In this document: positions 1 to 64,000 of the stretch, piece after piece | Position numbering within the stretch: position 1 is the first letter of the stretch | Layout: each line of letters begins with the position of its first letter | DNA from: Pocillopora damicornis | Taxonomy: Eukaryota | NCBI RefSeq assembly: GCF_003704095.1 | Contig: NW_020846078.1 | Span: forward strand, 248,001-312,000 | DNA: 64,000 bases | Reading direction: 5' to 3' | Made by a program: the position numbers and the translations under genes | The notes under the pieces: model-generated | The model's database searches: none | Seen by the model: the letters and a program-made list of their open reading frames with translations, nothing else | Told to the model about the DNA's origin: nothing

Positions 1-28
1 TCTTGTAAACAATGGTCAGGTAGGTTAG

Positions 29-553
29 GTCTGTACTCAAGTAAAGTAGCCCATCTAATTGAAGCTTATTCCAGTTTTCACAGCATGAAGTGCAACTACA
101 GTATTGTGCAAAAGTTATGCAAATGCCTGTCAAGGAATTTCAATGAAATTGTTCCTTTTTGACAAATTTTGGACCAAAACAAAATTTGTGCCACATTTGG
201 CAAATTTTTGAGGCAGCTGTTGTTTGAATTCATCTGAAATTTTGCAGATCAATTCACTGGAAATGTTAATGAATCTTGAAATTTTTAGGGAAAGTTTCTT
301 CCAAGGAGTATTACACCCCCCTTCCCCTGGATTGGATGCTAGTCTATTGAAAGGTTACCCCCCAGCATTTGATCAGGCTTTCCTGAAAATTTACCAGTAC
401 CCATTTATACTCCTGGGTCAAGAGAGGCATTGTGAAAGTAACCTGTTTTGCCTAAGAACCTAACATAATGACCTGGCCAGGTTTTGAACCCAGACATCTT
501 GACATCTTGACATCCACCACACTTGCATGTGCGACTAGGCCACAGTGTCTCCA
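29..553 (-). mobile_element. tRNA-derived SINE-like element, interrupted by an unrelated ~200-bp segment (~100-302)
   Basis: The reverse complement of 400-553 reads as a tRNA-like head (gtggagacactgtggcctagt...gggttcaaaacctggccaggtcattatgttaggttcttaggcaaaacagg), followed by a CORE-like body. The tail resumes at 29-99. Recognised from recalled anthozoan SINE patterns. Confidence 0.6.
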
Positions 554-556
554 CTT

Positions 557-768
557 TTAACCCTTTGACCCTTAAGAGTGACCCGCATCTAATTTCTCCT
601 TACAATATCACCCCTGAATCACACATTAAGGTCATGAGAATAAAGAAGGTGATCACTAACCAAAGACTCTCTTGATTGTTAAACTCATTCTCCGTGTCAG
701 CGCCTTTGGAATTGTACAGAGAACAGTATGGAGAAAGTGCATACTGATGTAAGGGTGTAAAGGGTAAA
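557..768. mobile_element. piggyBac-like MITE (~210 bp)
   Basis: Starts TTAA-CCCTTTGACC and ends GTAAAGGG-TAAA. The internal sequence is shared with other copies in the window. Confidence 0.7.
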
Positions 769-1003
769 AACATTAGGGTATGCTCATGTGAATGTTATTC
801 TTTAGCATGCTATCAGTACCTCAAACTATTATTTCACTTACATTTCTACTAAATGGTATTTCAATTTTTAAGTCTTCAAAATATAAAAACTATTAAACAC
901 ATTATTTGAACATTAATATTTATGTATAATTACTTCATGAAAATTATTAGGTATTATTAAATATGTGACTATTAATCCTTTGCACTTTTATCGTCTTTTT
1001 CAG

Positions 1004-2021
1004 AAGTGGAGGCCATTTTGTAACATGTATGAAGGAAAGATTGATGATTTCAATTTTGCAACATTGTTGAGGTAAAATATTTTTCAGCTACAGTTTTTTC
1101 AGTAGAAATGTGGGCACAAATTTCATTATATTTCTATTTTTCTCCTTAGAATTGACTGTGCTAAAGGTTATGAAGAAGAAAACACTATCTTAGGTAAGAC
1201 AACACTCAACCAGTAGGAGGATAGTGAAGGAAATGGAAATATTTGCTACAAACCTGCTAAATCCTTTAAGTCCCAAGATCAAATAAGTTATTCTCCCAAC
1301 TGCCTGCCTTACATTTCCTGGTAGATTAGACAGGAGAATTCAATTCATCTAGTAGATAACACCCTGTAGCTGATAAGCTTGTCTGTTCTCATAACTTTGT
1401 TGCAAGATAACATATTGGAATTGCAATGAGTAGCTGCAAGTTAATCACTGGTGGGAGGTACATTCATTTTGTGGTATTTTTAAGTTGTCTTTTCCTAGAT
1501 TTTCAACTTCATAGCTTTTTGTATGGCAGAAAATGTAAAAAAGTTAAAAGAACCTTTAAGATATTTACACTTAGTTCAGCACTTTCTGAAGGTACTTTTT
1601 TATCATGGTGGTCATGAATCAAAAGTGATGAAGTTTTCATTTAACTCGCTTGAATGTGATGTTCAATTACTACAAGCACTCACAATTTCATTGCACATAC
1701 TGTGGAATAAAGAAAAATTATCAAAATATTACAAAATTCTGTTCAAAAAAATGGATGGAAAATTGAAGGTTAGGGTCAGGATATCATTCGTAGGTTTTTA
1801 ATTTATAATTTTTTTAAATTTGCATTATCTGTTTTCTCAGCACTGTAATGTTTTCCACATTTTGAAGCCCAACGGTTATTTTATTCACTTTCCCGCTCAT
1901 AGTTACAAGGATCCAGTTCTACGCAATTGAGATTGCACGAAATAGACGGGGTCTGAACAAGCCTCTATTGGAGAAGTCTTCTGATGCTCAACCCAGTGCA
2001 CAGGAAAGCCAAGGAAGATAA
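1004..2021 (+). CDS. PBDC1: PBDC1 (polysaccharide biosynthesis domain-containing 1), last three coding exons; 5' part lies upstream of the window
   Basis: Exons 1004-1071, 1150-1193 and 1903-2021 have AG/GT boundaries and join in frame. They translate to KWRPFCNMYEGKIDDFNFATLLRIDCAKGYEEENTILVTRIQFYAIEIARNRRGLNK...*, matching the family motifs KWRPFC, TLLR and RIQFxAIEIARNR. Confidence 0.93.
1258..1458. mobile_element. Degenerate piggyBac-like MITE in a PBDC1 intron
   Basis: taaatcctttaagtcccaagatcaaataagttattctcc...tcactggtgggagg resembles the 54209-54419 copy. Confidence 0.5.
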
Positions 2022-2339
2022 CATCACCTTGTAAAACATAGTGTATTGGTTCAGAGCATGTTACTCTTGGTGTAATGTATATGATATAGTAGGCTGGGGG
2101 TCACATCATTCAGTTTTTATTTGCCAAATTGGTTGCCATGAAACATTACAGCTGTGGTTACTCTAAGGTAGCGCAGTTGTTGTTGTACATTGATAATCAT
2201 TTAATGGATATGAGTATGAGCGCTGGAATCAAAATTTTAACTAACAGACCCTCCTAAAAAATATTCCTGAAAATTAAAACTAGGTAACATTGAACTTCAA
2301 GTTAGCTAAATAAGAATCCTAAGTATGTGATAAATTTTC

Positions 2340-2680
2340 CTTCCATTTTATTGGCTAGGAGCCCGCCAGTAAGAACTTGTTAATAACTGCTCACAGATAC
2401 TGGCCTGCTCATGCGTAAAGCTGTATGTTCTGCTCATGCGTAGTTGTGTCCACGTTCCTCTGGTCGCTTCCTGAGATTTCAGAGGGTGATTTGCTCAAAA
2501 TTATTAAGAAAAGACAAACTTGGGGATAGAGTGATTAAAAAATTATTGAATTTAGGTATTGCAAATGTTGCGATTGGTGTGTGTCTTGCGATTAATTTTG
2601 TCATCCTTCGATTTGGCGAAATATTCGTCTGCTCGCTGCTTACATATCCTACTTCTCAACGTCATCGAAGAAATTTTCAT
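2340..2680. repeat. Degenerate interspersed repeat
   Basis: The motifs attggctaggagcccgcca...ctgctcatgcgtaa...aaacttggggatagagtgattaaaaaattattgaa resemble a recalled coral repeat family. No coding signal. Confidence 0.4.
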
Positions 2681-2711
2681 TGTTTGGGCATCCATCCAAA
2701 ATTTGAATCTG

Positions 2712-3200
2712 CTTCTTGGTACCTAGAAATCCAAGAGCATTGGCCATAGATCAAAGGTGTGTCTCTTCAAAATCAATATGCTAAGCACCCTCTTAGTGGA
2801 TCAGAAGCCTAGAAGATGACGAAGACCATCAGCCACAAGCTGGACGTCTTCCAGAACAGATCCCTGCGGAGAACTCTCCGCATATTTTTGGCCTAACACC
2901 ATCTCCAACAATGAACTGCACAGAAGAACGGGCAGAGAACTCATCACCCAGCCGAGAGGAAGATGGAGACTAATCGGCTACGCGCACCGAATACTTTTGT
3001 TATTCCTACCTAACGTCGCCCTCCGATGGACGGCCGACGAAAGAGAGACTTTCCCAAGGAAACTTGGAGAAGACGCATAGAAAGGGAAATGAGTGACAGA
3101 GGCTGGACACGGAGGCAGCTTGACTAAGTGACAACCGACAGAAATCAATGGCTTTTTCTGACCGAGGCCTTAGGTGCATAGACCTACGAAGAGGACTTAC
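2712..3200 (+). mobile_element. 3' remnant of an RTE-like non-LTR retrotransposon (C-terminal to RT), with stops and frameshifts
   Basis: Broken translation LFKINMLSTLL-GSEA*KMTKTISHKLDVFQNRSLRRTLRIF/WPNTISNNELHRRTG...RGRWRLIGYA...PKETWRR matches the typical RTE-clade pattern LLYGSETW...LRRILRIFWPxxISN...RWRWIGH...GRPKETWRR. Confidence 0.85.
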
Positions 3201-6200
3201 CAATGTGGTTTTTCAGACGTAGAAAAAATTAATGCTAATGAATTAAAACACACACATATATTTGAATTATCAGCTATGTATACTTTGCCACCAGTCATAC
3301 AATTGTCCCTTGGCGGGAACATTTGCATACCTTGATAACTTCATGGAAATCTTCCAGTGAGTTTATTCGCCTAGAGCATATTAATTAATCTCATACAATA
3401 CAGGTGGCTGGATTTGAGCGCAGAAAATTGAATTTACCTGAAAACTGAAATTTTCAACAAGTAATCAACTGATCTCTTTTGCAGTTTGAAATAGCTGGTT
3501 TCAAATCTTCATCACGTGCCATTCGAATCATTTCTTCTTTGCTATTTCCCCTTCGCCCAAACTCTTAGTCGTTATATTTGAAAAGGATCAATCTTTCGGT
3601 TGATTATCCAGTGAATGTAAGATTTTAGATGTATCATGAGTCTAATGTTCCATAGCAGATTCTATTATGATTTTTCTTGAGGAGTGCTCCCATTACGCGA
3701 CGGTATGTTGTCGTTAGCTAGAGTATTTCATGAGGTAAAGGAATGTCACGTGAGACACAGCGTTACGTTCTTTGTCCTATCGTCATTTGCGGCACATTGG
3801 CCGAGGAATGGTGCGTTCAAGAGGTTTAGGATGACAAGGGGGGTCGGGAGGATGGGGTGGTGAAATTGAATTTTAAATAAAAGTCACGGAAACGCGAGGA
3901 GGTTTTTTTCTCTCGGAGGATTACTTTATTTCCTCTGGAAAATCTCTCGGCTTATAAAACACAAAATGAATTACACAAGGATTAAATAGGCGGTTTGCTT
4001 TTCGACGAAACATGCTGAATTTGATAGATTTTCTCGAAAAAGCTTGTAGAGGGTGTTTCCCTTTGTTTTCGTTCCAAACTCCCGTGATCTTTGGCCCAGT
4101 TACAATACCACCCAAAATAAAAATAAAAAAATGAAAAAAAACTTCAGCATATATATGCTTACACTCTTGGTTTACTTCCAACGCGGAGATGGTGACCGCA
4201 CGCAGTTCTTTTACTGCTTCACGGTAACTGCAGACAGCCAGAAGGTAAGGAATACATTACTATTAATAGCTGTCAGGTCACTAAAAGTATTGTTTGATCC
4301 ACACTCAATCGCTAAGATTAAAACCACGATATCTGAAGAGCCAATATTGATGCATCTTGTTTTGGTTAAGCAATAGCCATGTAGTGTATGTTCATACACT
4401 TACTTTCGTGCAGGAGGAAGCTTTTTCCTTCTCTTATTCCATTTCGGTGACATTTCACTGAGTTGATTGAACACTAGACTTTCGATTTCATTGAGACGTG
4501 TCGTCTTGAGTAAACAGGAATCTAAGTGAAGTTTCGATCACGTTTGTATTAATATAAAGCGCGCTTTCGACCATACCAAGGCCTTAGTCACCTCGTTATT
4601 CTTCGATATGCATTCCACGAGGGTCAACCTGGAAACTTTTTCCTCTTTTGTTTGTTGTATTTCACCATGTAGTTTACTTTTTTGTTTCTTTTTAGAATCT
4701 AAATTGAAGGTTTCCTATAGTTTTTTAACGATATTGGACGATTGCATAAGTATTAGAAAGCGTGACTTGGCAATCTTTCTACTTTAAGAAACTAACGTTT
4801 AAAACCAACACCCCATTGAGTTATTTAGTTTGCAGGGTGAAGATTACTAAGATTTCTACAAAGCGTTTCGTGAAAAATTGGATGGCCTGCGTTTTTGTTC
4901 AAGATATTAGTATACATATTTAGATAACCGAGTTTTACAAGTATTGTTTTCAGTGGACTTGTTTCGACTCTTGAAGATTTGGTTTTCGATTTTCGATTCC
5001 TGATGACGTAAAATCTAATAGTGGTAATGGGAAAATTAATTGTCAAGTCGTGACCTAATCACGCTGTCTTTTCCATAAGGCGTTTTTCACAGCGTTGCCT
5101 GTGCTGGCATGGAAATTACCAGGTTAATCAGATGGAAGAAAACTTTTGAACAGAATAGTAGATTTATGTTTGGGAAACCGAAAATCGTCAATGAGGAAGT
5201 GAAACTCATCAGAGGTACTTTCCCGAGGAAGGGAATTTATAACCAACATATACGACAGTCACACAATCGAATGCATTAGATCAGCAATATCGAAACTGAA
5301 AAATCACCGAAGTTCGAAACACCCTTGATGATGTAAGCGCCGGGCTGAGTTCCAAATGCTATGATGTCGAGTTTCAGGAGTATTACATCTTAGAATTGTC
5401 GACCAAACGCGGAGTCGGAAAATTTACCATCACTCGAATTTATACGCAGGTAAGCTTCGATGTAAATTATTTCGGCGCTGTCTTCTGATCTTAAAAACGA
5501 CGCGGTTTGGTTGAAGGGGGTTTTCTATGATTAACTTCCTTTTCTGGGGCCGAAGTTTCGATTTCCACCGAGGGGATGAATGTTCTGAATGATTCTGATA
5601 CAAACCTGCAACTAAACTGAAACAGTGTGTCCAAGAAAATGCCGCTAAACAAACGAATAACTGTATAACGTGGCAGAAATACTATAAATATTCCACTGGT
5701 ATTTTTTTTGTGTTACATGCGATATTGAATCTTGGCGGAAGTGATGTACTCAGTGTCAGCTAAACGCAAAGAGAGACAACAACAGTTTTTTTTTCTGTCC
5801 CTTTTACAAATGGTTTTGTTTTTTGTTTTTCGTTTAAATTGTATTTCTAGTTTAATGCAATTTTTTCTGACGTAGTTTCAATGAAGTCAGAAAGTTATCG
5901 TAATTTAAATACCGTTTGTTGTCAAACCTAACATGCAAATATGTCTTGCAGAATTTACATGCCACGCGTCACAGACCTTTGCAAAATATTTACTTTCTCC
6001 ATCAGGACGATTTATATTTATAATTTCGGGTAAATTTGTGTCACCTTTAACTCAAGAAAGTTGTTTAACATCGTTAGTATGTAAAACTGAAATCAAAGCC
6101 GCCCTAACCTGGTGAGCAACTTTTCACAAGTTTACTTTGGAGATACAACGTAGAAAAATATAGCGAGTGCTTCATAGACAAGTTTCCTCGTCAGGGAGAA

Positions 6201-6407
6201 ACTGAACTGTTCATTGCTTTTTGAACAAGGTGACTTAACGCTGAAAAACCTTTCAAGGACGAAATTTTAGGTGAAGTGGATAACATGACCAAATTGCTGA
6301 ATTCAGTCATCACCGATTAGCTTTCCAGTGTAATTGAGCCTGAATGCGGTTAAACTGTGCAGGATTCGTATCGCTATTAATGATTTCTGTGAAGCCGTAA
6401 TGTATGT

Positions 6408-6763
6408 AGGGACCTTAGGCAGTCAGGACAGCAACGCCGATAAAGTCTTCGACTAGGAAATGAATTTATATTTTTAGTAAGAGTTTCACAAATGGCTGGA
6501 TGTGTTTCACTTCTCTTAGGCGGCGCCACAGCTCAACTTCAGCATAACGTTTGTTAGCAGCAGTAAGATCCAAATGGAAACTTAAACAATTTTCCGCCGG
6601 GTTTTCGTTCTCAAACCACGTAAACTTCGGTGATTTCACGTTGTTGTTTTGCAGAGGACGACTTAAAAATGTACTTAGTTTTAAAAAGCACGTGCTAAGC
6701 TATTGTTTTGCTTATTAGCTCTTTTGTTTTGCCACGTCCTTCTTGCCGTCGCTTAAGGTCCTT
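6408..6763. mobile_element. Non-autonomous TIR element (MITE, ~355 bp)
   Basis: Imperfect terminal inverted repeats agggaccttaggca...gacagcaacg and cttgccgtcgcttaaggtcctt; non-coding interior. Confidence 0.6.
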
Positions 6764-7406
6764 TGTATCAGCTCAAATAGATAGCGGACGTTCCCGTGTT
6801 TTCGTTGCAACAAGAAAAAAAGGTCTAATGTGGAGACTCGGGAACAGCTATAGAGACTACAATACTGAAGTTATAGAAAAGATTTCTTTACGGGTACAAT
6901 CTTAAATTTCTATCGGACAGAGGAGTTGTTCCGACTTAGGAACGTGGTTAAACTTAGTGGTTTGCGTTATTTCAATACTGAATCGAGGAGAGTCATTTTC
7001 AAATTGACTGAATCATCGCTGGCTGTTGCACGTAGCTTCTTTTTAATCTTTTTATCTGTTATAACTCGTGATTAATTTGACATTTTTCCCGGGTTTTCCC
7101 TTCGCACGATTCACTGAGTGAATGGCATGGTTTTCTATATTTAATTTGATGGAATATCGGCGGGCCGCTCTTGGCCTAAGGACAGAAAACTCCTTGGCTA
7201 GTATAGTTGGTTCTTCATGGATTTATTTAGTTTGATTTTCATTAACTAAAAAGCAACTGCTACGATATCATATACTAAGACAACCATACTCGAAAATTTG
7301 TTGTATATACAACTAAATGTTGTCTTTTTTAGTTCAAGGCCTGAATAAATGCTTTATATACTATGTGGTCACAAGGTTCTTGAATATCTTCCTCTCAAAT
7401 AGCCTG

Positions 7407-7633
7407 TAACCCTTTCCATCTTACCTTTCGCTTTCATATTCTCTGCACTGTATCTTTATATTCCCTTTGATACCGATAAGGATAATTAGGATTATTTGTT
7501 TAACCGTTAAGAGCTTCCTAAATTGGTGATAATTTTCGTTATTCTCATGAACTTTACATTTCCTGAGAGGGAATTAATGTAAGGAGAAATTAAAAGCCCA
7601 TCACTCTTAACGGTCAAAGGTATAAAGAGTTAA
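7407..7633. mobile_element. Degenerate piggyBac-like MITE
   Basis: taaccctttccatc...gtaaggagaaattaaaagcccatcactcttaacggtcaaagg is the reverse-orientation relative of 557-768. Confidence 0.55.
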
Positions 7634-7735
7634 AATCATTTTCTTTGCATGAACCACAAAAATTACTATCTGGCTATTTACATGTTTTTTTGTTTACACG
7701 TATCATGTGTTTTTTTCTTATTAGCGTGGAAAAGT

Positions 7736-10700
7736 ATGTCGAACTCATCCAATCAGCCCGCGTATCAACGTTTTGATACAGCAGAGATTCTGGCAGAATT
7801 CCTGGGTAAGATACTACAGAGATGTTAGTCAGTCTTTTGATCCCAGAATAACGATTTTATTTTACACAATAAAACCGTTATTGCAGTTCAGAGGCTGAGA
7901 AAAGGACAATATAAAGGGGAACATGGGTGCTTTTATCTCTTTTAGCTAATCGTATTTCCGTACTTATTTCCAAGCCAACTCCATCCCTCTGACATTTTTT
8001 TTCCTTGCCAATTGTGCGATATACCTCATGTAGAGGATTATTTAGCCCTCTACAGAGATTCTGATGGTCGTCAAGCTGCATAATCGAGTTTATTCGCTAT
8101 GCCATGTGAGGCTGTAGCTTGAAATCTTCATTTCAAAACTGGGACTATTCCTTCGAGAAGATGAAAAACGACGGCTGAAGTAAATATGTTAATTACATCA
8201 TAATTTGTGTTTCAAGCCTTTAACCAACAAAACTGGACAGTGTTTCATTTAGCTGTTTCGTTTTGCTCTCTTGCATTCAGCATTGAACCAGGCACTTTTT
8301 CCTATGGAGTTCAGGTATAGGGCCCGAGTCTAGTTTCACGAAAGCGAGGCTAGTTAGGCCGTTGACCAATGAAAGCTCAAGGCTTTACTACACGTGACGT
8401 GATTGGCTGCTGCGACTGACGTGATAGCACTGTTTCTTCGAACTATGACAATACTAAAATATGATTAATTCAATGATGTCTTCCATAGTTTTTGTAGCGG
8501 TTCGAAAGTCGACAGTAAACATCTTAAAGCTTTCTATTCGTGACTTGTATTATTATTCGGTTTGACATTTACACCCAAATATCCGTCACTGGATTTCAAA
8601 CTCTGGATCATTAGTTTAGCTTTGGATTTAAAGGGTGTAGAACGGAAAACAATGAAAAACCTCTGCATGGCTTTAGGTCAGTGGAGGAAATTGGCTGAAA
8701 GGTGCCATTTTTTGCTCACCCTGCTTTCTTGTCCTTTCCGTTAATAGCCGGAGAGTCTGGTACAAAACGAAGGCTGGTTAAAGAAGAAGGCTGAAAATTA
8801 GTGTAAAGTCAATATTAATGCTCGATTCGAAGTGAGCTACCGATAAAGTCAACTATGAGACATAGATATGTAACCATATTTTTTGGAACAGATAGGAATA
8901 ATATATTATTTGTACGGATGTAAAAGTATGAGGGGAATTTATTCTTAACTATTGTTGATTATTTTTACCAACTGTCCATGATATCTTTTTTTTATTCTCA
9001 TTTTAGACTCTCCTTCGGATCATCATAACTTGGTTACTACGGACTCTAGCCCTGTTGTATCGCCCAACTTTCTATCACAGCTAGTAATGCATAATGAACC
9101 ACAATACCTCAACCCCCTTCAGCCTGGTTGCCCCTCACCGCCAGACAGCGAAAGAACAAACACACCTTCTCCCTTTGCAACTCACACCGTTCAAACACAC
9201 AATACCCTCCCAGATGGGAACTTCGTTTGCGAACCCCTTATTCCGAGTGCTGGACCGTCCGGTGCGGATTTACGAGCGCCTTGTCAGTACCAGACTTTCA
9301 GCCTTCCGCGTGATCGTGTAGGAGGAACCAATTTTGTCCGATACTCAGATAGAAGAGTTCAGGTGACCCATGCCCATTGCAATGAAGCGAATATCAAGAT
9401 CCTTAATCCGCGGGCAGAATACGACAAAGTGCAGAGAAAGCACGGACATAGAGGGAAATTTTCAGAGCAAAGAGTAGCAAAAGGAAAGGTAGGGCTGAAG
9501 CCTTTTCTCGCGACAGTGCAAACCTGAGATTTGTTTTTTGATCGATCAAAAACTACAATCTGATTGGGTATGCTACTCGCTATCTATTACGTGGTAGATA
9601 GTGGGTAAATTAAGTGAGTAGAATAACGGTGTGCGGTTATAGACAAAATTAAAATAAAACCACGGCCCTGTCTCCTTGTTAAGTTTTAAACAAACAGCAG
9701 ACTTGAATACTATAACAAGTACTTTTTTCTGGTGATTTCTATTTTTTTTTCAGGCTTCGTCCTCGTTAGCTATTTAGCAATAGAAATCTCGAGTTGATGA
9801 GTTAATTGTTTTGAAAATATGCAGTGGTAAAAATTGTTGCCAAGCACTGTTTCAATTTTTTTGATAACAAGCTTGACAATTCTGGCTCAATGTGGCTCTC
9901 AATAAGTTCTTTTTAGGGTTCATTTTTGGCTGATTTCAGGTTGAGATGGAAATAGACACACAGCTGCCTCTTCGTCAACTAGAAGTTTATGTGTTGCGTG
10001 ATTTTGAAGCTGAAAAGAAGCTCTACAGTAAAGACCCAAAAGCATACGGAGTAGGAGAGATACGATTTCCTGAGAAGGATGTCCAAGAAATGAATACTCT
10101 TGGTACGTACAGATCAGTAACTACCGCGCCAAATGCTTTGCAAATACAGGGGCGAAATTTATTGAGATCCTTGATTGCTTATTTCGGTCAAAAATCGACT
10201 GAGTTAGAGTACTCAATTCTCCATCGATGAATTATCCCAAAAGTTACTCTTTCCCTGATCTCTCGGGTGAAACTCGCACATTGCCTCTTGGATGAAGAAT
10301 GAACAAAAATCTCATGGGTAATCTGCAGTAGTAAATTTGTAGCATAGCATTGGATATTTTCAAGGAGATCCCTCAGGTATTTGGAAATATTGTTAATCAA
10401 AGTTATCTAAAATGACTGAATATGGTTTATCTTAAGAATGAGGAGTCTACGGGGGATTCAGGCGTAGTGCTGTACCTTGTTTTCTCGCATTCTGTATGGA
10501 TCCACTTTTGGTTCTACTTTTGCTTCCGATTGGTTGAGTGGGTTAAGCAAGGGTCCTTAACTGATCAATGATAGTTGAAAAGCAAAACCAATGCGATCTC
10601 GCATTATATGAAAATTACTGTACTGGTGGTGGTGAAAAGGCTTCAATATGTAAATCTTAAAACATTTTCTCTCAGGTCAAAACTCCAAGTACGTTTGCAA

Positions 10701-13700
10701 AATCGACCTTGACTCCGTGTACAAAACAGAGGATGGTAGGGAGATTTACCGACTGGAAAAGACGAGAGGCTTAGAATTCAACCGATTCTTTCTAAAAGTC
10801 TTCCTCGAGTTAAACAATGGACAGAAGTTGGTCCTTTTCCCTTATGAGTTTGTACTAAAGAGCAGCAAGACCGTGAAAGGTAAGCACATGGATCCCCTAA
10901 GATTTCTTACAGCACCATACGCAGCATTAGTGTAAGCATCAAATAATATCTATTTACCTCTTGGAAATGTAGGAGGTAAATGTTAATAGTGATGATAATC
11001 GTAAGATCGTGATGTTTCCTCAGTCAGTGATGCAGTCATACTTAGAATAATGAAATTCGCGATACTTCCAACTGAAGTCAAATTTGAGACCACCTGATTC
11101 CAAGTAATTCTTTTACTTTAGAGCGCTTTTCGATTAAGTGCCGTAAAATTAAGAGCAAAGAAATCACAGCAGCAAATCAGAGCAAATTAAGGAAGAAGTT
11201 ACCAGAGCCTTCGAGAACTAAACATGAAGAAAAAACAGCGCGGAAAACGCGAGTTGTTGAGACGCCGTTGGTTCTAGTTTTGCATTTGATTGGTTGAGAA
11301 AATGGCGCAAATTTTCTGGACCAATCACAAAGAGAAGTACAACAAAACGTATGCAATCCTGACTTTTTTTTGACACTCAATTGATTTAGCATTGGGTTGC
11401 GGGAAACTCCCGACAGCTTGGCGTGTAAACTTGGTTTTCGCCACAAACATTTCGCACGTATACCAACCATTCTGTCATGACTTGAATGTAGACGTGATGC
11501 TTTTATATCAGTGATGCAATTGAAGATGATGCCTTTTGTTAAGCTTACTGTTCAGATGAAAGTTTTGATAGTGTGGGTTCACTCAATCGAACTTCCAAGG
11601 TTCTTGAAGTGAAAATTACCTTTGGTAGTAACTGATGTTGAAAAAAAACATCATTTTGCAATAGTTATTTCTTTCTTTGTGTGATAAAAGTTAAATTTGA
11701 TGGTAAAAGTGGGGTATTCGAATATTAAAGTGATGCGAGGGAGTTTTAGAATTCCTGAAGAGTATCCCTTAAAAGTATCAGTGTTTATGTATGCATCCTA
11801 GGAAAAGATGTATATTACCAACGGGTGTTACCCAATGCGTTGAAAATTTTGGATTGCGGTAACAACTGTTTCGTTGCTCACTCTTGTGTTACTGTAGACA
11901 CCACAAATGATACCAAAACCCTCATTTAAGCCCTTTGAAGATACGCTGATCACCTCTCCCGCGTTTAAAGTAGTTTTAATTCAATTCTATTTCAAAAGTT
12001 CCGAGGGAACCTCAAAATGTCCTCTCACCTCAAACAGCTTGCTCTTTAACCTCTCCTCGTCAAGGTCCTCCAGGTAAGAATGACCTAATTGTTAACGATT
12101 TTACGTCTCTAGTTACCTATAAGCTTAAAACATTTGATCATTATATCGGGGATATCTCGACGTATGGATAGTGAGGAGACGAGTACGAAAATCTTGAGCG
12201 AGAGCCATTTTCCGATATGATCTTTTCGTTAGAGGTGATGGCTCGAGAAAGATCGTGGAGTTATGTTTGAACTTAGGAATACTATTTCGTTTTAGAAATT
12301 TTTCCTGTAGTCACTAGAGTACTGAGGAGCATTTCATCGCCTGATGTGAGTCCTAACGTTTAACTTGGTCATTCATCACAGCTTTTTGGCCAGGAGTGTG
12401 ATAACCTGAGCTTTAGAGCTGGGGCATACTGAAGTTTCTTATTGATCTTACTCTTAGCCTCCAGATGAACTAGTGTCTTGAGACGTATTCGGAGAAAGCG
12501 AGACACCAAAAGGCGATCGGAGTCAGTTTTGCATTTGATTGGTCTAATATGAAACATGCGGTTTCAAAAGAGTTACTTTCGACGCTCCTTTGAGACGAGT
12601 AGTTTTTCCAAAGCTTAAGCTGAAGAACTGACCTTTTCCACCGTTCATTGAATCAAAATTACTTTGTGATTTATTTTCACGATTCCTACAGATAGCCGGT
12701 ATGAAAGCTTTATATGCCAACAAATCGAAGCGGATATAGCTAAGATAAAAGACCTCGAAGTTGAACAGATAAAAACAGCGAACCACGACATCGCTTACTA
12801 CGTCAAACGGCAGAATGAAAGTCAATTTGAGGAAGGTGACGTGGTGGGATTCTTTGAAAGAAAAACAGGAGGCACTGTTATCGATTTCTTGACCAGTGAT
12901 AATGCTCATGAAGCCCGGCTGGCTGGTGTAATAAGTAGGTCAGCGTACCTAGTCGGGAACACAGGGCAATATGACGAAGAAGAAGATGGTAAGTAACGGT
13001 TGTTGCATGTCGTGCAAACATAATCGATAGTTCGAATTTATAAAAAGGATCGGGTAAGCATCAGTGATTGTTCTCTATATACTTAAAGTAACTACGAAAC
13101 CCAACATTTTAGCAACGAAAGTCGCTTTTATGGATGTACAAGACTATGAAGGCTTAAATTCCATGGCCTTTTCTAGTCGCCTGTTTTTGTTCTTGGGATC
13201 GTGCTATACGTATGTTTTAAAAGGGTTGTTTTACCTTGTCTTTTTATTTTTAATTTAAACCTAGATATTTGTGATATTTTTCTTTGGCCATGTGAACGTA
13301 AGGGTGGGGGGGAAGGGACGGTCTAAGATCCCCCTGGAACCCATTTGATTTCCCAAACCCCCCCTCCAGCCGATGAATAACAACCGGTCCCTAACTCTGT
13401 ATCTTTGTAACACTCAGATGCTGATCTTGTGTGCATCATCGGACAGATTAAAGTGAAAGTCATTGGCGAAGTGACACCTGGACAACTGGTTTACGCTTGC
13501 CCCAGTAATAAGTTCCCAGGGGTGGCAATTGCCACACCAGAACAAGGTAAAAACAAATTGATATAATTAACACAGAGATATAGTTGGGTTTGTCTGTACA
13601 GTTACAGGTTCTATCAGCTCAGTGCCACTTGAAAAACCAACAACATCGTATTTTATCTCTGTGTGAGGGTATAGACAATGGAGATTACCCCGCCACCTTT

Positions 13701-16700
13701 TGGAGAGCTATCTAGACAGTGAAGAGGAATTTGAATCCGAGAAAAAAATTTTGGAGAAGAATTTATATTAATTCCTTCACCACATTCATAGTTATGCCTG
13801 GTTCATACACCATCATAAATTACATTTTTGTATCACTTTTTCTTGATTCAAAGAAAACTGTGCAATTGGCTACCGCCTAGCTACAATTTTAATCGCACAA
13901 TTTATAATTCTGGAAGGTGCTCCGGCGAACTTTTTAACAAAAAGATTCCATATTGCTGCGAGTCTGTTGAGCAATAGATCAAAGATGGTGTCTAAATGTT
14001 GTAAGAACCAAAAGGTGGCACACAGGACACAGCTGGGTGTGTCACTGATGTTCTTTCCACATAATGACGTTTTCTGTGGTCTGTTACTGAACAAACCCAC
14101 GTTAATATCGAATCTCTTTGTTTTAAATACTAACGGAGCAAAAAGTAGTTTATGGTGACGTCATCTATGACGTTGTCCTCCAATAGATCATGGGTAAGAA
14201 CCAATCAAAATGCGTGAATGATTGACCTTATTATATAATTCGTATTACATAGGTCAAAGTCTTCACTGGTTTTTTTTTTATCTTCTTTGATACAATACCA
14301 ACCAAACTAAGGATGTAATTATGAAACGAACGTTAATTCGTTTAATTTGTCTCACGATGAAAGAGTCAGGCTAATCAATCGTGTATTGATCGTAATTGAT
14401 ACACGATTAAAGAGGTCAAGATTAACCAGCCTGACCTTACATCGTGAGACAAACTATTGAACGTTCATTGATCTTGAAATTACGATGAACGACAACCTTT
14501 TTTGATGTAACATCTCTTTGATTCCCTTTTTTTCATTTAGGAGACGATCGACGAACCTTGATCGGCTATGCTATGGGTGGATCGTCTGGTCCTGGGGTTT
14601 CCAAGGTGGACTGCATTGTGTCTTTAGTACTGAGCATCGGTGCGCAGGAGCAGTTACGAGCGTTGGATCAAATGAGACTAAGTATCGAGGAAGTGAGGGA
14701 AAACCTGTACACTAGTATAGATACGGTTGGTTTTAGAATTGCAAGAATGCAAAGAGGCTGGAGAGGTAAGAGGTGTAGAAGAGATAGAGTGAAATAAACG
14801 ATCCAGGGCTCCTTATGTCACCATTAAAATTATTTTTCAGAGACAACTACTTTGATAAGTTTAGGATGAATTCTAGAACGTCGCCAACGCCTGCACTTGT
14901 TTTCTTTAACGGTGTTCTTCGCTTTTTTTTTCTCTTTGATTGACGCCAATTGCAAATGACATACTTACGAAATTTGGGCTGAATTTTCAAGATGCACAAT
15001 TTCTCGTGTAGTTCATTCCTAAAACAGTCAACTAAGGGTGGTGTTATAAGATGACATGTAACAATGTCCTGTGACCTCTTTCTGGGGACACGCAAAAATG
15101 TTTGGGAATGCTGTTAAATTAGGTATCCAAGGGTATATTATAGTTAAACAGTGACGAAATTCCACTGAACACGACTTCAGCTGACGTGAAGTCTGAGATG
15201 TCTGGAACTTTTGATAACAGGACACCACTTGTTCAACATCGCAGTACAAACCTAATTATACTTAAAGATGATTGGATTCGATTTTTCCATGATAGCATCT
15301 CATGGTGAGGTCCCTTCTAGTCTCTGAAAAGACTCTCCTCTCTTGTTTTAAAACTACTGCCACTACAGATGACGTTTCTACCACATGGCAGGGAACTATC
15401 TTAGTATATAGATATTAACCCTTTAACTCTCAGAGGTGATTAACTTATAACTTCTCCCTATAATATCCATACATTATCCAGCGAACTGGTCGTGAGAATA
15501 CTCAGGCTTATCAGGTACGAGATATTATAATGATCCAACGCCGAATTCTTGTAACAAATTTACAACGAAATGTGTAGCAGCCAGAGGGGAGAATTGACAA
15601 TCCAATTTTGGGAGTTAAAGGGTTAACAAAATATCTGAATGAGTGCGAGAAAGAAGTAGTTGTACGCTTGGCACCATTCAGAGTTCGGACAATGACACCA
15701 ATGCATAATGTTGTATTTTTTCATTTTTTAGGGTTGTGGAAAAAACTGCTTGCAGTAACTGTATTCCTGGCAATCGCATCTGCCGTTTGTGCCCTGATGT
15801 TAGCTCCAAGTTCTCCATACGTCAAAGCCAAGTGCAGAGCTAATAGTATTAAAGGCCACTCGCTCACCTTTAAATTCTATCCTAAGGATTCGGACGTAAG
15901 AATTCTTTTTCTATTAGAGCGCTTTCCGATTTAGTGTCGCAGAATTAAAACGAAAGTGACCATAACAGCCAATCAGAGCGAAAGAAAATATTATAGGGAA
16001 CCAATCAGAATGAAAGTAAAAACAAGCTAAATGCCTAAAGCGCGGGGAAACGCGGTTTACTTCGCCGTGCGACTGGTCGTAAAAACTCGCATTTCCCTAT
16101 TAGCGCCTCTTATCAAATAAAATGATTACTCGTGTTTTCCCGCGTTGCAAGAAGTTTGCTCGTTTTTACTTTGAGATCTCAGTGGTTCCTTATGGCATTT
16201 TCCTTACACTGAATGTGTTTGGCCATTTTGGACCCTTTTTTGTGGCCTTTTCGAAGCTCAATCGAAATTCGCTCTGGAAAGAATTTATAATAATTGACTT
16301 AAATGAAAAATATTCCAAAATCACAAAGCTGGGTTGTCACGCGAGCTCGTTTGTCCTCGATTTTCGCAGGATCTTAAATCACGAAGCTAACAAACACAAT
16401 GATTTCAGTTGTTTCTCTAAATCTGACTTTTCTCTGTTTTGTTTCCAAGGACGAAGTTATTGTGAAAGGGTTGGAGTTTACATGGGAAAAGCTGAAAAAG
16501 AAATTAAGCCTGAGATTCGACAAAAAAAATGGAACAGGTAGGTATTTAAACATTTGATCTGCTCTTTTACTTTTCCCTCCGATTTACAGGATTGACCAGA
16601 ATGTTATTTCCTCTACCAATTTTAACACCCTGTTAAGCAAGCAGGTAAAGAGAATTATTAAACAGACCGTGCGGAAAGCTCCCTAATCCTGTGCTCAAGC

Positions 16701-17383
16701 CAACACTCGAATGTTGTGTTTATGTCTGGTTATTGAGCAAAAAGTTGGGTGAAACACGCTTAAACGTTGCAAAAAAATAAAAAATGGCTTAAGAGGAATA
16801 GATGAACGAAAAGGAAATTGGAGTTCCCTACTGAGCAATAATGGACCCTAACACTGTTTAGTTGTTGTTGTTTTNNNNNNNNNNNNNNNNNNNNNNNNNA
16901 TTGATGGCATTGCAACTGCTATTTCCATTATTATTTATAAATATTTTCAAAATGATCAACAAGAAACGAAAGATGAATTTTAACGAGGTTCTATTTAGTT
17001 CTGTTTGCTCCAAGCACTGACTTACGTTATCAAATTTGGTTGGAAATTCTGTTTCCAGTTCTGGTAAAAATTTTTCAAATGACCCCAAACACAACGTAAC
17101 CACATATAAGCTCTGTAATTTGTTGGATGTATTTCACGGGTTCTGGTAATAAACAGTAGGCTGTTGTAACTCTGCAGAGGAATACCGTTACTTTCTGAAC
17201 AAGATTCGCTGTGAAACCGGTGGAATTCGTTCTGTTGCATCATGGCTTGATCCGTCACCAGTGGAACCCAAGGTCAATGTGCTTGCCGTAGATCCTGCCT
17301 GTAAGGAGGTCTTCTACCACAGTCGGAAGGATGGGAAATGGCAACAGTACCAAGCTGTGGAAGACGTTCATTGTAATCATTAA
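7736..17383 (+). CDS. Uncharacterised ~700-aa single-pass membrane protein with a MYRF-like layout: putative DNA-binding beta-sandwich, Peptidase_G2-like chaperone domain, coiled coil, TM, luminal domain
   Basis: Eleven GT-AG exons join in one frame: 7736-7805, 9007-9488, 9940-10102, 10676-10879, 11999-12073, 12692-12988, 13418-13546, 14541-14765, 15732-15895, 16450-16537, 17178-17383 (2103 nt = 700 aa + TAA). Motifs: DIAYY...FEEGDVVGF...AGVISRSAYLVGN...VCIIGQIKVKVIGEVTPGQLVY...PGVA...IGYAM. TM segment LLAVTVFLAIASAVCALML. An acceptor at 7724 implies an upstream UTR exon (candidate donor at 5449/5450). The gene model is well supported; the function is inference. Confidence 0.85.
11120..11385. 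repeat. Interspersed repeat, CCAATC-rich family; partial relatives at ~10500-10620, 12490-12590, 15916-16273, 30850-31105, 38381-38508 and 41106-41233
   Basis: Recurrent motif tagagcgctttt...gaaaacgcgag...ttttgcatttgattggttgagaaaatggcgc...ggaccaatcac in several places. Confidence 0.7.
13932..14238. repeat. Interspersed repeat with internal inverted segments
   Basis: ttttaacaaaaagattc...gtctgttgagcaatagatca pairs imperfectly with tggtctgttactgaacaaac...gaatctctttgttttaaa; ends ccaatcaaaatgcgtgaat...ttattatataa. Confidence 0.5.
14328..14466. repeat. Nested inverted repeat (hairpin / fold-back MITE)
   Basis: Outer arm tttgtctcacgatgaaagagtcaggct pairs with agcctgaccttacatcgtgagacaaa; inner arm aatcgtgtatt pairs with gatacacgatt; gaacgtt/aacgttc at the ends. 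Confidence 0.75.
15415..15626. mobile_element. piggyBac-like MITE with intact TTAA flanks
   Basis: TTAA-CCCTTTAACTCTCA ... TGGGAGTTAAAGGG-TTAA: 14-bp TIR with one mismatch and TTAA on both sides. Confidence 0.85.
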
Positions 17384-20300
17384 CAAAAAACTCTCAGAAG
17401 TAGATATTGTATCTTTGGTTTTCATACAATGTTGATGATTGTTGCTGTTGTGGTAACTGGATTTTCCGTTATGATAAGTAGATAACAATAATGTCGAAAG
17501 AAGAATTTACTAATTTTACTTGTTCATTATCTCGGTAAAAGTTTCAATTTCTCGTGGATGTTTGTACATTTAAAGACACTGGCAATGACCGACTGAATCA
17601 AAGGTCGGAATGTTTCGTTAGCGATCGAGCGAAGTAGACCTAGGGTAACAGGAGCGCTACGTAATTTGAGCCACAAACACTTAAAAGCAATAGTTTCATT
17701 TGCTGTGTTGATTTGAAAACAGACCTGGCCTTCAAGAGTGTGAATGTTTTACTCTCGACATGGTTTTACAGGGAACCAGCAGTGCAGAAAAACGTATACT
17801 TTCAACCTTCAGAACAAATATAGGAGCCGAAACGTACTCCCTCGAGGGAGATGTGAAATTGTGAAGTAAAACCCAGATGACGCCAGATGTTAAATAAACG
17901 CAGAAGTTAGGTATCTCAAAAAGAAAAACGTCGTAATTTTGAGAGTCTTGCGCATATCCACTATATGAATTGCTTTAGTGATACCATAGGCGCCTCTTGA
18001 AATTATCATCAACATAGATAGCATGTAGATAGACTTAAATTTTAAAAGTAGGAGTATTTTTGTCAATATTTTATACCAGTGTAGTGATAGGAACAGTTTC
18101 TGGTAAAACAAGAAACCTGATGGATTTTTAGGAAGATCTATGAAGTATCAGACCGTGATCTAACTAGTTGGTGTTTACCAGTTGCTCTCAGGAAATGGTT
18201 TTTATTTTGGGGCTCTTTTCGCCGCAGGCTCTTGACAAACGTAGGAACATCTTAATTTCGCATAGTAACTAATTAAACGCCCAGTTATGTGCGTACTGAA
18301 GTGAAGTCAGTAGCTGAATTTTAGCTTTTCGTTGAGGAAAAGGAAGTCTCGATCTGCCAGAGTGGGTGCAACACTTCTGACCTAGCGAAACCGAACAAAA
18401 TGATAAAGTAGCAAATATTACAGAGCTCTGTGAGCTCGGGATTGAAGAATTCTATTATTACAGAGATCTAGCCTGATTTTATTCTACGATGGTCACGTAC
18501 ATTGGTTATTTATGTGATTGCAATAAACATTTGTCTACGTGTTAGTGCTTCATTGTAATGAAAAAAAAACCTTCTGTGTGCTTAATACGTGATCTACCAA
18601 CAACATCGATTTTGATGGAAGCGAAATAATTTGAAATCATTTCTAAATATTGAACGTTTTAACGGGGCAAAATTGACATTTAAAAATCACGTTAATGGGT
18701 TTACATCACCAATAAATAACCGCAGGTTATCTTAAATCCGCAACAGTAAATCACGCATTGGTTGTCGTTTAATCAATAACGTTCCCGCAACAATTATAAC
18801 GTTTCCCGTTAGTGGTCCCTCCCAAAGCTTAGAATTGAAAAATACAAAACAAAGAAAGCTTTTATTCTCTCTTTTTGGTCTCAAAAGCAAGACTAGTAAC
18901 CAGCTTTCTGTTGAGGTAAGTTAGTATGTTATCAGCCAAGCTTCAATAGACGAAGACCGCCTCTCCTTCAAGTCTGTCTTCCAACAACGATATGAGTGCA
19001 AATCTTCAGTTTGAGTTACGGTAAATTGACCGCTGGTTCTTTTTAAAAACATGTGTCCTCTGAGTATGTTTTTACATTTGTATTTGTGAGGAATGAAATG
19101 TTAAGTATGCTATGATGTTTTCCCGGTCGGTTTCTTTGGATGAGCAGGTTGTTGATGTTAGAATTAACGGTTATTGCATTTTTTTTCTCTTTGATTTCCC
19201 GTTAATATTTTATCTACTTGAGTAAATAGCTTGTAATTTTAAGAGTTCTTATACTTTCTTTTACGCTTATCATGATGTTTCATTAGATGCCTCTCGAAGG
19301 AAAATATGACTCGGCGAATGTCTCACAGTGTCTTCAAATTTAATTTAAATTACACTTAGTTTTTCAATTGCTGAAAAGTTTTTCAATTTTCCAAGATTGG
19401 GTTACTGTACAACCAGCCACCTTGACTTTATGAACGTAAATTAACGAAAACATTACTGCTAAAGCGTGTATTTCTCATTTGCTTGTAGTCGGTCTTCCAT
19501 GTGCAATTATTTTTAAGACATCTGCCTGATGTTGTTTTGAAGCTTCAAAGCCAATCGTTTTGTGAGGTATATCCATTTAGCTGATATCTCCTGCTATTTT
19601 GAAGTTCATTTCAGCTTGACTCACCACCGAAAGGCTCCGAAAAGACGCCTCAAGTCAAAACTGCAAAACTACTAACAAAACTTTTCTTCTTTGAGGTAAG
19701 AGCTTTTTGTATTTAACAATTTACTTACGAAATCATATCATCTTTTTTTTGTTGAAGGAATCAAAGGTTTAAGGAAATTTCGCCATTGCAGGCTAAGGAA
19801 AGACAGTTCTCTATTGAATATTGCTGCAGTATGTCTTAGGTTATTCGGCAATTATATAAAGATTTGGGTTGTTATAACTATGCGTGAAAAGTTTGCCTGT
19901 GTAGATTTTCAATATAGCAATCTTCTTCGTTTCGACGAAAAGTAAACGGTGATTTTTTTTTTAATGGCTATACCAATTAAATCATTTTTAACTTCAGGCA
20001 CAAAAAATAAAAAAAAATAAAAAAATAAGTTGTGTCTGATTTCACGTCTCCGAGACGAACCATTATTCAGTTTTGTAAACTTATTTGCAAATCACTTCTT
20101 AGTTGTAACTACCGTGGGAAGGTTTCTACTCTTTCAAGAGAAAGAAGAAGTAGAGATTTTTTTTAAATGGAAAATTTTTTCGTAAGACTCTGATTTTTAG
20201 CAATTGCTTTGTTGTAAATTTAAACTCAAGTTTATCCCGAAAAAGCTCAATTCGGGCGAAATTTTTTTCATCTGGAATTTGATCATTAAGGCTAGCGATG

Positions 20301-22681
20301 TCCAAGGTCAAGAAAAGGGAAAATGATGTCTTCATTACGATTCTTTGCTATGGACTTCGGGATAAAATTTTTACTCCGTTGCATGAATCACGAAAACTGT
20401 AAGAGACAACATCAATAGGAATCTTTTCGACTTTTGAGCAACAGAGCCGGAGTTCTTTGCATATTTTCCTACGAGAGCATGCTCTGAATTGATAATTTTG
20501 ATTGGTAACCAAAGTTTAATCATTTTTCTCGAAGATATATTTATTCCATTAGAAATCAGTATTACAACGGTTCATTTCGTAAACAATTTTTTTGATTAAA
20601 TGACTTTTCCTCGTTCAATTCAAGAGTAAGGAAAACTAAATTAAGCAATAGACAGCACTTCCTATCAGTCTGTTGGCATAATGACCCACACAGGATGTTA
20701 GGAGAACATGCAAAAAGTTAGTAAAGTACGGGCCAGAGGCGAATGATTTACAAAGTTTTCGAGTGCATAGACGATAAGTTTTTGACCAATCAGGGCGCTC
20801 GTCTTATCTCAGTAATTTTATGAAACTTACTGTTTTTGGGAATAATTCGCACAGGGAAAAACTTCATTTTTATTCAAACCAATGGACTTTTCTTTCATAT
20901 CTAAATTATCGATGTAAATTGGCTCACTGATGAAAGATGGGAAAAGATAAAAAAAAATATGTCATTTAACTGCTTATTGCACAATTCAAAATATGTACAT
21001 AGTCAAAATATTCCTTTGAATTTATTTTAATGTTAAGAGCAATGGCTGTTTAATCTTTTTCTCTGATCGTATCGCGAATCGCATTTTAAAACTGGTCGAC
21101 TTAAATAAATCAATGGGTTTTTTTATGATAAAGTACATGTACTGGACAAATCAAGCATAATTGATTAATGCAAAAACGTGTTTTAGGTTGAGTTTAGAAT
21201 GATAACAAGATGCGATTGACCTTCGCTAACAAATGAGTTCATGTTTTTGGCAAATCTCGAAAAATTGCTTTTATCTTCCTTTGTGAATTTTTCTAAAGTA
21301 AGTGTTAAGTTGCCAGTTTTTTCATTCTTTTCATTTAAGCGGAGTAAATGAAGTGCAGAGAGACAAGTAGATGTGTATGAGTAACGCTTCACATGTAGAC
21401 ATTTTGTTCACGAACTAAAGATTGTTTGTATTAAACATTCTTTCTTTTTTCTAAGATAATCATTTAAAGAGCTTTTCAGAACTCAATCTACCGAACAAGA
21501 TTACTCTTTAGAACCGAACACTTTGGGTTGCAACCTCTGACACGATTATGACCTCGTCATTTGACCCAGAGAAACTCAAAAGCTAGCAACGTCAGGTGTG
21601 CTTGAATATTGAAATAAATGAAATGTTTTTATAATTGTTATAAAATAGTCTTTATGACGTCATTGTACATGTGTAAACACAAATCTATGCCCAATGTTTG
21701 TCGAATCGCTAAATTCCAAAGGTTGTACTATGATCCACCTTCAGTTATGGGGGAACATTTCATTAATTCATAGAGAGTTTCAGTACATCATTCAAAACGC
21801 GCTAATCTAACTCTCAAGATTGCTAGTGAGACTCTGTAGACATTTTGTACTTATCTGATTCGTTTTCGAGGAAGTGTTTATCTTTTTCCCTTCACTATTA
21901 ATTAATGGTTCGATAGTGTGCCTATAATGTGTTTAGCTCTTAGCTAGCGGTAAGAGTATCACACAGGACGCTAATCATGATCGAAAATCGATTTATTCAA
22001 GAATATTCTAATCATTCGTCACTAATCGAGGCAAATATTTGATTTGCAAAGTTTGTCTATTACAAACTACAGCATCTGTTACTTCAATAATATTAACAGC
22101 AATGTATTCCTTTCGCGACGAAAACAAACCTTTCTAGATTTTACGATTCCTTTTAAAATGATCGTGCGGAAAAAAAGCTTTGACTAAACTGTGAACCAAA
22201 CGCTACATAACTACTAAATTATTAACATTGGTAATACCTCACAAATACGTTTTGACTGAAACGAATTTGAGACATTTCCAATGCAGTAAACAATGCAATT
22301 AAATTTAATGGTATTCTCAAATTTTAGTGGCATTTTAGCGATTGTTGCTTTTTGTTTCAATCTTCCATTCCCGAAGAGCTGATTTAGTAATTATTTTTGA
22401 ATAGACTTATATCTTGTAGCATTACTTATTTTTAATTCAATGTGTTTGAGGCAATTTACACCTGCTAGCCAATAAGCGTGAAAAAGGATGTTTAATTTTT
22501 CTGGCCAATGGGAAACGATGTCGAAAAATGAATCTTATTGATATTAATAGCTGTTGAAAGATTCTAGAATAGGAGACCAGTGAGTTGAAGCTTCTCTTCA
22601 GAAAAAAACGTTTTATTGAACACACGGTCGCTCTATTATACTAACACATTATTTACACTAAACCTTGTTATCTCTCCTTAG

Positions 22682-22783
22682 AAAACCCGCTCAAAGCAGT
22701 ATGGGAGTTTCGTTTACAACGAGGAAGGGAACTGTCGTTATCTGGTTCCTAATTATAACATTCTTTCACGGACTACTAACAAG
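22682..22783 (+). other. Candidate exon encoding a signal-peptide-like sequence; linkage unresolved
   Basis: Acceptor tctccttag| and donor AAG|gtaaat. ATG at 22701 gives MGVSFTTRKGTVVIWFLIITFFHGLLT(R/S), ending in phase 2. Confidence 0.35.
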
Positions 22784-25700
22784 GTAAATAATGAGAAAAA
22801 TTCACACTGAGTATATATTTAATTATCTAGACAATATCCTTGAAAGTATTCAGATTCGCACTAAAGAAACTATCAATGTTTCGTTTACCCTTTTCCTTCT
22901 TGCGTAATATTTTCAACGCTCATTGTTCAGGAATACCGACTGCGATTCTCGACTATGTTTTTCTTGTCATACCCAAAACAGCGTGGGACGCCAAGCTGAC
23001 TAGAAAAATGCCCGAAGTTTACAAAACAATCTTTCTATTTATATGAAGTTTGAATGCGAAATAACCGCTCTGAAGGGAACGTACAAAACTGTCAAAGTGG
23101 AAAAAAACTCAACAGTCGCTCGTGTATTTTGTCACCTTTTTTTTAAAACCCATAATGAAAGTAATTTAGTTATGGTAACATAATGGCATAAACAATGTAC
23201 AGTAGAAATTGAAGTACCTCGAAACGACCGTACTTTCTCACTATAAACCACATCTAACTTTCTCCTCTGATATTCAACTCTATTGTTGTGTACTCAAATT
23301 GGAGATTTTTCATTAAAAAAATGGTTCACAGAAAGCTCGCACGTTTGAGATGTTGAAGGACATTAAAAATGGTTCATACACGTTTAGTTTAGGTGTTTTT
23401 ATTTTGCATTATAAAAATATGAATAGGGGCGTGTAAGCTACGAAACTGAGATCAATGGATCTCAATTGAACGACAAAACTTCCTCGGAAACACGGTTTTT
23501 TTCCGTCGGACACCCACTGTAAGAGAGTTAATTTTTTTGATGGGAATGTAAAGGGAGGTCTCGGCATACCATTATCAGTTTGATCGTAAGCGAAAATAGA
23601 TTAGGAAAATAAATCTAAATTAAAATACATTTTTGAAGCAACAGTGGCGAATATTTTGATAATTCTTGACGTATTTCTAAATATAGAACCAAAGAGGATT
23701 ATTAAAAATTTACTTCTTTCCGAATTAATTTACTGTTTATCATTGCAAGTGAAATTAATTGTTTTGTATTTTATAACGCAGAATTTGTTCCTGTCTTCCT
23801 TCCTCAATTACGCATATCACAGACAAAGAACTGACTTGCTATAAAAGTGTCATTCAGTTACCGTTTAACTTACACTCCATGTTATTTCATGCTAGCTACA
23901 CCAAAACTTTTGTATTTACATGAAGCTGAAAGACCATTTCTGTTGAATACCTAACTGACGTTTTTCCCACCTGAATGAATACTCTGGTGAAAAGGGAAAG
24001 AAATATTTTTCGGCTTGTTGTACTTGGTAGAGTTTCTCCCTATAAAACTATGGAGGATTTTGAAAGATAAAGTTCTAACGAGTCCAACAGATCACAACAC
24101 AAACTCAGTAAGTGACGATTCCCTTTTTTCACACTTATGAGTCTTACTCGTTCTTGATATCAATACGACGAAGTACATAACGAGCTTGAATTTAAAATAT
24201 GAGATAGCAATTTCATAAATAGGTGTAAGGTTGTTACGGTTTTTCGATGCACTTTTGTTTTGGTACCACTCCTATATTAAACATACAGTTTTATGTATTC
24301 TACCGAGACTAAAAGCAGAGCTTTCATTCTGTAGTTTTTGCACGAGAGTACAATAAAGCAATTTGCCTGAAAAAGGCTTTACAATTTTGAACGGACAGTC
24401 GTCTTGACGGACAGACCGACGGAAATCAGGTGAAAATCAAATTTCCAAGCCAGGATTGATTGTTCACATTCAATATTCTATATATTTTATTTTGTATTGA
24501 GTCCCCAGGCTGGAATTGTGTTCATACTAACCTTAAAATTTAAAACATGGCTACATGACAGAAACATTGGACAGGAAGTGAATTCAGAGTCCGTTATTTC
24601 CAAAACTGAATGACGTAAGAACCATTTTAATGTAAATAATTTACTCAAAAAAAGAGGTATCTCGCTGCTTGACACCAACAGTGATAACTTTAAGCCTACA
24701 ACACATGCAGGTATAAGGAGAGAACACGGTCATTCGCAGCCGGCGGCCCAGCACGTACTACTGATAAGCGCACGGTTTACGTGCGGTATTTTCCGCACAT
24801 CATCGTGTTTCTCTTAGTTAAGTTTTCAAAATTCATCTAAATTTTTCGGCAAAATGACGATGAAGTTTTTTTTTTTCTCGATATAAAATGGTAGCCAAAC
24901 TTTTAGTTGGATGTATTCTCTAAGGCTTCAGATTAGATAGCCGGCAGTAGCTCTTCCTTCTAGCATGATGTTTGATAATCCTTGGGCACGAACGTATGAT
25001 GAGTTCATGACGCCCCTAATATTTTCCGCCCTCTTGGTTTTGTTTTTTTTCATTTCTTTCATTTTATTTGTGAGAATTCTTTGGGAATGCTTCCGCTCTT
25101 ATTTTCCTCACTCCGCACCTTGGAAAGGAGGTTTGGGTCTAAAATTGGCTATTCTGAAGATATACTAATGGGAACGCAATTTTTTGCAAGTGTATTTTAT
25201 CGAAATTTCAATCCTAAAACAAGATCGTAAAACTGATGATATGGTCTTGACTACGTATTTTATACTTGACTGGATCGTTTCCAGTCTGTGCGGTTAAGGT
25301 ATTGTATTTGCATTAAGTAGAAGAATTGTACTACATCGATTCCCTCAATGCCGAGCCGGAGGCCATCATATGCAATAGTTAACTGAGTCAGCATTTTTTT
25401 ATACACTTTGTACAGATAAGTATTGAGAAGCGCATAAAGTTCTACAAATTTAGATTTTGCATGGAGCTGAATCAACGGAAGAATCTTTAAATCTTGGAAT
25501 GTGTTAATTCTCGTTTGCACCGCCCCTTCCCACACAGTTCAATTTTATCCATAGAACTTCTTTTTCTGATCGCCTTTAGAATCCAAAAAGAATTTATGAA
25601 GTAAAAAGGACTTTACCATTGGTCGTTACATTGTTCAGCGTTTCAAGTACTTTTGTCCTGATTGTAGAATTCGAAAAACAGCAACAACGTATTCGTGACG

Positions 25701-26053
25701 GCCTTAAGAGTAATCCTAAAAATGGACTGTTCAAGTATTGTTTGTTGTATTTTAAAGTGGTATTTGTAGGGACTCGGATTGGAAATTCAGCTAACCGCAG
25801 CGACCACTTTAACACGGAATGTGAATGAATTGCTATAAATGAGACATGGTGATATTTACATTTATGGTGTATCTTTTGTTTCGGTTAAACCCTGCAGGAC
25901 TTACTTGTTTTAAAAAAGCAACAACAAAAGCAGTAATAACTCAACTGCAAAAACATCAAAAACAAATTTTGTCACGCATCCAAAATGTAACTTAACAATA
26001 GTTTTTGAGGTCCCTAGAGGTGTTAATAAGGCAATGAGCTCCAATCCGCAATT

Positions 26054-29000
26054 ATGCGTTGGTGGCTAGCATTAGTGGTTAGCCTTGTAACTGTTTTTCA
26101 CCTGAAAGCTGAATCAGAGCCTGGGATACAAGATGAGTTGCGTAATATCAAGCAGTATTCTACACATACTTTATTGGGTATCAGCTGTGATCTATTTTTG
26201 AACAGATATACCGTCAGCATTGAAACTATTCGCTAAAAACTTGTGCCGGTGTTTTATAAATGAGTGGGCTGTCAGCTATTCTGCAAACAGATAACATCCC
26301 TACACACCCATCCCAAATAACCATTTATGACTTTATTGTCAGGAGTGTCCCAGGAGCTGGTTTTAAACGACTGCCCAGGAGTTTTAATAGTACTTTGACA
26401 AGAAGCAGCAAAAGAAAAGGTATACCGTATATTCAGCTAAAAAGGTAGCAAGATAGCTTAATCTAAACAGAGTTATATATTTTTTCCAGAATGAAAAGGG
26501 AATTTCAGTATTCTCCCTCATTTTTGTGTACGGGAACCACACCTGTCACCCGTGAGTTGTACCTTTTTTCGGTTGCACGGGAACCATACCTGTCACCCGT
26601 GAGTTGTACTCTTTTTTGCATGGGTACCATACCCGTCACTCATGAGTTGTACCCTCTTTTGCAAGGGTACCATACCTGTCACCCGTGAGTTGTACCTTTT
26701 TTCGCGTTTTGGTTTATTTCGCCTTGGNNNNNNNNNNAGTCGTCTTAAGTGAGGCCATTGAAAATTGTATGTCAGTTAACGGCTAATAGAGAGGGATGAT
26801 AGGAATTTACAGAGCCTTGTGGGCAAACCGACATCTTTGAGGATGTTTTAGTTGGACTGCATCCTTTTTCATCAGCTAATTACAGCTCGTAAAATGATTA
26901 TAACGACATCTTTTCATTCCTTTGAATAGCAGCCCAGTTTCCCGACGGATCGTACGCTAAAGTATCTCATATTATCGGCAAACGACTGAAACATTACGAT
27001 AAACATGTTCGCCCAAACGACACGGGTGAGACTTGTTGGAATATATATATATATTTTTGTTGATATATTTGACTTATTTTCTTAACGTTACGAGCGGTTC
27101 AGCAGTTATCATATTACATGCAATTTTAGTATTTCGTGCCTGCGCATTTGTCAGTTGTTTAAGGTCCACGAATTTTCAGATTCTTCAGTACTTTCGTTTC
27201 CTTTTGTCTAGAAACCTCAAAGCTTGCCACACAAGTGTCAGGGGTCGTTTCAAAATCCTTAAACCCGTTACATTCTATCGTCAGCATGTATATTCTCCAT
27301 ACGGTTTGTGTTGCTGTTGGTGCTGACAAGGGGGAATTTGTTGAAAAATCCGGCAAGAGCTGCTTTAGTTGGCGCGTGATCATCTCCTTAATTCTCGTGA
27401 CCTTAACGTGTGCTTCTGGAGTGATATTCGACGGATAAATTAGATGCTCGTCACTCGTAGGGGTCAAAGAGACACAACAAATTTAAACACAGTCATCATC
27501 GGACCATTTATTTTGTAGGACCTCCTGTTGAAGTTCTTATCGAGTTTAAACTAATGGCATTTGGAAAAATCAGAGAAGAAGATATGGTAAGTTGAAAGAA
27601 ATTTCACTGCGATTCAATTTCTCTAGTAATCAGTACCACGTGAGAGCGAAAGAGAACGAATCTAGAAAGAGCTTCAGTGCCATTAAGGCATCACAGCTTT
27701 TCATGAGTAAGTCTGCCAGAAACAGGACGAACTGGTATTTTGGTAACCCGTTATATGCTCGCTTGTATACAGAAAGGAAAGTTGGATCGGCATCCACCAT
27801 CCTCCTGCTCCAGTTATGAACAAATTAGTGGAAAAGTTTTGGGAAGATGAAAGTCAAAAAATATCCTTGTTTTGTTTATAGCTATGTAAGGTAGCATTTA
27901 TGGGCTTCATTCATAGCACAATTATTTAACAATTATGTCATCTTTCACTTTAATAAGGACTATACAATCGACATATTCTTCAGACAGTGGTGGAAAGATC
28001 CTCGATTGGCGCATGGACAAGATAAAGTTTTTAACGCCGCATTAGATCCTAGTAAACTGGGAAAAGGAATATGGACGCCCGACACGTATTTCCGAAACGT
28101 AAAAAATTCAAATTATCATTCAGTCAGTAGAGATAACATGCGACTGAGGATTTCTAAGGATGGAAGCATTTATTACAGTGCCAGGTAAATCAGTGATTCA
28201 ACGTAGAGTAACAAGGGCGTAGACCACATTTTCTTGTATTGGTGTCTTACATCAGCGCCCATCCGGCAATTAGAGGCATACCAGTTGTCATTTTACCATT
28301 GCACATCACTTTTCCCTAAAATATCTTTTTTCTCTAATACATTTGGGTTGAGGGGAGGGGGGTGGGGTAAGGTAAGATCTCCTTGTTGTCTGCCATACAA
28401 CTCTTAAGATGTTGGTTCGGAGAATTTGTGTTGTATCTACTAATAAATCCCCAAATTTATATTTATTGTTATTCTCATCAATCGTCTGCTTGATATTGTA
28501 TGGATATTGTGAGGAGAAATACCATCTTGGTCACTTATGGGAGTTAAAGGGTTAAGGTACTTTTGGAATTTCTGAACCCCTAAATGAAACTACCACAGAG
28601 CTACCAGCTGCTTATAGTAATAAGCCCACCCGCAGCCCACCCAAGAAAAAGGATGAAAGTTGATTCGTCACTTGCTCCTTCTATCAGGATAACTCTCACT
28701 GCTCTGTGTGATATGGATCTAAGGCTGTTCCCTCTGGACACTCAGAACTGTGATTTAGTAATAGAGAGCTGTAAGTATATAGACTTTAAAATACACGTTC
28801 TCATCGGCACAGCGTTCAGAAATTAGTAAACTTTTCAGTTTAACGCACTTTTAAATTGCGGTGAGGTGCGAGTGAAATGAACTACGTACTAAACAGTGCT
28901 AAACAGTAACAGTTCAAGAACAACACATACGGTACAAAAAAAATTTAACCTGATTAGATCTTCTTATGGTGAGAGCGACCTTCAGCCACTTTTTTGGAAT

Positions 29001-31436
29001 GTAAGCATAATAGCAGATTGCTTCGGGAAGAACTGTTCAAAAACTTATAATAATGAGGTATTTTCAAACAGACCACCGTACTGGTGACGCTCTGACGAAT
29101 AGCTAATGCTCGAAACGTCAGCTTTAGACACGCTTTGCACTGGCCAATTACTTTATCAACTTGGTCGATAAAACCAAATTATCGTGTTTTACTTGCCACC
29201 GGTGCAGCACCACAGTTTCTTTTGAAATCTATCCCCTTTAAGCCTTTATGGTTCATCGCCTTCTCCTCCTGCTGGTGATACTTGTTATCCTCTTCGGCCA
29301 GTTTTGTTCGTTAATGATAAGAATTTCAGTGATAGCTCCAACTTTGTTATTGCAGATGCATACACTGTGGACGATGTTATCTACAATTGGAACAATCGAG
29401 GCTCCAAGGCTATCGAGGTGTTCGCAGCTGAACTTGCTCAGTTTGATATGCTACAGATCGTTACATCCAAGAAAGCTAATACTAATAGCAAAGGTGAGGC
29501 TTTTAGAGGCTTGAAGCATTTCTGTGGAGGGGGAGCTAGAGAGAAGGGGAGTACGGTGAGGGAGACAAGGGGGACAAGGGGATAAGGGGACAAGGGGGAC
29601 AGGGGGACAGGGGGACAAGGGGACAAGGGGNNNNNNNNNNNNNNNNNNNNNNNNNNNNNNNNNNNNNNNNNNNNNNNNNNNNNNNNNNNNNNNNNNNNNN
29701 NNNNNNNNNNNNNNNNNNNNNNNNNNNNNNNNNNNNNNNNNNNNNNNNNNNNNNNNNNNNNNNNNNNNNNNNNNNNNNNNNNNNNNNNNNNNNNNNNNNN
29801 NNNNNNNNNNNNNNNNNNNNNNNNNNNNNNNNNNNNNNNNNNNNNNNNNNNNNNNNNNNNGGGGACCGGGGGACCGGAGGAGATAGGTAGAAATGGAGAA
29901 GATATGAAGGGGCCGGGTTTTTGTGTCGGTGGTTTCCCTGTCCGCCTAGCATAGAGAAACCTTTAAGCCTAACTTTCTACACTTTTTTATCCTCCGAAGG
30001 GTCCTTCGACAGTTTGAAGGCAACCTTCACACTCAAACGTCGAACAACGTACTTCATTTTTCAACATTTCATTCCTTCTGCGTTCCTCGTTTTCCTCTCG
30101 TGGCTTAGTTTCTGGATAGACAGACACGCTGTTCCTGCACGTGTCTCACTCGTGATCACGTGCATACTCAGCACCATGTTCTTATTCGGATCAGTTAACA
30201 ACAGTCTCCCTCGGATCTCGTACCTGAAGGCAGTAGATTACTATTTAATATCGTCGCTTACTTTTATCGTGTGCTGTATGGTGGAGTATGTGTGTGTCTT
30301 AAACTTCACGGATAAAGCAGCATCTTTCTTACTGAGGAGTCAAAGTCTGGCGCCGGTGAGTGTCATCAGTTGTTTAATCTTTGTTGAAATGTCAATATAC
30401 TTTCTCCTGTCCGCAAATGAACTTAACTTACCCGCAAATCCTATTGTGTCTGTGTTTAAAAATATACCAGCTATGTTGCTGGCTTAATGTCTGGAATTTG
30501 GGTGTGCAAATGATAGAAACTATTTCTTTTGAAGTCGGAATTCCTTCGACGAAATGTCTAGTAAATTATAACAGGTGAACGTTCCTTCACTGATCATCAG
30601 GCTCGTGTGGACGGAACAGTCGTTGAATTCATTCACACGGGGACATAGCTTTGGTCATCGCTTTGCGCTATTTTCAAATCTCATTCCAGAAGCTACTTTT
30701 ACACCTATCTTTGTCTGCATAATTTTAAACAATGCATAGCTTTAAAGCGATGGAGCGATGGAGCGATGTATTGCTGTGATTTATTGTTGCCATGCCTGTT
30801 GGTCGTAAAGTTTGTTTTGATCAACCAAACTAATCATAGTCCAGAGTAATCTTTAACTGAGTGTCGAACTGGTACTCCGGGATTGGTTTGGTTTTATTGT
30901 ATTTAGTTATGTGATTAGTACAGAAAACTCACGCCACTTTCTCAACCAATCCCATCTTGGTCACTCGTGTTTTCCCGCGCTTCAGGCAGTGACTTGTTTT
31001 TACTTCGTCTTCTCATTGGCTCCTGGTGACATTTTCCTTGCTGTGATTGGCTGTTGTGATTTCTTTGGTTTTAGTTTAACAATACTCAATTGCAAATCGC
31101 TCTAATGTTCAATTAATAATTTCTCTTCAGCCTCCAACACCAAATCCAACAAATTCTATCGCCGAGATGATGGACCAGCAAACGTTCAACTGTAACAAAG
31201 ACCGTCCTTTGAACGGAGTCGCAGGAGGCTTGTCTCTAAGAAAAGGTGTTTTTCTTCACGAAAATCTTTCTGCATCGAGGAAAAAGACTCCTTGCGCGAG
31301 CAATGCCTTTTTGGACGGTCTACCCACGAAACAGTTACCTCCTCATTACATTGACCAGTACGCGCGGAAAATCTTTCCACTTCTTTACGGACTGTTCAAC
31401 ATTGTGTACTGGTCTTACTATCTTCCACGACGATAA
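26054..31436 (+). CDS. Cys-loop ligand-gated ion channel subunit, GABA-A/glycine receptor-like (anion-selective type), ~453 aa
   Basis: Exons 26054-26141 (signal peptide, weak donor, least certain), 26930-27025, 27519-27586, 27958-28184, 28688-28770, 29356-29493, 30000-30355 and 31131-31436 join in frame (1362 nt). Motifs: YDKHVRP, FFRQWWKDPRL, IWTPDTYF, Cys-loop CDMDLRLFPLDTQNC, ESYAY, SWLSFWID, PAR before M2, LPRISYLKAVD, M4 IDQYARKIFPLLYGLFNIVYWSYY. Confidence 0.93.
26526..26702. repeat. Minisatellite, ~40-bp unit x4
   Basis: Unit tg(c/t)acgggaaccatacctgtcacccgtgagttgtacctttttt repeated four times next to an assembly gap. Confidence 0.9.
27259..27471. mobile_element. piggyBac-like MITE, reverse relative of 557-768
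   Basis: The reverse complement reads tttgacccctacgagtgacgagcatctaatttatccgtcgaatatcactccagaagcacacgttaaggtcacgagaattaagg, closely matching 563-650. Confidence 0.75.
28372..28555. mobile_element. piggyBac-like MITE, left end degraded
   Basis: Ends cacttatgggagttaaaggg-TTAA; interior matches 54209-54419. Confidence 0.7.
29085..29240 (+). mobile_element. Penelope-like element-derived remnant with a degenerate minimal hammerhead ribozyme motif
   Basis: gct-CTGACGA-atagctaatgctc-GAAA-cGTC-agc at 29089-29122, followed by tatcaac...gataaaaccaaattatc...gcagcaccacagtttct. Confidence 0.55.
29559..29880. repeat. G-rich minisatellite (GGGGACAA/GGGGACAG/GGGGACCG) spanning an assembly gap
   Basis: Tandem 8-9-bp units on both sides of the N run at 29631-29860. 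Confidence 0.9.
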
Positions 31437-32393
31437 CTCTATGTTGATTAACAAGACTGAAAGGAATGAATGCTGAGAGCACCTGACGGATGCGTGTCGT
31501 GGGGATGGATGCGTGGTGCTTCACACCACCCCTTATGTCATAAGCGCTGCAATAAGATGAGCAAGCTGAGATACTGAGGTTCTGTGTTGGCCTTCTTCAA
31601 TTACTCTCAGAATCAGGGTTACAGAGACACGCGAGGCGACACGCGGCGGACACGCAAGGTATATGTTATACCTCGCGAATACACGCTGTATGTAATCTAT
31701 ACGAGAACAAAATTCGCTACACGGGACTGATCTTAGAATAACTGTAGAGGAATTGGATTAGAATTAAGGTCTTTAGGAGGGTGTCAGTCTCAAAGCCTAG
31801 TGTTCCCTTTCCTTGCATTATTCGCCAAAATTTCTTTGAGTTTTGCTTTTACCTTTTTGACCATGGGTGAAAATCATATTTTCGAGAACGTATTAAAGGA
31901 GATGGAGGAAGTTTACGTTGGAGGTAGAGGCAAATCATCCAGTAAATACGCAAACTTGATGTTTGCATTCCGCTTTCTACATACTCAGAGTACGAGGCAA
32001 AACATTTCTATTAGCAATTTTCTCTCTCGCTGCACGGAATGTGATCTCAACATTTTCAATTTTAATGGCGCAGGCGTCAAGGATATTTGAGATTTTATGT
32101 AGAAGTAATGCGCATTGCCTAGAAATAAAGTTATCCGAGACATAAATATATTTGCATACTGTAATAAGCTAAGCCCTTCTAAATTCGATCAAATGATTGC
32201 CCGGCTTAAGTCATATCAAGAAGCAGACATGATAAGCTGGTGAAATCTTATTCGTCCTGCCTTATCGTTAAAAGCCGTACTGTCGATTGGAATAGCATAC
32301 AATTACAACCCTGCTTTCACAAACTAATGTTGCGAGCCTTTATCAATACCGTAAAAGGCAAAGTAAATAAAGTTAAGTCTCGGTAAAGCTATT

Positions 32394-32600
32394 TGACCTC
32401 TTCACGCCCAAGAACTTATTAGTAAATTCTCTTTAACGTCAGTCATATAACGGATGATGTTAGTTTGGAGAACTTATCATCGGATCAACTAATAATCCCC
32501 TAATTGATATTTTTTTCTGTTCTTATCACTTGCCTGCTTGGTTTTGTTTTGATAATTCAAGCAGAAATTCTCCTAGATCACCTATAAGAGTTTTAAAAAG
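32394..32600. mobile_element. Degenerate piggyBac-like MITE
   Basis: gtttggagaacttatcatcggatcaactaataatcccctaattgatatttt matches the interior of 54209-54419. Confidence 0.6.
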
Positions 32601-35600
32601 GGCGAAACTGCAGAACCACTCTTTCCTTCATAAAGCGCTAGTTTCTGACATACCTGATATACCTCCGCCGAAAAAATTAAGGAAATAGTGACAATGATAA
32701 TAAAGAAAACTCCCAGGAATGCAAGGTTGGAAGAAACAGACCAGAGGCTGAAGTTTTCTCAACTTTATATCCTCATATCCCTTCATGTAAAATATTAGAG
32801 ACAAAAAAAATTATCGTCGCTTTGTGGAAAATTTTCTTATCTCTTACGTCTTCGACCTTCCTTGTTTTGCTTTTGCTTTAATCTTTAAATCTTTTCGTTT
32901 TTTTTATCGTAATTTAATAGTGTGGAATAGCTCCTAAAATATCTTTAAAACAACAGTAGAATACGGCTTAAGTCTTCTTAAATGTGGTCTGCGCGTGATT
33001 CATGGGACCTGAACTTAAATCAAAGGTAAACCGCGCGGGTCACAGCACAATTACGTGAACAATATGATGGATACATCACTGTTCTGTTTTGTTTTTTCCG
33101 TCGGGAAAGCAAAAGTTTCAGTCTAGAAGTACACCCTGCTCTGCCTCTTTGACCGTCATTATTGTTACGCGTGCTAGGAACTTTCATTCGTGAGGGTTCT
33201 CGTTCACCTTGTCAGTGATGTTATTGATAGGTTCAGACCTGCAAAATATTTTGCAGACTACTGGATCCTCCCCTTTGAAACCTGCAGTAGTTTACTTTGA
33301 TCTAGCCTCCAAGGAAAATCAGCGCTCCCCGTTCACTCGCCCCGGACTTGACAAAGGAATTATCTTGTTAAAGGCGAACACGAATAATGAAGCACTTTCC
33401 CAATTTTTTCTTCGACATTCAAGCGAAATAATGACAGAGTGTTTATTTATCCCTAGTGAAATCCGACATCAAGCCATAAATCATGGTCAAAGTATCTTGT
33501 TCAAGAACAAAATATGTCAAGTTTTACAAAGTGAGAAAACTTGTGAGTCACGCGAGATAGCACAGGACGAAATCGCGTGATTCGCGCGCGATCCTCCTTG
33601 GGGTTTCACTCGTCTTTTCATTGTTGCCCGATTTGTCTTTTGAAATGTGTTACTTTTAATAAAACTTGTGACTGCAAATCTACGACTGTTCAGTTTTAAA
33701 GTTAAATGCGCAGTTATCAATATCAAGAGACTCCACAGAAAAAACAGACGATTAGTCGTATGCCGTCTGTCAAGTCAGCTATTGATAGATGTTTTTTTTT
33801 TTCCTGTCTAAACCTTTTTAACTTTTGCGACGATCAAAGGTCATGTTTACGTCTCAAATCATTTTTTTTTAATTGGTTAATCAAGCATAGGTCCCTCATC
33901 AGCAAAACACCGCGGTAGGAACGCAAAAGGCTGATAACGAGAGCACGATAAAAATTACTCGAGTATTTTACTCCTGTTCGGGAACTTATAACCGCTTATT
34001 ACAGTCAGCAGTTCTCGCATATCTTGCTCCAGCTTGACTGTGTAAGACATATAACATTGTTTTGATAGCTTACGTTTACTCGCAGCTAAGAGTTTATTAC
34101 CATTCAACTTTTACGACGTAAGCCTTTAAAGCGAGTCTTTACTTCGTCTTTGTCTTCCCACACTTGTGTTGAGTCAGCAGACAGCACTGTTATCGCGTTA
34201 ATTTTACAGCAAACACTTGCGCGAGAATATCCTTTGAGCTCTCTGGGCTTCTCTGATCAATTCCTACTGATTGGTTGAAATTCAATTTGACCATTTACTC
34301 CTGGGCAATTTTAGACGAGGGATTTTGAACTGATGCCGACAGCATTTGGCAGAAATGCACGCGGCTAGTCCTAACACATTCCGGAGTCATGTGTCGTTCT
34401 TCAAAGAACTTTTAAAACGTCGTTCGGGATTAAAGACTTAGTCAGGCTATGTAGACATGGAAGATTAATGGACGGAAACACCAGGACACCTCATCCTCTT
34501 TCTATTTTCTGAAAAAAATAAGGATTGCGCATTTGTCGGATCAAAACATGTTCCTTACAACAAAACAACTGTATGTCATTTGGTTATTTTAGCTATTCAA
34601 AATTTTCGACCTACTCCGAAGTTGCCCAACTGGGGGGTCGGTCACGCTGGTGATTCTTGTGTGATTGCCACTTTCTGTACTCCTAGTTTTTTTTAGCTCT
34701 TAAGTGTTAATATCGACTCACTGAGTTTATCATCTGGCATCTGGTTCGTTTATTTTTTGATAAGCACACATTCAAAGTCTGATTGTTTCAAATTTCTGAC
34801 GAGGTCACTCCTTTGTCATCGTTGCGATGATAAGTAAGTGATGCCGATTAAATTCCACTCGCATCATTGTTAGTATCAGTCAGATTTCTCTACTCATCCA
34901 AGACTTTTGAAGCGGAAGATGCGTGGCGTATTCTGTTAACACAGAAGGAAGACGTGTCGAAGACTGCTGCACCAGAGAACAAGGTAAGCTGCATGTACAC
35001 GAGAAGCATGTTGCTGCGCTACATGAGGTAAACAACCACAATTTTCTCTCTTACTCAGATGATTTAGGGCCGTTCGTTGAACCTTGGAGAACATTCAATG
35101 CTGAAGTTTACAATAATTCTGTTTCGGCTACCTTCTTTTAAGCGCATTTCTGGGTGAATGGGTTTTTATTCAAACGAACAGAAAGAGGAAATAAACTCAA
35201 GACCGGGGCTTAGCTCGCAAAGTAGGTATAGTTGAAAGTTGGGGGAGTTCATGAGACGGAGAATATTGGGAAGTCAATGAGACTCTTGAAAAATGACATC
35301 GGAGCAAGACAAGTTGGTTAATTTCTGTTAGTAGAAAGACTTTGGTGGTTACTCCACAGATGTGTTCATGTCAACCGGCTTCACGCCTTTTAACCTTGTT
35401 GAAACTGTGAAGTGACTTTTACCATTTCCTCTTCGCAACAACAAGTTATAATGATCAGAGTGAACAACACAGGAAACTGCAAATAGGGAACAACATTGTT
35501 TTGTTTGCTTCTAAGGAGTAGTAATTTAATTAATACACGAACGCAACTAAGGAGATTTGAAGAGTTGATATCAGCGTAGAAAACCGAAGAATTTCCTATA

Positions 35601-38600
35601 ACTCTTATTTAATAGAATTGTAAAACAGAATAACATGTCAGCAAATTTTCCCTGCCTGCCCATCTTAGTTGGTGTGGTCAATAAGCAAACGGGAGTATCA
35701 CCAGCGCCAACAAATTTACCGGCGAAGACAAGTTATGCGTTCCTAAAGAAAATCGAGATTCCTGTAAACATGTGAATGGTCAAGACTAATGGACTTGAGG
35801 ATTGAGGAACATGATCGTAGCGCTAAACTGCTGTTAAAAATGTTTCTTTCAATTTGAAAAATGAACACATTAGAATGAGTCATGTGATGCGATCCAAAAG
35901 CGCTTGTTTCATAAATAAAAAATGCATTATTATTGCACCAAGATTTTTTCAATACAACCGGAAAATGAACGATGTAAAATGTGTAAACAAGGAGTGATAA
36001 ACATTTTTCTTGTTAAAACAAAAGAAATGTTTGTTTCAGGCAAAGGTTTCGACGATGAAGCTTCGGATTACTCGGTAGGAACTTGAAAGGTGATCAAAAA
36101 CTTAAACGTGTTTATATAGTCAACCAACTCCTTTTCTGACAATGTGAGCCTTTCTTGAAAAAGATTTCTCTCAAAAACAAATTAGAGGAAACAGTGTATA
36201 AAAGCACTCTATCAAGCTTTTAGAACGCCGCTTAAAACTTAACCGGTGCAGTTATGACAAGCAGGTTCTTTCTTACCTCTTATTTCTTTGATTTGGGACA
36301 TGTTTGAATTCAACACCTGAAGTGGTCATTAGTATTAAACAACGCTATAATTTAATTTGCTTATGCTAAGACTTCCAGTGAATCCAATTGCTTGCGTGTC
36401 TCTTGCAAGATTGCTTCTTATCTATCCTTGATTAGAAAGCGATTGACTGATCATATGTTGTCGCCTTTGGATCAAAGACCAAGGTCTGGAACGGGTAATT
36501 AACGGAAGCATACTGTACACTGTCTCCTAAAAAAAAAGTTACAGAAACTGCTATACCGCACAGTCAACTGAAAGAAATGATCCTCGCAGCAGGACTGCAA
36601 TTGCAGAACGGTGTTGGTTAGAAATTCAAGTTTCTATCCCTCATCCATGAACGAAATCCACTACACATACAGCATCTATTTATGGCGTTGCAAAAATGAT
36701 TCTGATAGACACGGTACATTGTACATGAAAGAAAGGGTAGTTAATTGATCAGCACATCTTGCACTTCTGTTGCATTTACGTATTGTTTATTTAGTATCAT
36801 TGCCAAGTCTGGCCGGAAAAAAGAAATGTGTTACACAGCCCCGCATTTTGTTATCAGACCACGAGCAAATTCTATTGCCCCGAGGCTTGGTCGTATAGAT
36901 CCTGATAAAATTATTGGACTTCCTCAGCGATTCCACGGTTCTTCGTTTTTTTGTCGATAACTGCGTTGGCGACAGACGATGTACAGATAGAGCTGAAAGG
37001 TGTATGGATCAATGTTCTATCTTTTGTTCCCAGGGGGTGAGAAAAGCTATCAGTGGTTTTTGAAGGAGAAGCAGTAGACTTTTTGTAATTTTTTAAGAAA
37101 AACAGCTGTGATATAATTAACTCAAAGCTGTTCGTTGTAGTTTCCTTGTTTGTTGGAAAGTCCAGTCCAAGATTTTCTTCTCCTAATAATTTGTCTGTGC
37201 TGGGCACCGCACCAACTCATAATTGTTGTTTATTTTTTTTACTTCCCAAATTACTCTTGTTACCGGAAATGTCAACGAGAAGTCACGAACAAACTGTCAC
37301 TATCGCTTTTAATCGAAGAAAATATGAACAAAATGCTAAAACCTCAAAAATGGATGGATCATCTGAAACACATTTTTGTTCGGCCTGCCAAAAAGATTTG
37401 TTTTTATTGCGATTGATGGGATTGCATGAGAGGATAGTGGTCTTTTAGAAAGGAGATTATGAAATGGTTGGTTTTTAGTGGCTAATTTATGAAAACCAGA
37501 ATTTTGTTCGACAGTCACGCTTGTGAATATCAGTGGAAAACTCATCACGCTTTACCTTAATTACTGGCGGAAATGAATACCTTGTAGGCTGGCCCTTAAA
37601 ATAGACTGAAATTTTGAATAAATATTGCGATGTGTTGCAGAGGCATATAAAGGAGATAACACAAACAAAAATAAAACAAAACAAAAAAAAAAAAGAAGAA
37701 GAGAATGGCTTAGTGAAAGTGAAGGATATTATGACAGACTTAAAAAATTTAGGCCGGACTTTTTTTTTCATTGGGCGCAATTAACGACTTCTAATCGAGG
37801 GGTTATCAACAGTTTTTGAATTTTTATTATAGGGGGATGCAACATCAAAGAGTGTGAATGTTACGGCGACAGCCTAATTGTTAAAAGACCCTTTAAACAA
37901 CATATCGGTCGAGTTTCCTTCTCTCGTAAATAGCCGCTGACGTTTTGAAATCCGAAACGAGCTTTCTTGTCGAGCTGAGCACGTGCGAGACCGCTATTAA
38001 TAAATCAAGGACCGCTTATCTTTGGATGAAAAGGCAATATCTTTGTCTGGGGAAAGCAACAGCATTGATAATTCACTTTTTGCAATAAAAGATTTGTCGA
38101 AAGGATGCTGCACAAGATCGATTGCTAATTCATAACAAATTTGACAGGAATGGAAAGGAGAGGATAAAAGTGGATTGGAACTTGAAATTTGGGCTAAAAG
38201 AAATCGTTCACCATGCACAGACCTTAGCCTAACCCTTCTGAAAGACCAATTATCGCTTTCTTGAATTCACATGGTTGCATTCAGTCTAAATGTTTTGATT
38301 ATGTTTTGTATGAAGTCTGTTGTAGCCCGTGAACAGTTGTCCTTCTTCCCCATTTTTTCCCGTGATGCCTTTCATCAGTGATCTCTCGGGTGAAGCATGG
38401 GAAAACGCAAGTGACCAGTTCGCAATGTTGGTTTTAAATCTGATTGGTTTAGAGAATGGCGCCAGTTTTCCGGACCAATCACGTAGCGGAGTAGAAATAA
38501 TTCTACTGTTCTGCTGCCGATTAATTACTCCGGTCCACACTACAACAACTTCACGACGCATCAGCAGAAAGAAGGCATAAAGAAAAAGTTTGGAAGTTGA

Positions 38601-39889
38601 CGAACCAAGGTATTTCGTTTAGTGACAGTAATAAGTAACGCCATTTAAGCGTGAATGAATAAATTCTTCGAATTTCGGCTTGAGATTTGGCGCTTTCTTA
38701 CTTAACAGACTGCCACGTAGCGCATTTAGACCTGAGGAAGTTTTAGAGACAAAGAAGAGAAATTAAGGAAAATTCATTTTTCAAAAATGGTTCATGCTGT
38801 TATTGTTTTCAAGAAAACTTAAAAGCGAATATTTTCATTCGTCGTAGTGCACGGACGCTTTGCTTAATAGACTTAATGGAATCTTACGCAGCCATAGCGG
38901 CGAAACCTTGGAAGAAATTCGATTTAAAGGCTATATACATTTGTAATGATGTTGAGAATTTTGCTTGGGGCGTGATGTGTTAACTGTGCGTTTAGAACGT
39001 TTGGCACACCTCTTATTAGCGCATCGTGTAAAGGCGTTGTCGATTTCTAAATGGAATTAAGAGCAAATTTTTTTGCTGTCGAGGTCTCTTGACTACACAA
39101 AGAAAATATAGGAAATTTATCATGCATTAAAAACGCTTGTGCTGTGCTATTGTTCTGCTCATTACGTTTATTGTTTTACCACATCCTCGTTGAAAACTTG
39201 GGACTTATGGTCTCAATGGAAGTTATAAATGACACCAAATATCCAAAGAAACGACCTGGCTACTGTCGCAGATGTGAAAATAAAAATGAGTAAGATAATA
39301 CTAAAAATATCACAATAAAAAATTTACTCCCTTCTTTGAAATCAACGAATTTCTGTCTAGTATTTTTTGGGGAAGGAAAAATGAAAGCAGAGTCTGGCTG
39401 GTAAATTATTCACCCTTTTGGGCCTGTTTGATCACCTGGAAACCTGCGAGAAATATGAATTTTGACTCGATGTAGAAAGGTTTCGCCTGGTTCCTGAAAA
39501 CTCAGACTTGGTTATTTGACAATGAGCCACAAAAATAAACTACTATCGTAAAAAGAAAAAAAAATAATAAAAAAAAAAAAAAAAAGAACGCGCATACATT
39601 TTGTTTTCATGAACGTTATCGGATAGACAGTGTTCGAGACAGATGTCGTAAACAAACGTTGATGTGTAATAACCTTCAAATTTTGGTAAAAAAAATCTTG
39701 TTTGCCGTTTCGTAACCAGTATCGATAGTGGAGAGAGAGCTTAACCAGTTTTATTTCAGCCAAAATATTTACATTCAGGTGATATTCTTCAACATGAATA
39801 AACATTTAGATCATTGCTTTGCTCGGAGCGTTCTATTTTTAGTTCCCTTGTCACCAAGCTGGTTAGCAGGAATGTTTTCCCGGCACTTT

Positions 39890-40131
39890 CATACGGTAGA
39901 CCGTTTAAAACTCACAGTCTTTGCCAGAATGGTATACACCTTTTAGCTTTATAGTTTATATGAGCAAGTAGCTGTTATCAGTAGACCGTGTAGAAACTCA
40001 CAGTCTTTGCCAAAATGGTATACACCTTTAGGCTTTATATTACATATGGGCAAGTAGCTGTTAAGATAATATTATTAGACTCACAGTCTTTGCCAAAATG
40101 GTATACACCTTTAAGCTTAATATTATATATG
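39890..40131. repeat. Imperfect tandem repeat, three units
   Basis: actcacagtctttgcca(g/a)aatggtatacacctttt/a occurs three times (near 39910, 39996, 40079) with shared spacers. Confidence 0.9.
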
Positions 40132-41025
40132 ACCGCTCCAGTATCTAAGTAAAATTGCAGTCAGACCAGAATTGAAGCCAGCAAAATGTATGTATTCGGC
40201 CATTACATGCGCATGAAATTGCCTAATTATCTTTACACAGCTGAAATTATTTTACCGGAAAGACATTATTCGAAACTACACTAATCTCTGGATAAAAGAT
40301 TCGAGCGCTTGAGATTTTTGTCGTAACTCTGCATCTTGAACACGACTGAAAACATTGTAAGTATTTATCTGTTTTTTATTATTTTTCTTGAGAAACAAAA
40401 ACACAGTAAATCCACAGTTAGTGCCAGGATACTATATCGAGGGCATTTTGCGTGGTTCAATTTGTTTTCCTGTATTCTGTAGACATGTCGGTTTTTAGGA
40501 AGTTTCTTAGGGTTTCGGAGCCGCTCAAAAGTCTCGTTTTTTTCCCTGTTTCACAATAAACTCCTTAATTGAATCGACTGTTTCATAAATAAATTGTTTC
40601 GCATATCAGCCACTGAGGCACGAAAAAAACAATAGGATGTGGGAAAACATATTTTTGTAAATAGAAAAAAAACAACAACAACATGAATATCTAAATCTCA
40701 ATGCCATGTTATCTCTATTTTTCCGAGATGATCTTTTATTTTTGGCAAAGATTGGTTTGTGGTTAGTTCAAATTGCCAATGCTTTCTTAAAATCGAATCA
40801 AGGCCAAAATATTCACTCCACGACCGTTTTACACACTAACAAAAGAGGGACCATAAAATTTATGTTTCACTCTTTGCCATGAATTCTGAATAAAATGAAA
40901 AATTACTTAATGCGCATCAGTAATAGGACGCAGGCAACCCAAATGACCAAAAATATTTCGTGAGCTCTGTTTTATATTTAACGAACACTAATCAATATTC
41001 AAGTTGGAAACTCCTTATCATATGA

Positions 41026-41319
41026 ATGACATAAATGAAACTGAGGGTTCCTCAAAATTAATTTGTCTTTGTTGGAAGATTCTTTAGGAATTTGATCAAA
41101 TTCATATCTCTCGGGTGAAGCATGGGAAAACGCAAGTGACCAGTTCGCAATGTTGGGTTTAAATCTGATTGGTTTAGAGAATGGCGCCAGTTTTCCGGAC
41201 CAATCACGTAGCGGAGTAGAAATAATTCTACTGCCATGACATAAATGAAACTGAGGGTTCCTCAAAATTAATTTGTCTTTGTTGGAAGATTCTTTAGGAA
41301 TTTGATCAAATTCATATCT
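41026..41319. repeat. 84-bp direct repeat flanking a 128-bp copy of 38381-38508
   Basis: 41026-41109 equals 41236-41319. 41106-41233 equals 38381-38508 apart from one substitution by eye. Confidence 0.9.
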
Positions 41320-43777
41320 TAAAAAAAAAATCTGGAAAAAATCGGGAAAAAATTTTGCCAACGTCATATCAGCCCAAGTGTGATGTTTTAGTTATAGAGA
41401 AGAAGAAGAAAAAATATTCAATTTAGACAGTCTCGAAGACCTGCTGATATTGCCATGATATTGGAGACATCCTGTCTCTCCTTGGATAATTGAAATAGTT
41501 GTGTTAAATGAAGAAAAACAACAACTAAAACGACACCAAAACGACGCCAAACTTAAGTCTCAGAGGAAGTCACGCTGAGTTACATATTCTAACTCTTGTT
41601 CTGGTGTTGCCACGGAGTAAAAAGCTGTTGAAATGATATCACTTTCGTCTAGTGTTTTTGACTAAGAAGCCTGGGAAAATTAGGCAATCGCAATATTAAT
41701 GAAATGATAATAACTCCACATTTATGTGGCGCTGTTTATGTCATCAGATCAAGAGCGCTTCACAATAATTCTACATAATTCTATTCTGAAAGTGATAGAG
41801 TGTTTCCCACAGAAAGCAAATAAATGTATGAGTTGACATTTTCAATCTTAAAATGTAATCTAATATGCCATGACTAATGTAGATATGTGCCACAAATGAA
41901 TAAGGTCAATTCTATTCGGAAGCTTATCTGAACAGATGTGTTTTAACAGACGTCTTTAAACTTCAGAAGCTGAGACAAATGTAATTTGGGAGGGAGAACT
42001 CAACTGAGGAACTGTTGCCTCGAAGGAGTGCTTCCCCATCCGCCTATGATTGCAGAGACGACTTCACGAAAAGCCCATTGATTTTTATTAAAAAGATCTA
42101 GAAGCCCTTGTATCGTACCAAGCTCCCATTCCCTCCTTCAATGATGCTTTCTTTCGATGTTGTTTTGTGTGGTTTTTTCTTCGGGTAACTTATTTGAATA
42201 ACAAATAAACAACAAAATTGACCAAGGAGGAGAAAGAGGGGTTTTTTTTATTATTTATGCCAGGTTGTAAAATTTGAGAAGTGAAGTTTCCATGTGTGTG
42301 TGCATAAGCTCTACTCGCCAGGTTTTGTTTGTGATCATAAACTAACTACCAAAATGATATTCTCTGGCTGTACAACTCTTCATAACCCTTGGAGTTTTTT
42401 TTACTTAATGGTTGTGAACCACAAGATCAGTCGACTGCTCACAGTAGGGAATTTTTTAGGTCGATCACAATGATAACCGACGTTTGTCTTGATGTTTGTC
42501 TCCGACTCAAGGAAGTAGAAGCAATCGGCGAGTTGACGTTAATTCGCGCATCAAGCCAAACTATGGTAAATTGCTCATGTTTATTTTCAGTCGTTATAAA
42601 AACATAATTATAGTTGAGTCGCGTAAGTAAACGAGGCTCAGACCATTGAATAGCCGTGAATTTGAATTTGAAAGGTGCCGGCCGCTAATGAGCTGGATAG
42701 TACGAATTTAAAATGACCATCCAAGCGATTCGGTTAATGCGTTTCTTTATTACGCGCGTAAGGCCGACCACGGTGTTTACACAAATTGTTACAAATACGC
42801 CATTTGAGTTTACGTTCGGCACTTTTGAATCACTTTTGAGAAAAAAAAAAGGGAATGAAAACGTGCTCTTTTGCCAATAGAGAAGTGAGAGGAATATCTT
42901 TGGAAAGTGGCGTAATTAATTAAGTGCTTTGCTGGAAAGGATATAATTTTTTTTTCCAAGGACCATTAGTGGATTCCCTCGATTCATGGTGAGTTGCCGT
43001 CGGTTTTGGATTCATCTATTCATTAGAGGGTTGAAAAATTTAAGTAGAATGTCTGCTTTTTCAGGTCGCGTGGAGACTCTAATTCACAACTTAAAAATTT
43101 GTTCGCTGATTGTTTTCCTCAACTGCGACCATAACACCATATTTCCAGTTAAATATTCAATTCTCATAAATTTCCATTCGCATTTAAAGCTCCATTAACT
43201 CAACTATTAAATTCAGGGTCTTAGTCGTATGAACTGCGACCTAATGAGTGCTACAATTCTGCAAATGAAAAAATATCAGATTAATTTTTTTTTCGTGAGA
43301 GATCCACCATTATCATAACGCAAATTTCGCTTTTTTTGACCTTATTGAAAGCGACGCAAAAAAAAAAACGAAATGAGAATGGTTGTGTATTTCGTCCTCT
43401 TGAAATCTTCTTGAAGTGTTTACGAAGGATTATGTCGCTTTTCTTCAAACAAAGAACTTTTGATGGAGAGCACTTTAGCATGCGAAGGATAATTAAAAAG
43501 AGATATAATCTTACACCCCGTAGATATACGCGCTGAAATTTTGTTTTTAATTCCTTAGAAAGGTTGTTTTATAGTAACCAATATGCGACCATTTAATTAA
43601 GCTTCCTGCTCCTGTAATTGAGGTTTCGTCACACTGATGTGTCGGCCTGTTATCATTACATGTTTTACTTCTTGAAACGTGCAGGCAAGAGAGTCTTTAA
43701 CAAACATCTTTGTTGAATGTTTATGAATGACCATCTGCTTCTACCTGATGATCCATTAACATCTTTCTAGTGGCTGC

Positions 43778-43900
43778 TATAAAGGGGACGCTTCTTGACT
43801 ATCGACCCCCTTGGCAAGTTTCCTGAGCGACTATTCTTTTGAAAAGGAAGTTGATGTAGCGAAGGAAAGTGGTACGGTTTATTCGTTTCCAAGACGAACC
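43778..43900 (+). promoter_or_regulatory. Candidate TATA box and first non-coding exon of the GPCR gene
   Basis: TATAAAG at 43778 and donor cc|gtaagt at 43900/43901. The GPCR exon has an acceptor (ttgttcacacag|) at 48999, 33 nt before the ATG, so an upstream exon is expected. Confidence 0.4.
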
Positions 43901-46900
43901 GTAAGTTTGATGTTTTGTCGTGCATGAATAAAATCTTTCGTTTTAGTTGTTTTGGGTCTGAAAAGGTTACCTTGTTGCTCCTTTTTCAGTATTTTCAGTG
44001 TAAATGAACGAACATTCTTTTGTTTATTGTTCATGTTCTGAGAGTAAATGGCGTTTGCTTACCCTTCACAAGCTAAAATTTGCTTCTAAAATTAATTCTT
44101 CCGCTTCAAGCTCGATTAACACGCATCCGAGACAGGTTACAACAAATATGTACCTTTCATTGCTTTTTAGCGATTCAGGTTACACCAGAATCTCTTGATT
44201 TGTAGTTAAACATGGCTTTCTTTGTTATTTTCTTAATTAAAAGTGAAAAAGGACGCGCTTCTTATTGAAAATAACAGCACGACAACACAGTTTCATACAA
44301 GGAAAGAGCAGCATGGCGATTAGCTTACATGCTTCTGACCTATCAGGCCGCCATGTTTTTGGAATATTTTTCACGCTGTATACCTGAGTTGGATTGTACG
44401 ACTAAAAAGCGACCATTTCAAGATTCGTTTTTTTTATCTTTGCGCTTGTTTCTTTTTTATTGGCAAAGATCTCCCTTAACATTAGTTTCATATTTATCTC
44501 CAAAACTCAAGTTCGTATTAGCAAAATGGAGAGGCCATTTTTTGACCTCACGTTGCTCGATAATCGATAATTTTTTCGATGTGTTCGTTGCTCAACGTAT
44601 TTCTGACAATCTATACACGCAAAGAGGTAACTTTCTGGTGAAGATTAATTATAAAGCGGATGAAACTGTGTACATATTTTAATTATTTATAATCATCACT
44701 GCTAGAAAGTGGCTAAACAAAGTTTGCGTCGTTCTAATTTTCATCTTCTTTTTTGTCAAAAGAGTAGTTTTCTTCTGTAAGCTTGCCTGATTTAAGTCGG
44801 CATCGGTGTTTATAAAAATGTTAAGTTATGCTGAACGTGTAAAACTAGTTTCGAAGAAAAAAAACCAACCTCAGCTCCGACTCATTACCATATTTGGAAA
44901 CTGGTTGAAAATCTTCTGATGCGAGCCCCAAATTAAACCACAATGTTGACACTCTTTAATCAGTCGCATTATGTGCTTCTCTGAACCGTAAATTAAAGTT
45001 GAAATGTAGTTCTTAATTTGTAATTAAAAAAGACAAGATTATTTTAATGGAATCTAGCGATATCTTTACCTGTGTTACTTGTCAGTATGTGTGAAAAGGA
45101 CCGAACCACAAAAGACAAAGCTGATTACTACATGTTACAAGGTGTGTCCAGCCTCGGAAATCTTAAAAGCTGTTACGTATTTACATGCGCGGAGATTCCT
45201 GTCACGTAGAGCGGCATTTGAAAAAGCTGTGGTGTACAGTAACCCGTATTACCCTAAGGTATAGTACACAAATGTAAAGAGATTAACCATCGAGGGTGCA
45301 AAGATTAACAAACGTACAAAGTAATTCCTGTTCGTTTATTTCACACTTTCGCAAAATTACTGTTACAAAATTACTGTTACAGAAATCACTTCAGAATCGT
45401 ATGAAAATACTTGCCTTTTAATTTAGACCTGTTACTTTTCATCTTTTGTCCATGATTTCGCTTTTGTCGCCTACAATATTTTTACCGGCATGATCTTTCG
45501 CGCATCCTGTTTCTTGATGCGTTTTAACAATCTCACTGTAGTCGGTTTGCCAAGCAATTAAGCGCGGGTGTTTCGCCTCTAAAAAATTTTATTATATTTA
45601 CTATTTTTCAAGAAATGTTTCCCCTTTGTGCAATTTTTCTTTGTCGCCGTGATGAAAAGGCTGGGAAAAGCAGATTAATTCACCATGTCGGAGCGTAAAC
45701 AATCATTGTGTACTGAGCTAAATAATACGAATAAATGTATGGGTTTTGTCTAGGTTTTTCATAAATTTATACGTCAAAGCAAATAATCATTTATTTATTA
45801 AGGGTTTGAACTGAAGGTCTCCGTTTGTCGTTCGCGTATAACCAATGATATTGAAGCCAAGCTCCCTTGCTTGCATGAGACGCTGTGGGATATCACTCGA
45901 ACAATAAGATAAGAAGTTCTAGATTCAATTTAAATTAAGTTTTTTTTTACTAGATTCTTATTATTGAATCAGATTTGATTCTAACAATCGCAATCGAAGC
46001 TCTCTGCTAATGGTTCTTAAGAATTTGTTTAACGATAGTGGAGTAAAAAAGAGAACAGGCCGACGGAGGCGTAAGTAGAAATGTTTGGCTGTTTTTATTT
46101 TTAAAATACTTTAGAATTAATTCCGTGCATTATCTATGCGAAAGAAACAGCCTTATCTCCTAATGAGGAAACACCGCAAAACTTATGTACCTTTGGAGTA
46201 AGTGAAAAAAAAAAAAAAACTGGACCTGTCGGGGCACTATTTTACGTCAGACTGCATAGAATTAAACTGATCATCTTTTTTTATGTGAAGACAAAACAAA
46301 AATTTGGTACTCTCGGTATGAATTGATTAACGGTGTTTGAAATATAGGTTACAATTTTTTAGTTCCATTTGTTTATTACCCAAGCTTATCAACCACAATC
46401 CATCGTAGCCTATGTCAATCTCTTAACGCGTGAAAGAGAGAGACTGATCGTATCTAAGTCTGTCCATGAAGACGCCCAAAGTTTCGTTTCGTGAAGTGTC
46501 GGCGTGAATTTATTAGCGCATGGTTAAGAAAAATAATTTTCAGTTCTTTGGTTCCATCCGTTCGGTCAATCTTGCTTATCAAATTACAGTACATCGTAAA
46601 TCTCAAGAAAAATCTTTCGTAAAAATACCCCATTATCGCCACCTTTCAAGTAAAGATTGATTGAGGTGATTCGGAAAAAGAATTACTTCTATTTTTGGGT
46701 TCCATGCATCTCTCCCTTCATTTTTGCTTATCAAGTCAAAGTACATCGTAAAGCGAGCTATCTTTTAATGCACAGAATGATTTTTATTATCAACTGCGGA
46801 ACGGCAAAGAGATTCAGATTAATATGAAAAAGGTGCCACAAATAGATTTCGCAAAAGAGATATCTTACAGGATAATTTCCGTCTTTAAATCATTGATTAT

Positions 46901-49032
46901 GGTTTCTGAGCTATTGTTGGTAATGCTATTAATAAAGTTTGCATAAAAGCTACTGGATTTACTTTAATCCTGTCAAAGTATTTGCGTTTGTGATTTCTGT
47001 CATTAATTGCGTGCACCGAGTTTCAATTTTTCATAAATTCGTCTGCGTTTCGTTTGAGCCGATTCTTTTTCTCGACTCAAGATTCAACACTAATCGTATT
47101 TGAAGTCAAGAGCCAAAAATAATTTAACCCGCCGCAAAGGTTAGTTATGTTCATATCATAGATTTTCGTGCGCAGCCTGGATAGGGGAGAATCACAGTAA
47201 TCATTACCAGATAACACGCTTTCTTTAGCTCTTGCATGTATGTCGATCATGCCATAAATATTTGTCAAGGACCTTATCTTCGGTGTTTCCGATCAGGATG
47301 AATTTTGTAGACCGATCCGACGTCAAAGCCCATACACCTCCACCAGTTTTAGGCGTCATTCATGTGGGGAGAAGATTACGGAACACATAAGGACGTTTGA
47401 AACCAATTTTTCAAATGAAGCGGATGTACTGCAAGAGCTGCAAATGGCAAAGCTTTGTCGAATTTTCTGCACGTTATGATGCCACAAACAACTTTTGTAA
47501 GCCACTTCAGCTTTCATTTGGCAAGAGTGCTTTGATTTTGCTTTGCGTGTATCAAGTAATTTATCATCTTCTTGCGATCATCAAGTAATATTCAACGATC
47601 GGTAACCATTGATTGATAAAATCAATTTCTTTGAAGTACAGTTTTTGAGCAGTCTTATCTTTTAACTGCTTGAATTAAAAGCCTCGCAGCTTGACTTACC
47701 TGTTGACTCCTACTGAGAGTGCGGAATCTAGAGAAAAGCGAGCTGATGCAGATCAGTTTGGAGAAGGAAAAGATTTCAACACTGAGTGAGTCAGATTCGA
47801 AGTTCAAACTCTTTTTTTTTTTGTCGCTATTGCATTATTGTGATGTCCTTTTGTTCCCTCGCAAATTCATATTAAATCAAATTCCTCCTGTTTGTAGTCT
47901 GGCTTCAAAGACACATCGTCTGTTCAGTTTACATAAGCTCTGTGTTATGCCCGTCAAAATGGAAAAAATTAAGAGCCCAAATGTCAACATTCAAAGTTTA
48001 CTTTTCGCCGCACAGACCTAAAAGCAATCTGACATCGATGTTTGAAATGAGAACATATTATGGAGGAAGGGTTTGCCAAATTCACCTAACACCTTAAGTG
48101 TACGAGCACGGTGAAAGCATTCAAGTGTGAGAAAATAGGATACTGGGGTCGGAAAAGAAAACAAACAGTGCCTTTACATTTTAGATATTTACCAAGGTTC
48201 ATCATAACAGACTTGTCTTTACTGGAGTAAATATCTGTCTGACAGAGATCATGTTTAGTCTGATTTTGCATTGCTGGGACCTCGTCTGAAGAACAAGGAT
48301 ATCTTTTTGATTTTTCAGAGATGAAAATTTTCAACTAACTCATAATAAAGAGAGATTCGAACAGACTTCTTACTATAGTATTTCTCGCCTGAACCACTGT
48401 AATAAGGTTGAATTCACAAACAAGTGTGATAAGAAAGTAAATTGGTTTCTAAGCCTATTCATCTCGACAATAAGATTTCATCTCTATGCAATTTTTGATA
48501 GAATTATCATATTAGATTGATCTTTACCCTTTATTGCTGCAAGTGTTTAAAATTAAAAAGCCTTTTAAATCTCGTTGTTCCACCAAAAGCTTAATGTGAA
48601 TGTTTTCTGTCCCTTTATTGATAGCCATGGAGTGTTGACCTTAATTGATTTAGCAGTTTAAAATCAGTAATCAAAGAAAAGGTTTAAATTAGCTTTTAAG
48701 GTATTTTGAGCCTTTGGGGTTTCCGGAAACCAATTATTACCTAAGCTACGAAAGCACTTGTTGACCTCGAAGTCATTTCCATAGCTGATCAAAACAGAGA
48801 TTATCTCGTCGCAGGCTGAGCTTGTTCAAAGATAGAGAACGAGTAAAATGTCTTTGAGTATCTGGAGACTTTATTGAACGCAGTACGTTGAGGAAGTTGG
48901 TCCATTTTTCTAAGTTCCTTTCATTATCAATGTTTGTATTTATTCAGTTATGCAGATGAGGTTGACGTTTAGCTTTTGTTTCGCTTCTTGTTCACACAGG
49001 CGCATCAAAGGCACCGGTGGTAGGTATTCAAC

Positions 49033-50064
49033 ATGTCTGAGGCAGGAAATATCACAGGTGCTCCCCCTACTGGCATAAATCCTACGCCGAATAGCATCGT
49101 TGCAGCTGTTTTCGTCGGTATATTGATCTTGGTGACTCTATTTGGAAATGTTCTCGTCTGTATCAGTTTCTACACTTTTCCCAACCTCAGGACGATCTGT
49201 AACTATTTTATTGTTAGTTTAAGTGTGGCAGATATTTTGGTTGCTCTGCTTGCTATGCCGTTTTGGCTCATTGTTCAGCTCAACAATACACTGTGGCCAT
49301 GGCCTCGGTTAAAAGAGGGGTTGTATTTCTTCTGGAGCTTCATCGATATTTTCTGTGGTACAGCCTCCATTATGAATCTTACAGCGGTCAGTATCGATCG
49401 AATGTTGGCAATCGTGACACCTTTTAAGTATCCAAAGATATTAACTACGAAGAGGGTCTTAATTATCCTCGCACTGGTTTGGTTGTACTCAACGACCATC
49501 GCATGTCTACGACTGGCCAATTGGCAAAGCTACGGCCTTTTTGCGGCCTTTGCAAGTTTCTTTCTTCCCTTGTCACTTGTAATCGTGATGTACACTGTCA
49601 TCTTTATTGTTGTCAAAATCCAAGTGCACAGAATCGGATCAGCTGGAGGGAAGGAACACGCTAACGAGATGAAGGCAGCAAAGACCATCTTAGTTGTCAT
49701 TGGCGCTTTCGTCGTTTGCTGGCTTCCATTTTTCGTTATTGTGGTAGGCCATGCAACAGACAAAAACTTTACTTACCCCATGGAAGTTTACAACATGTTC
49801 AAGTGGATGGAATACTTAAATTCGTGTTTGAACCCTGTGATATACACTTGTATGAACCGCACATACAGGCGAGCATTCAAGCGACTCTTTAATCGGGTTT
49901 ATCTTGAGCAAACTGTAGGGAACAGCCGACGGGGTTCCTCTGTCAGTATGTACCTCAGTAGACGAGGATCTGCGATCAGTGGCTACATGAGCCAACGTAA
50001 GCATCGTGGATCTATCGCCCATACTGCTGTACCCAACATGGAGGCGATCGAAAGTGAAAGTTAA
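49033..50064 (+). CDS. Class A (rhodopsin-like) GPCR, biogenic amine receptor-like, 343 aa, single coding exon
   Basis: Seven hydrophobic helices. Motifs GN (TM1), SLSVAD...MP (TM2), DIFCGTASIMNL with Asp3.32, DRM, W4.50, FFLP, KAAKT, CWLPFF, NSCLNPVIY. Confidence 0.96.
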   Translation: MSEAGNITGAPPTGINPTPNSIVAAVFVGILILVTLFGNVLVCISFYTFPNLRTICNYFIVSLSVADILVALLAMPFWLIVQLNNTLWPWPRLKEGLYFFWSFIDIFCGTASIMNLTAVSIDRMLAIVTPFKYPKILTTKRVLIILALVWLYSTTIACLRLANWQSYGLFAAFASFFLPLSLVIVMYTVIFIVVKIQVHRIGSAGGKEHANEMKAAKTILVVIGAFVVCWLPFFVIVVGHATDKNFTYPMEVYNMFKWMEYLNSCLNPVIYTCMNRTYRRAFKRLFNRVYLEQTVGNSRRGSSVSMYLSRRGSAISGYMSQRKHRGSIAHTAVPNMEAIESES

Positions 50065-51821
50065 TGGCATAATTTTTTCTTGGTCTCCTGGTCTTAACGG
50101 TGGAAAGATGAACTACGTGTAAATATTTCCGAAAAAAATTCAGCAGTAGCGCTTTTCATAAAAAAAATTTCCTGTGTTAAATTTAACCATAGTTAACTTC
50201 TTCTGTAAACAAACCTCTTCAAATATTAACTACCAAATGGAGTCGCGACATTTGAGAGAAATGAGCTTTATTCGACGAAAGTGAAAAATAATTCAGTGGG
50301 AAATTGCATAATGACCACCACATTCACAAATTTGTATGCGGTGCAGACTCCAAAAGGCTTTAGTTGTAAGCAGAAGACCACGAACAATGCTAAACGCGCG
50401 AACAATTGGACTTTGTTTACGAATACCAAAGAAAAGAAAAGAGTTACTGCTCTGGCTACCATAAGGAATGTGACAACTAGAGTATCCAAAATTTAAGATG
50501 GAATCTACGATATAATGTGACAGTAGAAGGATAGGATAGAAGTCTTGTGGGTAAATTAGAACATAGTTGTTGACCATAATCGCAGAATTCTCTTAAATTA
50601 ATTTTGTAGAAATGTGAGGTTATTACACCTCCTCCTACTCCTCCCATCCACAATCACAGATTTTCCGTGTAAAAGCGAGCTAAACTTGGGTTGGCCGATC
50701 CTTTTTAGAAGCCGAAAATAAGAACAGTTTTCATTTTAAATCAAATCAATGGTGTACTGTTGAGCAATTCGACAGGAAGTTGTTTAACAACAAATTAATC
50801 GGCCTGATCATTAATTAATTTTGCCTTAAGGCTTATCAAGTACTTGTCACCTTATTGTTTTACATGAATAAACAGATTATCAAGGGCAATTTTTAACGTC
50901 TCTTTTCCAGTGTTGAATTTGAAGTAACCAATTCACACATTTATGCAAGGATTCCTCCTGGCTCCATTTTGAAAACTACGATTGTTCGAAAGGTCTTTCA
51001 GTTTCGAAGCTAGCTTCCTTTCGCACCTCCTGTCGCAGGAGGGCGCAATTAAAACTGAGTGGAAGATGCAAATAACAGATCTACCTTAAATGAAATGCAT
51101 AAATGGTGTGTTGAGCTTACTCCTAAACAATCACACCGTATAAACAGTGTGCCAATTATACTGCTAACCAGGTCTACCTTCTAATCTTAGTTCTCACTCT
51201 GGTTATTCAATTCTTGCTCAGCTGGGATTTTCATTTAAGGGGTTAGTATCCTACGTTTTAGATATCAGCCCTTACTATTGAAAGTTGAGTAAAGAATAGT
51301 CGCTCTTAACAGTCGATAATTTATGCACATTTACGTTGCTAATTTCCTAGGCTATAGACGAAGGCCAAAGGCTAAGGATTACTGAGAACCTCGCTTATAT
51401 GCACGAAGAAACTTCGAGCTTGGTGAGAGTTATGTTCTACCTTAGATGTATTTGCAGTTGCAAACTCGTGACCAGGACTCAAACCTTTAAAATCAGAAGC
51501 AACTATGTAGCTTTCCCTTTTTTTTGGAATGTCTAACGGGAAACAGATGATGAGAGCAGAAAACCCGCTATGTCCCAAAGGGTGTTATGTGGAACAGTTC
51601 TACATTCATGAAACTATGTCAACTACTAGGAAAGATCTCTGATCAGATCCTAATAGTTAAAGTTTTGACGATGAAATCCCAGTACATCGCTTGGGTTCTA
51701 GTCAGAAGAGTAACGGGCCAAGTTCAGATAAACATCTGCGGTAGATCGATGTTCTTATTCTCTCTAAAGAATAGTCTGGCTGGCGTCCATCGGGTCACCT
51801 CATAGAACTTTACAATATCAT

Positions 51822-52112
51822 TTCTTTTATAATAAAGCACGTGAAAATATTACGCGCTTCTGGTTGGCTTACAACGAATGCATTCTCATTAACACGTGTG
51901 TAAAGTTTTGACACAAATGCAAATTACAAATTGCGCGCGCACGCTTTCAAAATTTCGTCTGTCTTGACTTTCTGTAAAGTTCTTTTATGTATATTATTAA
52001 CAAGTAAAGACATGATTTCGAGTGCTATTTGGTGTTAATATGGAGTTGAAAAATTTACTCGTGCTTATTAACAGCAAATTGCACTCGAAATCATGTTATT
52101 ACCTATACTAAT
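51822..52112. repeat. Interspersed repeat between the convergent GPCR and sulfatase 3' ends
   Basis: Contains the inverted pair catgatttcgagtgctatttggtgttaata / tattaacagcaaattgcactcgaaatcatg and ends ttattacctatactaa. Confidence 0.6.
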
Positions 52113-52302
52113 ATTTTGTTACAATCGTGTATACAATAGTATAATGTTTTTTGAGTACTCTTGATGAAGCAGGGTAATGAACAACGTCCATGAAAGCCGT
52201 CTGTGACTCCAACATGTGGATACTGAGGATTCAAATGTTACACGTCTCCGTCTGCAACCAGACTTCATTGACTATGAAAATATATCTCTTCATTTCACTG
52301 AT

Positions 52303-55300
52303 TTACAGGGTTTGATTGGAGTATACCATGCGATGTAAACCAAGCTGGACCTGTTTTGCATGCACTTCTTTACAAGCACTCTTTGCAGAAAAGTACTCCG
52401 ACTTATCTCTGAGAACTTCCCAGGGACCCCAAAAACTATTAAAATTTTTTGGATCTGCTTTCGGGCTGATCATTGGATAAACAACTGGCAGCGCCGTGCT
52501 GCGGTAGTAGTTAAGCCTCTCTTCCAACTCCTGAACCTTGTGTGGATAGACATCTGACACATCTCTGTATTCACAAGGGTCTGAAAAACGAGAATAAATA
52601 CCACCTCAAAGGTTTACCGAAAAGGGATAGAAATAGGTTTCGATTTAAAGCTGTAACTTGTGATCCTTGAGGCGTTCATTGTGCCGGAGTGGGGTTAAGG
52701 GTCAAGAAACTTGTCAGACTGGGTTGGGGAGGGGGGAGGGAAGAGAAGTCCACCGAGGCCGTGCTACCCTCTGAAATCATTCTGTTCTTGTTACTATAAG
52801 TAAACAAAAGCGTTTGATAACTTAACTGGTTTAAGACACACTCCCTTGAAGAGTGTGATTAGTTTGTTATTTCAGAACATTCACTTAAAATTATCATATT
52901 TGATTGGTTCTCGCAAAAAAACGACCTTTTAAAATTGGTGCTCTTAATGACGATGAACCAGAATTGCGTTCCACACCCTCCCCTCCCCGCCGTAACTATC
53001 GCCTCTTTTGGCGGGAGTTCTAAGTAAGCCGCGGTGACAAGCCGCGGTGACCAGCCGCGGTAGTTTTTCAAACCTGCGAGAGACTTGGAACACATTGCTA
53101 ATGCAAGCTCTACCTCAAAGTTTTTGTTGAGTGGAACTTGGCTTTTTAATTCACTGTCACATTCTGGTTGCCTTGCTTAAGATCTAATTGAGGACTGTTC
53201 TTGCTCTTGCTAAGCATATTATTATTGTTGTCGAGTTGACGACTATTTTGTGAACGCTCGCTTGATTTCATAATGGACTTCAATTCAGAGCAGGCGTCTG
53301 CCGGCCCGCTGAGAAAGGTTAGAGTTTGTTTAAAAACGTAGCTATCATTGCGAAGAACGATACATCAGTTGAATATATATTTACATTTAAGCCTTTGAAA
53401 ATGAATCAAGATTCATTATTTATATCCCACTTTGCTACATGCTTATGTCCAAATTCACGACACGGGCAAATGTAGTTTTTTTCATTTCACCCACTGATTC
53501 TGGCCAATAATTTTGTCCTGTTTTCTTTACAACTCAGTGAAGTCAATGTGTGGCAATATTTGAACTTCTTTAGTTATATCATGATCAACCAGCAGTCGGC
53601 AACCGTTTGACCTTTATGCTAATACTTGTATTTACAAATTAGTATCATGGGTTACTAAGGGTTTTTCGCAAGTATAATTATGTAAACATCTTTGAGACGT
53701 TTTAGATTCGAGCGCATTTTTTTGCAATATTTTATTAAGGTATAGGAGGACATTTGCTGTTTACATATCCTCGTATAATAACACTCAAGAAGATGGGGAA
53801 TTCTCAAAAGCTATTCAAACCCGTGACTTTGTCATGGCTTTGCATAGCCATCCGCCATTGATTCGGCCAATCACCCTTGGGTTAAGATGAGGCACTCACC
53901 ATGTAAACGTGGAAAAAGTTCAGCATCACTTAACCCTTTTACTGCTTAGATTTGATTGTTAAATCTCAGCCCTCTAGCTGCTTCACATTTCCTTGCATAT
54001 TAGTAACAAGAATTTGGTGTTACATCAATATAGCAACTTCTACATGATAAGTTTGAGCATTCTCATCATTTTTCTACTTGATAATCATTGGATATTATAA
54101 GATGAAGATACATGTTAGTCACCTCTGGTAGTTAAAGGGTTGAATCTGATGTTCAGGCATTCACTATGTAAACTTGGAACAAGTTCAGTATTGGTTGAAG
54201 TTCACCCTTTAACCTGTTAACTCCCAAGATCTCATTAGTAATTCTTCTTACTGTCTGCTATACAATTCATATGATTCTAATTTGGAGAATTTGGTATTGG
54301 ATCAACCAATAATCCCTTAATTGATATTTTCTTTATTCTCATTACTTGTCTGCTTGATATTGTACTGATAGTGTAAGGATAAATTCTGTCTAGGTCACTA
54401 GTGGGACTTAAAGGGTTAACTGCTTAGATTTGATTGTTAAATCTCAGCCCTCTTAAGCTGCTACACATGTCCTAGTAAATTAGTAACAAGAATTTGGTGT
54501 TACATCAAGATAGCAACTTCCACATGATAAGTTTGAGCATTCTCATTATTTTTTTTTTCTGGATGATCTTTGGATATTATTGGATGCATTAAGAGACATG
54601 TTAGTCACCTTTTGGGGTTAAAGTATGAAATGTAATGTAAAAGCAATGTAGAAATGTAAATGTAAATTGTCATTGTCGGTGCCCCATATTTAACCAGGTG
54701 GTTTTTCAGTGAAAACCCCATCAGAACAAAAAAATTAAGGAAATGACACAAATAAGTGGTCAAACATTTTAAGCAGAAATATAATTTGATGGGCAACATT
54801 CTAGTTTGGGGTAAAACAACAGTTCATATGCGAATGTCATTCAGTATGGGAGTGGCACTGCAAGTAACATTCTTAAATCATTATTATAATGAGAAACTAT
54901 AAAACATTGAAAGCATAAGTATTGCAATAGCCTGAATTTCATTTTATGAAGGATAGCCTCCTTTTGGTGCAAATATGCACCAATATTTTTCTAAGGAAAA
55001 CTTAGAGCTTCAAGAAACATATAATTTTCAAGGACAAATATACAAAGTGGAAAATATTTGGTCATGTGATACATTTAGATCAATTACACACAAGCAGAAA
55101 TGGTTGGTGGTTTATAACTCAGTACATAAATTATATAGTTATGTATTATACATGTACACTTTTTTTCCTAGCTTGTGGCTAATTGTGGAAACTCATCTTT
55201 GAGAGAATTTTCACAGTCTGTTTTCAGTTTTCTCCACCAAGTGGATGTGATTCTACCCTTTTGTGTTAGTTGATTATCTCATTTGCAATAAAATCCTTGC

Positions 55301-58300
55301 TTTGAGATCTGTGTTAGGATATGAGACTATTCAATGATTTGTAAAGGAGGTGAGAAAGAGGTTTCTGGGAAAAAAGGAAAAAAGGAAAAAAGGAAGCTGG
55401 CCAAAGGAGTAAATTCTCTTTTGGTTTGTGTAATAGGTATATCTTAAAAAGCTCAGTTTAATATTTTTAACTCAGACTCTTTTTTAGGGAGACAGATTGA
55501 TTTTAGCATCTCTTCATCTTTCTCTTAGATAGATTAACCAATATTGGTAATATTAATTTACAGTGATGTATTTTCAGAAGCCACTTATCTGAGAGTGCAT
55601 GAACTTTCTAACTGACTTTTTCCTCAACCTATGCATATTTTTGTGGGAAAAAAGTTAAAAAAAATTAAGGCCTCTCTTTTGCTATATTTGGTGAAAAAAA
55701 CTATAGGACAGGTTCTCTGGTTCACAACTCAAAGTGAATATTGTCAGTGAAAATATTCATATTCATTCATTGTGGCAGGTGTGATTTTATCTAATTTGAC
55801 AATAAGAGAATCTGTGATTTTCTTAGTGATAGGCATACACTAAGAGTAGGTATACAGCTTTGAATACAAAAGATTAAAAAAAGGGAAGAGATTATTTAAT
55901 TGTTTTGTGTTTTTTTTGTGGGTGATGATAATACTTGGTTGTGTTGATTATGAAAGACAAGCCTTATTAAGTTTACTTCAAGTTCTTCATCTTTACCTCA
56001 TTACATGACCAGCTCCAAAAGGGAACTTATTTCCATGCCAAAAAAAAAAAATTTCACTGTAGGGTTCCCCAAAGAGTGGGCAATGAAAGTCAGGTAGTAT
56101 ACTTACCTTGTGCTTAATCTATGGTGACTAAAAATGCAAGGGAAGTACATTTAATTCATATGAGCAATATTGATTGATGTCCACATCAACCACTCTCATC
56201 TTAGGAAAAAGGATCAATATTCTCTTAGTTATTTTAAGATGTTTATCATGCAAGAGATAATGCTTACGTGAGCATGATTTAGGTTCTTGTCTCGAGATTT
56301 TTAGTCATGTCGTCGGTGAGATCAAAAGAAGAAACATCAGGATTACACACTGCAAACAGGTTGTAAAATGTTTATCACTCAAATAGCGGTGTTCGACTAT
56401 GCTGTCAACTAGACATCTATTCCTTTTTTGCTTGATTCTCTGAACTTTTCGACTCTTTCAGCAACAGAGTTTTCAACATGACCGAGGGAAGGAAGGGGGT
56501 AATTTTTAGTGTCTTTTGTTTCTGTTTGCCTTTTTTCATCTGTTTGTATAAACAAGGTTCTATTAACCGGAAATAAGTATTTCTTGAAATCGTAGATCAC
56601 AAATACATATGCATTTGTAAATCTTTTGAAAGCCACGCATGTTTTACACAATGTAGTAGCGGGCGTCTTAATCAAAATTAGTTCGTTGGTTAATTGCCAT
56701 TGTTTTCTTACCGCTTTCAAGGTCAAAAAGACAAGCTTTGTGATGCTTTGAGTCGCACATGCCTTTGCCATTCGTCCACGGGCCACAGTGGATTTCTGCT
56801 CCAGGAAGTGTTGGATTTGCCTCCCAGGGAGGAGGATGTTCCGTCGGGTACCTCGCGTGCCATCCTAACTGGTACGTGTCATCCATCCCAACCACAAGTT
56901 TGAATTTGCCTTTGCGGATGGCTTCAAAATTTCGTCTGTGCGTAATAATGATCAAGGTGAGAATATTGGAGCTTAGACGGTAAACAAGTTAAAATGATTA
57001 TGGGTCGTGCTGTATGAAATTGTAATTATATAACTGATTGGTCCACATCCCAGAAAATCGGGTAATTGAGAAGCACGCTCAACAAACCCGGCTGTCGGCC
57101 GACAAACAGCCGACATTCGTTTGAGGGGAGCTGTTCACAGTTACCGAGAATCGAGTTTTTGATCCAGTTTTGCTCACTTTTTTATCACAAATTGTTCACC
57201 TTTAGCTCTACGGTAGCAACGTATGAGGCGACTCGCCTTATCTGTTGCTATCGAAGATCTGAGCAACTTATCTTCTCTGAGAGAATACGAAGGTCTGTTA
57301 AAACACTTAGGTTAGAAAATTGCTGTTCGATCGCCGATTTATCCGTCGAGAAAAAACGTGATTATTCGATGGGAATAATCATGACTCCCGACAAACATTG
57401 TGGAATGGATTGGTAGAGTATGAGCACTGCTTTAAACAACATGTGAACTGCCCAACAGTCATCAAGGCTATACTGTTTGTTTTGTTGTTTTTAACGACGC
57501 GCTATGTAGAGGATTATTTGCAGAATGCCAGTCTATCGCTGCTTCGCCGTTTATTGTACTGAAAAGGTAGAGACATTGTCATTTTGGTCCAAAACACAAC
57601 ACAATGAGCCCGCGCAGCGAACAGTGCTGGAACCCAATACTATTCTCTGTGAATTTCCTTTAGTATTTACAAGGTGAATTTGTTTAGCCATCAAGAACTT
57701 CTTCTGTTCGTAATAATTTCCTTTATTCTCGTGATCTAAATGTTTTTTTTTCTGGGCAACACTGAGAAGAAGTTAGATGCGTATCACCCTTAAGGGTTAA
57801 CGGGTCAAAATCGTAAGAAACTGTTATGTTTTGCCAATTGAACCTCTCTGTCATTCTCTTTTCGTAAGCTGATTGACCTCAGAGGTTTTTGCGATGAATA
57901 GAATGATTCCGGCACCCAACTCTCATGCCTCTATTTGCAACTTAGCTGATCGCGCGCTATTATTATGTTGCTCTGACCACGTTGCAGTTCACTGATCCTG
58001 ACACTAATGGTCAAGTGTAAACTTAACTTTTCACCCATACTGCAACAGCACAAGTCAATCAGCTATTGGAAGTGAATGGTGTCCGACCTGCCACAATTTT
58101 TTTTAAGCCAAATCAAATCCCGTATGGGCCTGAATTTTTCCAGGTCTTATTTAAACTACTAGTTCAGTTGTGTTCTTAGCTGCGAGGATCTCTTATATTC
58201 GTTTCTTCACCGCAGTGCACATATATGAATTTCATATATCTAAAATCATTATATTCGTACTTATTGTTAAAATAAGGAAATGTCTAAGGCTTACCTGGGG

Positions 58301-60838
58301 TCTATATTATGCAACACTTCATCCCGAGGTGATGGTGCGTCGTTCGATATCGTCTCCCAAACGTTCTTTCCGTCAGTCCTGGCCGATATAAGCTCTGCAT
58401 CACCTCCCCCTAAGTGGTATAGAGTCGCTGCCCAGTCTGTTGCATCAATCAGTCCGGTGCAAACACGGTTTTTCTGCTTGATGAGATCATTAGCAGTGTA
58501 GACAAAACCAACACCTTTCACCCCACCCTCCCACAGGGTGTCTTTGCCTGCCCGGAAGGGGAAGTTTGAGCCAGCATTCCTATTCCAGAAACAAAATCTG
58601 CCAGTTGACAAGGAACCGAACGTAGTAATAGCTAACAACTAATTCTTATTTGAAATTACACGTGATGGTTTGAAATGTTTGACATTAAGAGAAAAGAAAT
58701 CTACCACGAACTCAATTCATGGACTCCATACACTGTCACTTCGATTACCGGTCACTTTTCCGACATGTCAACACGCCTACATTTCAACTTGCAGACAACC
58801 AACTCGCCAACACCACTTGTCAACTTGCCACCTCAGGTTAACTCGCAAACACCAGTGGTCAACTCACCGACGTCAATTTGCCGACAACTTTGGTCAACTC
58901 GCCGACACAAATCTTTGTTTACTCGATTTGTGACGCTAAAGAACTGTTATGTCCTCTTTGAAAACGGAGCTAATATTAATTTACATTCGATTTGATAATT
59001 GTTGTAAATTTTCTTTTAATTGTCCAATGTCGGGTTCAAAGAATATCAAATGTTTAAAACTTTTTGCGAACCACACCAGTAGTAATGATTAGTGGATGTA
59101 ATTACCAGTTGAATCCATAAGGAGCTCCACCGTTGTCAGTGGTGAATATGATGACAGAATCCTGTAGCATTCCTTTATCTGCGAGTGCCTGCTTCACTGC
59201 TCCAACCGATTCGTCCAATGATGTTACCATGGCAGCGTATTTTTGTCTTCTTTTGTCTTTTATAAAACTGAATTTCTTAGGAAAGACCGTAAATAACTGA
59301 TCATTGAAACAAATTTTATGATAGATGTATTAATATTAATCATTAAAAATTGAGAGAATACCCATTAAATTTTATTCCCTAAAACTAATAATATTAAATA
59401 AGGACAACTTAAGCTGATTTAGTGCCGGTATGGTGTTTTTTTTCTGATGGACCTAAATAGACTTCACATATTTGGTTAAAGATGCAACGTATAATAGTCT
59501 GGTGAATAAAAATAAACCTATAGACATTGTGTCTATAGGATAAAAACCTTGTTTAAAATTAATTTTAGTATGCTCGAATCAGATGATGTCTACGTTTAAT
59601 GAATCAAATTAGTATTTAGCTGGTTCTATTACCTCAATAAGATGTTTTGGTGCCTGCAAAGGATCGTTCTTATTGGCTGAATGCGCTGCTTGGTGAGCGA
59701 GGTACAAAAACATTGGTTTAGAATTGTCGTGAGCATTGATCTTTTTTATGGCCTCATGGGTAAAGAGATCCGTGGCGTAGACTCCATCTCTTCTGATTGG
59801 CTGGAGCATGATAGAATAATGACAGTTAAAGTGTAGTGACAAAAATCTACTTATTAGGATCGGAAGATATCAAAATCTTTCTTACTGTTTTTGCCACTGC
59901 CTCTTGGTTTTACATAAGCTAAAATGGTTAGCATTCAGTGGGAAATTAGAGTGGCATGTAGAGGAGAACGATCTATTTTTCGTTTGACTTTTTTATTTCT
60001 GTTCAAGTCGTATACTTTGCCTTTGCCTACCTTCTCGTTATCTCGAAGATCATAGCCCCAGTAATCCTCAAAAGAGCTGTGATCCCAGTAATCCTCTTTC
60101 GCACCCAAGAATCCGAAGAAAGAGTCGAAGCCTCGGTACAAAGGTGTATACTCCTTAGTGAAATATCCAAGATGCCACTGTAACGAAAAAGAAAGTTAGG
60201 CCTCACTTCTTATCACCCACCATTCTCTTATCTTTCAAGTACTAGATGAGTTCAAAGCGAGCAGAACATAGAACTGTCGTAAATAATTTAAATGTCGTGT
60301 AAAGTTTATGGTACAAGCTTATTTGAGCTGTACCCTGCGTGTTCATTACACAACTAGAACGCCCAATCAATTAAGTTTGACACGTGTATGCTGTGCACTT
60401 GCGTACTTTTCCAACCGCGTGAGTCTGGTAACCCAGGGATTTGAGATACTGCGCTGTCGTTATTTCCTTCAGCGGAAGACCATAAGGCTGTGCGGCGAAG
60501 ATAACGAAATGTTGAATACCTAATGACGAGGGAAGAGACATTTCCATGAGCTTTGATTCCCAAAATTATTTTTAACGCTAACTCAGTTTTTTTTTTTGGA
60601 TGAAGCGACTGTCTTGTCTGATCTAGATCTAAATTATACTTACTATAAGGATCCACAGTTACTTGTTAACAAACACGTGTTATGATAAACTTTGTTTGCA
60701 AAGTCGCAAAAGACATAACATCACCTTGCTCCTGTAGTTGTCAATTTATCTATGACCTTACTTTTAATCTATCATGCATCATTTTACATTATTCTGTATT
60801 GCTTTGATTCATACGTTTTGCAAATCAGTCAGTTATGT

Positions 60839-60869
<31 letters not shown>

Positions 60870-62402
60870 GTATATATAGTAACGACCAAAGAAAACTGTT
60901 TGAGCTGCTCATGTTTATCTTACCAAGATGGATGGGGTGTTTTCCAGACATGATTGACGCTCTAGTCGGAGTGCACATCGGAGACACGTAGTAGTTGTTT
61001 AATATGACGCCTTCGTTGGCAAGTGCGTCAATGTTTGGTGTTGGAATTTGAGGGGAGCCATGGAAACCTACATCATCCCAACCCTAGAAATTCAATGTGG
61101 TTTAGAAGGCTTAAAAACTACATCATCAGGATATAAGCTCTAGAGTATGATTTACGACATCTTAATTATCTTTAATTATTCCTGAGACGATACTGCGGTG
61201 ATTTTAAACCGCACTCAATCAATCGATTGCAGAGGTCATCTTCAGGTGTCTATGTTAACCCCACCCCACTCCCAAACGAAATACGTGATTTCAGTCACTG
61301 GCCTAGGAACTGACATAGTAATTGAACGGTAAGGAAATAGTTATGAGGAGAGCATCTGTTATATCGTCCAAAATCGATTAATTCCCTTGAAAATGGTCGA
61401 GAAATACGTGGACTTGAAGTAGTTGACAAAAAGGCTTTGAGTGTTTACTTTTTAGGTCTTTCTAATGTTTGATACTTGCCAAATCGTCTGCCAGAATAAA
61501 AATAAGATGTGGTTGTTTCTTTGTAGCTCTGCAAATTGATATTAACATACCGAATAGGCAAGGTAACCTGGAAAGCAAAAGGAGGAGAGATGTTCAGTGA
61601 CACTAATTAATCAGAATCAACTAAGACGTTGGCTGTCATTTTTTCTTCTTCTATCTGCTTTATGTGAACCTCTGTTTATATTTAAGTCTTGCCCATAAAC
61701 AACTGAAGCAGCTCCCCTGAATTATAAGTAACCCCATAGGTCCAGAATTCACATGTTTCATACGCACATGCGCTCTGATTGATTGGGGAAGAGTTATTTT
61801 CGAGATGCTAAAAGATATAATTTTCTGTAAAAAGGCCATTGTTTTACGCCTTAGCCAACAAGAAATTTTTCGTCGTAACCTCGATCTGCATGTATGTAAA
61901 ATCAAATGAATCATAGCAATTTTGAGAATGAACGCCATCTTAACCACAACAAAGGAATTATGGTTAGAATGAAATATTAAAATCATACCAATTTTTCTTA
62001 CTTTGTTCACTATTTGAGGCAATTTTAGCATTTTCCTTATTGAACAATCATGAGATCTCTATCGAAGGCAGGCGTTTGTTGTAGAATTTATGATCTGAGT
62101 TCACGTTCACAAGAATTCGGCCACCTCTTGTGCAAGCGATAAACAAAACTTAGGTAGGTGTTAATGCGCGTTGGCTTTTTACTACAAATGGTTCGTAGTT
62201 ATACTTATGTGTTTCTAGAAGCAGTTAATGTTTATGAAATATAGAGTAAATCGTGGTATTTGAATAGTTCTTTAGACGAAATATCGAATCGTTTACTCAG
62301 TAAGAATACAATCAGATCAGTTATAATCAGGCAAATTAATCCGCCCAGCCCTCTAATTTTGCGAGGTGTCACATACCAAAGGTTTAGTTTTGTCAACTCC
62401 AT
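52303..62402 (-). CDS. ARSB: Arylsulfatase B-like sulfatase (ARSB/ARSI/ARSJ group), ~552 aa
   Basis: Ten exons, 5'->3': 62402-62377, 61567-61480, 61083-60924, 60519-60407, 60177-60031, 59800-59633, 59275-59106, 58579-58295, 56935-56712, 52580-52303 (1659 nt, in frame). Signal peptide, then [15 protein letters not shown], the formylglycine motif [42 protein letters not shown] and WGPW. An upstream exon (donor at 62754) may add MISDN from an ATG at 62762. Exact orthology within the ARSB/I/J group is not resolved. Confidence 0.93.
53930..54621. mobile_element. Cluster of three piggyBac-like MITEs: a duplicated copy plus one nested insertion (54209-54419)
   Basis: 53941-54133 is closely repeated at 54419-54621. 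The middle element runs TTAA-CCTGTTAACTCCCA...TGGGACTTAAAGGG-TTAA. Confidence 0.85.
57650..57800. mobile_element. Degenerate piggyBac-like MITE fragment
   Basis: gaatttgtttagccatcaagaacttctt...aatttcctttattctcgtgatc...cacccttaagggttaa resembles the other copies. Confidence 0.5.
58113..58258 (+). mobile_element. 3' portion of a tRNA-derived SINE-like repeat
   Basis: tcaaatcccgtatgggcctgaatttttccaggtcttattt...gctgcgaggatc...catatatgaatttcatatat: B-box-like start and a recalled coral SINE body. Confidence 0.5.
58745..58915. repeat. Degenerate CAACTCGCCA-type short tandem repeat
   Basis: About eight variants (caacacgcct, caacttgca, caactcgcca, caacttgcca, aactcgcaa, caactcaccg, caatttgccg, caactcgccg) spaced ~20 bp apart. 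Confidence 0.7.
60843..60877. repeat. (AT)n microsatellite
   Basis: Direct reading of the sequence. Confidence 0.95.
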
Positions 62403-64000
62403 GTTGTCCTGTTTCTAAGTTTTCGAGTCTGTCAGTGTTGTTAATGAGTGTGTTTTCTACAGCGTTATTTTCCTTGGCACCTTAATTTCCTTTGCTTCAA
62501 ACTAAAATACGGTTTGTTTACACCCAAACAACATGTTCCCGTCCCAAGATTGATGAAATTGACCTGTTGTTGCCAGAAAAACAAACAAAATTCCACTTTT
62601 ATTTCTACTGTGATAGTACGAATCGTAGTAGATCTTTTTATAGCGGAAAGTAGATGGAAACTAGAAAGAAAGAAATTTGCAATTCCTCAACGCGATGCTC
62701 TCTCGTTTTCAAGTAATGCTACCTCTAACAGGCACTATGTGTAATTCACTTACAGAAATCATTTGCTTTTTTCTCTAAATTACTGCATTTTGATCGTCTA
62801 GACCCGTTTCCATCAATTTATCGATTAAAAGATAAGGCAAGGTATGGACCCGTCTTGACGCTGGTGAGTCATAGCCGAGGCAAGCAAACCAGTTGTTTAT
62901 TATATAAATAAAGCCGGTGTCCTCTTATTAATTTAAATGTTTATCTTATTCCTCGGAACATAACACTCACGCAAGAGGAAACCAAGAAAATTGGTTGACG
63001 ACAGCAAGCGCTGCAGCGTGAAAGGGAAAATATCCGTTCTTGCTCAGCTACATGCGTAGTCAGCCAATCACAATTCATGCAATCATGATCAAGAAAATAA
63101 AAAAAAAAAAAGATGAAATTTAGCAAAAGCGCAGTGTTAATATTTGGTTACGATACAACGAAAACTTTCTTTCAATTCAGTAGCAATTGATTTCTATCGG
63201 GCAGAGTTATGTTATGCTGATTGAGATGCTTCTGATCAATAATAAAAAAGCCAGAAGAGATTAGCAGATTTTTGCATATTGTCATAGCTTTTCTAGTATC
63301 AGACTGAGTTTCCACATTAGCTAGCCTAATGGGTCGTGTAGTGGGTGTATGGAACATGTATGTTAATACTGAATTATTTAACAGTGTCAAACACTATACA
63401 CATCTAATTGATTGGTTAATGGAATATTGACGTTTCAAAAACAAGACTTGCACGTTTCTAAGTCCACTTATAAAAAGACAAAGCGCTGGACTACTTTTAA
63501 CTTTAAAAAGATGCGACAACTCTGTGAGTGGTTACTTGGCCAAGTATTTGTTTGTTTCGAGAAAAAGCTGTTTTGTAATCCATACTGAGAATGTATGAAG
63601 CACTGTTGTATACATGTATCCTGAGGGAAAATGGTTTCCAAACTTATGTAGATGTCAAAAATAAAAACAGCTGTTTCAATTTGCTTATTTCCGCTTCAAT
63701 TTCCTCCAAACACACTCCTGAGAAACCTCGAGGGCCGCAGGTGGTTGAAGAAAGACTCTCCTCAAATCCTATAGATTCCTCAAGTCCCTATGCATTCCTG
63801 GTGGGAATAAAAACCAGTTCAGTTGTAGGGCTGGGAAAGAGCTAAAACTTGAGATCGTACCGTCGATTGAACTTGAAGTAAGTGAAACCACTTTTCCACC
63901 CGTCTAAATAATTGTGTATAGAATAACATAAGGACTGTACGAAAGTATCTTGAATTTATAAAGACTAGTATTCCTAGTGCCATTTATTGAACACATTAAA

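Follow-up and report, generated by a model that had tools for sequence, protein, structure and literature searches.

What kind of protein is encoded around positions 9290 to 10879 of the window, a stretch of 64,000 nucleotides of the Pocillopora damicornis genome, where a sequence-only reading had placed an orphan p53/NDT80/RHD-like DNA-binding domain? Both peptides quoted in that reading can be located on the + strand: ORF 8982-9527 ends with the basic one, and ORF 10654-10935 contains the closing one. They share one spliced frame made of exons 2 (9007-9488), 3 (9940-10102) and 4 (10676-10879). These exons are part of an 11-coding-exon gene on the + strand, which runs from an ATG at 7736 to a stop codon at 17383 and encodes 700 aa; every intron is GT-AG and there are no internal stops. 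The encoded protein is identical at 669 of 699 positions to P0001, an uncharacterised Pocillopora verrucosa protein that is the named ortholog. A 5' non-coding exon (4798..5449, + strand, start approximate) is covered by an RNA contig of run X4 spanning 4798-5447, and its joint to 7723 shows GT..AG at cut +2 in X4, with the same joint in X1-X3. Coding exon 1 (7725..7805, + strand), which carries the ATG, matches P0001 residues 1-23 and RNA contigs. All 10 coding introns are skipped in RNA contigs, eight in 4/4 runs and two (15895/16450 and 16534/17175) in 3/4; among the joints listed, intron 12073/12692 has one imprecise joint, in run X4 only. The contigs derive from polyA/oligo-dT RNA of four separate studies and give no expression level. 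The 3' UTR extends to at least 18500.

Several smaller features accompany the gene. In runs X3 and X4 a 12-base insertion at 17376, before the stop codon, corresponds to the four residues by which P0001 is longer at its C-terminus and is an allele or species difference. An assembly gap (N run) lies at ~16,875-16,899, within intron 10, and over intronic high-copy repeats at ~11,270-11,340 and ~15,420-15,630 the RNA contigs add up to a very high depth and leave many loose ends. A second gap, at ~29,630-29,860, has a short tandem repeat at its flanks. Elsewhere in the window we take the exons at ~27,900-31,440 (+) to resemble a Cys-loop ligand-gated anion channel subunit of the GABA/glycine receptor type, the single-exon 346-aa ORF at 49,024-50,064 (+) presumably resembles a rhodopsin-family amine-type GPCR, and the exons at ~52,300-60,200 (-) presumably an arylsulfatase B/I-type sulfatase.

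Coding exon 2 (+ strand) encodes a Pro/Ser/Thr-rich N-terminal region (aa 1-136, P+S+T fraction 0.32, likely disordered) and, from ~9345, the start of an Ig-fold domain, which continues through coding exon 3 (+ strand), with the invariant R204 at 9997, and ends in coding exon 4 (+ strand) with D-L-D-S-V-Y, Y-x-L, N274, a closing strand with F297 and a basic tail. A Pro/Ser-rich linker follows in coding exon 5 (11999..12073, + strand). Mean identity across nine orthologs is 0.56 for the domain (aa 137-306), versus 0.30 for aa 1-136 and 0.26 for the linker (aa 307-333); 161 of its 170 residues are identical in P0001. Its predicted structure is an Ig-like beta-sandwich, as had been expected, with a size within the ~150-200 aa range of the superfamily. 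The folded part spans ~aa 145-303 (window ~9369-10869) and not aa 115-310 as first drawn. A conserved basic beta-hairpin at aa 162-180 (9420..9476, + strand; Y-x-K-x-Q-x-[KR]...S-x-Q-R) is likely the DNA-contact element. It fits the idea of an N-terminal basic recognition loop. A Rel R-F-R-Y-type loop motif is absent from the family alignment, and PF00554 finds another locus. Together with this hairpin, the invariant Arg204, D-L-D-S-V-Y, Y-x-L, the invariant Asn274 and S-x-x-F-x-L-x-S-K make up the domain's own family motifs, contrary to the earlier statement that no diagnostic motif exists. Conserved basic and polar residues lie in the N-terminal loop and the C-terminal tail (K164, Q166, K168, Q178, R179, R204, N274, K300-K303); Lys164 and Lys168 are K/R in every aligned row and Arg179 is so in 89%; the net charge is positive for 34 of the 38 full domains.

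Assignment to a described family is less straightforward. No Pfam match above the cut-off was obtained for the exon ORFs, P0001 and P0002, 10 orthologs, or sets of 30 and 41 family members; the best row was Phage_cement (E 9e-4, in 2/41 members). NDT80, p53 (PF00870, searched in family members) and Rel are among the families not matched. The proposed p53/NDT80/RHD likeness is supported in part. PHROGs and, by sequence, the PDB gave no match, and no row of a BFVD fold search with the Ig domain fell below E 1e-3. Among ESM features, COE, LAG1, SPT23/MGA2 and p53 domains come up, all under the 0.9 mark, and Foldseek of the predicted domain returns weak Velvet/p53 rows. Generic Ig domains rank best among the structural matches and fill the top-50 VIA lists; CSL, COE, NDT80/MYRF and Rel chains are not among the structural matches listed. 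SPT23/MGA2, which are membrane-tethered, and COE/EBF, Velvet, p53/p63/p73 and Rel proteins have the Ig-type sandwich in common with the coral domain and appear in weak ESM or Foldseek rows, with no significant sequence or structure match. Unlike these groups, the coral protein has no conserved Cys/His zinc ligands and no IPT/TIG or ankyrin domain; no Cys is conserved at >=70% in the domain alignment, and p53-type Cys/His ligands are absent. Separate COE, Rel and p53 genes are present in the same genome, and its MYRF, Rel, COE and p53 coding exons score below non-coding background against the family profile.

A further lead comes from the genome's own CSL, whose N-terminal domain scores 9.9 and 8.2 bits against the family profile over the last 40 residues (2/5000 shuffles each); it is to be read as a lead since the CSL sequence was put together from several exons and picked post hoc. 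CSL/RBPJ/Su(H) proteins (LAG1-DNAbind, PF09271) have a similar closing ~40 residues (8-10 bits), ESM values of 0.76-0.82 and, by eye, a comparable N-terminal hairpin (K..Q-[KR]...E-[KQ]-R-hydrophobic). By contrast, the 41 members have no LAG1 Pfam match, beta-trefoil or TIG domain. Global HHalign to CSL yields a probability of ~1%. The true Su(H) is on another contig. Descent of the domain from the CSL N-terminal domain is a tentative proposal, to which we give slightly less belief than doubt.

The domain is not an orphan. Eight orthologs and 17 paralog exons went into a family profile, which hits 328 clusters at E<=1e-3, with 162 remaining at 1e-10. Among the best 150 of the 328, for which details were collected, all 18 organism-named clusters (30 looked up among the matches listed) are cnidarian, coming from stony corals, anemones, octocorals and the jellyfish Rhopilema. 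The Pocillopora genome contains at least 12 further copies with both domain halves on contigs C1007 and C2374, a lower bound obtained from 20 stretches (~198 kb) of these contigs. In five of the 12 paralogs the domain is followed by the middle domain and membrane segment described below, in four by a C-x2-C-x12-H-x5-C motif and in three by nothing recognised; among 41 aligned members the corresponding numbers are 16 with the middle domain, three with the motif and 22 with neither. The zinc-finger-like motif is C-terminal and comes with a basic run (L018:689-1033, L019:5275-5643, L029:4073-4438, L031:8271-8777), and the motif-bearing members P0051, P0054 and P0055 have no Pfam match. The ESM leads, the conserved basic residues, the net charge, the stand-alone members and those with zinc-finger-like tails, and the CSL score are individually weak but converge, and the domain probably binds DNA.

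The 12 paralogs lie in tandem in two clusters, both of them close to the end of a contig (C1007:31,900-166,400 and C2374:150,200-192,300; L015-L031). Five Nematostella members seem to be grouped on one contig, as do three Stylophora clusters, and this grouping suggests an old conserved gene cluster, outside which the window's gene and its Nematostella ortholog are located. In a tree of 38 rows (three fragments left out, root not fixed), the ortholog clade that includes Nematostella LOC5513327 has support of 99/97. Six changes of the phage-domain label are needed on this tree, at least three of them forced by starred branches, but the root is free and some members with the domain alone may be truncated predictions, so the tree gives no firm sequence of gains and losses. 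P0102 and P0120, which differ strongly from the other members and have long branches in the tree, could mark the edge of the family or its occurrence outside cnidarians. In the older Nematostella model P0198, a member is fused to an upstream region of ~700 aa, which we take to resemble a tyrosine-recombinase-like repeat element; since the newer model P0058 is without this region, the fusion is probably a gene-prediction merge. A literature search of openly available main texts by six family gene ids and by topic found nothing on the family, and the domain family is real and apparently undescribed.

Downstream of the linker, coding exon 6 (12692..12988, + strand) encodes the aa 334-363 segment and the start of a gp12-D4/peptidase-G2-like domain, coding exon 7 (13418..13546, + strand) its second beta-tulip half, and coding exon 8 (14541..14765, + strand) its end and a long helix predicted to be a coiled coil. 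This middle domain (aa 334-503) is conserved, with identity of 0.56-0.68, and its predicted fold is a tandem beta-tulip as in gp12 D4; the fold search links it to gp12 D4 and to cement proteins with a beta-tulip fold. The phage cement and decoration proteins (Pam3, XM1, TW1 gp56-like, phi29 gp8.5 base, E217 gp24) are stand-alone capsid proteins and match at lower Z than gp12 D4. In gp12 D4 of phi29 (peptidase G2, PF11962; PDB 3GQH, 3SUC) the domain ends the chain, whereas in coral it is internal and followed by coil and membrane helix. PF11962 itself hits the middle domain below the Pfam cut-off (HHalign 16.6%, pairwise E 0.0015), and its profile finds no candidate in the Pocillopora genome. 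A pattern search of viral contigs gave 226 matches, 0 confirmed, and tblastn detected no phage sequence relatives, so a phage donor cannot be named. The domain is predicted to trimerise (score 0.89 versus 0.01, with i to i-5 inter-chain contacts at residues 80-109 of P0009), a prediction that may pass through likeness to solved trimers. In the modelled trimer, aa 334-363, just before Asp364, intertwine in a triple beta-helix-like manner.

Coding exon 9 (15732..15895, + strand) contains a single predicted transmembrane helix, aa 554-572 (~15746-15802), the one hydrophobic segment after the coil, with hydropathy of 2.8 versus <=1.32 upstream and basic residues on its N-terminal side. No signal peptide is predicted, and a membrane segment is found in 14 of the 16 members having the phage-like domain. 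The protein is thus predicted to be a type II membrane protein with the Ig-fold domain in the cytosol. Coding exons 10 (16450..16537, + strand; in P0001 an N-x-T site falls at aa 630) and 11 (17178..17383, + strand, to the stop codon) encode a predicted Cys-containing lumenal domain, which has identity of 0.57 and is confidently folded in the prediction.

An even call, in our opinion, is that the gene encodes the precursor of a membrane-tethered trimeric transcription factor, which would act only once a cut has freed it. The 700-aa precursor would be made anchored by its type II transmembrane helix with the N-terminus in the cytosol, the beta-tulip domain and the coiled coil would trimerise it, and the trimer would present three Ig-fold domains. 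We infer that an outside protease would then release these from the membrane to bind DNA through the conserved basic hairpin. In such a scheme the phage-like domain would be a trimerisation chaperone only.

With self-cleavage the protein would instead be a full MYRF analogue. After trimerising, the protein would cut itself just before Asp364 (codon at 12787 in coding exon 6, + strand) by changed chemistry involving Asp, Tyr and an S-R-S-x-Y motif, freeing a trimeric DNA-binding fragment held by the triple beta-helix. Asp364 aligns with gp12 D692, the residue after the phage cut, and is present in 29/29 cnidarian rows; Arg162, Ser163 and Tyr165 of the S-R-S-x-Y motif are conserved at >=90%, and the intertwined segment just ahead of the site has counterparts in MYRF and tailspikes. 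However, the D-x-[AG]-E of the phage domains (9/9) is D-x-[AG]-Y in 29/29 cnidarian rows, Tyr367 (12796, same exon) occupying the place of Glu695, which Xiang et al. reportedly recognised in 2009 as catalytic, and the ~50-residue phage insert is missing. Since the phage Glu is Tyr throughout, we favour an outside protease and regard self-cleavage as unlikely. A broader version, that an undescribed cnidarian family with putative DNA binding took the gp12/G2 autochaperone independently of MYRF and cleaves itself by Asp/Tyr on a lumenal signal, is improbable to a similar degree.

Equally, the Ig-fold domain could be a cytosolic protein- or lipid-binding module, and the protein a trimeric receptor or adaptor that crosses the membrane once and, unreleased, signals from its lumenal or extracellular domain. 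The generic Ig domains among the structural matches, the missing catalytic Glu, the conserved lumenal domain and the absence of any Pfam DNA-binding match fit such a role; so does the absence of a classical NLS from the protein, which rules against reading QRKHGHRGK as one. Paralogs that stand alone or bear zinc fingers argue against it, as do the conservation of a basic surface and the leads from ESM, Foldseek and profiles towards Ig-fold transcription factors, and we consider it doubtful.

The membrane-tethered trimer that we prefer invites comparison with MYRF, the standard example of an animal membrane-bound transcription factor whose activation reuses a phage tailspike chaperone. In the accessible parts of the two MYRF papers (PMC3742443, PMC3742440), MYRF is a type II membrane factor with a phage-related ICA domain, which makes it trimeric, likely via a triple beta-helix, and performs the cut at a Ser-Lys dyad. 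On the same partial basis, MYRF, MYRFL and MrfA have in common with the coral protein a Pro-rich N-terminus, an Ig-type domain, a triple-beta-helix segment (predicted here), a phage tailspike chaperone, a coiled coil, a type II membrane helix, a lumenal domain and a trimer (predicted here). Unlike MYRF, the coral protein has no NDT80 (PF05224) or S74 match and no classical NLS, and its chaperone is a gp12-D4/G2 beta-tulip without the Ser-Lys dyad, the P-S-D-x-R-x-K motif not being among the family's conserved motifs. A diverged MYRF paralog, with both modules from the NDT80 and S74 ICA domains, would explain why the domains come in the same order and the type II layout is shared. This reading is largely refuted, and very improbable, on account of the gp12 D4/beta-tulip cement fold, with S74/ICA chains absent from the match lists, and of a separate locus: PF05224, which has no match in the coral protein or family members, finds in the genome only L038 (G000:C2509:570185-573283), whose exons probably belong to a canonical MYRF gene and include the P-S-D-x-R-x-K motif of ICA cleavage, and the L038 exon has no score against the family profile. 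That the gene is a contaminant, inserted viral DNA or a spurious frame, as the one phage-like domain might suggest, is refuted by ten spliced introns in polyA/oligo-dT contigs from separate studies and by the supported ortholog clade with Nematostella, with no phage sequence match. The MYRF-like layout likely arose independently, when a cnidarian ancestor captured a phage tailspike chaperone of a second kind.

If true, this would be a second independent build from another phage chaperone and another DNA-binding domain, a design that evolved twice. The family comprises at least 13 genes in the Pocillopora genome, 12 of them clustered, and is conserved from corals to anemones, with members also in octocorals and a jellyfish. 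A screen for membrane-bound regulators (PMC13294678), Pfam-based and mainly of vertebrates in its accessible part, would on both counts miss the coral protein. Pfam-based lists of cnidarian transcription factors are likewise blind to the family, which Nematostella LOC5513327 and its clustered paralogs make directly testable.

What the first reader, a model, noticed from the sequence alone, without database searches (positions are those of the whole stretch)
7736..17383. Candidate new membrane-tethered transcription factor: MYRF layout built with a different phage-type chaperone/autoprotease
Seen: 11 exons splice in frame to 700 aa. Regions: aa 1-24 acidic/hydrophobic; ~25-115 Ser/Pro-rich; ~120-306 globular, basic and beta-rich; 307-331 SP linker; ~340-500 tail-spike-like module; ~505-548 heptad-like helix; basic RGWRGLWKK then a TM at ~554-572 (type II orientation by the positive-inside rule, no signal peptide); ~125-aa C-terminal domain with 4 Cys. 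Known: MYRF and Dictyostelium MrfA have the order Pro-rich region, NDT80 DNA-binding domain, phage-related S74 intramolecular chaperone, coiled coil, TM, luminal domain, and self-cleave to release a trimeric TF. Inference: this protein uses the same logic but lacks the S74 signature (SDxRxK) and carries Peptidase_G2-like motifs instead. It would be an independently assembled or domain-swapped MYRF analogue. I do not know of a characterised animal protein with this combination.
Basis: partly seen in the sequence, partly recalled or inferred. Interest (0 to 1): 0.95.

Follow-up and report, generated by a model that had tools for sequence, protein, structure and literature searches.

The report
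Coral membrane protein with phage chaperone domain
This is a real, expressed coral gene from an unstudied cnidarian-only family of single-pass membrane proteins. They hold a trimer-forming domain inherited from phage tail-spike "autochaperones" in a layout like the membrane-bound transcription factor MYRF, but DNA binding is unproven and the phage domain's catalytic glutamate is missing.

Summary
Eleven coding exons (7736-17383, all GT/AG, 2103 nt) encode 700 aa. There is also one non-coding 5' exon. Spliced RNA contigs from four studies, a related species' cDNA and the Pocillopora verrucosa RefSeq model support the junctions. The N gap lies in intron 10, and spliced RNA bridges it.

The protein belongs to an unnamed family seen so far only in Cnidaria (corals, anemones, Hydra), with six loci in this genome. 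No Pfam family matches it. A canonical MYRF gene lies elsewhere (contig C2509), so this is not MYRF.

Predicted layout:
- an acidic disordered N-terminus;
- a basic orphan Ig-like sandwich (D1);
- a trimeric coiled coil and one TM helix in type II orientation;
- a luminal domain with four conserved Cys and a conserved glycosylation sequon.

A homotrimer model scores 0.89 against 0.00 for controls.

D1 matches only generic Ig-like folds, so DNA binding is not shown. The G2 motif D-x-A-E-Y-F reads D-I-A-Y in all 100 family sequences, so G2-type self-cleavage is not expected.

This is a new variant of a known kind.

The parts
5298..5449 (+). Non-coding 5' exon. The donor is CAG|gtaagc at 5449|5450, and it is spliced to the acceptor at 7724|7725.
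   Evidence: Nucleotides 25-178 of the related-species cDNA L010 align here at 83%, and the next block starts at 7723. The donor was read.
7736..7805 (+). Coding exon 1 (aa 1-23). It holds the start ATG and a conserved short acidic/hydrophobic helix motif.
   Evidence: P0118 aa 1-23 are 100% identical. The model has a helix at 16-22. The motif is conserved among orthologues.
9007..9488 (+). Exon 2 (aa 24-184). It encodes the Ser/Pro-rich disordered region, the basic arm, and the first strands of D1.
   Evidence: pLDDT is below 50 up to residue 140.
9940..10102 (+). Exon 3 (aa 185-238), the middle of D1.
   Evidence: The loose end before 10675 reads the tail of this exon.
10676..10879 (+). Exon 4 (aa 239-306), the end of D1.
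   Evidence: The joint 10879|11999 is seen in RNA contigs.
9369..10863 (+). D1 (aa ~145-301, across introns 2 and 3). A basic orphan Ig-like beta-sandwich and candidate nucleic-acid-binding domain.
11999..12073 (+). Exon 5 (aa 307-331), the Ser/Pro linker.
   Evidence: The joints 10879|11999 and 12073|12692 are seen in RNA contigs. The model is disordered here.
12692..12988 (+). Exon 6 (aa 332-430), the neck and first half of D2.
   Evidence: A phmmer search with this exon found the family.
12700..12786 (+). Neck (aa ~335-363). It is disordered in the monomer model and forms an inter-chain interface in the trimer model.
   Evidence: interface residues 335-363.
12787..12801 (+). Motif D364-I-A-Y367-Y. 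It corresponds to gp12 D692-F-A-E695-Y, which lies directly after the gp12 cleavage site. The Glu position reads Tyr.
   Evidence: The structural alignment starts at model residue 364 and chain residue 692. The gp12 sequence was read.
12787..14623 (+). D2 (aa 364-501, across introns 6 and 7). It has the fold of the phi29 gp12 C-terminal autochaperone (Peptidase_G2) and of phage capsid cement proteins, and is the predicted trimerisation module.
13418..13546 (+). Exon 7 (aa 431-473).
   Evidence: The joints 12988|13418 and 13546|14541 are seen in all 4 RNA runs.
14541..14765 (+). Exon 8 (aa 474-548), the end of D2 and the heptad helix.
   Evidence: 100% identical to P0118.
14630..14765 (+). Coiled coil (aa ~504-548).
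   Evidence: The model has a helix at 508-572. The trimer model shows heptad-spaced inter-chain contacts from 504 to 547.
15732..15895 (+). Exon 9 (aa 549-603), with the basic juxtamembrane stretch, the TM helix and the start of D3.
   Evidence: The joints 14765|15732 and 15895|16450 are seen in RNA contigs.
15746..15802 (+). Transmembrane helix (aa 554-572), type II orientation.
   Evidence: Mean hydropathy is 2.8. Net charge is +6 before and +3 after. This is the only such segment in the protein, and every full-length member has one.
16450..16537 (+). Exon 10 (aa 604-632).
   Evidence: The joint 15895|16450 is seen in RNA contigs. The loose end behind 16537 reads the first letters of exon 11. 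Acropora and Pocillopora proteins are colinear here.
16875..16899 (.). Assembly gap (N), inside intron 10. It is not part of the coding sequence.
   Evidence: It is bridged by spliced RNA and by the cDNA L010.
17178..17383 (+). Exon 11 (aa 633-700 plus the TAA stop).
15812..17380 (+). D3 (aa ~576-700, across introns 9 and 10). A luminal or extracellular domain with four family-conserved Cys and a conserved N-x-S/T sequon. Its fold was not identified.
   Evidence: pLDDT is 80-89. C583, C644 and C698 are invariant and C674 nearly so. A sequon at reference N630 occurs in 18 of 25 members, and sequon density is about 3 times higher on the C side. The Atlas search gave no hit.

Best explanation
The gene encodes a single-pass type II membrane protein of a family found so far only in cnidarians. 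The protein most likely assembles into a homotrimer through a neck, a domesticated phage autochaperone or cement-type domain (D2) and a coiled coil, all on the cytosolic side of the membrane.

The trimer presents three copies of an acidic disordered arm and a basic Ig-like domain (D1) to the cytosol or nucleoplasm. A disulfide-bonded, glycosylated domain (D3) sits in the lumen or outside the cell.

I read it as a membrane-anchored trimeric regulator with the layout of MYRF, most plausibly a tethered nuclear factor. D2 would serve as the trimerisation (chaperone) module and not as a G2-type protease, because the residue at the G2 glutamate position is tyrosine throughout the family. If the N-terminal part is released, I infer another route: a host protease, proteasomal processing as for yeast Spt23/Mga2, or TM-less splice forms.

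Shown here: gene structure, expression, family membership, the fold of D2, and the motif change. Predicted only: trimer formation and topology. Inferred: DNA binding, nuclear function and release.
For: - Gene structure and expression.
- Cnidarian family with no name and no Pfam match.
- Homotrimer model: ipSAE 0.89, best of 3 controls 0.00, runs agree in at least 96% of contacts, partner pLDDT 86. The calibration mark was reached by 21 of 30 proteins solved as pairs of one chain and 0 of 23 solved as single chains. The job used three copies, unlike the calibration, and a similar complex has been solved, so the pass may be from memory.
- One strong TM helix, positive charge on the N side, no signal peptide, and conserved Cys and a sequon on the C side.
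- Acidic N-terminus (pI 4.1-4.9) and basic D1 (pI about 9.1-9.8) in most members.
- K/R clusters after D1 in paralogues.
- Weak but concordant leads to Rel-like DNA-binding domains (COE 0.86, LAG1 0.81, SPT23/MGA2 0.80; Pfam LAG1-DNAbind E 2e-3 on one paralogue).
- Glu is replaced by Tyr in 100 of 100 family sequences.
- A Nematostella isoform lacks most of the TM helix.
Against: - The Atlas and Pfam leads are below their thresholds.
- The window's own orthogroup has no clear nuclear localisation signal.
- No data here bear on localisation, processing or DNA binding.
- Sequence-level homology of D2 to G2 is statistically weak: hhalign E 0.007 and probability 5.5%, with no Pfam hit.
- The strict conservation of D364, I365 and Y367 could mean a catalytic site of a different kind. 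That would favour the self-cleaving rival.
Confidence: 0.42

Rival explanations
1. A true self-cleaving MYRF analogue. After trimerisation, D2 cuts the chain just before D364 (H363|D364) by a variant of the G2 reaction. A roughly 40-kDa N-terminal fragment is released and enters the nucleus as a transcription factor.
For: - The fold and register place D364 exactly at gp12's Asp692, the residue after the scissile bond.
- D364, I365, Y367, R414, S415 and C436 are invariant.
- In the trimer model, residues 365 and 367 touch 437-440 of a neighbouring chain near the threefold axis.
- The neck before D364 becomes ordered only in the trimer, as expected for a cut that follows trimerisation.
- The layout mirrors MYRF.
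Against: - The glutamate that is invariant in 24 of 24 bacterial and phage G2 domains is Tyr in 100 of 100 family members.
- Phage cement proteins with the same fold do not cleave (structural matches; their behaviour is from my own knowledge).
- Upstream of D364 there is only a short neck, so it is unclear whether a released fragment would stay trimeric.
- No experimental evidence is available.
Confidence: 0.2
2. Not a transcription factor. It is a stable trimeric membrane protein whose cytosolic Ig-like or arrestin-lobe-like domain binds proteins or lipids. Examples are an organelle or vesicle tether, a scaffold, or a receptor whose luminal or extracellular D3 senses a ligand. D2 is purely structural.
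For: - The catalytic Glu is lost.
- The family is lineage-specific and has expanded to six loci in this genome, as many cnidarian effector or structural families have.
Against: - The acidic disordered N-terminus with a conserved short helix, the basic D1 and the K/R clusters fit a nuclear factor better.
- All sub-threshold sequence leads point to DNA-binding domains.
Confidence: 0.3
3. It is simply the coral MYRF orthologue or another already characterised family.
For: Only the overall order of the regions.
Against: - No NDT80, Peptidase_S74, MYRF_ICA or MRF_C2 match on any exon or on full-length relatives.
- These four families hit in the correct order on another contig, G000:C2509 at 571.7-580.4 kb.
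- All database names are 'uncharacterized protein'.
- No paper mentions the gene identifiers.
Confidence: 0.01
4. A gene-model artefact: the exons belong to separate transcripts, or the N gap hides a frame break.
For: None was found.
Against: - Single RNA contigs join E6-E7-E8 and E7-E8-E9.
- All joints from E3 to E11 are seen in RNA.
- One 3.3-kb cDNA of a related species covers all exons.
- The gap lies in intron 10.
Confidence: 0.01

Closest known systems
MYRF / Dictyostelium MrfA (membrane-bound transcription factors with a phage Peptidase_S74 ICA domain; PMC3742443, PMC3742440)
   Same: - Type II single-pass membrane protein.
- Same order of regions: disordered N-terminal region, beta-sandwich domain, phage tail-spike-derived trimerising chaperone domain, TM helix, luminal domain.
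- Predicted homotrimer.
   Different: - The beta-sandwich is not an NDT80 domain.
- The phage module is of the G2/gp12 type, not S74, and there is no Ser-Lys dyad motif.
- The G2 glutamate is missing.
- A coiled coil lies between the module and the TM helix.
- The luminal domain is unrelated to MRF_C2.
- Cleavage, nuclear entry and DNA binding are untested.
- The coral has a separate genuine MYRF gene.
Bacillus phage phi29 gp12 pre-neck appendage, C-terminal autochaperone (Pfam Peptidase_G2 PF11962; PDB 3gqh, 3suc)
   Same: - Shared motifs in the same order: D-x-A at the start, G-V-I-S, and the L-x-G-Q-I-x-V strand.
- Predicted trimer, with a neck before the domain.
   Different: - The domain is internal and not at the C-terminus.
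- It follows a disordered linker, not a beta-helix spike.
- It lacks the insertion of about 50 residues that gp12 has.
- D-[YF]-[AG]-E-Y-F-E reads D-[IVL]-[AG]-Y-[HYF].
- It is below the Pfam threshold.
- It is encoded by three exons of an animal gene.
Phage capsid cement or decoration proteins (Pam3 gp6, T1, XM1, TW1; Pfam Phage_cement PF22758)
   Same: - They are trimeric and non-cleaving, which would match a purely structural role for D2.
- A weak Pfam hit occurs on a Nematostella paralogue (E 9e-4).
   Different: - Structural scores and identity are lower than for gp12.
- They are free-standing capsid proteins and are not part of a membrane protein.
Yeast Spt23/Mga2 and other membrane-tethered factors (ATF6, SREBP, CREB3)
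   Same: An Ig-like putative DNA-binding domain held at a membrane by a C-terminal TM helix. Release would be by a protease acting in trans, which is the route I infer if D2 is inactive. The Atlas feature search lists the SPT23/MGA2 DNA-binding domain at 0.80.
   Different: There is no significant sequence or structural match. Those factors have no phage-derived trimer module, and they are dimers or monomers.

Membership tests
Peptidase_G2 (PF11962, phi29 gp12 type) | Match to the Pfam model above its cut-off | tested here: not met
   No hit on any exon, in the whole genome read in six frames, or on 25 full-length relatives. gp12 itself scores E 2.6e-97.
Peptidase_G2 (PF11962, phi29 gp12 type) | Fold of the gp12 C-terminal autochaperone domain | tested here: met
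   [not shown]
Peptidase_G2 (PF11962, phi29 gp12 type) | Cleavage motif x|D-[YF]-[AG]-E-Y-F-E with the glutamate. The catalytic role of Asp692 and Glu695 is from my memory of Xiang et al. 2009 and MEROPS G2; the paper could not be fetched. | tested here: not met
   D and A/G are kept. Glu is invariant in 24 of 24 G2 domains but is Tyr in 100 of 100 family sequences.
Peptidase_G2 (PF11962, phi29 gp12 type) | Homotrimer formation | tested here: met
   This is a model only. ipSAE is 0.89 against 0.00 for the best of 3 controls, contact agreement is at least 96%, and pLDDT is 86. The pass may come from memory of the solved gp12 complex.
Peptidase_G2 (PF11962, phi29 gp12 type) | Autocleavage and release of the domain | not testable with these tools
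   This needs protein expression and mutants.
MYRF family | NDT80/PhoG-type DNA-binding domain | tested here: not met
   No Pfam hit. The D1 model does not bring up NDT80 or MYRF DNA-binding domains among the top 50 of 48,161 chains.
MYRF family | Peptidase_S74 / MYRF_ICA domain and MRF_C2 domain | tested here: not met
   No hits on the protein. In this genome these models hit contig C2509, not the window.
MYRF family | Type II membrane topology with the N-terminus in the cytosol | tested here: met
   In silico only. There is a single TM helix, the charge bias is +6/+3, there is no signal peptide, and the conserved Cys and sequon lie on the C side.
p53-like / Rel-like / CSL-like DNA-binding beta-sandwiches | Specific structural or profile similarity of D1 to a DNA-binding Ig-like domain | tested here: inconclusive
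   [not shown]
Phage_cement (PF22758) | Match to the Pfam model above its cut-off | tested here: not met
   [not shown]

The most novel reading that the evidence does not exclude
Cnidarians carry a second, independent domestication of a phage tail-spike autochaperone, of the G2/gp12 type and not the S74 type used by MYRF. Here it serves as the trimerising, and possibly self-releasing, module of a lineage-specific family of membrane-tethered transcription factors with an orphan DNA-binding beta-sandwich. That would be convergent evolution of the MYRF mechanism from different parts.
Probability: 0.3. Interest if true: 0.85.

Novelty: new variant of a known kind. Interest (0 to 1): 0.7.

Why it matters
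MYRF is the textbook case of a phage tail-spike chaperone domain built into an animal membrane-bound transcription factor. A second family with the same layout but a different phage chaperone (G2/gp12 type) would have two implications. It would show that this design arose at least twice. It would also give a natural experiment on what the phage module contributes: trimerisation alone, or trimerisation plus self-cleavage.

The universal Glu-to-Tyr change makes that question sharp and testable with simple mutants. The family is unnamed, has no Pfam model, and is present in the tractable models Nematostella and Hydra.

Tried and rejected
- Exon-by-exon Pfam search: no significant family.
- PHROGs on 25 members: nothing below E 0.02.
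- Profile of the family against all PDB sequences: no match at E<=10.
- hhalign of the family against gp12 alone and against a 24-sequence G2 alignment: only weak statistics (E 0.007, probability 5.5%), although the register agrees with the structural match.
- Word-indexed profile search with A1: saturated by close relatives and gave nothing new.
- Scans of viral contigs and of prokaryotic genomes with the family's motifs: no relatives.
- Scan of viral contigs with gp12: only phi29-like phages.
- Atlas search on D3: no usable hit.
- Literature: no paper mentions the gene identifiers or a G2-type domain in cnidarians. The gp12 structure paper could not be fetched, and one search found only an unrelated review. 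The catalytic role of Asp692 and Glu695 therefore rests on my memory.
- One Vibrio VCBS protein (P0009) among the phmmer hits matched in 21 short stretches. I treated it as a repeat artefact.
- Not done: I did not search or fold the joined exon model of the window. Exons were searched by reference, and the near-identical database protein P0118 stood in for the full-length protein.
Full report

The window is eukaryotic DNA with about 38% G+C. Canonical GT/AG sites link eleven open stretches on the + strand:
- E1 7736-7805
- E2 9007-9488
- E3 9940-10102
- E4 10676-10879
- E5 11999-12073
- E6 12692-12988
- E7 13418-13546
- E8 14541-14765
- E9 15732-15895
- E10 16450-16537
- E11 17178-17383

Exon-wise bookkeeping gives 2103 nt, which is 700 codons plus TAA. 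There is no internal stop, and seven of the ten introns are phase 1.

The assembly gap at 16875-16899 lies in intron 10. RNA contigs from four studies were laid on 10650-16649. They show every joint from E4|E5 to E9|E10. The sequence running on behind 16537 is the start of E11, so spliced RNA bridges the gap. The loose end before 10675 is the tail of E3. Single contigs join E6-E7-E8 and E7-E8-E9.

A 3.3-kb cDNA contig of a related species (L010) maps colinearly on all eleven exons. It also reveals a non-coding 5' exon at about 5298-5449 and a 3'UTR reaching about 18439. The Pocillopora verrucosa RefSeq protein P0118 (704 aa) hits all exons in order at 88-100% identity.

The genome has 234.35 Mb in 4393 contigs and is pocilloporid-like.

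Exons were searched by reference, and P0118 served as the full-length stand-in.

**2. What family is it?**

A phmmer search of 1.8 billion representatives with exon 6 gave 86 hits. Every named one is cnidarian and called 'uncharacterized':
- Acropora, Montipora, Pocillopora, Stylophora, Porites, Oculina;
- Exaiptasia and Actinia;
- three Nematostella genes;
- two Hydra genes.

This genome holds six loci with the D2 exon: the window, two on C2374 and three on C1007. No member has a Pfam family above cut-off. PHROGs gave nothing. A family profile finds no PDB sequence at E<=10. No paper mentions the gene identifiers. Motif scans of viral contigs and prokaryotic genomes found no relatives.

A genuine MYRF gene lies on contig C2509. 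NDT80 (weak), Peptidase_S74, MYRF_ICA and MRF_C2 hit there in order on one strand. The window gene is therefore not MYRF.

**3. Anatomy**

The AlphaFold model of P0118, built with a 25-sequence alignment, shows:
- disorder at 1-140, apart from a short conserved helix at 16-22;
- folded D1 at 145-301;
- disorder at 304-362;
- folded D2 at 365-500;
- one long helix at 508-572;
- folded D3 at 577-700.

Charge follows a pattern across the family. The N-terminus is acidic (pI 4.1-4.9), D1 is basic in most members (pI about 9.1-9.8), D2 is acidic and D3 is basic.

Every full-length member has one strong hydrophobic helix. Net charge is +3 to +7 before it and -1 to +3 after it, and there is no N-terminal signal-like segment. 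N-x-S/T sequons are about three times denser on the C side, with one conserved position in 18 of 25 members. Four Cys in D3 are invariant or nearly so. This supports a type II topology with D3 in the lumen or outside the cell.

**4. D2 is a phage G2/gp12-type domain**

Against predicted viral structures, 98 matches reach E<=0.001. Nearly all are phage tail-fibre or preneck-appendage proteins, and one is from a Marseillevirus.

gp12 itself carries Pfam Peptidase_G2 at residues 643-854. Read side by side and in a relaxed hhalign run, the motifs correspond in order:
- D-F-A-E-Y-F in gp12 with D-I-A-Y-Y here;
- G-V-I-S-E-T with G-V-I-S-R-S;
- V-V-G-L-L-G-Q-I-A-V with L-V-C-I-I-G-Q-I-K-V;
- the last strands.

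The coral domain lacks an insertion of about 50 residues that gp12 has. Sequence statistics alone are weak (E 0.007, probability 5.5%). The homology call therefore rests mainly on structure plus register.

**5. Trimer**

A model of three copies of residues 335-552 scored ipSAE 0.89, against 0.00 for the best of three controls. The runs agree in at least 96% of contacts, and the partner's pLDDT is 86. The calibration mark was reached by 21 of 30 proteins solved as pairs of one chain and by 0 of 23 solved as single chains.

The caveats are that the job used three copies, unlike the calibration, and that a similar complex has been solved, so the pass may reflect memory.

The interface covers the neck at 335-363, which is disordered in the monomer model, patches of D2, and heptad-spaced positions from 504 to 547.

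**6. The catalytic question**

In 24 diverse bacterial and phage G2 domains, the motif after the cleavage site is invariant at D, E, Y, F and E. In 100 of 100 cnidarian sequences, D is kept but the Glu position is Tyr.

From my memory of Xiang et al. 2009 and MEROPS G2, gp12 cuts between Ser691 and Asp692 and needs Asp692 and Glu695. I could not fetch the paper to verify this.

Self-cleavage by the G2 mechanism is therefore not expected. The strict conservation of D364, I365, Y367, R414, S415 and C436 leaves room for another chemistry, or for a purely structural role as in cement proteins.

**7. D1**

Sub-threshold leads all point to Rel-like DNA-binding domains:
- Atlas features: COE 0.86, LAG1 0.81, SPT23/MGA2 0.80;
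- Pfam LAG1-DNAbind at E 2e-3 and 0.096 on two paralogues, at the same profile region.

DNA binding is thus plausible but not shown.

**8. Reading**

The most likely reading is a membrane-anchored homotrimer with a MYRF-like layout. In it, the phage module trimerises the protein, and the acidic arm plus basic sandwich act as a tethered nuclear factor. Release, if it occurs, would be by another route. One Nematostella isoform lacks 16 residues of the TM helix, which hints at TM-less forms.

The rivals are a variant self-cleaving mechanism and a scaffold or receptor that is not a transcription factor. The 'plain MYRF' and 'gene-model artefact' readings are refuted.

**9. Verdict**

The family is undescribed. 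It is best classed as a new variant of a known kind: a membrane-tethered factor built around a phage chaperone module. Interest is 0.7.

Noticed in passing
window 15250-15650 (intron 8): RNA contig depth is 700-5900 here in all four runs, against tens to hundreds on the exons, and many contigs have loose ends. It looks like an abundant repeat or transposon-derived transcript inside the intron.
   Followed up: no
window 5298-5449 and 17384-18439: There is a non-coding 5' exon with a canonical donor at 5449|5450, and a 3'UTR of about 1 kb. The transcription unit therefore spans roughly 5.3-18.4 kb, which is wider than the finding's coordinates.
   Followed up: partly
Nematostella proteins P0016 (isoform X2) and P0098 (isoform X1): Isoform X2 lacks 16 residues that form most of the TM helix in X1. 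A TM-less splice form of a paralogue may therefore exist.
   Followed up: partly
G000:C2509:571685-580414 (+): This is the canonical MYRF gene of this coral. NDT80 (E 0.44), Peptidase_S74 (2e-6), MYRF_ICA (8e-9) and MRF_C2 (6e-8) exons lie in order on one strand.
   Followed up: partly
G000:C4052:152903-153079 (L001); G000:C464:470408-477698 (L003-L005): Four further Peptidase_S74 matches sit in long open frames (601, 458, 563 and 151 aa), three of them clustered on C464. They could be intron-poor tail-fibre-like genes or viral insertions.
   Followed up: no
G000:C2374:152539-162622 and G000:C1007:109330-130716: Five paralogous D2 exons lie in two clusters. The P. damicornis model pdam_00018281 (P0121, 1165 aa) contains two copies of the module and may be a fusion of tandem genes.
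   Followed up: no
window 49033-50064 (+) and 29921-30487 (+): One is an intronless-looking rhodopsin-type GPCR ORF (7tm_1, E 1.6e-49). The other is an exon of a Cys-loop ligand-gated ion channel (Neur_chan_memb, E 1.7e-22), next to an N run at 29631-29860. Both are ordinary neighbours.
   Followed up: partly
BFVD entry A0A481YT87 (Marseillevirus LCMAC101): A 161-aa giant-virus protein shares the D2 fold (Foldseek E 9.5e-6, TM-score 0.59 on the target). It is a possible intermediate between phages and eukaryotes.
   Followed up: no

Follow-up and report, generated by a model that had tools for sequence, protein, structure and literature searches.

Tyrosine 367 of a 700-residue protein encoded by the coral Pocillopora damicornis occupies the position of the cutting glutamate of phage G2-type chaperones. 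The domain around it is probably, and we hold this with moderate confidence, a trimerisation scaffold that does not cleave itself, within a predicted membrane-anchored transcription regulator. G2 chaperones cleave just N-terminal of the Asp of a DxAE motif and use the Glu of that motif. The gene lies in a 64,000-nucleotide stretch of contig NW_020846078.1, called here the window, whose initial annotation had read the motif as DIAYY and had pointed to Tyr in place of the predicted catalytic Glu.

This reading of the motif is correct. Positions 12775-12804 translate to TANHDIAYYV, with the codons GAC ATC GCT TAC TAC at 12787-12801 on the + strand. Codon 367 is TAC (12796-12798) in four of four sequencing runs, with the proviso that run contigs lose rare variants and that the source may be closely related to the material of the DNA runs. 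Exon 6 is spanned from end to end in two DNA and two RNA runs, and variant letters occur only at 12837 and 12924, which leaves the motif clean. The Tyr367 codon is genuine; a sequencing error or a private allele is refuted by run coverage, homologues and paralogues, and its probability is practically nil.

The exons were located with the help of the orthologue P0001, and the resulting 700-residue model is a 100% match to a named Pocillopora damicornis protein (P0184). All ten splice joints are backed by RNA contigs, each in two to four of four runs; one RNA-supported joint is displaced by 9 bases, the skip of 618 bases being unchanged. The model places the motif Asp at 364, APSSP at 573 and RYFL at 636 (Table 1). 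Two RNA runs carry a 12-base insertion right before the stop (17375-17376), which fits forms of 704 and 700 residues. In each of the four RNA runs, contig depth is very high over an intronic repeat at 15411-15628, and low-depth RNA contigs lie over introns elsewhere in the gene. On the same strand, a Cys-loop receptor gene (GABA/glycine-receptor-like, P0179) adjoins at 22701-31433, and exon-like stretches of another gene, ending upstream, are found at 1004-1980. A 1198-residue Pocillopora annotation (P0186) clusters with both the present gene and the receptor gene and is probably a fused gene model.

Table 1. Features of the coral gene and its product (window positions)
Feature	Position	Strand	Basis
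Gene, 700 aa, 11 exons	7736..17383	+	Orthologue-guided exons with AG/GT borders; RNA-supported joints
Exons 1-6	7736-7805, 9007-9488, 9940-10102, 10676-10879, 11999-12073, 12692-12988	+	
Exons 7-11	13418-13546, 14541-14765, 15732-15895, 16450-16537, 17178-17383	+	
aa 1-142, N-terminus rich in Pro/Ser and predicted to be disordered (exons 1-2)	7736..9362	+	pLDDT <50 for 1-138
aa 143-303, Ig-like beta-sandwich, putative DNA binding (exons 2-4)	9363..10869	+	pLDDT 86-97
aa 333-363, stalk predicted to intertwine in three chains, just N-terminal of D364	12694..12786	+	Trimer model
aa 364-501, G2-like (gpD/beta-clip) chaperone fold (exons 6-8)	12787..14623	+	VIA, hhalign
Asp364, equivalent of gp12 D692, first residue past the phage cut	12787..12789	+	Fold alignment, 3gqh start
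Tyr367 (TAC), position of gp12 E695	12796..12798	+	Runs, family alignment, profile alignments
aa 502-548, helix, predicted three-chain coil toward the membrane	14624..14765	+	AlphaFold and trimer model
aa 554-572, lone hydrophobic helix (predicted membrane anchor)	15746..15802	+	Hydropathy 2.8, sole such window
aa 573-700, luminal domain predicted to be folded, Cys conserved	15803..17383	+	AlphaFold, family alignment
APSSP and RYFL, both within the luminal domain	15803-15817 and 17186-17197	+	Gene model

The G2-like character of the domain, proposed in the initial annotation, is confirmed by fold and by profile. The AlphaFold model was made on P0001 (which agrees with the window protein at 670 of 700 residues; 113-row alignment); a domain-only model was poor (pLDDT 54) and left unused. 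Among 48,161 chains, the best VIA match is the gp12 structure 3gqh (Z 13.7, rmsd 2.5, 115 aligned residues; next match 10.2), with coral residues 364..501 paired with gp12 692..854, which sets D364 on D692. For 3suc, VIA gives Z 13.9 and rmsd 2.5 over 120 aligned residues (358..501 on 685..854). When 31 family domains were compared with 36 short phage domains by hhalign, the match reached 99.0% (E 4.7e-18, 141 columns) with DIAY opposite DLAE, and the D-to-G spacing is 16 in gp12 and in the coral protein alike. Both alignments thus put Y367 at the Glu695 position, as had been claimed, and neither places another acidic residue in the catalytic column.

The profile comparison is weak against gp12 alone (1%) and against seven long-form domains (6%), and the short-form phage domains appear to be the only profile bridge to the coral family. 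Sequence searches of Pfam, PHROGs and the PDB gave no significant G2 match (best PHROG E 0.0037). PF11962 did not exceed its cut-off in scans of 8, 15 and 15 proteins, and a weak exon-by-exon scan did not find it in the genome; Pfam matches to Phage_cement were weak and below cut-off (best E 9e-4). In the Atlas, viral clusters match at 0.93-0.94, and 17 of 30 matches fall in sets partly bearing PF11962 (19% in one row).

In gp12, residue 692 is an Asp, and the mature part ends at residue 691 according to the accessible text of PMC6542822. The released fragment 3gqh begins at this Asp and starts DFAEY; the uncleaved 3suc ("pre-mature gp12") reads DFAQY, an E-to-Q change at the Y367 position. 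These sequences fit, indirectly, the cut before the Asp and the use of the Glu that the initial annotation had stated. Glu695 is the residue which we take to be catalytic, judging also from the sequence of 3suc. ATP-dependent release of G2-type chaperones is cited in the accessible parts of PMC13397572 and PMC13317679, and those of the neprosin preprint, PMC12220804 and PMC3357383 contain no word on G2 catalysis.

Glu stands in the motif column of all 43 phage domains (36/36 short-form, 7/7 long-form), a sample biased by the retrieval of one part with a pattern that includes the Glu. Since the neighbouring phage invariants D364, A/G366, G380, G410, S/T413 and G439 are retained in the eukaryotic family, the change from Glu to Tyr is specific. 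Pattern scans for Tyr-type relatives confirmed none of 127 stretches in viral contigs and yielded none from 151 stretches in prokaryote genomes and 617 in metagenomes, and tblastn of phage records returned none; all of these searches are insensitive and leave absence unproven. Short-form phage tail-fibre C-terminal domains with ADLAE (L025:29116-30318, L026-L055) are G2-like and mostly annotated as hypothetical.

Within the eukaryotic family the tyrosine is fixed. When a family profile was run against 1.84 billion representatives, 291 matched at E <=0.001, and the best 150 of these were used; 163 proteins were aligned, and the motif is covered in 126 rows, exon fragments and close orthologues included. 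In these rows, assembled after the search with a profile built from Tyr-bearing sequences (best 150 of 291 matches), the motif column reads Tyr 125 times, His once and Glu never, and the Asp364 position is Asp in all 125 rows having a residue there. Tyr is found in all 16 first homologues and in six of six family copies of this genome, with TAC and TAT codons both in use. The alignment of orthologues and paralogues, called for in the initial annotation, therefore leaves no room for a private Tyr among orthologues that all carry Glu.

Judged by sequence, the family is common to corals, anemones, hydras and jellyfish, with Tyr in nearly every relative examined. This coral has at least six copies, and members occur in anemones, hydrozoans and one jellyfish, all unannotated. 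The named ones come from Pocillopora, Stylophora, Montipora, Nematostella, Hydra, Hydractinia, Rhopilema and the choanoflagellate Salpingoeca infusionum; many rows are unnamed. The choanoflagellate and other non-cnidarian-looking members (P0148, P0030, P0113, P0130, P0193) keep D-x-A-Y and have no stalk match. Their flanking domains are different, and a hydrophobic helix is present in two of them, three of the five having no strong membrane helix. P0130 and P0193 start four residues before the Asp and were considered as a passenger-free form, an idea set aside as the cnidarian-type fragment P0134 starts likewise. In the Hydra member P0088 the N-terminal domain apparently occurs more than once and a long repeat precedes the G2-like domain. 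The five paralogues of this genome lie in two clusters, a convergent pair (G000:C2374:150000-170200) and three neighbours (G000:C1007:106800-133900), each with the Tyr motif and the same domain order. In a quick tree, one branch (SH-aLRT 98) separates the 33 eukaryotic domains from the rest. This agrees with a single swap, which we would place on the stem leading to the eukaryotic members. As the tree is quick and long branches meet in it, we claim no donor.

Stalk, chaperone, coil, single membrane helix and luminal domain follow one another in this order in all six paralogues of the genome. The trimerising role that the initial annotation had suggested holds as a prediction: three copies of aa 330-548 score 0.89 as a trimer against 0.42 for the best control. 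In the calibration, 21 of 30 solved pairs attained the score mark, as against 0 of 23 single chains (eukaryotes 17/29, animals 7/16); three copies lie outside this calibration. The runs share at least 96% of contacts, with pLDDT of at least 84, and the pass may stem from the likeness to the solved gp12. Contacts between chains of the stalk are predicted for 355-350, 354-350, 358-353 and 353-348. Y367 is predicted to contact residue 440 of the neighbouring chain, a residue variable within the family; residues 364, 379, 414 and 436 are not among the listed interface residues.

We propose that three chains would join through the G2-like domain, the stalk before it and the coil after it. Packing of Tyr367 against the next chain, as the model suggests, would explain the strict retention of this residue. 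Since residue 367 offers no carboxylate, glutamic chemistry would leave the bond 363-364 uncut, as in gp12 E695Q, and the N-terminal beta-sandwich domains would for this reason be tethered as a trimer. Release would fall to another protease, most plausibly acting in the disordered linker 304-335, or to partial degradation from the membrane side; alternatively, the N-terminal domains may act while anchored. In such a scaffold, fold, Asp and trimer would have been retained and the cutting carboxylate lost.

Some observations speak against a mere scaffold. D364 is invariant, polar residues peculiar to the family could make up a rewired site, self-cleavage is the simplest explanation of the MYRF-like layout with its stalk, and the family members examined show no other conserved release signal. 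It is therefore conceivable, and we regard it as a tentative possibility, that the protein cuts itself before Asp364 through a rewired chemistry of Asp364, Tyr367, Glu379, Arg414 and possibly Cys436, perhaps gated by a signal, and frees a trimeric N-terminal regulator as MYRF does. Besides the conservation of D364 and Y367 among the relatives listed (125/125 and 125/126), this alternative can draw on E379 (122/127) and R414 (124/129), which together with S415 (121/128) and C436 (60/64) are conserved in the family and absent from the phage set, where variable or small residues stand in their place. Y417 is also the family's own. The predicted stalk lies immediately N-terminal of D364, and no conserved RIP signal is found in the family. 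However, the E-to-Q exchange accompanies the uncleaved form of gp12, Y367 is predicted to lie in the subunit interface, and E379 belongs to a turn motif 15 residues downstream. In the Cys436 column phages have Ala or Gly, and hydrozoan members have Ala or Val. This suits a small buried residue and disfavours Cys436 as a nucleophile. The broader proposal of a second, independently built, cnidarian MYRF-type family, whose phage G2 chaperone would cut itself before Asp364 without the catalytic Glu (by Asp, Tyr, Glu379 and Arg414) and might be switched on by a signal, for instance a modification of Tyr367, we consider doubtful.

The function of the N-terminal beta-sandwich is a separate matter. 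DNA binding by aa 143-303 is suggested by structural leads, and the contrary view, in which this domain does not bind DNA and the protein, a permanently anchored trimer, serves as a membrane scaffold or receptor, seems to us unlikely. In VIA, aa 149-302 match generic Ig domains (Z 6.5-8.2), which favours the contrary view, as does the range of the Atlas leads COE, LAG1, SPT23 and p53 (0.75-0.85), transcription-factor fold scores below 0.9. Yet the named Atlas families are, with the exception of DG1062_N, DNA-binding Ig-folds (COE, LAG1, SPT23/MGA2, p53), and a basic loop holds conserved K-x-Q and Q-R. Basic clusters resembling nuclear signals by pattern occur in 16 of 20 members, this coral protein not among them. 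Foldseek relates the domain to p63/p73/NFAT at E about 4e-3. Pfam and PDB sequence searches gave no match for it, and comparison with the CSL exons of this genome gave none of significance (best exon E 1.1). The VIA matches listed do not include CSL, COE or Ndt80, which excludes nothing, and an Ndt80 domain is likewise not among the matches listed in the Pfam, PDB sequence and fold searches.

Release by two successive cuts, the first by S1P at RYFL and the second by S2P within the membrane helix, had been put forward in the initial annotation on the strength of RYFL and APSSP. It concerns the route only, is compatible with a non-cleaving scaffold, and appears quite improbable. RxxL is present in 17 of 30 full-length members, and an invariant Pro closely follows the helix; this first Pro is the only residue of APSSP that is invariant across the family. 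The remaining 13 of 30 have no RxxL, with H, S, N, W, F, Y or K for the Arg and M, I or K for the Leu. RYFL itself falls in a predicted strand (636-640, pLDDT 90) of a Cys-rich luminal fold with conserved Cys, and the hydrophobic stretch has no conserved helix breaker in the 17 members listed. The conserved, exposed luminal RxxL of S1P/S2P substrates of the SREBP and ATF6 type is thus not found. The hydrozoan-type members P0031, P0050, P0061, P0064 and P0087 carry Cys clusters where the membrane helix meets the cytosol, a possible lipidation site.

Cutting by an Asn362-His363-Asp364 unit, also raised in the initial annotation, is very improbable: N-H-D is found in this gene and its closest orthologues, but among the 126 rows listed N362 is kept in 57 and H363 in 18, column 363 usually being G or A (A 47, G 47, R 10), and N-H occurs in none of the five other paralogues of this genome.

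Among known systems, the Peptidase G2 / IMC domain (PF11962, IPR021865; phi29 gp12 D4 3gqh/3suc; Dpo31 D4) shares with the coral domain the fold (Z 13.7-13.9, rmsd 2.5), the Asp right after the scissile bond (125/125 rows listed), the predicted trimer and the place C-terminal to stalk and passenger. In contrast to it, the coral domain has Tyr for Glu695 and hence no catalytic Glu three residues past the Asp, does not contain the long insertion of gp12-type domains and has no Pfam G2 match; it is followed by coil, membrane helix and luminal domain, and is spread over three exons of an animal gene. Closest by profile, and of the same length class, are the short-form tail-fibre domains of Campylobacter phage CP220 (CPT_0036c), Agrobacterium phage Atu_ph07 and Pseudomonas phage Ettore, which are also top viral fold matches. 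These carry Glu, and their invariant Y+5, P and N are not retained in the eukaryotic family. The gpD-like phage decoration or cement proteins (7kmx, 8hdt, 8qsy), which are non-catalytic trimers, belong to the same fold class (Z 9-10.3) but score at least 3 Z units below gp12, and the coral family keeps the G2 D-x-A motif.

The layout itself recalls MYRF and Dictyostelium MrfA: the accessible text of PMC8326128 describes a disordered N-terminus, beta-sandwich, stalk, phage-type chaperone, coil, membrane helix and luminal domain, and for MYRF the chaperone is an S74 ICA domain built on a Ser-Lys dyad, with self-cleavage demonstrated. The coral chaperone, by contrast, has the gp12 D4 fold with D-I-A-Y, without catalytic Glu and without the Ser-Lys dyad of S74 ICA. 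The coral family lies outside Peptidase G2, as the catalytic Glu and a Pfam match above cut-off are both missing, and outside MYRF, as its chaperone is a different one. As part of the scaffold interpretation, we lean towards a MYRF-like layout assembled from other parts, the G2-like chaperone included. A literature search, with subscription journals largely outside its scope, turned up no animal protein described as having a G2-type phage chaperone and no account of the family itself, and six member gene ids gave no match; the accessible part of a survey of membrane-bound regulators (10.64898/2025.12.20.695554) does not mention the coral family.

If the domain does not cleave, the assembly and cutting tasks of a phage chaperone would be separable, with the first kept alone; if it does cleave, a new peptide-bond chemistry would be at work. 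Finally, the family is a candidate family of membrane-tethered regulators for early-branching animals.

What the first reader, a model, noticed from the sequence alone, without database searches (positions are those of the whole stretch)
12692..14625. Phage tail-spike intramolecular chaperone (Peptidase_G2-like) domain domesticated in an intron-split animal gene
Seen: DIAYY, FEEGDVVGF, AGVISRSAYLVGN, VCIIGQIKVKVIGEVTPGQLVY, PGVAIA and IGYAM in order across exons 6-8. Known: the recalled pattern of the phi29 gp12-type C-terminal chaperone found on phage and bacterial fibres is DxAE...GxVV...GVIS..P...G...V.L.GQV.V.V.G.V..GD......G.A...IG.A. Inference: a horizontally acquired prokaryotic or phage module, old enough to have gained two spliceosomal introns. 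The introns and animal neighbours argue against contamination.
Basis: partly seen in the sequence, partly recalled or inferred. Interest (0 to 1): 0.85.

Follow-up and report, generated by a model that had tools for sequence, protein, structure and literature searches.

The report
Phage tail-fibre chaperone domain in coral
Three exons of a coral gene encode a domain whose predicted fold best matches the self-cleaving assembly chaperone at the end of a bacteriophage tail appendage; it sits just before a membrane anchor, much as in the animal factor MYRF, but the phage enzyme's catalytic glutamate is replaced by tyrosine.

Summary
All quoted motifs lie in order in three + strand exons (12692-12988, 13418-13546, 14541-14765). 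RNA contigs from four studies show both introns spliced out.

The gene has 11 exons (7736-17383) and is near-identical to an "uncharacterized protein" of Pocillopora verrucosa. It belongs to a Cnidaria-wide family (corals, anemones, Nematostella, Hydra) with no Pfam family; this genome has six copies.

The predicted fold of residues 364-501 has phage phi29 gp12's C-terminal autochaperone (Peptidase_G2) as its best match among 48,161 solved chains: Z 12.6, rmsd 2.6 A, 115 residues, 23% identity. The match starts exactly at gp12's cleavage-site Asp. Phage capsid cement proteins follow. Sequence support is weak: hhalign P 3e-4 and 0.02 for the two halves, and the Pfam G2 model misses the family.

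The Asp is invariant, but the position aligned to gp12 Glu695 is Tyr in every family sequence checked. The closest non-cnidarian relatives, on marine metagenome contigs, keep Asp..Glu and are also followed by a membrane segment. A homotrimer is predicted (ipSAE 0.91, best control 0.00).

Most likely this is a captured viral trimerisation module in a type II membrane protein. Self-cleavage like MYRF is possible (about 0.3) but unproven. The scan had already noted this same stretch (s1-777619), not other DNA.

The parts
7736..17383 (+). Whole gene, 11 exons. Approximate exon HSP limits: 7736-7804, 9000-9500, 9937-10104, 10672-10878, 11997-12073, 12692-12988, 13418-13546, 14541-14765, 15732-15907, 16414-16536, 17168-17383 (includes stop).
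   Evidence: tblastn of P0092 (704 aa, P. verrucosa) on the window, 88-100% identity per exon. Stop at 17381-17383. RNA joints for exons 5-9. Limits of exons 2-4 and 10 come from HSPs only.
9000..10878 (+). Exons 2-4: disordered Pro/Ser-rich N-terminus (residues 1-139) and an Ig-like beta-sandwich (residues ~140-302).
   Evidence: AF2 model: pLDDT <50 for 1-139 and about 90 for 145-300. Best structural matches are generic Ig domains, Z<=8.1. No Pfam family.
12692..12786 (+). First part of exon 6: segment upstream of the Asp (residues ~332-363), predicted to form the inter-chain stalk of a trimer.
   Evidence: Helix 332-345 in the monomer model. Residues 333-363 of all three copies lie in the predicted interface.
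12787..12801 (+). DIAYY: D364 aligns to gp12 cleavage-site Asp692, and Y367 aligns to gp12 Glu695.
   Evidence: The structural alignment starts at 364 = 692. A joint MAFFT alignment gives the same pairing. All family sequences that include this region have D-[ILV]-[AG]-Y (94 counted by pattern plus 8 read by eye), against D..E in 121 of 121 G2 proteins.
12787..12988 (+). Rest of exon 6: first beta-tulip half of the domain (residues 364-430), with FEEGDVVGF and AGVISRSAYLVGN.
12989..13417 (+). Intron A (phase 1, GT..AG), inside the domain. Its position is shared by Nematostella, Hydra and the three paralogues mapped.
   Evidence: RNA joint in 4 of 4 runs. Exon limits of P0231, P0227, P0096, P0049 and P0078 on their own loci.
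13418..13546 (+). Exon 7: core of the second beta-tulip (residues 431-473), with VCIIGQIKVKVIGEV..PGQLVY and PGVAIA.
   Evidence: This is the best profile-profile match to G2 (gp12 792-831), P 2.9e-4, reached by 0 of 200 column shuffles.
13547..14540 (+). Intron B (phase 1, GT..AG). Shared with the Nematostella orthologue only. Holds a MITE-like inverted repeat at 14343-14456.
   Evidence: RNA joint in 4 of 4 runs.
14541..14623 (+). Start of exon 8: last strands of the domain (residues 474-501), with IGYAM and the VDCIVSLVL strand.
14624..14765 (+). Rest of exon 8: start of a long helix (residues 508-549), probably a coiled coil leading into the membrane.
   Evidence: AF2 helix 508-572.
15732..15907 (+). 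Exon 9: the single transmembrane segment (residues ~550-577) and the start of the C-terminal domain.
   Evidence: Kyte-Doolittle window of 19 reaches >=1.8 only at 550-577. The same single segment sits about 185 residues after the Asp in 25 of 25 members, and none has an N-terminal signal. RNA joint 14765|15732 in 2 of 4 runs.
16414..17383 (+). Exons 10-11: C-terminal domain (residues ~590-704) with four conserved Cys, presumed luminal or extracellular.
   Evidence: C583, C644 and C698 are invariant and C674 nearly so. pLDDT is about 88. Its fold was not searched on its own.

Best explanation
Exons 6-8 encode a tandem beta-tulip domain of the kind that forms the C-terminal autochaperone (D4, Peptidase_G2) of phage phi29 gp12-type tail appendages. 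It was captured from a virus or another microbe before the anthozoan-hydrozoan split. It now sits in a Cnidaria-wide family of type II single-pass membrane proteins. The layout is: disordered N-terminus, Ig-like sandwich, linker, short stalk, G2-like domain, long helix, membrane segment, Cys-containing outer domain.

Shown here: the exons, their splicing and transcription; the family and its range; the fold match; the conserved Asp and the Glu-to-Tyr change.

Inferred: three chains assemble through the stalk and the beta-tulips into a trimer held against the cytosolic face of the membrane, presenting three N-terminal Ig-like domains. Because the position of the G2 glutamate is Tyr in every cnidarian copy, I take the cnidarian domain to be mainly a trimerisation and assembly module, a pseudo-peptidase. 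I put this at about 0.55. Any release of the N-terminal part would then need another protease.
For: Fold: 3suc gives Z 12.7, rmsd 2.7 A, 119 aligned, 22% identity. 3gqh_A gives Z 12.6, rmsd 2.6 A, 115 aligned, 23% identity, and ranks first of 48,161 chains, with model 364-501 = gp12 692-854. BFVD gives 92 viral matches at E<=1e-3, the best at 1.4e-10, among them 'preneck appendage protein' and tail-fibre proteins.

Sequence: 12 columns are >=80% conserved and identical in both families, including D364=D692 and GVIS=GVIS. hhalign gives P 2.9e-4 for the C-terminal tulip (0 of 200 shuffles reach it) and P 0.02 for the N-terminal tulip (8 of 200).

Bridge: the marine contigs L076 and L078 match the coral domain at hhalign probability 99.2%, E 6e-20, and carry D-V-A-E-W. 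A domain-only model of L076 again has 3gqh_A first (Z 10.8, rmsd 3.0 A, 116 aligned, starting at the Asp). Only 18 of 48,161 chains reach Z>=5, and all are viral.

Trimer: ipSAE 0.91 in three runs against a best control of 0.00; contact agreement >=91%; partner pLDDT 84. The interface includes 333-363, I365 and Y367. This is a prediction only. gp12 D4 is a solved trimer, so the pass may partly reflect that likeness.

Topology: one hydrophobic segment and no signal peptide in 25 of 25 members.

Age and authenticity: spliced RNA, conserved intron A, and orthologues on chromosome-scale records of Nematostella and Hydra.

Glu to Tyr: every family sequence checked has Tyr, against Glu in 121 of 121 G2 proteins. 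gp12 D4 is described as a tandem beta-tulip autochaperone that drives trimerisation (bioRxiv 10.1101/216911).
Against: The Pfam PF11962 model gives no hit at E<=1 on the exons, on 25 family proteins or on the whole genome. PHROGs gives nothing. A family profile finds no solved relative by sequence.

Foldseek ranks phage cement proteins above gp12. Two members hit Pfam Phage_cement weakly (E 9e-4). For the L076 model the top four Z values are tied within 1.

No prokaryotic or phage relative was found by pattern scans, so the donor is unknown.

The pseudo-peptidase reading rests on one residue. The Asp and its neighbours stay invariant over more than 100 sequences, which could equally mean that a cleavage site is preserved. 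The role of gp12 Asp692 and Glu695 in catalysis is from my own knowledge (MEROPS G2; Xiang et al. 2009, Mol Cell); I could not open that paper here. No experiment exists for any family member.
Confidence: 0.55

Rival explanations
1. This is a self-cleaving membrane-tethered nuclear factor that works like MYRF. After trimerisation the domain cuts its own chain just before D364, using Tyr367 (perhaps with the nearly invariant Glu379) in place of the G2 glutamate. The N-terminal trimer (disordered region plus Ig-like domain) leaves the membrane for the nucleus.
For: The order of parts matches MYRF: low-complexity N-terminus, beta-sandwich domain, phage-type chaperone domain, membrane segment, Cys-containing C-terminal domain. 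For MYRF see PMC3742443 and PMC3742440. D364 is invariant and sits exactly at the structural equivalent of gp12's cleavage site. D-x-[AG] is shared with G2, and Gly is common at the preceding position in both families. Basic clusters that look like nuclear localisation signals lie in the linker upstream of the Asp in 15 of 25 members. The nearest outgroup proteins (L076, L078) have the full Asp..Glu pair followed by a membrane segment.
Against: The residue aligned to gp12 Glu695 is Tyr in all cnidarian copies, and no G2-type mechanism without Glu is known to me. The window's own orthologue group has no basic cluster in the linker. The N-terminal domain matches only generic Ig folds (Z<=8.1). 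It has no specific match to NDT80, p53 or Rel domains, and only a sub-threshold hit to LAG1-DNAbind in two members, located in P0102 (19 bits). DNA binding is untested.
Confidence: 0.3
2. The domain descends from a phage capsid cement or decoration protein (Pam3 gp6 / E217 gp24 type, Pfam Phage_cement), not from a tail-appendage G2 chaperone. The likeness to gp12 reflects only the shared tandem beta-tulip superfamily.
For: The Foldseek top hit is 8hdt_G for both models (E 2.7e-4 and 2.5e-4). Cement proteins score Z 8-11. PF22758 is the only phage Pfam family with any hit (2 of 25 members, best E 9e-4, 19.8 bits).
Against: gp12 D4 has the highest Z and the highest identity for both models (23% and 21%), and its match begins exactly at the Asp. 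The D-x-[AG]-[E/Y] start and the GVIS motif are shared with G2. The closest outgroup has the G2 Asp..Glu pair. The named BFVD top hits are tail-fibre and preneck appendage proteins. I had no cement-family alignment to compare, so this rival is not excluded.
Confidence: 0.1
3. There was no horizontal transfer. The beta-tulip domain is an old eukaryotic domain, or arose by convergence, and merely resembles viral proteins.
For: No donor was found. The nearest relatives outside Cnidaria are on GC-rich marine contigs that may be eukaryotic, and one of them (L079) looks interrupted.
Against: Among 48,161 solved chains every match with Z>=5 to the domain-only model is viral. The family was seen only in Cnidaria and on a few marine contigs in searches of billions of proteins. 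The motif-level identity with G2 argues against convergence.
Confidence: 0.04
4. The stretch is contaminant or mis-assembled microbial or phage DNA in the coral assembly.
For: None found.
Against: GT..AG introns are spliced out in poly-A RNA from four studies. There are six paralogous loci on three contigs. Orthologues carry the same intron on chromosome-scale Nematostella and Hydra records. Base composition is even at 35-40% GC across the window.
Confidence: 0.01

Closest known systems
phi29 gp12 C-terminal autochaperone (domain D4; Pfam PF11962 Peptidase_G2; PDB 3gqh, 3suc)
   Same: It is the best structural match (Z 12.6-12.7, 22-23% identity), running from the cleavage-site Asp to the C-terminal strand. 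The motif order is shared: D-x-A-[E/Y], G-x-x-V, GVIS, V-x-x-x-G-x-I-x-V-x-I, G-x-A. A trimer is predicted. The N-terminal cargo lies upstream of the Asp.
   Different: The Pfam model does not match. Glu695 is replaced by an invariant Tyr. The roughly 45-residue insert between the two tulips of gp12 is absent. There is no beta-helical fibre upstream. The domain is not at the protein's end but is followed by a helix, a membrane segment and a further domain. The host is an animal and the gene has introns.
MYRF (myelin regulatory factor), a membrane-bound transcription factor with a phage endosialidase-type ICA domain (Peptidase_S74)
   Same: Same logic and order of parts: N-terminal low-complexity region, beta-sandwich domain, phage-derived trimerising chaperone domain, single membrane segment, C-terminal domain on the far side. 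Both use a module otherwise found at the ends of phage fibres.
   Different: The chaperone fold and family are unrelated (tandem beta-tulip G2-like versus S74 with a Ser-Lys dyad). No NDT80 domain was detected. Cleavage, nuclear entry and DNA binding are all untested here. S74 domains occur elsewhere in this genome but not in this gene.
Phage capsid cement/decoration proteins (Pam3 gp6, E217 gp24, XM1, HFTV1, TW1; Pfam PF22758)
   Same: Same tandem beta-tulip fold (Z 8-11), and weak Pfam hits in two family members.
   Different: Those are free-standing proteins of about 150 residues on capsids. They show lower identity (9-19%) and no match to the Asp-start motif was seen here. None is joined to a membrane anchor.
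Marine metagenome proteins L076:328-3204 and L078:205-1290 (unnamed, organism unknown)
   Same: They are clear homologues of the coral domain (hhalign probability 99.2%, E 6e-20). In L076, whose frame is complete, the domain is followed directly by a membrane segment and a Cys-rich region.
   Different: They keep the G2-type Asp..Glu pair (D-V-A-E-W). Their N-terminal region is different. They have no long helix before the membrane. They are intronless GC-rich open frames.

Membership tests
Peptidase_G2 (PF11962 / MEROPS G2, phi29 gp12 type) | Match to the Pfam model above its gathering score (25 bits) | tested here: not met
   No hit at E<=10 on single exons. No hit at E<=1 on P0092 or on 25 family members. 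No hit in a six-frame search of the whole genome. gp12 itself scores 325 bits.
Peptidase_G2 (PF11962 / MEROPS G2, phi29 gp12 type) | Fold of the gp12 D4 fragment (tandem beta-tulip) | tested here: met
   3gqh_A: Z 12.6, rmsd 2.6 A, 115 aligned, first of 48,161 chains. 3suc: Z 12.7, rmsd 2.7 A, 119 aligned. The model is predicted, with pLDDT 70-86 in this domain.
Peptidase_G2 (PF11962 / MEROPS G2, phi29 gp12 type) | Profile-profile sequence similarity to G2 domains | tested here: inconclusive
   hhalign against 39 non-redundant G2 domains gives P 0.0015 over 34-36 columns, probability 17%. By halves: P 2.9e-4 and 0.02. With marine relatives added: P 3.9e-4. The matches are co-linear but below the usual confidence level.
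Peptidase_G2 (PF11962 / MEROPS G2, phi29 gp12 type) | Asp at the cleavage site (gp12 Asp692) | tested here: met
   D364 is invariant and aligns to D692 by structure and by sequence. Asp is present in 121 of 121 G2 proteins.
Peptidase_G2 (PF11962 / MEROPS G2, phi29 gp12 type) | Catalytic Glu three residues after the Asp (gp12 Glu695) | tested here: not met
   This position is Tyr in every family sequence that includes it, and in 54 cnidarian-type metagenome loci. It is Glu in 121 of 121 G2 proteins and in the three marine contigs L076, L078 and L079.
Peptidase_G2 (PF11962 / MEROPS G2, phi29 gp12 type) | Homotrimer formed by the domain | tested here: met
   Prediction only: ipSAE 0.91 against a best control of 0.00, three runs agreeing in >=91% of contacts, partner pLDDT 84. 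In the tool's calibration the mark was reached by 21 of 30 solved homomers and 0 of 23 solved single chains, calibrated on two copies rather than three. The pass may reflect likeness to the solved gp12 trimer.
Peptidase_G2 (PF11962 / MEROPS G2, phi29 gp12 type) | Autoproteolytic release of the domain after assembly | not testable with these tools
   Needs expression and immunoblot or mass spectrometry.
Peptidase_G2 (PF11962 / MEROPS G2, phi29 gp12 type) | Position at the C-terminal end of a beta-helical fibre or appendage protein | tested here: not met
   No pectate-lyase-type beta-helix lies upstream. A helix, a membrane segment and a further domain lie downstream.
MYRF-type membrane-bound transcription factor | NDT80/PhoG DNA-binding domain | tested here: not met
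   No Pfam hit in 25 members. Structure search of residues 148-302 gives only generic Ig-like matches, Z<=8.1. That domain was not folded and searched on its own.
MYRF-type membrane-bound transcription factor | Peptidase_S74 ICA domain | tested here: not met
   PF13884 has five matches in this genome, none in this gene or contig.
MYRF-type membrane-bound transcription factor | Chaperone domain followed by one membrane segment, with the N-terminus on the cytosolic side | tested here: met
   One hydrophobic segment lies about 185 residues after the Asp, and there is no signal peptide, in 25 of 25 members. Four conserved Cys occur only in the C-terminal domain. The orientation is inferred from these features, not measured.
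MYRF-type membrane-bound transcription factor | Self-cleavage, nuclear entry and DNA binding of the N-terminal trimer | not testable with these tools
   No experimental data found.
Phage_cement (PF22758) | Match to the Pfam model above its cut-off (27 bits) | tested here: not met
   The best score is 19.8 bits, E 9e-4, in 2 of 25 members.
Phage_cement (PF22758) | Shared fold | tested here: met
   7kmx_a: Z 11.0, rmsd 3.9 A, 122 aligned. 8hdt_G: Z 10.0, rmsd 2.8 A, 125 aligned.

The most novel reading that the evidence does not exclude
Cnidaria hold a whole family of membrane-tethered nuclear factors that are released by a Tyr-variant of the phage G2 autoprotease. That would be a second, independent capture of a phage fibre chaperone for regulated release from a membrane, beside MYRF's S74 domain. 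The marine relatives with an intact Asp..Glu pair next to a membrane segment would then mark a wider, unrecognised eukaryotic class of G2-tethered membrane proteins.
Probability: 0.25. Interest if true: 0.9.

Novelty: new variant of a known kind. Interest (0 to 1): 0.72.

Why it matters
MYRF is the textbook case of an animal protein that uses a bacteriophage tail-spike chaperone to trimerise and free itself from a membrane. It has stood alone.

This gene family puts a different phage fibre chaperone, of an unrelated fold and protease family, in the same place in the same kind of protein. It does so across a whole animal phylum, with several copies per genome. That suggests the viral 'fold, trimerise, let go' module has been recruited more than once by eukaryotes.

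It gives a directly testable question: does a G2-type domain with Tyr in place of Glu still cut? It offers model systems for the test (Nematostella, Hydra). It also assigns a first structural and mechanistic hypothesis to a set of cnidarian 'uncharacterized proteins' that have no Pfam family.

If the domain does not cut, it is still a clear example of a viral assembly domain kept for hundreds of millions of years as a pseudo-enzyme.

Tried and rejected
- Pfam on each exon and on paralogue exons found nothing above noise.
- PHROGs on 25 members found nothing.
- PDB sequence search with exon 6 and with the family profile found nothing.
- hhalign of the family against gp12 as a single sequence gave only E 0.36. 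The global hhalign mode failed.
- Pattern scans with tblastn confirmation found no relative in IMG/VR, or in GTDB genomes with the family alignment or with P0069.
- The search for homologous proteins on P0069 returned only a Nematostella protein.
- Neighbours of P0069 on TARA contig L008 have no Pfam family, so its organism stays unknown.
- The dinoflagellate spliced-leader motif is absent from all fetched loci.
- The ESM Atlas on the N-terminal part of L076 gave scores <=0.82, which is noise. The first Atlas call (bacterial and viral clusters at 0.91-0.93, a Peptidase_G2 cluster at 0.89) was used only as a lead.
- I could not open Xiang et al. 2009, and the phi29 virion paper has no text on cleavage.
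- The N-terminal domain as an NDT80, p53 or Rel type DNA-binding domain is not supported by the structure lists.
- The RNA joint reported as 12064>12683 with GT..GA ends is an aligner shift caused by two similar 9-mers. The sequence fits 12073|12692 with GT..AG.
- Left out by instruction: joining the exons into one typed protein. Exons were searched one by one by reference, and the database protein P0092 stood in for the spliced product.
- A tree of cnidarian, marine, phage and bacterial domains was not built, because identity to G2 (about 20%) is too low for a meaningful one.
- The run of N near 16860-16890, in the intron before the last exon, was left untouched.

Full report
**What is in the sequence.**
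On the + strand, three exons read in one frame each. They are 12692-12988, 13418-13546 and 14541-14765. Each junction is phase 1 with GT..AG.

Each exon was searched by reference. For the spliced product I used a database protein, P0092 (704 aa, 'uncharacterized protein [Pocillopora verrucosa]'). It lies on the window in 11 pieces from 7736 to 17383, at 88-100% identity per exon (98% in exon 6, 100% in exon 8).

RNA contigs from four separate poly-A, oligo-dT or cDNA studies carry the joints 12988|13418 and 13546|14541. A joint reported as 12064>12683 with odd ends is an aligner shift between two similar 9-mers. The sequence fits 12073|12692. The run of N in the intron before the last exon was left untouched.

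**The family.**
Exon 6 alone finds five more loci in the same 234-Mb genome: two on contig C2374 and three on C1007, at 40-47% identity. It also finds 86 proteins at E<=1e-3 among 1.84 billion.

The named full-length relatives are all 'uncharacterized' cnidarian proteins. They come from Montipora, Pocillopora, Oculina, Porites, Actinia, Exaiptasia, Nematostella and Hydra vulgaris. None has a Pfam family.

In 25 aligned members, these domain residues are invariant: D364, I365, Y367, G380, V382, L398, G410, V411, I412, R414, S415, C436, G439, G447, V449, G465, A467, G482 and V496.

Every member has one strongly hydrophobic segment about 185 residues after the Asp, and none has an N-terminal signal. 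Four conserved cysteines occur only after that segment. The N-terminal parts, including the domain in question, should therefore be cytosolic. This orientation is inferred.

**Introns.**
The intron after residue 430 (12989-13417) is at the same place in the Nematostella orthologue, in a Hydra member and in the three Pocillopora paralogues I mapped. The second intron (13547-14540) is shared only with the Nematostella orthologue. Hydra has a different extra intron. The domain was therefore in the genome, and already split, before anthozoans and hydrozoans diverged. Contamination is excluded.

**What the domain is.**
An AlphaFold2 model of P0092, made with the family alignment, has four ordered parts:
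- 145-300: beta sandwich, pLDDT about 90.
- 364-501: beta-rich, pLDDT 70-86.
- 508-572: one long helix that includes the membrane segment.
- 590-700: pLDDT about 88.

An exhaustive comparison with 48,161 solved chains puts the phi29 gp12 C-terminal fragment first. 3gqh_A gives Z 12.6, rmsd 2.6 A, 115 aligned and 23% identity, with model 364-501 matching chain 692-854. The uncleaved gp12 structure, 3suc, gives Z 12.7, rmsd 2.7 A and 119 aligned. Every other match above Z 8 to this domain is a capsid cement or decoration protein of a phage or archaeal virus.

Foldseek agrees on the set but ranks the Pam3 cement protein first (E 2.7e-4; gp12 at 2.1e-3). Against predicted viral structures there are 92 matches at E<=1e-3. 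The best is 1.4e-10. The named ones are preneck appendage and tail-fibre proteins, plus one Marseillevirus protein.

gp12's D4 region is described as two tandem beta-tulip domains that act as an autochaperone for trimerisation. The same fold occurs in decoration proteins (bioRxiv 10.1101/216911). That explains the mixed list.

**Sequence-level link.**
This is weaker. The Pfam G2 model scores gp12 at 325 bits but finds nothing in the family or in the whole coral genome.

I cut the G2 domains from 120 relatives of gp12 and compared 39 non-redundant ones with the cnidarian domain by hhalign:
- Second tulip: P 2.9e-4, reached by 0 of 200 column shuffles.
- First tulip: P 0.02, reached by 8 of 200.
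- The two matches are co-linear.

A joint MAFFT alignment independently pairs D364 with D692, GVIS with GVIS, and ten further conserved columns. It also shows that gp12 has an extra insert of about 45 residues.

The start motif is D-[YFL]-[AG]-E-Y in 121 of 121 G2 proteins. It is D-[ILV]-[AG]-Y in every family sequence that includes the region.

**A bridge.**
A scan of JGI metagenomes gave 62 loci. Of the 57 loci that carry the motif, 54 have the cnidarian Tyr form. Three GC-rich marine contigs (L076, L078, L079) have D-[VF]-A-E-W, the G2 Asp..Glu pair.

L076 and L078 are unambiguous homologues of the coral domain: hhalign probability 99.2%, E 6e-20, 124 columns, with their Glu aligned to the coral Tyr.

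L076 is one 959-residue open frame in which the domain is followed at once by a hydrophobic segment and a Cys-rich region. It has no Pfam family.

A domain-only model of it (pLDDT 77.7, pTM 0.70) again has 3gqh_A first: Z 10.8, rmsd 3.0 A, 116 aligned, 21% identity, from the Asp to the end. The next three cement proteins lie within one Z unit. Only 18 of 48,161 chains reach Z 5, and all are viral.

A further relative, P0069, sits on a TARA contig. It has the Tyr form and no membrane segment. The organisms of these contigs are unknown.

**How it probably works.**
Three copies of residues 325-505 are predicted to form a trimer. The ipSAE is 0.91 in three runs, against a best control of 0.00. Contact agreement is at least 91% and partner pLDDT is 84. 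In the tool's calibration the mark was reached by 21 of 30 solved homomers and 0 of 23 single chains, calibrated on pairs rather than trimers.

The interface uses the segment 333-363 just upstream of the Asp, residues I365 and Y367, and faces of both tulips. This is a model's confidence, and it may echo the solved gp12 trimer.

From my own knowledge (MEROPS family G2; Xiang et al. 2009), gp12 cuts itself between Ser691 and Asp692 after trimerisation, and needs Asp692 and Glu695. I could not open that paper here.

The cnidarian proteins keep the Asp but have Tyr for the Glu, without exception. I therefore rate a stable trimerisation role without G2-type cutting as most likely, at about 0.55. 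I rate a MYRF-like self-release as the main rival, at about 0.3.

In favour of release:
- The MYRF-like order of parts.
- The invariance of the Asp at the exact cleavage-site position.
- Basic clusters that look like nuclear localisation signals in the linker of 15 of 25 members, though none in the window's own orthologue group.

Against a transcription-factor reading:
- The N-terminal sandwich matches only generic Ig domains (Z<=8.1).
- Its only specific hint is a sub-threshold hit to LAG1-DNAbind in two members, located in P0102.
- That domain and the C-terminal domain were not folded alone, so I make no claim that they are new folds.

**Comparison with what is known.**
The domain works like, and very probably shares ancestry with, the G2 autochaperone. 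It fails two membership tests, the Pfam model and the catalytic Glu, and it stands in a quite different protein.

The protein as a whole resembles MYRF in layout. It shares neither MYRF's DNA-binding domain nor its S74 chaperone. S74 domains do occur elsewhere in this genome.

I found no paper on Peptidase_G2 or beta-tulip domains in animals, or on this family. A 2026 survey of membrane-bound transcription regulators does not mention it in the passages found (PMC13294678).

Earlier notes of this scan on the same stretch proposed the MYRF layout (s1-777619) and the Glu-to-Tyr change (s1-777698). I tested the second fully and the first in part.

**Verdict.**
This is a new variant of a known kind. 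Function is unproven, and the decisive test is a simple cleavage assay.

Noticed in passing
window 15431-15630 (intron 8): A dispersed repeat of about 200 bp. Forty copies were scored at 82-86% identity, out of 3,234 first-look candidates in this genome. It explains RNA contig depth above 1,000 at 15436-15707.
   Followed up: partly
window 14343-14456 (intron 7): Two 21-nt inverted arms, 90% complementary and 72 nt apart, which looks like a miniature inverted-repeat element. RNA contigs with loose ends at 14174-14183 suggest another repeat nearby.
   Followed up: partly
L012:1354-3132:- (G000:C4052); also L014, L015 and a third S74 match on G000:C464: An intronless 593-aa open frame joins a guanylate-binding-protein-type GTPase domain to a Peptidase_S74 (endosialidase chaperone) domain. 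Three S74 matches lie within 7 kb on C464, two of them in long open frames. This is a second kind of phage fibre chaperone domain in the same coral genome, outside MYRF.
   Followed up: partly
L076:328-3204:+, L078:205-1290:+, L079 (JGI marine metagenome contigs): GC-rich marine contigs encode the closest non-cnidarian relatives of the domain, with the canonical G2 Asp..Glu pair. In L076 a membrane segment and a Cys-rich region follow. The three share an N-terminal region with no Pfam family (a G-D-x-W-K-x-x-G-G motif in L076 and L078, only loosely similar in L079). The organism is unknown.
   Followed up: partly
L008:1792-3276:+ (TARA Oceans metagenome scaffold): P0069 (494 aa) carries the Tyr form of the domain (DVAYY), then a coiled coil and an unrelated C-terminal domain, with no membrane segment. 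Its start overlaps the upstream frame by 4 bases. GC is 56-61%. The neighbours have no Pfam family.
   Followed up: partly
window 14766-15731 (intron 8) in run X3: One RNA contig of run X3 runs on from exon 8 into the intron (14539-14999 and 15045-15596, skipping 45 bases). This is either intron retention or DNA carry-over. The other runs show the spliced form.
   Followed up: no
P0047 (235 aa, database fragment, Hydra-like): A gene model fuses a Tc3-transposase-type helix-turn-helix (Pfam E 3e-4) to the G2-like domain. This is probably a chimeric prediction next to a transposon.
   Followed up: no
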